NCBI GenBank assembly: GCA_046485285.1
Contig: JAWOHE010000015.1
Coordinates: 1-17,328 of the forward strand
Direction of reading: 5' to 3'
Length of the DNA: 17,328 bases
DNA from: a bacterium
GTDB taxonomy: Bacteria; Hydrothermota; Tepidihabitantia; Tepidihabitantales; Tepidihabitantaceae
The notes under the pieces are model-generated. The model was not told the origin of the DNA and made no database searches. It worked only from the letters and a program-made list of their open reading frames with translations. Made by a program: the position numbers and the translations under genes. Within the stretch, counting starts at the first letter, position 1. Each line of letters opens with the position of its first letter. Positions 1-17,328 of the stretch are shown here, in pieces.

Positions 1-2945
1 ATCGAGATGTTCGAGTACGCGGTCCTCGTCGTGTAGCCCGGCCCGACCCAGCCGTTGCCGCAGACCGAGAGCTGGCTGAACCGGCGGCCGTAGAAATAGA
101 ACGGCCCGAACGCGGTCGGGAGATTGAACTGGACCGTCTGGTCGTCCGAGGTGATGGCGAGCCGCGTGCCGACCCCGGCGATGTCCAGCCACTCGAAGGT
201 CGGCGCCTCGCTGTAGAGCGTGTCGGTAGCGTCGTAGGCGTAGTAGAGCGCCGGCGTGCGCGGGCCGTCCGGGGTCGGGTCGCAGGACCGGATGACGCCG
301 ACGTCGATGAGAAAGGCCCGGGTGTAGGTCGCCCCGCCGACCGCGATGACGAGCGTGCAGGGGACCTGGGTCTCGCGCGGGATGCCGGCGTCGGCCCGGA
401 CCCGGAACGGGTCGGCCGGATTCTCGCCAATCGTGTCGCGCGGGATGTCGCCGAAGCTGCCGGTCGAGTCGATGACCGCCAGCCGGGCGTCGCCCGAGCG
501 GAGGACCGCGGTCACCCCGTAGGCGTGGCCCGCGCCGGTGTTGCGGAGCACCGCGACGAGGTCGGCGGTCTCGCCCGGGTCGAGCATCGCGTTGCCGTTC
601 CCGCCCGGCGGCGGGTCGACGACCCGGTTCGCCTCGTAGTCGAGCACCGGCGCGCCGACCGCGAGGGTGAGCGGTGTCTCCCAGACGGAATCGTTGGCGT
701 CGCGGGTGCTGACCGTGAAGCGGAGCGCGTAGCGGTTGGTGCAGGCGGTCGCGACCGCGAAGCCGAAACCTTCCGCGCCGGTGAACGCCGAATCGCCGGC
801 CGCGATGCTCCCGAAGCTCTTCACCGAATCGCTGAGAGTGATGTTCGGGTCCTGCGCCCGGAGCCGGGTCACGACGCCCTCGGCCGCGCCCGAACCCCAG
901 TTCTTGACCCACATCGGCAGGTTGATGGTCTCGCCCGGGTTGATGATGCCGTCGTTGTTGCCGCCGGCCGAGTCGTCGACGACGTGGCGGAGGTGCATCA
1001 CGTACGGCCCGCTCGAGGGCAGGGCGAGGCAGGCGCCGAGGTGCGGCGTGAGGTCATGGCCGGTGACGGTCACGTAGACCGAGTCGGGCGCGAGGCTGCT
1101 GACGATGAGGGTGACCTGGCCCGACGCATCGGTGTAGCCGGCCGCGTGGACGGTCGTGTCGCCCTTCGCCATCGCGCAGACGAGCGCGTTCTCGACCGGC
1201 GCGAAACCGGCGCTGACGCTGACCGGCATCGGGTAGGTCCCGAGCGGGATCACCGGCGGGTAGCTGACCGCGAGCTCGGCCGGCTCGTGGGCGTAGACGT
1301 CGATCGCGCCGTCACCCATCAGGTTGTACATTTCGAGGTAGCGCCGGGTCATCCCGGTGTTGCCCATCTGGGCGAAGTACCAGAGCTTGGCCCGGTTGAA
1401 GCCGCCCATTATCCAGTGCCGGGACGAATCGAACATGCAGTCGAAGACCCGGCGCTCGAGCGTGTCGTCCTCGGTCCAGTAGGAGTTGACGGTCGAGGCG
1501 ATGTGCGAGAGCGCGCCGCGCCGGCCGTTGCGGATCCACGCCTCGGAGAAGCACTCGCCGTAGGTGTAGTCGCCCGAGATACAGGCGAAGGTCTGGACGT
1601 ACGGGACGAGGTCAGTGTTGGCGAGCGCGCGGACGTTCGAGTTCGAGAAGTTGCAGTCGGCCCAGCTCGTCGTGCTGCCGTGGCCGGAGTAGGTCACCCA
1701 GGACCGGCCGGTGTTGATCGCCTCGGTTATCGGCGTGCCCTGGCTGTAGTAGAGCCAGAGCGAGTCGCACGCGACCCCGTCCGCCCGGAGCTTGGCCATC
1801 ACGTACTGGTGGGTCCGTTCGGCGACCTGGTGGTTGCCGCCGTCCGATGACGCGATGAAATAGGCCTTGTTCAGCCAGCCGGTGCCGCCCGTGCCGCCGG
1901 CCTGCTCGTAGGTCACGATGTTCGCGACCAGGCTGTCGAGCTGGTCCGGGTTCGCCACCGACGCCCGCGACAGGTCGACGTCGGGCAGGTAGTCGTCGCC
2001 GTCGAGCATCGCGAAGTTCAGGTCGGTCGGCGGACTGCCGGTGCCCTGGCCGGTGAAATAGCCGATTCGGTCGACGTCGCCGACAAGCAGGACCTGGCTG
2101 GGCGGAATCGGCCAGTTGTCGTAGGCGTCCTGGAGGTACGCCCGGACCGTGTTCGCCTGCCCGCCGCCGACCTGGCTCAGGGTACGGACGAAGACGCTGT
2201 AGCCCTTGCGCCGGCGCCACTCGGCGAGCGGCCGGACACTCGGCTCCCACTCGTCGGGCACGATGACCAGCCAGCCGACCGGCAGGTCGGGCGGCGCGAA
2301 ATCGAACCGGCCCGCGTTCGCGACGACGCCGTCGAGCCGCCCCCGGAACCCCGGAGAATCGTAGCGCCGGTGCCGCGCCCGGGTCCGGCCGAGGTCGGCG
2401 CCGGTCCAGCGAACCGTCACCCGGACCTCCTCGTGGAGTTCAAGCGTCCCGGTCACCGGGTTGTACCGCGCCGGCAGGACCTCGACCAGCGCGAGCCGGT
2501 GCCCGCGCATCGTCCCGGCCTCGACGAACCGGGCGCCGACCTCGCCGTGCCACGCATCGAGCGCGTAGAGCTTCGCGTCGAACGCGAAGCCGGGCCGCGG
2601 TCCGCTCTTCGGTACCGGCTCCTGGCGCGGGGCCAGCGGCCGTTCGAGCCGAAGGACAGTCGCCGCGCCTGCCTCGACCACGAGCTCGACCTCGGCGCCG
2701 AGCGGGACCTCGATGAGCCGGCGGTAGACCGGCAGGGCCGGCGCGCCGGGCTCCCCGGTCACCCCGGCGCCGGGCAGGTCGAGCCGGACGAACTCGCCGC
2801 CCTCGAGCGTCACCGGGTCGGGAACCGCGGCCGCCGCGTTCACGGTCAAGAGGCCGCCGTCGGCCCGGTCCTGCCACGTAACCGGCCCGGCGGCCGGCGC
2901 GGCGGACAGGCCGACGAGGACCAGAACGAATGTCGAAAGGCGCAT
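1..2945 (-). CDS. Gingipain-like C25 family cysteine peptidase (signal peptide, C25 propeptide, catalytic domain, C-terminal Ig-like repeats); 3' end runs off the window
   Basis: Not in the ORF track because it has no stop in the window. Hand translation from ATG 2945 (GGAGG at 2957-2953) gives signal peptide MRLSTFVLVLVGLSAAPAAG, propeptide motifs GEPGAPALPVYRRLIEVP and PARYNPVTGTL, and catalytic-domain motifs LAEWRRRKGY, VLLVGDVD, TDLNFAMLDGDDYLPDVDLSR, TYSGHG (His) and FACISGDY (Cys). Two NDG..PGET-type repeats follow. Confidence 0.92.
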   Translation of the reverse strand, partial: MRLSTFVLVLVGLSAAPAAGPVTWQDRADGGLLTVNAAAAVPDPVTLEGGEFVRLDLPGAGVTGEPGAPALPVYRRLIEVPLGAEVELVVEAGAATVLRLERPLAPRQEPVPKSGPRPGFAFDAKLYALDAWHGEVGARFVEAGTMRGHRLALVEVLPARYNPVTGTLELHEEVRVTVRWTGADLGRTRARHRRYDSPGFRGRLDGVVANAGRFDFAPPDLPVGWLVIVPDEWEPSVRPLAEWRRRKGYSVFVRTLSQVGGGQANTVRAYLQDAYDNWPIPPSQVLLVGDVDRIGYFTGQGTGSPPTDLNFAMLDGDDYLPDVDLSRASVANPDQLDSLVANIVTYEQAGGTGGTGWLNKAYFIASSDGGNHQVAERTHQYVMAKLRADGVACDSLWLYYSQGTPITEAINTGRSWVTYSGHGSTTSWADCNFSNSNVRALANTDLVPYVQTFACISGDYTYGECFSEAWIRNGRRGALSHIASTVNSYWTEDDTLERRVFDCMFDSSRHWIMGGFNRAKLWYFAQMGNTGMTRRYLEMYNLMGDGAIDVYAHEPAELAVSYPPVIPLGTYPMPVSVSAGFAPVENALVCAMAKGDTTVHAAGYTDASGQVTLIVSSLAPDSVYVTVTGHDLTPHLGACLALPSSGPYVMHLRHVVDDSAGGNNDGIINPGETINLPMWVKNWGSGAAEGVVTRLRAQDPNITLSDSVKSFGSIAAGDSAFTGAEGFGFAVATACTNRYALRFTVSTRDANDSVWETPLTLAVGAPVLDYEANRVVDPPPGGNGNAMLDPGETADLVAVLRNTGAGHAYGVTAVLRSGDARLAVIDSTGSFGDIPRDTIGENPADPFRVRADAGIPRETQVPCTLVIAVGGATYTRAFLIDVGVIRSCDPTPDGPRTPALYYAYDATDTLYSEAPTFEWLDIAGVGTRLAITSDDQTVQFNLPTAFGPFYFYGRRFSQLSVCGNGWVGPGYTTRTAYSNIS

Positions 2946-3046
2946 CCTGCTACCTCCTGGCCAGGGCTCGGGGCTCCCGGCCGTGAATACCGACTCCCGG
3001 CCTATCGAACAGGTCCCCGGCGCTCCGGGGACTCGCAAGCAAGCCA

Positions 3047-3074
3047 ATTCTACCGCCGGGGCCGGGCCGGTCAA
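3047..3074 (-). promoter_or_regulatory. sigma70-like promoter for the C25 peptidase gene
   Basis: TTGACC (3074-3069), 16-nt spacer, TAGAAT (3052-3047). Confidence 0.7.
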
Positions 3075-3087
3075 CGCAATCTCTCCC

Positions 3088-3115
3088 TTGACCGCCCGCC
3101 CGGCCGGAGTATTAT
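3088..3115 (+). promoter_or_regulatory. sigma70-like promoter for the T9SS-CTD protein gene (back-to-back with the peptidase promoter)
   Basis: TTGACC (3088-3093), 16-nt spacer, TATTAT (3110-3115). Confidence 0.7.
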
Positions 3116-3176
3116 GGCGTGCAGGATGGCCAATGTCGTCCTGGAGTTTCCGCGAAATGCAAAAGGAGGAGTCACC

Positions 3177-4904
3177 ATGCGCAAGACCGTAGTCTTGGCG
3201 CTCGTGCTCGCCGCCGGCCTCGTCCTCGCCGGCAACGAGCAGTGGATCGGGACCCCGTCCCAGGTCCGCTACGACATCCCGAACCCCGAGCCCGGGATCT
3301 TCCCGATGGGCCCGGACGTCTTCCGCCCCGCGCTCGATACCTTCAAGTACGACGATGGAATGCCGGCCAGCGCCTGGGCCTGGAACACCGTCGGCAGCGG
3401 CTGGGGAATGAAGTTCATGGCCCCGGCCGACAACTTCACCGTCGCCGGCGCGCTCGTCCACTTCTACTCCGGCTGGCCGATTCCCGGCGGCACGCGGGCG
3501 ATGGTCAAGCTGTTCGCCGACGACGGACCGGGCGGCTCGCCCGGCACCCAGCTCTGGACCTCGGACACGGTCACCGTCGTGATGGGCCAGTGGAACTACG
3601 TGCCCATCGGCGAGGCCGTCATCGGCAGCAACTACTACATCTTCTACGTCCAGGTCGACTCCTACCCGACCTGCCCGGGGATGTCGATCGACGCGTTCAA
3701 CAACGCGCCCTCGGGCCGCAAGTGGGCGTACAGCGGCACCAGCTTCGCCGAAGACCTCCGCCGCGGCGACTGGCTCATCCGCTCGGTCGTCGACTGGTCG
3801 CCGCAGGCGGTCAACGCCAGCGCGCTCTACTTCGCCGCGAGCATGCCGCCCGACACGACCCCGGACATCAACCTCTTCATCCGGGCGATGATCAAGAACC
3901 TCGGGACCGACAACCTGCCCGCCGGCACGCCGGTCCGGCTCAAGGTCACCGGCCCGCAGAGCTACGCCTACGAGGACACGATGCTGACGACCGCGATGCT
4001 CGCTCGCGGCCAGCAGGTCCAGATGAACTTCTCGCCGGCCTGGCGCGTCCCCACGACCTCCGGCCTCTACACCATCAAGGTCTGGCCCGAGGCCGCGGGC
4101 GAGCAGTACCCGGCCGACGACACCATCGCCTACGCGCTCAGTGTCGCGCGCTGGATCGAGTACGCCAACTTCAACGCCCTGAACTGGCTGACCTGGCAGG
4201 GCCGGGCCCGGGCGACCAAGTTCGACCCGGGGCACTTCAACGTCCAGTACCCGGTCGGCCTCGGCCGGGTCCGCCACCAGTTCTACTCCCACCCGAGCTA
4301 CCCGTGGCCGGATTCGAGCTTCCTGTTCCAGATCTACGCTGACGACGGAATGACCCTGCTCTACGAGAGCCCGGAAGTCGAGGCCCGGCCCGGCACGCCC
4401 GGCGCCGCGGTCGCCTACGACCTCGACTCGCTCCTTGTCTTCCCGTCCGGCGAGTTCTACGTCGCCATCTACCCGGTCAGTTCGACCGGCCACCCGTCCT
4501 CCTGCGCCGACGACACCAGCGAAGGCCGCAGCTTCGCCGGCCAGCCCGGCGCCTGGGCGCCGTGGACCAACGGTGAGTTCTTCACCTCGGCCTCGGTCCA
4601 GGGCGGCGTCGGCATCAGCGAAGGCGAGCGCCGCTACGTCGGCCAGCCGACGCTGTCGGTCACCGGCTACCCCAACCCGGTCGCCGACTTCCTGACCGTC
4701 AAGTGGAGCGTCCCGCGCAAGCAGGTGGTCAGCGTCGGGCTCTTCGACGCCACCGGCCGGCTCGCACACAACCTCTACTCCGCGAACGGCGGCCCGCTCA
4801 ACGGGGCGGTGGCGCTTGACGTCCGGGCATTCCCGGCCGGCGTCTACCTCCTCAGGCTCGAAACCGAGGACGGCGCCGCGACACGCAAACTCGTCCTCCG
4901 CTAG
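3177..4904 (+). CDS. Secreted beta-rich protein with a CARDB/Ig-like segment and C-terminal T9SS type A sorting domain (575 aa)
   Basis: True start is ATG 3177 after AAAAGGAGGA (3161-3170). Signal peptide MRKTVVLALVLAAGLVLA; two related jelly-roll-like domains; C-terminus YPNPV...LFDATGR...PAGVYLLRLE...TRKLVLR, typical of Por/T9SS CTDs. Confidence 0.88.
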   Translation: MRKTVVLALVLAAGLVLAGNEQWIGTPSQVRYDIPNPEPGIFPMGPDVFRPALDTFKYDDGMPASAWAWNTVGSGWGMKFMAPADNFTVAGALVHFYSGWPIPGGTRAMVKLFADDGPGGSPGTQLWTSDTVTVVMGQWNYVPIGEAVIGSNYYIFYVQVDSYPTCPGMSIDAFNNAPSGRKWAYSGTSFAEDLRRGDWLIRSVVDWSPQAVNASALYFAASMPPDTTPDINLFIRAMIKNLGTDNLPAGTPVRLKVTGPQSYAYEDTMLTTAMLARGQQVQMNFSPAWRVPTTSGLYTIKVWPEAAGEQYPADDTIAYALSVARWIEYANFNALNWLTWQGRARATKFDPGHFNVQYPVGLGRVRHQFYSHPSYPWPDSSFLFQIYADDGMTLLYESPEVEARPGTPGAAVAYDLDSLLVFPSGEFYVAIYPVSSTGHPSSCADDTSEGRSFAGQPGAWAPWTNGEFFTSASVQGGVGISEGERRYVGQPTLSVTGYPNPVADFLTVKWSVPRKQVVSVGLFDATGRLAHNLYSANGGPLNGAVALDVRAFPAGVYLLRLETEDGAATRKLVLR

Positions 4905-4919
4905 CACCGCCTGAACCAC

Positions 4920-4954
4920 GAAGCGGGACGGCTCTGCCGTCCCGCTTCCCTTTC
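4920..4954 (+). terminator. Intrinsic terminator-like hairpin
   Basis: Perfect 13-bp stem GAAGCGGGACGGC-TCT-GCCGTCCCGCTTC, 15 nt after the stop codon, followed by CCTTTC. Confidence 0.75.
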
Positions 4955-4965
4955 ACCCCGCGCCT

Positions 4966-5080
4966 GTCATCTCGACCTGCGGCCGCAAGCCCCCCCGGTC
5001 ATTTCGACCGGAACGCAGCGGAGTGGTGCTGCGTCCCCGCAGTGCGGGCACTCACGTCGAACGTGAAATCTGAAATCCCT
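4966..5080. repeat. REP-like dispersed repeat family (GTCATYTCGACC...GTGG...GAAATC), two copies here; further copies at 5814-5842 and 6558-6585
   Basis: GTCATCTCGACC at 4966; GTCATTTCGACCGGAACGCAGCGGAGTGG at 4998, with GAAATCCCT at 5072; GTCATCTCGACC at 5814; TCATCTCGACCGCAGTGGAGAAATCCCT at 6558. Confidence 0.65.
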
Positions 5081-5097
5081 ATCCGGCCCGTGCGGGC

Positions 5098-5192
5098 CGT
5101 GGTTCAAGGTTCATAGTTCAAAGTTCAGGGTTCATCGTTCCGCGCTCTCCCTTCACCCCTTCCCTCCTCACCCTTCCCCGTCTGCCTTCGTG
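5098..5192 (+). repeat. Direct repeat copy 1 (about 95 bp) containing a heptamer array (RGTTCAN)x5-6 and a pyrimidine-rich tract
   Basis: GGTTCAA GGTTCAT AGTTCAA AGTTCAG GGTTCAT CGTTC...CCCTCCTCACCCTTCCCC; a near-identical copy lies at 6593-6694. Confidence 0.9.
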
Positions 5193-5259
5193 TCGAAGAC
5201 CCTCTCCGGCCCGTGCCTTCGTGTTCAACTCCTCTCCGCTTGCCCGGCCCTTTCCCGGC

Positions 5260-5288
5260 TTGACATCCCGCCTTCCCGGACCTTTACT
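5260..5288 (+). promoter_or_regulatory. Possible promoter for the DUF4160/DUF2442 pair
   Basis: TTGACA (5260-5265), 17 nt, TTTACT (5283-5288); the -10 element is imperfect. Confidence 0.45.
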
Positions 5289-5301
5289 GAATGCGGGTCA
5301 A

Positions 5302-5475
5302 ATGCCCAAGATATCTGAATTCTATGGCATCGCCATCTACGTCTACTACCGGGAACATCTCCCGCCGCACTTCCACGCGCGCTACGGGGACGGCGAGGTG
5401 CTGGTCGCGATCGAAGACCTGTCCGTCCTGCGCGGGCGGATTGCCCCGCGCGCGTCGATCGAGCCGCTGAGCTAG
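5302..5475 (+). pseudogene. DUF4160-family (DhiT-like) toxin, internally deleted (57 aa)
   Basis: MPKISEFYGIAIYVYYREHLPPHFHARYG is the family signature. The sequence jumps from RIAPRA directly to the terminal IEPL motif, lacking the usual helical LV.EWA..H..EL..NW segment. Confidence 0.8.
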
Positions 5476-5485
5476 GAGAAAGGGA

Positions 5486-5761
5486 GTGCAGCGGGTGGTT
5501 TTGGTGCGGCCCCTGGACGGCTACCGCCTCAGCGTCCAATTCGCCGACGGCACCGAAGGTGAAGTCGACCTCTCCGACCTCGTCGGCAAGGGTGTCTTCG
5601 CCGCGTGGGTGGACCGGGAACGCTTCCTCGAAGTCGCTATCGACCCGGAGACCGGTGCGCTCGCGTGGCCGGGCGGCATCGACCTCTGCCCGGACAGCCT
5701 CTACGAAGAAGTCACCGGCCGCGTCTTCATCGCCCGCGACGAACGCGCCGACCCCGCCTGA
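5486..5761 (+). CDS. DUF2442-family (DhiA-like) antitoxin
   Basis: VRPLDGYRLSVQFADGTEGEVDL...F.EVAID...LAWPGGIDLCPDSLY family pattern; purine-rich RBS before GTG; directly downstream of DUF4160. Confidence 0.9.
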   Translation: MQRVVLVRPLDGYRLSVQFADGTEGEVDLSDLVGKGVFAAWVDRERFLEVAIDPETGALAWPGGIDLCPDSLYEEVTGRVFIARDERADPA

Positions 5762-5966
5762 CGTCCGTACCATCCGCAGGACGGACTCAAACACACGGAT
5801 ACGAAGACGGCCCGTCATCTCGACCCCCTCGACTACGCTCAGAGCTTGCTCTGTCGCGATCAGGTCAGCGAACATCGCGGCTTTGAAGCCGCTCCCACAC
5901 CCGGTCCCCGCCCCCTGACTTCATGCCCTGGTGTTTCGCCGTCTCCCTGCCCGTCGTCACCCGACC

Positions 5967-5994
5967 TTGACTTCGCGCCCGGGGCCGGTATACT
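5967..5994 (+). promoter_or_regulatory. sigma70-like promoter for the RRM gene, implying a ~160-nt 5' UTR
   Basis: TTGACT (5967-5972), 16 nt, TATACT (5989-5994). Confidence 0.7.
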
Positions 5995-6158
5995 TCCCTG
6001 TCGGTTGGATAAAGGACCTCTCTTCCCGACCCAGTTCAGCGCAGGTCCAAACAGCTTGTGTTCGACTCTCGACCTATGACTCCGGTCTGCCACACCAGCC
6101 GACCCGGCCGTAGACTCCAGTAACGATTCCCAAGCTACAACATCATCGGAGGTATCTG

Positions 6159-6458
6159 ATGAGTCAACGCGTCTTTGTAGGGAATCTTCCCTTCAGCGCG
6201 ACCGAAGGACAGCTCACCGAGCTGTTCGGCAAGCACGGCGAGGTTTCCTCGACGGCGATCGTCAAGGACCGGATGACCGACCGCTCGCGCGGCTTCGGGT
6301 TCGTCGAAATGACGACCAACGAAGGCGCAACCGCGGCGATCGCGGCCCTGTCCGGCCACTCGCTGGACGGCCGCGCCCTCACCGTCAACCTCGCCAAGCC
6401 GCGCACCGAAGGCGGCCACGGCAACGGCGGCGGACGGCGCAGTTTCGGGACCTGGTAG
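6159..6458 (+). CDS. RNA recognition motif (RRM/RNP-1) RNA-binding protein with Gly-rich tail
   Basis: RNP2 VFVGNLPF, RNP1 RGFGFVEM, LDGRALTVNLAKPR; GGAGG RBS upstream. Confidence 0.96.
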   Translation: MSQRVFVGNLPFSATEGQLTELFGKHGEVSSTAIVKDRMTDRSRGFGFVEMTTNEGATAAIAALSGHSLDGRALTVNLAKPRTEGGHGNGGGRRSFGTW

Positions 6459-6480
6459 AAACCAGCCCGGATCGAAACCA

Positions 6481-6507
6481 GGGCGGCGACCCGACGGGTC
6501 GCCGCCC
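6481..6507 (+). terminator. Strong hairpin downstream of the RRM gene (possible terminator or stabiliser)
   Basis: GGGCGGCGACCCG-A-CGGGTCGCCGCCC perfect inverted repeat; the U tract is weak. Confidence 0.55.
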
Positions 6508-6592
6508 GCTGTTCATGCGGGGGCTGACCCGACCGCGCCCCGGCCTCCCCCCGCCCATCATCTCGACCGCAGTGGAGAAATCCCTCTCCGGT

Positions 6593-6694
6593 CGTGGTTC
6601 AAGGTTCATAGTTCAAAGTTCATAGTTCAGGGTTCATCGTTCAGCGCTCTACCTTCGTCACTTCCCTCCTCACCCTTCCCCATCTGCCCTCGTG
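6593..6694 (+). repeat. Direct repeat copy 2 of 5098-5192, with one extra heptamer
   Basis: GGTTCAA GGTTCAT AGTTCAA AGTTCAT AGTTCAG GGTTCAT CGTTC...CTTCCCTCCTCACCCTTCCCCATCTGCCCTCGTG. Confidence 0.9.
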
Positions 6695-6804
6695 CCTGAC
6701 TCCGCCCTCCACACCCTGCAATCCGGCATCTGCAATCCCGCCCGCGTTTCCTCTTTGCCTGACGTCTCTTTCTCCCGCGGCACAATGACCGGCATGAATA
6801 CGAC

Positions 6805-6859
6805 GCCCGGGCCGGGGTTGACGAGGCGGGGAGTTAAGTACTATGTCCCCGGAATCCCC
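6805..6859 (+). repeat. 55-bp direct repeat, left of the ORF6N gene
   Basis: GCCCGGGCCGGGGTTGACGAGGCGGGGAGTTAAGTACTATGTCCCCGGAATCCCC; 2 mismatches to 7555-7609. Confidence 0.95.
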
Positions 6860-6884
6860 CGGGACGCGGAGAAAGAGGAGAACA

Positions 6885-7502
6885 ATGCAGGTCGACTCCA
6901 AAGGTTACCTGATTCCGGTCGAGCGCATCGACAACGCTATCATTGAGCTTCGTGGCGAGCGGGTGATGCTTGACGCGGACCTTGCGGCTCTCTACGGCGT
7001 GAGCACAAAGGCCCTGAACCAGGCTGTCAAGCGCAATGCGGATCGCTTTCCCGCAGATTTCGTGTTCCGCCTCACAGCGGACGAGAAGACCGAGGTGGTC
7101 ACAAGCTGTGACCACCTCAGCCGTCTGAAGTTTTCTCGGACGCTACCCTATGCGTTCACCGAACACGGGGCGGTGATGCTGGCCAGCGTGCTGAACTCGA
7201 AACGTGCGTCGGAAATCAGCGTCTTCGTCGTCCGGGCCTTTGTCCGGATGCGGCGGATGCTGGCCGACCAGCGCCGGTTCGCGCTCAAACTGGCGGAGCT
7301 CGAATCGAAGATGGCGGTACACGACAAGAACCTCAAGGTTGTTTTCGCGGCCCTGCGCAAGCTGATGCAGGCACCGGAACCCGGGCGCAGACCCATCGGG
7401 TTCCGGCCGAATGAAGGACCGGAACGGACCGGGCCGGCTGACGACACAATCGCGCGTGACCGCCCGCGCAAGCGCCGCAAGACTCCCGGCCGCTCGGCTT
7501 GA
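6885..7502 (+). CDS. ORF6N-domain (KilA-N-like) DNA-binding protein (205 aa)
   Basis: ATG 6885 after GAGGAG; motifs LRGERVMLDADLAALYGVSTKALNQAVKRNADRFPADFVFRLT, PYAFTEHGAVMLASVLNS and C-terminal RRPIGF. Confidence 0.95.
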   Translation: MQVDSKGYLIPVERIDNAIIELRGERVMLDADLAALYGVSTKALNQAVKRNADRFPADFVFRLTADEKTEVVTSCDHLSRLKFSRTLPYAFTEHGAVMLASVLNSKRASEISVFVVRAFVRMRRMLADQRRFALKLAELESKMAVHDKNLKVVFAALRKLMQAPEPGRRPIGFRPNEGPERTGPADDTIARDRPRKRRKTPGRSA

Positions 7503-7554
7503 CAGCCTGAGGATATCGGTTAGAAGTATGTCGTGAGGAAAGATGCGTCCAGAT

Positions 7555-7609
7555 GCCCGGGCCGGGATTGACGAAGCGGGGAGTTAAGTACTATGTCCCC
7601 GGAATCCCC
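7555..7609 (+). repeat. 55-bp direct repeat, right of the ORF6N gene, followed by a TCCCCGGAA duplication
   Basis: GCCCGGGCCGGGATTGACGAAGCGGGGAGTTAAGTACTATGTCCCCGGAATCCCC, exactly 750 nt from copy 1. Confidence 0.95.
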
Positions 7610-7632
7610 GGAATCCCGCGCAGCCGTCCTCA

Positions 7633-9219
7633 TCACGACCCGTGCCGACGGTGCCACTCCTTCCAGAGCCGGCCCCGGCAGCCCTCCAGCGCCCGGTGGC
7701 TGCCGATCTGCTCCAGCTCCGTCTGCAGCCCCGTGATAGCGGCCTCCCCGGGGCGCAGCCGCCGGGTGCCGCGATGCCGCTCATACCAGTCTACGGCCCG
7801 GTTCAGCAGCACCAGCTCCTTCGCGGTCCACCTGGTCTTGGGCCAGCGCTCGCCGAGGCCGTGGGCCAGCTTCCGCACGCGGTCCCGGACGGCAATCCGG
7901 GTCCGGGCGGCCCGGTCGCGGTCCTGGACCGACCCCGGCTTCTCGGAATCGGGTTTGAACAGCTCCTCGTAACAGGCATCACCGGCTTCGTTCGCGGTAG
8001 GGTAGCGCCCGCTGACTACGCCCCGCGCATACTTCTGCAGCGTCCGGTCCTGCCGGGCGGTCCAGCGCGGGTTGACGGTACGTCCGGCCTTTTGCGACAT
8101 GATGCACAGGTAGCTCCGCAGCGTCACAAGGGTGCGCTCGCGGTACGACTTGCGCCGCGCCGGGTCGCTCCGGTTCAGCCGCGCGTGCAGTTCCCGCAGC
8201 TCTCGATGGCAGTCCCGCGCAACCTGCCGTAGCGTGGGCGGGTTCGGCCGGACCAGCCGGCGGACGTGGCGGTCCAGTATTCGCTTCTCTCCGGGGAGCC
8301 AGAGCCGGGCGCGCCACGACCAGCCCAGCCCGCCGGCCCGCTGGGACAACTGGTCGCGGAGCGACTTCAGGTCGCGCGCCGGCGGAATGCTCTGCCCACG
8401 GCACCTGCTGCGCCGTCGGTCCAGGTCGTGGCGGCAGTCCCGGGCTGCGACGATCGGGTCCCGGTATCGGCCCTGCACCAGCGCCTGCACGTAATCGTCA
8501 ATGATGGCCTGTTCCCAATCCTTGTACCGGGTTCGCCAAGCCGGCCGCCCTGCAGCGTGAGCCAGCCTCCACAGCCGTTCGCTGACGGCCTTGAGCGTAC
8601 GCGGCCGGGCCGGGGCGAGTGCACCGGGTTGCTGCCGGTTCAGCCGCGCGAGTTCCCTGGCACAAGCGGTGGCTGCCTCTTCGGAATTACGGAAACGGCC
8701 GTCCAGCAACCCCTGCGCGAACCGCTCGGCGACGCTCGTCTCTTCCGGGCTCCACCGGGTACGGTGACCGTGATGGCGAGACCCCGCGGTTCGCCGAGCG
8801 ATGGCGTGGTCCACCACCTCGATGTTCCGTGGTCCTCCGGGCGGTCGTGCCGACTCGGGCAGTCGCTCAAACCGTTCCAGACAGACACGCGCAACGCTGA
8901 GGACCGACTCGTATCGTCCTGCGGCGAACTCCCGGGCACAGCGGTCCATGACTCGTTCCTCGGCGGCGGTCCAGGGCCTGTGGCCACGACGTCCGGCCTC
9001 CCTCAGCCGGGCGTACAGACGCTTGTGGACGGCATGCTCGGTCCGGATGAAGCCCGGGCGACGCTTCAGCTCCCGATAGCAGCGGGACGCGGCCTCGCGG
9101 GCCGAGTCGAACCTGCCCGACAGCACCTGCTGCACGTACCGCTCCAGCACCCGGCTCTCAGCAGGCGACCAGGGAGCGGACGCGGCCCGGCGCCTGTCCG
9201 CCATCGGCCTACGGCTCAC
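7633..9219 (-). CDS. Arg-rich hypothetical protein with seven Myb/SANT-like helix-turn-helix repeats (start may be ATG 9204)
   Basis: Repeats begin WSPAESRVL, WTAAEERVM, WSPEETSVA, YKDWEQAII, WLPGEKRIL, WTARQDRTL and WTAKELVLL; most continue G(R)(F/Y)...A..C..EL...RT..AV..RL. Confidence 0.75.
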   Translation of the reverse strand: MSRRPMADRRRAASAPWSPAESRVLERYVQQVLSGRFDSAREAASRCYRELKRRPGFIRTEHAVHKRLYARLREAGRRGHRPWTAAEERVMDRCAREFAAGRYESVLSVARVCLERFERLPESARPPGGPRNIEVVDHAIARRTAGSRHHGHRTRWSPEETSVAERFAQGLLDGRFRNSEEAATACARELARLNRQQPGALAPARPRTLKAVSERLWRLAHAAGRPAWRTRYKDWEQAIIDDYVQALVQGRYRDPIVAARDCRHDLDRRRSRCRGQSIPPARDLKSLRDQLSQRAGGLGWSWRARLWLPGEKRILDRHVRRLVRPNPPTLRQVARDCHRELRELHARLNRSDPARRKSYRERTLVTLRSYLCIMSQKAGRTVNPRWTARQDRTLQKYARGVVSGRYPTANEAGDACYEELFKPDSEKPGSVQDRDRAARTRIAVRDRVRKLAHGLGERWPKTRWTAKELVLLNRAVDWYERHRGTRRLRPGEAAITGLQTELEQIGSHRALEGCRGRLWKEWHRRHGS

Positions 9220-9229
9220 GGCTGACGGC
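9200..9229 (-). repeat. Heptamer array (3' arm) overlapping the stop codon of four-helix-bundle gene B
   Basis: Minus strand GCCGTCA GCCGTGA GCCGTAG GCCGATG GC. Confidence 0.85.
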
Positions 9230-9568
9230 TCCGTACAGCCTCGCCAGCATCTTCTTCACGCTCTCGTACTTGCCGTCGAGCTTCTGATGCTCGGCGTCGG
9301 TGATGTAGCCCAGTGACCGCGAGAGGTGCAGTTGGTAGCGGACTTCTTCACACGACCCCACCGCGACGTTGACGAACTGGGCGAACCCCTTCGCTCCGGC
9401 TCTGGCTGCACCTTCCGCCAGGTTCATCGGTATGGACGCCGCCGCCCGACGCATCTGCCCGGTCAGCCCGAACATCTCCGACTTGGGGAACCTGGCTGTG
9501 ACGCGGTACACGTCCGGCACAAGCTGGTCCGCCAACTGGAACACCTCGTACTTCCTGACGTCTCTCAT
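9209..9568 (-). CDS. Four-helix-bundle protein (23S rRNA intervening-sequence protein / Avd-like family), copy B
   Basis: YEVFQLADQLV..VYRVT..FPKSEMFGLTGQMRRAAASIPMNLAEG...F..F...A.GS..E..YQL family pattern; GAGGAG RBS upstream. Confidence 0.95.
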   Translation of the reverse strand: MRDVRKYEVFQLADQLVPDVYRVTARFPKSEMFGLTGQMRRAAASIPMNLAEGAARAGAKGFAQFVNVAVGSCEEVRYQLHLSRSLGYITDAEHQKLDGKYESVKKMLARLYGAVSREP

Positions 9569-9579
9569 CGGCTCCTCGT

Positions 9580-9609
9580 GCCGTAAGCTGTCAGCGGCAA
9601 GCTGCTAGC
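9580..9609 (-). repeat. Heptamer array (5' arm) upstream of four-helix-bundle gene B, complementary to 9200-9229
   Basis: Minus strand GCTAGCA GCTTGCC GCTGACA GCTTACG GC. Confidence 0.8.
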
Positions 9610-9621
9610 CCTCCATGTCGC

Positions 9622-9702
9622 ACCCTTGGCCTTCGGCAGTTTTTTGTGCAGAGCCTGCCCTGAGCTTGTCGAAGGGTCCAGCATCCGCTCGACCAACTTC
9701 AC
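9622..9702 (-). pseudogene. Relic fragment of a Type IIG RM C-terminus (copy 3)
   Basis: Translates VKLVERMLD[PSTSSGQA]LHKKLPKAKG, versus VELVERMLELHKRLPKAKG at the end of the intact RM gene. Confidence 0.85.
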
Positions 9703-9977
9703 GCCTGCGCCGGTATCTGTGGCCGCCGCTTGTACTGCCCGCACCGGGCCTGCCAGGCATAGTAGCTTGAGCGCCGAACCCGCAGCAAGCGGCAGAGCCT
9801 CTGCACCGGCAGACGGTTTGACCCGAAGGCCACGAGGCGGAAACGCTGGTCGTAGGTGGCGCGGGTGATGACACTGGCGTCGACGAGGCGCTCGACCTCG
9901 CGGCTGAGAACAGCGTTCTCCTGCCTCAGCCGTTCATTCTCCTGCCGGAACCTGGCGTCGCTGGGCTTCCTGCGCAT
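9699..9977 (-). mobile_element. IS3-family transposase fragment (OrfA coiled-coil end joined to OrfB N-terminus), no catalytic domain
   Basis: ENERLRQENAVL...RFRLV...LPVQRLCRLLRVRRSSYYAWQAR matches the IS3 orfA/orfB junction pattern; no DDE region and no terminal inverted repeats seen. Confidence 0.7.
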
Positions 9978-9987
9978 TCTCGCTCCT

Positions 9988-10188
9988 TTCGACAATCGCA
10001 ACCTCCTCCTCCGTCAATCCATACAACTCATACACCAACTCGTCAATCGTCTTGTCCGTCGCGGCAATCTGGCGCTCAATTGTCGCCTTGGCCGCGCCCT
10101 TGGCCTTGGGCAGTTTCTTGTGCAGAGCCTGCCCTGAGCTTGTCGAAGGGTCCAGCATCCGCTCGGGCAGAAGGACCATCCTGTTGTG
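9988..10188 (-). pseudogene. Relic of a Type IIG RM C-terminus (copy 2; within ORF 9934-10218)
   Basis: HNRMVLLPERMLD[PSTSSGQA]LHKKLPKAKGAAKATIERQIAATDKTIDELVYELYGLTEEEVAIVE, colinear with 12355-12531. Confidence 0.9.
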
Positions 10189-10230
10189 CTGGGTCATGGT
10201 GTCCTCATGGTCACCCAATCACCGTCTGAC

Positions 10231-12327
10231 CTACTCCGGTGCAAAGTGGATTTGCTTGTTGATTCTAGTAAGGGAGCCGCTCAGCACGTTCTTGTGAATC
10301 TGCTCCTCATTATAGCAGCCGATGGCGCTGTTCACCACCTCCGTGGGGATTTGGAGACGGCCTGCTATCCAGCCGCGCTGGCGCCCGAACTCCCGCAGGG
10401 CAGCGAGGCCAAGGAACAGGATAATGTCTGTCAGCTTCCCCGCGAAGGCGTTGACGCACTGTTCCTTCCGTGGGATTAACTCCGACAGTTCACGTGCGGC
10501 CTCGGTCACAGCCTGCTCCACATGTGGGCGCAGGAAGTCGAAGAAGGATACCACAGTTTCCCTGCTCGCTCCGGGCGTCGCGCTCCCATCAAAGTACTTC
10601 AGACCAAGTCCAAAGGGAACGGCGAGGAAGGCCGTCAAGGCACCTTGAATGTCGTCCGTGACGGGAGGAGCGAAAGGCAGGTCATAGAGTGGGTCCGTGC
10701 GCATCCAGTAGTCGGAAACTGGTGCGCTCTTCCGGTAGGCGGCGTACATGGGCAAGAACTCCAGCGCGGTCACGCAGTCATCCAGCCGGAAGCCCGAGGT
10801 CCTCAGTGGCACTGTTGGCTGCACTCCCATCAGGCCAAAACACTCTTCGAGGAGTTCCCATGCGGCGTTTTCGTTTCCCGCTTGCGCCTCCAGGCGTACC
10901 AGTCGGCTCCTAGTGTCGTAGTCACGGGGTTCCGCTGAGAGTTTGCCCTTCCAGAAGACCCTAGCCTGCTCGCTCACGTCGGGCGCTGACTTCACCAACT
11001 CTGCGAAGAGCGCAGACTTCAGCCGGTCGAGCGCCAAGTTCCCAGGCTGATGCGCTAGCCCATCTTCGACGTAACGTAGGGCTTCTATCGGCGAACCGCG
11101 CCTTCTGTGAGCCTCTCCCAGCCAGTACCACATGGATGGCCAGTGCGTTGCCAATTGTGGGTCGGAACCTAGCGCGCGCTCCAACAGCGAGGAGGCTTCC
11201 TCTGGCTTGTCGAAGTCCACGAGAAGACTGATGCCCTTGGACGCGAGTGCCTCCGGAAGGAGCGGGTCGAGTTCAAGTGCTCTATCGAAGCACGCCATCT
11301 CGTTCTCGTGGTCGCCTACTTGGTGATAGGCACTGGCAAGATTCTTCCACACCGTGGGACTCTGGGGTTCTACCTCCAATGCTTCCCGATACTGCTTGAT
11401 GGCTTCGACGTACTCCCCCAGTGCGCTAAGGGTATTCGCCAGATTGTATGGTAGCCGCCACTCGGCTGGGTGCCTCGATTTCAGCAGTTGCTCAAACAGC
11501 TGCTTGGCCTCTGAAACGGCGGCTCTATCGCCGTCTCTAATCCCCCTCTGCGCAAGGATGCAGGCGCGCATCGATCGTACCTGACCGGAATCCCTGAGCT
11601 TCCGAGCTCGGTTTATGCTGGCCAGAGCATCGTCATACTGGTGTAGACAGTACTGCGACCAAGCTAGAGCTTGCCAACCCAAGGAGGACTCCGGCTGATT
11701 GTCGAGGTAGGACTTCGATAACGCGGCGGCGCGGTCAAAGTGGCGGGACTCTATGGCTGCCCACGCTTCACCCAGAACCGCGTCGCTTGGTGCGTCATAT
11801 CCAGTAGGCCTCAGCATGCTGCCGGTACCCGCGGGCATATCAACTCCGAGGTACTTCTTTGCGAGGTCCGGGTGTGCTTCCTCGAGCTGCATGCGTAGCC
11901 ACTCCCGTGAGAAGACGATGAGCTGCCACCCATGCTGTTGCCGAAGTTCTGCTTCCAAATTGTCGACGTCTACCCCACGAGCCTTACGATTAGTGACAAA
12001 CACGAAAGTCGAGAAGCTGTGGCCGCCGTTCTTCAGCTTGAGCGCGTCGCGCCGTAGCTTGGCCTTCCAGTCCTGCTCGAGACTGAACTGAAAGAAGGCG
12101 ACATCGCCATCTCGCCCTCGCCCGCTTCTAGGCGATTCCTCAGCATCGCGTCCCCCGTCCTGCGGCTCAATCGGTACTATGTCCTTGTACCCGTTGCGAA
12201 ACAGCAGGTCAACGCAAAGTCGCTCGAAGTGCTTCCCGTCCAACTCCTGGTCTAGAGTCCAGAGGACTTGACTTGTCACTCGCTGACCCTCACCCGAGAT
12301 GTCCGGCATTCGGTGGACACAATCCAC
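10231..12327 (-). CDS. N-terminal restriction-endonuclease-like (PD-(D/E)XK, Mrr-like) domain + TPR repeat protein; start could be ATG 12309 or GTG 12279
   Basis: FERLCVDLLFRNGY...PQDGGRDA...FFQFS at the N-terminus; multiple TPRs (YNLANTLSALGEYVEAIKQYREALEVEP, WKNLASAYHQVGDHENEMACFDRALELDP); visibly lower GC than the flanks. Confidence 0.82.
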   Translation of the reverse strand: MDCVHRMPDISGEGQRVTSQVLWTLDQELDGKHFERLCVDLLFRNGYKDIVPIEPQDGGRDAEESPRSGRGRDGDVAFFQFSLEQDWKAKLRRDALKLKNGGHSFSTFVFVTNRKARGVDVDNLEAELRQQHGWQLIVFSREWLRMQLEEAHPDLAKKYLGVDMPAGTGSMLRPTGYDAPSDAVLGEAWAAIESRHFDRAAALSKSYLDNQPESSLGWQALAWSQYCLHQYDDALASINRARKLRDSGQVRSMRACILAQRGIRDGDRAAVSEAKQLFEQLLKSRHPAEWRLPYNLANTLSALGEYVEAIKQYREALEVEPQSPTVWKNLASAYHQVGDHENEMACFDRALELDPLLPEALASKGISLLVDFDKPEEASSLLERALGSDPQLATHWPSMWYWLGEAHRRRGSPIEALRYVEDGLAHQPGNLALDRLKSALFAELVKSAPDVSEQARVFWKGKLSAEPRDYDTRSRLVRLEAQAGNENAAWELLEECFGLMGVQPTVPLRTSGFRLDDCVTALEFLPMYAAYRKSAPVSDYWMRTDPLYDLPFAPPVTDDIQGALTAFLAVPFGLGLKYFDGSATPGASRETVVSFFDFLRPHVEQAVTEAARELSELIPRKEQCVNAFAGKLTDIILFLGLAALREFGRQRGWIAGRLQIPTEVVNSAIGCYNEEQIHKNVLSGSLTRINKQIHFAPE

Positions 12328-12336
12328 ATGTGGGGC

Positions 12337-15300
12337 TCATTGCTCGGTCCCGCCTTCTACGGTCCTGACCTCCTCTGCCGTCAGCCCATACAACTCATAC
12401 ACCAGTGCGTCTATGGCCTTGTCCGTCGCGGCAATCTGACGTTCGATGCCGGTCTTCGATTCGCCCTTGGCCTTCGGCAGTCTCTTGTGCAACTCCAGCA
12501 TCCGCTCGACTAGCTCGACCATCCTGTCGTGCCGGGCCTTGTCCTTCTTGTCGGAGAAGTCGATGGTGCGGATAGGAAGCTTCGCCAAGAATTGCCTATT
12601 CGCGGACATCCAACCACCACGAAACGGGGCGCTGATGTGAGGGAAGTACCAAGCCAACAGGCGCGAATTCAGCAACCCGAGTAAGTACAGCAACCCCATA
12701 GAATCGTGGCCGGGTTTGAGGGTAACACCTCCAACATCTACGTTGTCTAAGTAGTGTGATCCGGTTATGTCGACCGTAGCGCGAAGCCGTTCCACTAGTC
12801 GAGGGACACAGATTTTCGCACGACCCTGTATCCCGAGATTTTGGCTACGGCCAAATCGGTACCACCCGGTCCCCCTGAACTTGCCCCCTTCGCGCCTCTC
12901 GAGTCTCTCTTTGTTTTGATCGAGATAGGTCGCCGTCATTGGGAATCTCCTCTTGAGGGCGTCGAACTGCATAAGGGTCGCTGACGGGTCAGCAACCTCG
13001 TAAGGGAAAAGGATATACTGCCGCCAGGGTAACACGCGGTAGCGCCCGATATCTGTTCCGCTCACAAGCGGATGAAGCGCTCCAGGTTCCAGCATTACGT
13101 CTGTCGACAGAGCCTTCGAGTGCAGCCGAACAGCTCCGCTTGTCTTCGCTACGACGTCCAGTATGTACACATCGTCGGCACTGGTCTGGAGGCCGACAAA
13201 GACATCTGCGACCTCTCCCAGCTTCGGGGTCATGCTACGGAGGCTCCCAGCCAGCCTCGCGCCCTTACCGACTGCGAAACTCCATTCTCCTGACAACGAA
13301 GCCTCAGCATCGACAGTTCCCGATTCTGCGGTGCCTTTGGTTAGCCAAGAACCTAAGTCGCCCGGCTTCACCACGCTTACCGAATGGCTGGGAGGTCGAC
13401 CGAGAAACAGCAGGCATGTATAGGTAGTAGCGCCAGAAAAGACCTGTATGTGGCCGAAATGGACTACATGCTTCAGATGCTTGCCATCTACAATGAGAGA
13501 GCGTAATGGTTCACCATACTGCGAGTTGAAGAACTTGTGGGGAAGGATGTAACCGAGGAGCCCGGTCTTGTTCAGGAGGCTGAGCCCTTTCTCTGCGAAC
13601 ACAACGTAGATGTCGTAGTTGCCCTTGGCGGCCGAACGGTAGTGCTTTTTGAAGTAGGGCAGAGATTCGGGCGACCATTCGTTCAGGGCCTGGACGCGAA
13701 TGTACGGCGGGTTGCCGATAACCGCGTCGAAACCGCCTGCCTGTGCGTGTCCGCCCGCAGACAGGCCGGATTTCATTATCTCCGGGAATTCGTGTTCCCA
13801 GTCGAAGGCGTTGATGCGGAGTCGTTCCTCCTCGTCGTCGAACATCGTCTGTTGTTCGCCCTGCCAGAAGTCCGACCCTATCAGGCTGTTACCGCATTTG
13901 ATGTTACTGCTGAGGTCGGGCAAGGCCCGCTCGCGGAACATCTTCTGCTGGAGGCTGATGGTCTGGTCGCTCTCGCCCTCGAGCACCTTGAGCAGAAGGC
14001 TGAGCTTGGTGACTTCGACCGCCTGGGCGTCGATGTCCACGCCGTAAATGTTGTTGAGCAGGATGCGTTTCTTTTCCTGCGTGGTCAGCCGCCACTCCCC
14101 GCCCGGGCCTTCGTAGAGTTCTTTGCGGTGCTTCTCCGGCCCGGCCTTGACGTACTGGTCCCGGTGCCAGTCGAGCAGGTACTGGTACGCGCCGAGCAGG
14201 AACGAACCGGACCCACAGGCCGGGTCGAGGATGCGGAGTCGCGAAGCTCGCGCAGGGGTCAGGGGTCGGGGGGCAGGGGTCGGGGAGTGCGCAGTGCGCG
14301 AATCAGGCCGTTGAGCAGTCTGCCGACGAGTCGCGCCTTCTGCTGCAACTCGGCGGTCTGCGTCGGGCTGAGTATCTGCAGTCGTTCCGCGAGCGTCAGA
14401 TAGGTCTGCAGTTCTGCCAGAGAGCCCCGGCTGATTGAGAGATGATTCAGATAGACCCGGCGGTGGTTGGAACCATGTCCTTCCGCAATGTTCGCAGGTA
14501 TGGAAACGGCCGCTCTGGTCATCTGCGACCGTAGCCCGTACCGCTCGCTTTCGGGCAGCTCCCGGGCCGCGCGGTAGACCAGTTCGACCAGACTCATCGC
14601 TTCCTGCCAGACCCTCAGGTCCTCGTGACTCTGAATCGGTTCCGTCAATGCTCGCCCCTTTCCTCCCCGGACCCTGAACCCTGATCCCTGGTCCCGGGAT
14701 GCTATCGGCAGACGGTATTCCCCGGCATCTCAGACACGTACCGTTGGATTCGGCCGGGTAGCCCCACAGTAATGCTCCGACCGTGTTCTTGACGATGTAG
14801 TCCACGATGTAGGTCGGCGTGTAATAGACCCCGCCCGCCTTGCGGACTTCGGGCTTATCTTCGACCTTGGCCCGGTGACCGGCGGTGAGCCGGATGACCT
14901 TGCCGAGGAACTGCTCATAGACCTGGCCGAGGATGTCGGCCGGAAAGACGCTGAACTCGTACGGGCTCGGGTAGTAGAGCTGGGCGATGACGGTCTTGAG
15001 CACCGCGTCGTCCACTTCGAGGTTCGGGGTGAGGTCGTCCGGCTCCTCGCGGCCGCGCTCGCTGGTGAAGTGGAACAGCCCGGAGTTGTAGCGGTCGTCG
15101 GCCCGGCGGAAGAGCTCGAACAGCCTCGGGTAGACTCGGACGCCGTTGGTGAGCGCCTGCAGGCCGGCGGCCGGCTCGATGCCCCGGTCTTCGCAGATGC
15201 GCAGGAAGATGATGCGGTCGATCGTGCGCTGGACCGCGGCGTTGAGCTCGCGGTCGGTCAGCCGCGGGTTGCGCAGGGCGATGTTGCGGGCGAGGATGTC

Positions 15301-15921
15301 CCGCCAGCGTTCGATGTCCTTGAGGAACTCGGCGTCCACCGGGGTCGTGCCGCGCTTCCTGCCGCTGTCGGAGTAGCGGTCGAACGCGCCCTGCTGGATG
15401 GCCTCGGGCGAGAAGGTGCCGACCAGCTCCTCCCATTCCGCCTCGTAGTCGCGGTAGGGTATCAGCCGCAGGCGGCCCGCCCCGGCCTTGTCGCGCTCGG
15501 TCGGCCGGACCCGGGTGTCATAGACGCTGAACTCCTCGAAGTCGGTGAGGATGGAGACCGGCAGTTTCGCGGTCCAGGCGTAGCGCCGGAGCTGAAACGC
15601 GGGTTTCGGGTCGCGGCCGATGTCGTGGACCGGGGCCTTGGCCTCGACGAAGAACTTGCGCACCCCGCCGATGCGGAAGCAGTAGTCCGGGGCCTTGGTG
15701 GTGCCGCCGACCTTGATGGCGTCCTCGTGGACGACTTCGCGGTAGCGCTGGTCGTAGCCCTTGCGGTTGGCGACGTCCCAGCCCAGCGCCTCGAAGAACG
15801 GGTCGAGGAAGTCTCTTCGGAGCTGAGTCTCGTTATAGGCCGGCGAGTGGTAGGCGCCGAGGTTGCGGTCGAAGGTCTCGACCAGGCGCTTGAGCGTATC
15901 CGGGGCGCGGGTGTCGGCCAT
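12337..15921 (-). CDS. Type IIG (Eco57I-like) restriction-modification enzyme: HsdR_N-like nuclease, N6-adenine methyltransferase, TRD/TaqI-C-like domain; contains a ~166-aa in-frame insert (start ATG 15921 or GTG 15927)
   Basis: PDYCF...FFVEAK nuclease motif, ILGQVYEQFLG, RKAGGVYYTP, motif I ILDPACGSGSFL, NNIYGVDID, IKCGNSL, motif IV GFDAVIGNPPY, YLLGLLNS and IDALVYELYGLT. Confidence 0.95.
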   Translation of the reverse strand: MADTRAPDTLKRLVETFDRNLGAYHSPAYNETQLRRDFLDPFFEALGWDVANRKGYDQRYREVVHEDAIKVGGTTKAPDYCFRIGGVRKFFVEAKAPVHDIGRDPKPAFQLRRYAWTAKLPVSILTDFEEFSVYDTRVRPTERDKAGAGRLRLIPYRDYEAEWEELVGTFSPEAIQQGAFDRYSDSGRKRGTTPVDAEFLKDIERWRDILARNIALRNPRLTDRELNAAVQRTIDRIIFLRICEDRGIEPAAGLQALTNGVRVYPRLFELFRRADDRYNSGLFHFTSERGREEPDDLTPNLEVDDAVLKTVIAQLYYPSPYEFSVFPADILGQVYEQFLGKVIRLTAGHRAKVEDKPEVRKAGGVYYTPTYIVDYIVKNTVGALLWGYPAESNGTCLRCRGIPSADSIPGPGIRVQGPGRKGASIDGTDSESRGPEGLAGSDESGRTGLPRGPGAARKRAVRATVADDQSGRFHTCEHCGRTWFQPPPGLSESSLNQPGLSGRTADLSDARGTTADTQPDADRRVAAEGATRRQTAQRPDSRTAHSPTPAPRPLTPARASRLRILDPACGSGSFLLGAYQYLLDWHRDQYVKAGPEKHRKELYEGPGGEWRLTTQEKKRILLNNIYGVDIDAQAVEVTKLSLLLKVLEGESDQTISLQQKMFRERALPDLSSNIKCGNSLIGSDFWQGEQQTMFDDEEERLRINAFDWEHEFPEIMKSGLSAGGHAQAGGFDAVIGNPPYIRVQALNEWSPESLPYFKKHYRSAAKGNYDIYVVFAEKGLSLLNKTGLLGYILPHKFFNSQYGEPLRSLIVDGKHLKHVVHFGHIQVFSGATTYTCLLFLGRPPSHSVSVVKPGDLGSWLTKGTAESGTVDAEASLSGEWSFAVGKGARLAGSLRSMTPKLGEVADVFVGLQTSADDVYILDVVAKTSGAVRLHSKALSTDVMLEPGALHPLVSGTDIGRYRVLPWRQYILFPYEVADPSATLMQFDALKRRFPMTATYLDQNKERLERREGGKFRGTGWYRFGRSQNLGIQGRAKICVPRLVERLRATVDITGSHYLDNVDVGGVTLKPGHDSMGLLYLLGLLNSRLLAWYFPHISAPFRGGWMSANRQFLAKLPIRTIDFSDKKDKARHDRMVELVERMLELHKRLPKAKGESKTGIERQIAATDKAIDALVYELYGLTAEEVRTVEGGTEQ
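13735..13766. repeat. 30-nt in-frame palindromic micro-insertion in the RM gene
   Basis: Minus strand GCCTGTCTG...CAGGCAGGC stem; adds LSAGGHAQAG between EIMKSG and GFDAVIGNPPY, with a GGC duplication at the ends. Confidence 0.7.
14254..14287 (-). repeat. Heptamer array (3' arm) overlapping the stop codon of four-helix-bundle gene A
   Basis: Minus strand CT CCCCGAC CCCTGCC CCCCGAC CCCTGAC CCCT. Confidence 0.88.
14259..14648 (-). CDS. Four-helix-bundle protein (23S rRNA IVP / Avd-like family), copy A, nested in the +1 frame inside the RM gene
   Basis: IQSHEDLRVWQEAMSLVELVY...LPESERYGLRSQMTRAAVSIPANIAEG.G...Y..HLSISRGSLAELQTYL full family signature; TTG start with purine-rich RBS GGAGGAAAGGGG upstream. 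Confidence 0.95.
   Translation of the reverse strand: MTEPIQSHEDLRVWQEAMSLVELVYRAARELPESERYGLRSQMTRAAVSIPANIAEGHGSNHRRVYLNHLSISRGSLAELQTYLTLAERLQILSPTQTAELQQKARLVGRLLNGLIRALRTPRPLPPDP
14663..14698 (-). repeat. Heptamer array (5' arm) upstream of four-helix-bundle gene A, complementary to 14254-14287
   Basis: Minus strand CCC GGGACCA GGGATCA GGGTTCA GGGTCCG GGGAG. Confidence 0.88.
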
Positions 15922-15977
15922 CTTCACCGGACCGGGAGCCCGGACGGGCGGCGGGGGCGCTGTTTCATCCTGCGCTC

Positions 15978-16006
15978 AGGATAAACCCGGCCGGTTGGGC
16001 TGTCAA
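15978..16006 (-). promoter_or_regulatory. sigma70-like promoter for the RM operon
   Basis: TTGACA (16006-16001), 17 nt, TATCCT (15983-15978). Confidence 0.65.
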
Positions 16007-16052
16007 GCCGTTCGCGCGCCCGCCGCCGACCCCCCCCACCCGCATTCCCAGG

Positions 16053-16280
16053 GCCGCTCCGGGGGCGGTCCGGGTAGCCGCTCCCGGAGCCGTCCCGATA
16101 ACGCTACCCGAAGCGGTCACCCCGGCCGCCCCGGGAACCCTGCCCCCAGCCGCCACCCGGGCCGCCATCCGAGCCGCTCCCCGGGCCGCCCCGGAGGGGG
16201 CCACCGGAGCCGTGGGGGTAGCCAGGGGGGGAACGGCCCCGGGGATGGTCCCGGGGATGGCCCCGGGAATGGGCCGGGGT
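16053..16280. repeat. Degenerate 12-nt tandem repeat, about 19 units
   Basis: Units such as GCCGCTCCGGGG, GCCGCTCCCGGA, GCCGCCCCGGGA, GCCGCCACCCGG, GCCGCTCCCCGG ... ATGGTCCCGGGG, ATGGCCCCGGGA, in strict 12-nt register. Confidence 0.7.
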
Positions 16281-16401
16281 CCCCTGCCGCAACCGGCTAA
16301 CTCCCTAGATTCCGTGCTGTTAGCCCGAAAACCCGGGCGCGTTCCGCGACCGGCCGGAAAATCGGCCGCCCTGGCGGTGTATAACTCAATGAACCGACTC
16401 G

Positions 16402-16668
16402 GGCGCGGGCAGGGCAACAGGAACACCCTCACCCTGACCCTCTCCCTCACACACAAGGGAGAGGGGATGAAACCAGGACGCTGCGATGAGAGCGCGGGCC
16501 GGGCAACCGGAACACCCTCACCCTGACCCTCTCCCTTACACACAAGGGAGAGGGAATGAAACCGGGATGCTGCGATGAGGGCGCGGGCAGGGCAACAGGA
16601 ACACCCTCACCCTGACCCTCTCCCTTACACACAAGGGAGCGGGGATGAAACCAGGATGCTGCGATGAG
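16402..16668. repeat. Three tandem 89-bp repeats, each with a REP-like hairpin (CCCTCACCCTGACCCTCTCCC...GGGAGAGGG)
   Basis: Units 16402-16490, 16491-16579 and 16580-16668 are nearly identical along their whole length. Confidence 0.95.
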
Positions 16669-16983
16669 TTCGTAGGCCGGGCCGGACAGACCGATTGTGT
16701 CCGCAACCGCGGGGAATGCCGCAGGGAGTTGATGAGATGGACAGGCAGACAGTACAGGCCGGGACCGGGGGCGCGGGATGTTGATCCGCTCACTACCCCC
16801 GCGCGACGGCGCGTACCGCTACGCGAGATGGGCCGCCCGGGTGCGCCGGGACAGCCGGGGCCGACTGCCGGACAGTTGTTCCGAGCTGATGGTCGCGCGG
16901 GGCCGGCCGCGGTGCGGGTCAGGCCCCGACCGCCGTCCTCCCACAACCAGCGTCTGCGGTCTCGCCCGCCGCGTCCTCTGCGC

Positions 16984-17011
16984 TTGACAGTCCCCCTCCC
17001 CGCCGCACAAT
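16984..17011 (+). promoter_or_regulatory. sigma70-like promoter upstream of the brnT remnant/brnA
   Basis: TTGACA (16984-16989), 16 nt, CACAAT (17006-17011). Confidence 0.6.
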
Positions 17012-17131
17012 GGGCGGGTGAAGATGGAGAACAGGCCGGGGACCGCTCTTGTGCCCCCGGGACACCTGTCCGCGCTGGGAGGACTGAGGCCGGATTGATG
17101 CGATTCTGCCGCACACATACGGGAAGCGTCG

Positions 17132-17191
17132 CGGGTCTCGGCGCGGAAGGCCGACAAGGACGAAGAAGCGGCCTATTGGAGTCGAGCATGA
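17132..17191 (+). pseudogene. brnT: C-terminal remnant of a BrnT-family toxin
   Basis: RVSARKADKDEEAAYWSRA* matches the BrnT (I)SARKA..E...Y ending; its stop overlaps the antitoxin start (ATGA 17188-17191); there is an in-frame TGA at 17096-17098 and no start codon between. Confidence 0.7.
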
Positions 17192-17328
17192 GAAAGCATT
17201 ACGATTTCGGTTCGATGAAGGGCAGGAAGAACCCCTATGCCCGGAGACTGCGGGAGGCCATCACCATCCGGCTCGACCGCACGGTCGTCGAGCACTTCCG
17301 CATGTTGGCCGCGGAGACCGGTCTCCCG
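17188..17328 (+). CDS. brnA: BrnA-family (ribbon-helix-helix) antitoxin, runs off the window
   Basis: Hand translation MRKHYDFGSMKGRKNPYARRLREAITIRLDRTVVEHFRMLAAETGLP; typical YDF...NPY...ITIRLD...YFK..A..TG.PYQ pattern. Confidence 0.88.
   Translation, partial: MRKHYDFGSMKGRKNPYARRLREAITIRLDRTVVEHFRMLAAETGLP

Follow-up and report, generated by a model that had tools for sequence, protein, structure and literature searches.

Complementary heptamer arms enclose IVP four-helix-bundle genes in many bacterial phyla

The closest described counterparts of the loci analysed here are the ORF-bearing intervening sequences (IVSs) of 23S rRNA, known from Coxiella burnetii and also from Leptospira (cited in PMC4990558). 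As reported for the Coxiella element, terminal inverted repeats pair into a ~28-bp stem and loop out an IVP/S23p ORF. The 5' strand of this stem carries tandem GACAGAT units (two to three, along with one degenerate unit) immediately before the S23p start codon; the number of heptamers differs among strains, and the ORF is argued to be decaying (PMC4990558). In the literature found by our search, heptamer arms have been described only for this 23S rRNA example. A related protein is Avd of diversity-generating retroelements (DGRs), a homologous basic four-helix bundle described as a pentamer, which holds RNA stem-loops via flipped-out bases; functional DGR RNA is reported to require that the 3' end of avd form a long-range duplex with a spacer segment downstream of it (bioRxiv 10.1101/2023.10.23.563531). 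Arrays of about four 7-nt units are also known as dispersed elements (cyanobacterial STRR, Xanthomonas GGGAATC, Geobacter metallireducens GGACCGG x4, Beggiatoaceae TAACTGA), which are described between and inside genes and often as convergent pairs; X. campestris has 70 such pairs, and Geobacter has 49 elements of four units. In REP/RAYT systems, a short repeat occurs in inverted copies on both sides of a gene for an HUH transposase (RAYT), and the same repeat family is dispersed in the genome.

Here, we analysed two IVP genes, A and B, in a 17,328-nt stretch of bacterial DNA (the window). Their cassettes have the architecture of ORF-bearing 23S rRNA IVSs, but a protein gene hosts one and an intergenic spacer the other, in place of rRNA (for which the window gave no match), their stems contain periodic mismatches, their proteins belong to a family under purifying selection, in contrast to the decay argued for Coxiella (PMC4990558), and an RNase III domain is undetectable in the lineage.

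Two heptamer-armed cassettes in the window

Gene A (14259-14648, minus strand) encodes 129 aa from a TTG start, and gene B (9209-9568, minus strand) 119 aa from an ATG start. Profile searches assigned both to the IVP/four-helix-bundle family (A: PF05635, E 1.3e-35, and TIGR02436, E 1.6e-33; B: E 7.9e-34 and 3e-31, respectively), and gene A additionally matched PDB 2gsc (XCC0516; E 3.1e-23). A preliminary description of this DNA had regarded such proteins as pentameric and positively charged, in agreement with the predicted pI values (9.8 for A, 9.5 for B) and with the five chains per PDB entry of two solved relatives. In contrast to Avd, both proteins score under the Avd model cut-offs, a scan of 20 window ORFs yielded no reverse transcriptase family, and neither gene had a visible template or variable repeat at its side. 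In this genome, the true Avd-like gene (contig C15) has an upstream array only, with a period of 8.

The same description proposed that each gene is enclosed by two arms of four heptamers, with the RBS at or just inside the 5' arm and the stop codon within the 3' arm. Indeed, each of the four strings it quoted occurs exactly once in the window, on the minus strand. The 5' arm of gene A (14663-14695), recovered as an exact string, as an inverted repeat and by TRF with period 7, consists of four GGGNNCN heptamers plus GGGAG and thus contains five GGG tracts; the GGAGG of the RBS overlaps its final unit. The C-rich heptamers of the corresponding 3' arm (14254-14287) encode the last gene A residues and contain the TGA stop. 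In gene B, an exact-match 5' arm of four GCTNNCN heptamers plus GC (9580-9609) is followed after 4 nt by the RBS (GAGGAG), and a 3' arm of GCCGNNN heptamers (9200-9229) contains the TAG stop as well as the start codon of the following ORF (ATG, 9204). Period-7 calls by TRF covered 14253-14285, 14672-14695 and 9211-9231, with none in the 5' arm of gene B.

The gene A arms form the longest inverted repeat between 9000 and 15000 (33 nt, 76% complementary, 375 nt spacing). The gene B arms match at 20 of 30 positions by hand count and lie outside the 25 longest of the 87 inverted-repeat pairs in the same interval. When duplexes were computed for 14663-14697 with 14253-14287 (A) and 9582-9611 with 9205-9234 (B), and compared with 200 shuffled 3' arms per pair, the cognate duplexes reached -46.8 kcal/mol for A (0/200 shuffles equally good) and -34.0 kcal/mol for B (1/200). 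Of the swapped combinations, A5-B3 reached -30.0 kcal/mol (3/200) and B5-A3 only -10.0 kcal/mol (167/200). Both MFE and centroid folds of the two cassettes pair the arms and loop out the ORF, as the preliminary description had anticipated, and its mismatches recurring every 7 nt are seen in the arm duplexes. The total folding energy of the cassettes was not better than that of shuffles (z -0.05 for A and -0.77 for B), and neither contained a promoter-like or terminator-like site.

The gene A cassette resides within a restriction-modification fusion gene (12337-15927, minus strand; 1196 aa; Pfam domains HSDR_N, MmeI/Eco57I methylase and TaqI_C), which it breaks between a YYTP motif and a DPACGSG motif. 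The whole insertion (14260-14766, minus strand; 507 nt) comprises a ~70 nt leader, the 5' arm, gene A and the 3' arm, and three-frame translation showed it to be in-frame and stop-free in the host frame. In alignments, three homologues of the host gene, including the orthologue G120:C13, are uninterrupted at this site, and the junction coordinates show the insertion taking the place of 9 nt of the orthologue; no target-site duplication was seen at the junction. The gene B cassette begins directly after the 'LPKAKG' codons of a truncated copy of a restriction-modification gene tail (9619-9691, minus strand), a direct repeat 96% identical to 10093-10165. Besides these cassettes, TRF and pattern searches revealed two solitary GGTTCAN arrays on the plus strand, the first (5101-5140, ~5 units) with no adjacent IVP gene and belonging to a repeated element of ~130 nt as judged from alignment of its two copies, and the second (6597-6643, ~6 units) a further copy in the same orientation, whose motif is also the arm motif of an IVP cassette on contig C72. 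Neither the in-frame interruption of the host gene nor these solitary arrays had been noticed in the preliminary description.

Generality and inheritance of the arms

The heptamer-arm architecture of IVP genes is real and general, extending over many bacterial phyla. In this genome, all five PF05635 genes over the cut-off have arms on both sides. Our survey comprised 115 IVP loci (5 from this genome, 30 from the same phylum and 80 from about ten phyla), in which the best lag-7 self-match of both flanks averaged 16/21, compared with 9-10.6 for all other lags and for the ORF interior. Requiring a lag-7 self-match of at least 15/21, we found periodic arrays on both sides of 75 of the 112 loci whose flanks were complete and on at least one side of 101, whereas control stretches 420-650 nt away reached this threshold in 11 of 212 cases. 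The flank signal was present from 27% to 67% G+C. Random 60-kb samples of 28 genomes (1555 kb) yielded 17 period-7 arrays, a background of ~1 per 100 kb, and only 4 of 14 IVP-bearing genomes had arrays in such samples.

A typical cassette contains an IVP ORF of about 120 codons between a G-rich 5' arm ending at the RBS and a C-rich 3' arm overlapping the stop codon; among the 75 cassettes, the G-rich arm is the 5' one in 72 and the C-rich arm the 3' one in 68. Arms typically contain 4-5 units (mode 4, median 4.4), are degenerate at about two of the seven unit positions, and form a duplex of 21.6 bp on average with mismatches every 7 nt, only 6 of 75 duplexes being free of internal mismatches. 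Where flanks were callable, neighbours were on the same rather than the opposite strand in 64 versus 8 cases upstream and 56 versus 12 downstream. Cassettes occupy the cas1-cas2 spacer (4 loci), sites between rml genes (3), an hdrA-like/mvhD spacer (2) and positions after tRNAs (3); on contig C65, the tRNA-Lys 3' end recurs as a 16-nt duplicate flanking the cassette. Similar proteins with similar arms recur in different phyla (e.g., loci L086 and L117).

That the motif changes while complementarity is kept, as claimed for genes A and B, extends to the family. Cognate arms match at a median of 20 of 28 positions, compared with 13 of 28 for non-cognate ones, and the mean duplex energy is -37.4 versus -19.6 kcal/mol; relative to shuffles, 73 of 75 cognate duplexes have z below -2. 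Where homologues ~60% identical occupy the same cas1-cas2 spacer, their motifs are unrelated, and each is paired with a complement of its own. The motif is shared by 87% of pairs with at least 70% protein identity but by at most 5% of pairs below 45%, and a reading of three orthologous cassettes of one genus revealed a conserved AGGT core with the other unit positions variable. Purifying selection acts on the IVP proteins: dN/dS was 0.04-0.22 in 11 of the 13 pairs compared and saturated in the remaining two. Together, these data show the arms to be an inherited, selected part of the cassette rather than local sequence; gene and arms behave as the single unit that the preliminary description had envisaged.

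The cassette arms are reminiscent of dispersed arrays, many of which this genome contains (139 TRF rows of period 7 with at least three copies). However, they are degenerate and tied to gene start and stop, and no IVP ORF lay within 700 nt of any of 80 perfect GGGAATC arrays drawn from many taxa. A text search of PMC4692102, PMC4679880 and PMC2700814 returned no mention of IVP genes, the last containing only 'intervening genes'. As in REP/RAYT systems, some cassette motifs are dispersed in the same genome: CGGTNNT has 27 matches in its carrier G012 versus 0-2 in four other genomes, TAGGTNT 14 in its carrier G118 versus 0-2 elsewhere, and GTTCANN 21 arrays in this genome versus none for the reversed control. 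For other motifs dispersal is absent or weak (the gene A motif has 4 arrays here versus 5 for its control, and in genome G002 the only two matches are the cassette itself), and IVP is a four-helix bundle rather than an HUH transposase.

Possible roles of the arms

We consider it somewhat probable that each locus is an IVS-type cassette whose arms pair in the transcript. Such pairing would form a stem of ~22-30 bp in which a mismatch recurs at 7-nt intervals, and would set the ORF apart as an RNA domain of its own, which could ride in operon spacers, at tRNA cluster ends, in rRNA or in-frame within a protein gene, and would be expressed from the promoters of its host transcription units. Because the stem covers or abuts the RBS and the stop codon, IVP translation could be tied to its opening. 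By analogy with Avd gripping RNA stem-loops via flipped-out bases, the basic, probably pentameric IVP would itself be what probably recognises the stem. A plain stem does not explain, however, why the 5' arm is G-rich and the 3' arm C-rich, nor the rarity of mismatch-free duplexes. Cassette-wide folding energies no better than shuffles, heptamer arrays lying apart from IVP genes, and carriers in which RNase III domains went undetected (see below) also count against this reading.

The complementarity results fit DNA as well as RNA. The arrays might accordingly be terminal inverted repeats or hairpin sites through which a trans-acting recombinase, or replication, inserts and deletes the cassette, with RNA pairing incidental. 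The presence/absence polymorphism at the host gene, the recurrence of similar cassettes in different phyla (L086, L117), the tRNA-Lys duplicate at C65 and the solitary arrays of the same motif elsewhere in a genome would all suit such an element. We nevertheless regard it as unlikely: no target-site duplication was seen, no transposase or recombinase lies within the cassette and neighbours are mostly on the same strand, while the fixed position of the arms relative to RBS and stop codon and a G/C asymmetry that follows the gene strand point to the transcript.

Equally unlikely, in our estimate, is that the single-stranded arrays are sequence-specific sites for the cognate IVP pentamer, about one unit per subunit. 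In this model, the 3' arm would act as an anti-operator and dispersed same-motif arrays would be additional targets, like REP with RAYT. Arms of modally 4-5 units beside five-chain structures, and the amplification of CGGTNNT, TAGGTNT and GTTCANN in their own genomes, are in line with these proposals, as is the as yet unnamed partner postulated for such arrays in papers on Nostoc, Geobacter and Beggiatoaceae. Yet the gene A motif and that of G002 are not amplified, few IVP-bearing genomes (4/14) have arrays in random samples, GGGAATC arrays lie apart from IVP genes (0/80), and proteins ~60% identical carry unrelated motifs.

Pairing in the transcript could alternatively follow the IVS model strictly, the stem being there for an RNase III cut that frees a monocistronic IVP RNA and splits the host RNA. 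In vitro cleavage with mapped ends is reported for the heptamer-containing Coxiella stem, making RNase III the sole enzyme with demonstrated action on a stem of this kind (PMC4990558), and the mean duplex of 21.6 bp is about two helical turns. However, this genome, which is 88% complete, yielded no RNase III domain (PF14622, PF00636), and neither did any of the 15 genomes of its family or any of the 20 genomes of family f16. IVP is present in all 20 of the latter, and the arms are clear in that family. In the phylum sample, the domain is present in 29 of 81 IVP-bearing genomes and absent from 52, and the presence of IVP is unrelated to that of RNase III (the four presence/absence classes contain 29, 52, 25 and 45 genomes). 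With the domain undetected in this genome, its family and 52 of the 81 IVP-bearing genomes, canonical RNase III cannot serve the arms as a general partner and probably does not do so in this organism. A cut would, moreover, destroy the host mRNA, yet the host frame stays open. We thus find this strict version quite improbable.

Still less plausible is a G-rich 5' array acting alone, through Shine-Dalgarno-like landing sites or as a G-quadruplex, with the 3' array only masking it. At least three GG runs occur in 67 of 75 5' arms and at least three AGG/GGA/GAG triplets in 51, the gene A arm has its five GGG tracts, and GGGAATC repeats are reported to form quadruplexes in vitro (PMC4692102); but the canonical quadruplex motif is found in only 24 of 75 5' flanks, and the gene B arm, like arms such as CGTGAAT and GTAACGA, has no GG. 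That the arms are functionless, as simple repeats prone to slippage or as chance matches within G+C-rich DNA near IVP genes, is highly implausible and already contradicted by flank periodicity and cognate complementarity: although heptamers are reported to be the most frequent class of long simple repeat in many bacteria (PMC4679880) and this genome has its 139 period-7 rows, the lag-7 signal is in the flanks and not in controls across the whole G+C range, both arms change in concert, and the background is low.

The interpretation offered in the preliminary description is thus partly supported: the arms, their pairing capacity and their unity with the gene are borne out; RNA processing, autoregulation and mobility, as proposed there, are candidate functions; and the role of the arms in an RNA domain closed by a stem that IVP would recognise is what we infer. 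The cassette architecture thereby offers a direct handle on what the poorly understood IVP proteins do.

Genes A and B and their arms

The window is one entire contig (17.3 kb) of a 2.34-Mb genome with 69% G+C and 88% completeness. It carries two clear members of PF05635 (23S_rRNA_IVP, here IVP) and TIGR02436 on the minus strand: gene A (14259–14648), which scores 122.3 bits with PF05635 (cut-off 33.8; model positions 1–106) and 115.2 bits with TIGR02436 (cut-off 24), and gene B (9209–9568), which scores 116.5 bits (model positions 2–105) and 107.8 bits against the same cut-offs. This very large family is known mainly as the open reading frame (ORF) of rRNA intervening sequences (IVSs) and as a relative of Avd, the accessory protein of diversity-generating retroelements (DGRs). 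Both proteins are basic (pI 9.8 for A and 9.5 for B), and their sequence matches to PDB entries 2gsc (XCC0516; E = 3.1e-23 for gene A) and 2rld, with five chains each, predict a pentameric four-helix-bundle fold.

Four exact strings, each occurring once in the window, enclose these genes on the minus strand: the 5′ and 3′ arms of gene A (A5, 14663–14695; A3, 14254–14287) and of gene B (B5, 9580–9609; B3, 9200–9229). Four units are readable in every arm, and Tandem Repeats Finder (TRF) reports a period of 7 at three of them. No inverted repeat in the region is longer than that of the A arms, which spans 33 nt at 76% complementarity. The B pair matches less well: it is absent from the 25 inverted-repeat pairs listed and agrees at 20 of 30 positions when counted by hand. 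Using stretches offset by 2–5 nt from the exact arm strings, we calculated RNA duplex energies of −46.8 kcal/mol for A5–A3 (equalled by 0 of 200 shuffled partners) and −34.0 kcal/mol for B5–B3 (equalled by 1 of 200), while the swapped duplexes gave −10.0 kcal/mol for B5–A3 and −30.0 kcal/mol for A5–B3 (3 of 200 shuffles as good). The ribosome-binding site lies inside the 5′ arm or 4 nt past it, and the stop codon falls within the 3′ arm, which in gene B also contains the start of the next ORF. The preliminary description of this DNA had quoted these arm strings, their complementarity and the placement of both translation signals, all of which were recovered. Its proposal that the arms fold around the ORF held in part: they pair in the minimum-free-energy and centroid folds of both cassettes (5′ arm, ribosome-binding site, IVP ORF and 3′ arm), but the total fold energies are no better than those of shuffled sequences. 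The informative energy measure is hence arm against arm and not the whole-cassette fold. Consensus scans found no sigma-70-like promoter or terminator-like site in either cassette, with the proviso that the promoter type of the phylum may differ.

Two known systems were rejected as identities for these genes. As Avd proteins, A and B score 36.9 and 23.0 bits with NF033474 (cut-off 80) and 39.7 and 24.8 bits with PF22296 (cut-off 40); no reverse transcriptase family was detected in the 20 window ORFs scanned, and no template/variable repeat pair was present among the repeats listed for 9000–15000. A pair of the REP–RAYT type is dismissed because the flanked gene encodes a PF05635 four-helix bundle, not an HUH (Y1) transposase.

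Several other features were noted. At 247–5200 of contig C15 of this genome (G000; IVP loci L006 and L002), reading of the sequence points to a probable DGR. Its Avd-like gene (2796–3146; a weak sixth PF05635 match of 29 bits) is accompanied by a YMDD-containing ORF (1401–2534) and by a pair of repeats located where the C terminus of an FGE-sulfatase-like kinase is encoded, of which an A-rich copy lies 3′ of avd; a period-8 array (AATCTGN) upstream of avd has no 3′ partner. In the window, 9600–10220 is a mosaic of gene fragments. Here, a 27-nt in-frame insert encoding DPSTSSGQA occurs in two copies of a restriction-modification gene tail (9649–9675 and 10123–10149); it is missing from the paralogous tail at 12494, has a third copy on contig C51, and looks like a tiny mobile insert. 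A short minus-strand ORF at 9699–10001 resembles the N terminus of an IS3-family transposase, with a leucine-zipper-like segment followed by ...RRSSYYAW, and has no Pfam match at E 0.01. Further repeats comprise a tandem array at 16403–16668 (89-nt unit, 3.0 copies, 93% matches, with CACCCT hexamer runs) and a ~50-nt repeat (...GGGTTGACGAGGCGGGGAGTTAAGTACTATGTCCCCGGAATCCCC...) at 6805–6860, before an ORF6N-domain gene, and again at 7553–7610, before the next region, which may be a shared promoter or operator.

Arm architecture across IVP loci

All five PF05635 genes over the cut-off in this genome are flanked by arrays on either side, and four motifs are represented among them. To these we added a phylum set of 30 loci, drawn from the 81 of 151 phylum genomes in which a Pfam search detected PF05635, and a wider set of 80 loci found with gene A alone as query in a species-genome collection, spanning 27–67% G+C and Planctomycetota, Acidobacteriota, Proteobacteria, Cyanobacteria, Chloroflexota, Actinomycetota, Bacteroidota and others. 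One locus (L091) is from Ramlibacter cellulosilyticus USB13. Self-comparison of 21-nt stretches at a lag of 7 gave best scores that averaged 16.0 in both flanks of the 115 loci, compared to 9.2–10.6 at the other lags from 4 to 12 and ~9 in the ORF interior. Among the 112 loci with complete flanks, a self-match of at least 15/21 at lag 7 was found on both sides in 75 and on at least one side in 101, versus 11 of 212 control stretches 420–650 nt away. Eleven loci stayed below this value on both sides, several of them with period-8 arrays instead. A stricter window anchored on the ORF stop recovered both arms in 68 of 114 loci; since it missed arms where the ORF ran through the 3′ arm, we report the match-anchored count. 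Arms have a median of 4.4 units (most commonly 4). Of the 75 cassettes, 72 have a G-rich 5′ arm and 68 a C-rich 3′ arm. At the phylum loci, the arms can often be translated as a terminal part (tail or head) of the adjoining protein. A G-quadruplex motif occurs in only 24 of the 75 and was discarded as a common denominator. The arm architecture is thus confirmed around IVP genes well beyond the window.

The arms of one cassette match each other. Compared with the reverse complement of its own 3′ arm, a 5′ arm has a median of 20 matches in 28 positions, as opposed to 13 for non-cognate pairs, and 61 of 112 cognate pairs exceed the 95th percentile of the non-cognates. Mean duplex energies are −37.4 kcal/mol (cognate) and −19.6 kcal/mol (non-cognate), with z < −2 against shuffled partners in 73 of 75 cognate duplexes. 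Only six of the 75 lack an internal mismatch, and the probability of a second unpaired base 7 nt after a first is 0.37, versus 0.05–0.14 at other lags. Because this recurrence holds across the 75 duplexes, the periodic mismatch is a trait of the family.

Motif similarity tracks protein identity (Spearman 0.39). A motif is shared by 87% of pairs whose proteins are ≥70% identical, by 37% at 55–70% and by ≤5% below 45%. A clear example is given by loci L008 and L025, whose proteins are ~60% identical and which occupy the same cas1–cas2 spacer with unrelated motifs, each complemented by its own 3′ arm. We gauged this co-change by cognate versus non-cognate pairs rather than by alignment-based covariation, since repeat arrays have no fixed alignment register. 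The IVP proteins themselves are under purifying selection (dN/dS 0.04–0.22 in 11 pairs; two more pairs were saturated). What had been noticed around two paralogs, namely a 7-nt periodicity, mismatches recurring every 7 nt, and a motif that changes while complementarity is kept, therefore extends to many IVP loci.

Insertion sites and comparison with rRNA intervening sequences

Cassette A interrupts a host gene encoding a 1196-aa restriction-modification fusion (HSDR_N, MmeI/Eco57I methylase and TaqI_C), which is broken after the YYTP motif and before DPACGSG. No interruption occurs at this site in three homologues, one of them 86% identical in the N-terminal part. In total, 507 nt (14260–14766) replace 9 nt of the homologue, and the insertion is in frame and stop-free. 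Of 169-codon windows in genes of this genome, 31% have no stop in the −1 frame, and 9 of 60 G+C-rich cassettes likewise keep it open; allowing one-third each for entry frame and length, we estimate a chance of ~2–3% for an open in-frame insertion, for what is a single case. Cassette B begins directly after a shortened duplicate of a restriction-modification gene tail and has another ORF on its other side. Elsewhere, cassettes occupy the cas1–cas2 spacer (four loci), sites between rml genes (three) or between an HdrA-like gene and mvhD (two), and positions directly 3′ of tRNA genes (three loci: one after five tRNAs on contig C65, L017 and L027 after tRNA-Pro). Where strands could be called, neighbors are mostly co-oriented with the IVP gene (64 versus 8 upstream, 56 versus 12 downstream). 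The cassettes have terminal inverted repeats; no target-site duplication was evident at the host-gene junction, and no transposase was identified. The cassette may have a role in mobility.

Two sites show additional features. In C65:2350–2950 (L005), where the cassette lies a few bases after the five-tRNA cluster, 16 nt of the tRNA-Lys 3′ end are duplicated ~60 nt past the 3′ arm, an arrangement that resembles the borders of integrated elements. At L018 (G129:C4), ~30-nt motif repeats (...CCCTGACTTAAAAGGGAT...) recur on both sides of the cassette, accompanied by a 5′-arm copy; this cassette may be an insertion in a CRISPR-like array.

The closest known arrangement is the rRNA IVS, in which, as in the predicted folds of cassettes A and B, terminal inverted repeats pair and the IVP ORF is looped out. 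The location differs, however: an rRNA IVS sits in a 23S or 16S rRNA helix, whereas gene A lies in a restriction-modification ORF and gene B between a gene fragment and an ORF, and no Rfam rRNA match was found in the window. The Coxiella 23S rRNA IVS has a terminal stem of 28 bp whose 5′ region is made up of tandem GACAGAT heptamers, in strain-variable number, immediately ahead of the S23p start codon (Warrier et al. 2016, PMC4990558). The architecture in this one organism is the same as that of the cassettes described here. The Coxiella paper was the only one linking heptamers to IVP that we found in the portions of open-access full text covered. IVP genes have also been recorded within cas loci and within insertions in the rRNA of CPR bacteria (PMC3936711; bioRxiv 10.1101/2024.02.27.582315), and alr0549 of Nostoc PCC 7120 carries the name four-helix-bundle protein in PMC8491059.

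RNase III cuts out rRNA IVSs, whose flanking ends are not religated, and RNase III cleavage had been suggested as a test of the arms. Across the 151 phylum genomes, 29 carry both IVP and RNase III, 52 IVP only, 25 RNase III only, and 45 neither. The domain was not found in the 88% complete genome studied here (PF14622 and PF00636 searched), and PF14622 was found in none of the 15 genomes of its family, several of them 97–100% complete, nor in any of the 20 genomes of a second family, even though all 20 carry IVP and their arms are clear. We therefore reject RNase III as a general partner of the arms in this lineage, given that its domain was not detected in the genome, the family and the 52 IVP-bearing genomes, and conclude from the clear arms in a family with no detected RNase III domain that arms are maintained without canonical RNase III. 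Within the phylum, the RNase III domain is all-or-none by family (14/14 and 6/6 versus 0/20 and 0/15), near-complete genomes included.

Taken together, the evidence best supports an IVS-type cassette with arms under selection for pairing, which would most simply take place in the transcript. Such pairing would insulate the insert and would frame the ribosome-binding site and stop codon of the IVP ORF. The paired arms are plausibly a ligand of the IVP protein, and would presumably act at the RNA rather than the DNA level. A cryo-EM preprint reports that Avd, an IVP homologue, grips RNA stem-loops via flipped-out bases and that a long-range duplex of the avd 3′ end with the spacer is required (bioRxiv 10.1101/2023.10.23.563531).

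Heptamer arrays outside cassettes and a possible wider role

Many heptamer arrays in this genome have no IVP gene, including solitary GGTTCAN arrays in the window (5101–5140 and 6597–6643), arrays read in frame as part of kinase linkers or secretion-signal domains, and inverted pairs that stand back to back without an ORF. The GGTTCAN arrays (5030–5200 and 6560–6700 with their surroundings) are embedded in a repeated ~130-nt element that starts with a hairpin-like motif (CATCTCGACC...GGAGAAATCC) found in dozens of copies in the genome and continues with more 7-nt-periodic C/T-rich sequence. On contig C62 (21863–28467), four secreted proteins carry a GATTGCA array in frame in the C-terminal sorting domain, read as LNLHSA(I/T)(C/S/I)NLQSAI.

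Some cassette motifs recur outside their cassettes. GTTCANN forms 21 arrays in this genome versus 0 for the control, CGGTNNT has 27 matches in genome G012, and TAGGTNT has 14 in G118. The gene B motif type gives 10 arrays versus 1, mostly on one contig, while the gene A motif gives 4 versus 5 for the reversed control, and the cassette itself is the sole occurrence of GTRAATN in G002. Units within a cassette arm differ at ~2 of 7 positions. That array abundance tracks IVP genome-wide is not supported by random 60-kb samples, in which most genomes have few arrays, with or without IVP: we counted 5 arrays in 776 kb from 14 IVP-free genomes and 12 in 780 kb from IVP-bearing genomes, all in 4 of 14, in a small sample of related genomes. 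Nor do arrays usually flank IVP genes: no IVP ORF was detected within 700 nt of any of 80 GGGAATC arrays taken from many taxa. As a positive control, the IVP profile recovered 96 of the sequences on which it had been trained. Since IVP loci have arms and arrays occur free of IVP, the association runs from the IVP gene to the arms, not from the array to IVP.

Heptamer arrays of ~4 units, often convergent and with a postulated partner, have been reported from Xanthomonas and Nostoc (PMC4692102), Geobacter (PMC2700814), Beggiatoaceae (PMC4679880) and Nostoc recF/recO (bioRxiv 10.1101/2022.06.06.494920). No mention of IVP was found in the passages of these papers that were consulted. A joint reading, which we consider rather unlikely as a whole, is that IVP is the missing partner of such dispersed arrays (STRR, GGGAATC, GGACCGG x4, TAACTGA). 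The pentamer, with about one subunit per unit, would recognize either a duplex from which one base is flipped out every 7 nt or the array in single-stranded form. It would first act on its own cassette, a self-regulating and self-insulating RNA domain that could function in any transcript and would need no RNase III; in some genomes, it would also act on dispersed cognate arrays. If this is true, IVP and its arms would be a gene-with-own-repeat system comparable to REP–RAYT, and the free-living ancestor of the DGR Avd–RNA module.

For the IVP family, the conserved cis-architecture offers a first concrete candidate ligand, each protein's own arms, together with a testable mechanism, and it persists in lineages without a detected RNase III domain. 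Seen in this way, the rRNA IVS is one of the places where a general cassette has landed, alongside cas, sugar and redox operons, tRNA clusters and an in-frame site in a restriction-modification gene. The arms are a simple signature with which to find cassettes and to annotate interrupted, possibly still translatable host genes, and they tie the cassette to the long-noted, unexplained excess of 7-nt repeats in bacteria.

Follow-up and report, generated by a model that had tools for sequence, protein, structure and literature searches.

A complete gene of the PF05635 family (IVP), enclosed by complementary heptamer arms, sits inside the uninterrupted reading frame of a type IIG restriction-modification (RM) gene, and the same arrangement recurs in related RM genes, in a methylase gene and in a gene for DNA polymerase III alpha. 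We postulate that the inserted cassette is probably translated through by the host ribosome as a mostly disordered loop, while the nested protein is made separately; the RM enzyme may still work. The locus lies in the 17,328-nt stretch of DNA analyzed here (the window; contig JAWOHE010000015.1 of assembly GCA_046485285.1, positions 1-17,328), to which all coordinates refer (Table 1).

Table 1. Features of the nested cassette, its host gene and a second cassette in the window
Feature	Position	Strand	Remarks
Host gene, type IIG restriction-modification enzyme (Eco57I-like)	12337..15927	-	Uninterrupted ORF, 1196 aa
Whole insert, host frame	14260..14766	-	507 nt, 169 aa (aa 388-556), Gly/Arg/Ala/Pro/Ser-rich
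Leader between RM linker and 5' arm	14696..14766	-	Host frame reads WGYPAESNGTCLRC..., first CxxC; common to P0001, L045 and L053
5' arm	14663..14695	-	Heptamers GGGACCA GGGATCA GGGTTCA GGGTCCG GGGAG; host frame reads GPGIRVQGPG
Purine-rich Shine-Dalgarno-like stretch	14655..14666	-	GGAGGAAAGGGG; 7-18 nt before TTG; partly within 5' arm
Nested gene, PF05635 / TIGR02436 (four-helix-bundle family)	14259..14648	-	129 aa; TTG start, TGA stop; +1 frame relative to host
3' arm	14255..14287	-	C-rich ACCCCTG units; overlaps last codons and TGA of nested gene; host frame reads SPTPAPRPL
Second PF05635 cassette, free-standing	9209..9568	-	119 aa; own complementary repeat arms; not nested

Host enzyme and insertion site

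The host protein contains the Pfam domains HSDR_N (residues 64-141), Eco57I (625-830) and TaqI_C (953-1119) and was assigned by PADLOC to REase_MTase_IIG at 801 bits. Its catalytic motifs PD..EAK (D81, E95 and K97), DPACGSGSF and NPPY are present and are invariant in our RM alignment (A1). Judged from these domains and motifs, it is a type IIG enzyme, with nuclease, gamma-class N6-adenine methyltransferase and target-recognition domains in a single chain. Outside the insert, 1027 codons run without a stop or frameshift; dN/dS against uninserted relatives is 0.25-0.28; and AF2 modeled the body of the protein at a mean pLDDT of 82 (pTM 0.77) and the insert as a loop of low confidence. By its dN/dS, intact catalytic motifs and confidently modeled body the enzyme looks alive, and we infer that it retains restriction and methylation activity.

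The insert lies between TVGALL and TPARASRLRILDPACGSG of the host protein, and the RM ORF runs across it intact, without a stop, just as the first-pass annotation had reported. Alignment of RM genes with and without the insert, a check proposed at that stage, defined its junctions against the closest empty-site relative (L011), which has three residues (EKR) at this position. The earlier estimate of about 498 nt, or 166 codons (14263-14760), equals the net gain over L011; its coordinates were 3 to 6 nt off, and the exact insert is slightly longer (Table 1). The insertion point is a variable linker between the nuclease/helical half of the enzyme and methyltransferase motif I. This linker was expected to be short in Eco57I-like enzymes, and it indeed measures 5 residues between the flanking columns in 97 of 126 aligned homologues. 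It also tolerates length: there are homologues with up to 56 extra residues at the insert site, and one locus (L042) carries a different repeat element at the same position.

In the AF2 model, pLDDT falls below 50 at residues 409-473 and 490-547, both within the insert. GC content by codon position is 0.74/0.69/0.47 when the insert is read in the host frame and 0.68/0.47/0.74 in the nested frame, the host-frame composition being unlike that of coding sequence. Conservation of the host-frame peptide is confined to the leader, in which 21 of 42 pairwise differences fall at host codon position 3. A search for sequencing runs gave no RNA run and six DNA runs, in small shares. Read assembly from four runs gave contigs, 85-95% alike, whose sequence covers the RM flanks and bridges the cassette position, skipping 538-552 nt and carrying about 40 other letters instead; these are uninserted relatives from other organisms, and none of the assembled pieces spans the insert stretch.

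Nested gene and its arms

The nested protein matches PF05635 over the whole profile (positions 1-106 of 106; E 1.3e-35, 122.3 bits against a cut-off of 33.8) and TIGR02436 at 115.2 bits (cut-off 24), which confirms the original description of a complete 129-aa gene on the same strand inside the RM gene. The first base of its ORF is the second base of a host codon, placing it in the +1 frame, and its TTG start aligns with the ATG of the gene in locus L045. The claim that the gene has its own ribosome-binding site holds as far as the purine-rich stretch before the TTG is concerned; the canonical GGAGG, however, is 13 nt from the start, and the stretch falls partly in the 5' arm. A proposed relationship to DGR Avd reduces to weak similarity, with scores below the cut-offs for both bAvd (39.7 bits against 40) and NF033474 (36.9 against 80), and an identification of the nested protein as Avd was rejected. 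The genome has a single RVT_1 match, which lies on another contig (C15:1602-2255). A pentamer has been reported for the PF05635 protein Xcc0516, as cited in PMC4990558.

The complementary heptamer arms noted at first sight were verified: they are 33 nt each, 76% complementary, 375 nt apart and built of heptamer units. Heptamer-type arms were also found on all other strong PF05635 genes of the source genome. As RNA, the arm duplex has a predicted energy of -47.0 kcal/mol, compared with -32.2 +/- 3.5 kcal/mol for 200 shuffles (z -4.3).

Recurrence in other genes and phyla

Our survey covered the window, metagenome contigs and 80 genome loci fetched by IVP alignment. It yielded 10 nested cassettes in DNA, plus one known as protein only (P0001/P0121). 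The hosts are RM or methylase genes, entered at one common linker, together with a gene for DNA polymerase III alpha and one gene without identification, and the relatives that combine a nested cassette with an open host frame come from several phyla. Cassettes L053, L056, L058 and L059 are nested in the same linker of type IIG RM genes, L094 in an Eco57I-type methylase gene and L098 in the polymerase gene, within host ORFs of 817-1225 aa; a further case was recovered from two metagenome records (L045 and L046) that are identical over 7483 nt.

Searches were also started from the host-frame peptide. A 400-aa piece across the insert was compared with the phylum and found the RM family in 54 of 272 genomes, with only the window matching across the insert. 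A search of genome contigs with an alignment of the insert in the host frame gave 20 pattern matches, none confirmed. The insert alone, at shorter and near lengths, returned nothing from a large protein database at E <= 0.001; because P0001 was also missed by both of these insert-only protein searches, they are uninformative.

Reading frame and stop codons

The offset between the two frames is the same throughout: each nested IVP codon begins 1 nt after a host codon. In none of the 80 loci is the IVP match covered by the other alternative frame. The first-pass annotation had called for a comparison of inserts with controls and had argued that host-frame stops in most homologous inserts would speak against it. 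No host-frame stop occurs from arm to arm in any of the 10 nested cassettes (the third frame averages 7.5 per cassette), whereas the same alternative frame of free cassettes has a mean of 5.1 stops and is open in 7 of 58, a comparison that is partly circular because the nested cases were first recognized by their long open frame. Within the IVP coding part, nested genes have 0 stops in 277 risky codon contexts, compared with 286 in 2046 for 76 free genes. An open host frame is combined with a length divisible by 3 in the window, in 7 other nested cassettes known from DNA and in the protein P0001. The arms do contain stop triplets, but all of these lie outside the host frame. The only repeat unit of L098 in which TGA would fall in frame has TGG instead, and a G-U pair is kept.

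Cassettes nested in a closed frame were sought in two ways, both of limited power, and none was seen. When loci with an upstream frame extending over 37 nt into the cassette were examined, L057 and L062 alone turned out to be inside a gene; and in 44 free loci examined with Pfam, the two flanks, where both match, are separate genes, and no domain is split across the cassette.

A caution had been raised that the alternative frame of GC-rich genes is stop-poor. It is apt but insufficient, since the base rate of an open frame is only about 12% (the 7 of 58 free cassettes). A rival explanation, which we find highly improbable, is that the insertion recently inactivated the RM gene and that the open frame is an accident of a GC-rich frame with few stops. 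It draws on the open free cassettes, on the GC content of the insert region (0.61-0.68) and on a host-frame peptide that is unconserved and predicted to be disordered. Yet chance would predict an open, in-phase frame at about 0.12 x 1/3 per cassette, and all 10 stretches are open. These represent no fewer than 5 separate RM/IVP lineages and, in addition, two other host genes. The remaining codons of the RM gene are also intact and constrained, with catalytic motifs kept, and the sister pairs L045/L053 and L056/L057 have stayed open despite a synonymous difference of 46-48%.

In L057 and L062 the cassette lies inside a gene and its stretch is open, but one side of the host is in another frame. 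Both are on short contigs of co-assembled metagenome bins (MAGs), so assembly errors and real off-states are both possible. Heptamer arrays might gain and lose units and thereby toggle the RM frame, a contingency switch that would be compatible with translation through the cassette. A change of +/-7 nt gives the required +/-1 shift; the host frames of L057 and L062 are shifted exactly at an arm, with the cassette open in the host-compatible frame; and heptamer copy number varies between 2 and 3 units among Coxiella strains, according to PMC4990558. The window units are, however, imperfect (4-5 variants of GGGNNCA), which disfavors slippage, and the two shifted cases may be errors. We consider such a switch improbable.

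Proposed excision at the RNA level

The first-pass annotation described the insert as a candidate mRNA intervening sequence that could be removed or bypassed at the RNA level. A double-strand-specific RNase would cut the arm stem, release the nested-gene RNA and sever the RM mRNA or, with a ligase, splice it; RM output would be lowered, or two polypeptides would be made. In its architecture the cassette equals the Coxiella 23S rRNA intervening sequence (IVS) described in PMC4990558. The arms pair in the minimum free energy (MFE) fold of the region, and duplex energies across the 10 nested cassettes range from -31 to -77 kcal/mol (z -2.4 to -9.3). The arm sequences vary between cassettes, and yet their complementarity is kept.

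Excision needs neither an open host frame nor a length divisible by 3, yet both are seen, and an mRNA intervening sequence is therefore disfavored; we assign it a low probability. RNase III was not found in the source genome (88% complete) with PF14622 or PF00636, and among 44 genomes of the family Tepidihabitantaceae, 29 of them at least 90% complete, a single one gave a match, whereas the same search was positive in 8 of 14 control genomes. A permissive Rfam search of positions 13900-15100 gave no match below E = 1 (best score, 17 bits against a gathering score of 47), and thus no rRNA, intron or ribozyme. The fold of the whole region is unexceptional (z -0.32; 34 of 100 shuffles fold as well), and the arm-arm duplex alone stands out. 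We know of no mechanism in bacteria that would ligate the products of such stem cuts.

Three other candidates were rejected: a self-splicing intron, as Rfam gave no group I or II match at 13900-15100; an intein, as the Pfam scan gave no Hint or LAGLIDADG family; and translational bypass, as removal-based systems need no open, in-phase host frame.

Gain, divergence and loss

In a tree of the RM N-terminal region, the 7 RM genes with an IVP occupy scattered positions, which implies 6 changes, at least 3 of them forced by well-supported branches. The RM-nested IVPs do not form one clade, and the sister of the window RM (P0111) is uninserted at 87% identity. Synonymous sites differ by 46-61% between nested pairs, so the open frame either survived long divergence or was gained with the cassette several times. 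We looked for reduced synonymous divergence in nested pairs, but their values (0.46-0.61) did not differ clearly from those of free pairs matched for identity (mean 0.57), and both are near saturation. A relative in the same family, L009, keeps the residues PGPKPRPLTP, which contain the outer 3'-arm end CCCCGACCCCTGACCCCTGCGC of the window. On sequence grounds, this is an in-frame scar of the 3' arm, left by loss of the cassette.

Probable translation through the cassette

We propose that a type IIG RM gene acquired a heptamer-armed IVP cassette in its variable linker. The RM ribosome would read through the leader, the 5' arm, the nested gene (in the frame starting 1 nt earlier) and the 3' arm, which would add a 169-aa, mostly disordered loop rich in Gly, Pro, Arg and Ser, and the nested protein would be made from its own TTG in the +1 frame. 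Only cassettes with a stop-free alternative frame and a length that is a multiple of 3 would then persist inside genes. Dual coding with a disordered loop was one of the two outcomes first suggested for this insert, and it fits the open frames and the pLDDT values below 50. The broader idea of a self-contained module that resides in a coding gene and leaves it unbroken is supported as well. A point against translation through the cassette is the long-range stem of -47 kcal/mol, which could hinder translation or invite cleavage.

The translated segment may even be used, although we think this unlikely, either as a Cys4 zinc knuckle born by overprinting or through 7-nt arrays that toggle the RM frame. 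In the cassette lineage of the window, P0001, L045 and L053, the host frame has two CxxC pairs, one of them in the conserved leader. The second overlaps the sequence coding for the IVP motif PANIAEGHG. This overprinted pair depends on the codons CCT and ATT, both retained in each of the three DNA copies, and is present in 7 of about 75 free genes. AF2 confidence within the insert is raised only at the CxxC parts (about 58-82 and about 60), and residues 475-486 are modeled as a beta-hairpin. The isolated insert fragment, modeled from 4 sequences, had a mean pLDDT of 44.9, with 50-53 at the CxxC parts, values too weak to support a fold.

Implications

These findings extend a 30-year-old, unexplained element, the rRNA intervening sequence, to protein-coding genes, and suggest a rule for its survival inside them: a single frame relative to the host, freedom from stops and a length that is a multiple of 3. 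If the loop is translated, the cassettes would show, naturally and repeatedly, how an entire gene can be overprinted on a loop that is itself translated. They mark sites where type IIG enzymes and DNA polymerase are permissive, and give testable handles on the roles of PF05635 proteins and bacterial heptamer repeats. For annotation, RM genes of this kind should not be taken as broken, nor the nested gene as a spurious overlap. Should a zinc knuckle or switch prove real, defense genes would have domesticated the cassette as a regulatory or structural module.

Comparison with known systems

Inteins, group I and II introns and the bypassed segment of T4 gene 60 carry foreign sequence inside an uninterrupted gene. 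Unlike inteins and introns, the RM insert has no Hint or endonuclease domain and no intron or ribozyme match. In the literature outside subscription journals, we found no paper on PF05635 cassettes in coding genes or on heptamer arms outside rRNA; PMC4679880, which deals with TAACTGA repeats, does not mention the PF05635 family.

A close counterpart is the 23S rRNA IVS. In Coxiella burnetii, inverted repeats form a 28-bp stem, tandem heptameric repeats precede the S23p ORF, and RNase III excises the IVS, making its 5' cut at the first repeat; ORF-bearing 23S IVSs are also described from Leptospira, Xanthomonas and Brucella (PMC4990558). The nested cassette resembles such elements in its size (about 430-510 nt), its one PF05635 ORF, its terminal inverted-repeat stem, the heptamers before the start and a weak ribosome-binding site. 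It differs from them in lying in a protein-coding RM gene rather than in helix 25 or 45 of 23S rRNA, in being open in a second frame for the host ribosome, in having a 71-nt leader with a CxxC pair and in belonging to a bacterial family in which RNase III is so rarely found.

Rickettsia palindromic elements and other MITEs are likewise palindromic mobile elements inserted in ORFs, with the frame kept, and translated at permissive sites (PMC10969869). The Rickettsia elements, however, are about 150 bp long, have no gene of their own and are confined to one genus, whereas the cassette bears an overprinted, conserved 129-aa gene and occurs in many phyla. Finally, the heptamer-armed PF05635 cassettes between operon genes (the 44 loci checked with Pfam) share the family, the arms and the co-orientation of the nested ones. 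Those cassettes follow a stop codon and precede the next start, whereas the nested cassette lies within a series of codons and is constrained in two frames.

The nested gene and its host

The type IIG restriction-modification (RM) gene of the window (801 bits against the PADLOC model REase_MTase_IIG) contains a second gene, IVP, that covers the whole four-helix-bundle profile PF05635 (122.3 bits; cut-off, 33.8) and scores 115.2 bits against TIGR02436. The nested ORF begins at the second base of a host codon. The nearest uninserted relative (L011, genome G184, same bacterial family) has EKR where the host has 169 residues, giving the host a net gain of 166 codons, the insert size stated in the first-pass annotation. 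Its view that this linker is normally a few residues long also held, since 97 of 126 aligned RM homologues have 5 residues at the site. Complementary runs of heptamers (arms) do enclose the nested gene, as had been noted; the two are 76% complementary, and their RNA duplex is stronger than that of shuffled arms (-47.0 versus -32.2 +/- 3.5 kcal/mol). Within the insert, GC content by codon position has the profile of coding sequence when read in the nested frame (0.68/0.47/0.74) but lacks it in the host frame (0.74/0.69/0.47), which makes the nested gene the primary reading, with the host frame superimposed on it.

Features of the window and hosts of nested IVP genes at other loci
Feature	Position	Strand	Description
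Type IIG RM host ORF	12337..15927	minus	1196 aa; HSDR_N 64-141, Eco57I 625-830, TaqI_C 953-1119
Insert in host frame	14260-14766	minus	169 residues, aa 388-556, 507 nt; between TVGALL and TPARASRLRILDPACGSG
Nested ORF	14259..14648	minus	129 aa, TTG start
5' arm	14663-14695	minus	33 nt, 7-nt units
3' arm	14255-14287	minus	33 nt, 7-nt units
Second PF05635 cassette	9209-9568	minus	own arms
L053			type IIG RM, 1185 aa; same linker
L056			type IIG RM, 1225 aa, Phycisphaerae; same linker
L058			type IIG RM, 1116 aa, Thermodesulfobacteriota; same linker
L059			type IIG RM, 1129 aa, Verrucomicrobiota; same linker
L094			Eco57I-type methylase of a cyanobacterium; between YYTP and DPACGSG
L098			DNA polymerase III alpha gene, Terriglobia MAG

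Directly downstream of the RM gene, a 698-aa gene (10231-12327, minus strand) has TPR repeats after a weak N-terminal match to the PADLOC model REase-TIR-PNTD (28 bits), and it may be a further defense gene.

Recurrence of nesting

The best protein match, P0001 (1215 aa), seen as protein only, carries a homologue of the insert at the corresponding site, and its host frame is likewise open; its cluster has a second member, P0121 (1265 aa). Two metagenome records found with the host-frame insert as the query, L045 and L046, are identical over 7483 nt and have an RM frame of 1373 aa from stop to stop, with IVP at 3610-3978. Species-representative genomes were searched with two aligned nested IVPs as the query, and among the best 80 of 570 confirmed loci (at least 600 pattern matches), IVP lay inside a long continuous host frame in six (see the table). 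All nested examples other than the window come from metagenome assemblies. In two short contigs of co-assembled MAGs, L057 (RM) and L062 (Helicase_C_3 and WYL in the downstream part), the cassette (arms plus IVP) is open in the relative frame seen at the other nested loci, but on one side of it the host sequence shifts frame at an arm. The host codon begins 1 nt ahead of the IVP codon in all nested cases, including these two; the other alternative frame spanned the IVP match in none of the best 80 genome loci.

Other in-frame inserts were seen in type IIG RM genes. In those of L044 (G100:C89, 3-3446, minus strand) and L045 (2322-6440), an IS200-like Y1 transposase domain (PF01797; 54.8 and 37.3 bits) lies within the Eco57I methylase domain, immediately ahead of the GGFD..NPPY motif, with repeat-derived peptides flanking it; the L045 gene holds a nested IVP as well. 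Downstream of motif I in L056 (approximately 1930-2040), ORF-less complementary heptamer runs, read in the host frame as GLGVREPGLGVRDSGLG ... PSPGPRAPGP, share the gene with a full cassette and may be an arms-only derivative.

Stop codons in the host frame

From arm to arm, the host frame had no stops in ten nested cassettes versus 5.1 per cassette in 58 free cassettes (those not inside a gene), while the third frame had 7.5 per cassette in both. The free set comprises the 58 of 72 free loci with clear arms (score of at least 13), the remaining 14 being excluded from this count. Against free cassettes as controls, stop-free host frames were in excess (10/10 nested versus 7/58 free cassettes open in the equivalent frame), in a comparison that is partly circular because nesting was first recognized by the long frame. 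A host-frame stop within IVP arises only where a codon with T in its third position precedes one beginning with AA, AG, or GA. Such contexts gave stops in 0 of 277 nested cases versus 286 of 2046 in 76 free genes (130 of 1161 in free genes with GC3 of at least 0.6). Related sequences are counted in both contrasts.

The worry about circularity is reduced because loci whose upstream frame enters the cassette by more than 37 nt were inspected, with only L057 and L062 lying inside a gene, and because Pfam found no split gene. The Pfam check covered 44 free loci (88 of 98 listed flanking ORFs; five near-repeat loci excluded) and detected no domain split by a cassette; it says less for L051 and L084, which had no Pfam match, and for about 20 others, which matched on one flank. 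Where both flanks matched, they were separate genes of conserved operons (NuoC|NuoD, OTC|ArgG, MetG|TatD, RuvA|RuvB, CarA|CarB, AtpA|AtpG, and others). At L066 and L115, the two flanks belong to one family, yet each covers nearly the whole profile.

The arms of L045, L053, L059, and L098 hold stop triplets, all outside the host frame. L098 has CCCTGGC in place of its third CCCTGAC unit, precisely where TGA would come in frame, a change that preserves a G-U pair with the 5' arm. These finer sequence features point in the same direction as the stop counts.

Free cassettes and their surroundings

The window's own genome (2.34 Mb, 88% complete) has five PF05635 matches above the cut-off, and each of the other four genes has a heptamer run upstream and a complementary run downstream, with a unit that varies per copy. 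The second cassette of the window adjoins an IS3-like orfA fragment (9699-10001), and downstream of it a 528-aa ORF without a Pfam family (7633-9219, minus strand) starts within its 3' arm. Among free cassettes (L063, L072, L114, and L129; L055, L068, and L104), the first triplet of the 5' arm often supplies the stop of the upstream gene (TAGGTGTCAGG...); at others, that gene runs a few codons into the arm (..GVRGEG*). The same operon junctions (NuoC|NuoD, OTC|ArgG, MetG|TatD) hold cassettes in different phyla. tRNA genes directly adjoin two cassettes, L005 (G000:C65:2501-2797, own genome) and L117, a stable-RNA context additional to rRNA. The sole RVT_1 match of the own genome (G000:C15:1602-2255) adjoins a weak PF05635/Avd-like gene (2832-3131, 29 bits); the pair is probably a true DGR, distinct from the armed cassettes.

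Translation through the element or removal from the RNA

The first-pass annotation left two readings, dual coding by translation through the element and removal or bypass at the RNA level. Removal, whether by cleavage, splicing, or bypass, would work with a length of any phase and with stops in the host frame, whereas translation through requires an in-phase, stop-free element, and the host frame is open and in phase. RNase III, the enzyme known to excise 23S rRNA intervening sequences (IVSs), was not found in the own genome (88% complete) with PF14622 or PF00636. A search for its canonical form (PF14622) was positive in 1 of the family's 44 genomes, of which 29 have completeness of 90% or higher with no more than 5% contamination and many exceed 95% completeness; the sole match lies at a contig end. 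In the same search, 8 of 14 control genomes were positive. Either the family is without rnc or it has a very divergent form, and this scarcity weakens the excision reading here.

An AlphaFold2 (AF2) model of the whole host protein (81-row alignment; pTM, 0.77) has a confident body (mean pLDDT, 82.1). The insert is modeled as a loop whose pLDDT falls below 50 at 409-473 and 490-547. Uninserted homologues have a variable linker at this site, with up to 56 extra residues. Given the open in-phase frame, the modeled loop, and the length-variable linker, the insert is most likely translated as a largely disordered loop, at an interdomain site that tolerates insertion. The dual-coding proposal is thus the one favored, by the recurrence of the open frame in relatives and by the low-confidence loop of the model. 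Host ribosomes would translate straight through the element, and synthesis of the four-helix-bundle protein would start at its own TTG, whose purine-rich leader, partly within the 5' arm, may be exposed by ribosomes on the host frame.

At the same RM linker, L042 (G211:C37) has another palindromic repeat in frame (host-frame SPQRGEGG...LERERARVRV); three similar repeats, coding for GEGQGEG / RERVRVRV, lie immediately upstream of the window RM gene (15965-17189).

A 71-nt leader before the 5' arm is common to the window, P0001, L045, and L053. It reads W(G/D)YPA..(N/D)GTCxxC in the host frame, and 21 of 42 pairwise differences fall at host codon position 3. The same four have a second host-frame CxxC over the IVP motif PANIAEGHG, which requires the codons CCT and ATT, a pair present in 7 of about 75 free genes. 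The two CxxC segments are the only insert parts with raised AF2 confidence (388-408, approximately 58 to 82; 474-489, approximately 60), with a hairpin at 475-486; the isolated insert fragment folded poorly (mean, 44.9). A Cys4 knuckle formed by the two pairs is a lead and not a finding.

Gain and loss

In a 126-row tree of the N-terminal RM region, seven IVP-bearing genes required six changes, at least three of them forced by well-supported branches, and the window gene grouped with the uninserted P0111 (87% identity; SH-aLRT, 100). In the short, weakly resolved IVP tree (85 rows, 128 columns), RM-nested genes fell in several groups, intermixed with intergenic ones. Nested IVP pairs differ at 46 to 61% of synonymous third positions, similar to free pairs of like protein identity. 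L009 (G223, window's family) is without an IVP gene but retains PGPKPRPLTP, an in-frame scar of loss, since its coding stretch contains the window's 3'-arm end, CCCCGACCCCTGACCCCTGCGC. Gain, loss, or exchange of cassettes among RM alleles has therefore happened several times, and the host frame survived every time. The RM gene is a mosaic: relative to L011, its N part has a dS of 0.35 and its methylase part one of 1.0. It is under purifying selection (dN/dS, 0.25 to 0.28).

Relation to known systems

No account of PF05635 cassettes inside coding genes turned up in our literature search. The closest described systems are of two kinds. As the available part of PMC4990558 describes it, the Coxiella 23S rRNA IVS has a 28-bp terminal stem, tandem GACAGAT heptamers ahead of an S23p ORF, and excision by RNase III; the armed PF05635 cassette has the same build and is close to such ORF-bearing IVSs. 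The other kind, according to the portion of PMC10969869 available, is the palindromic MITEs, above all the Rickettsia palindromic elements, which insert in frame into genes.
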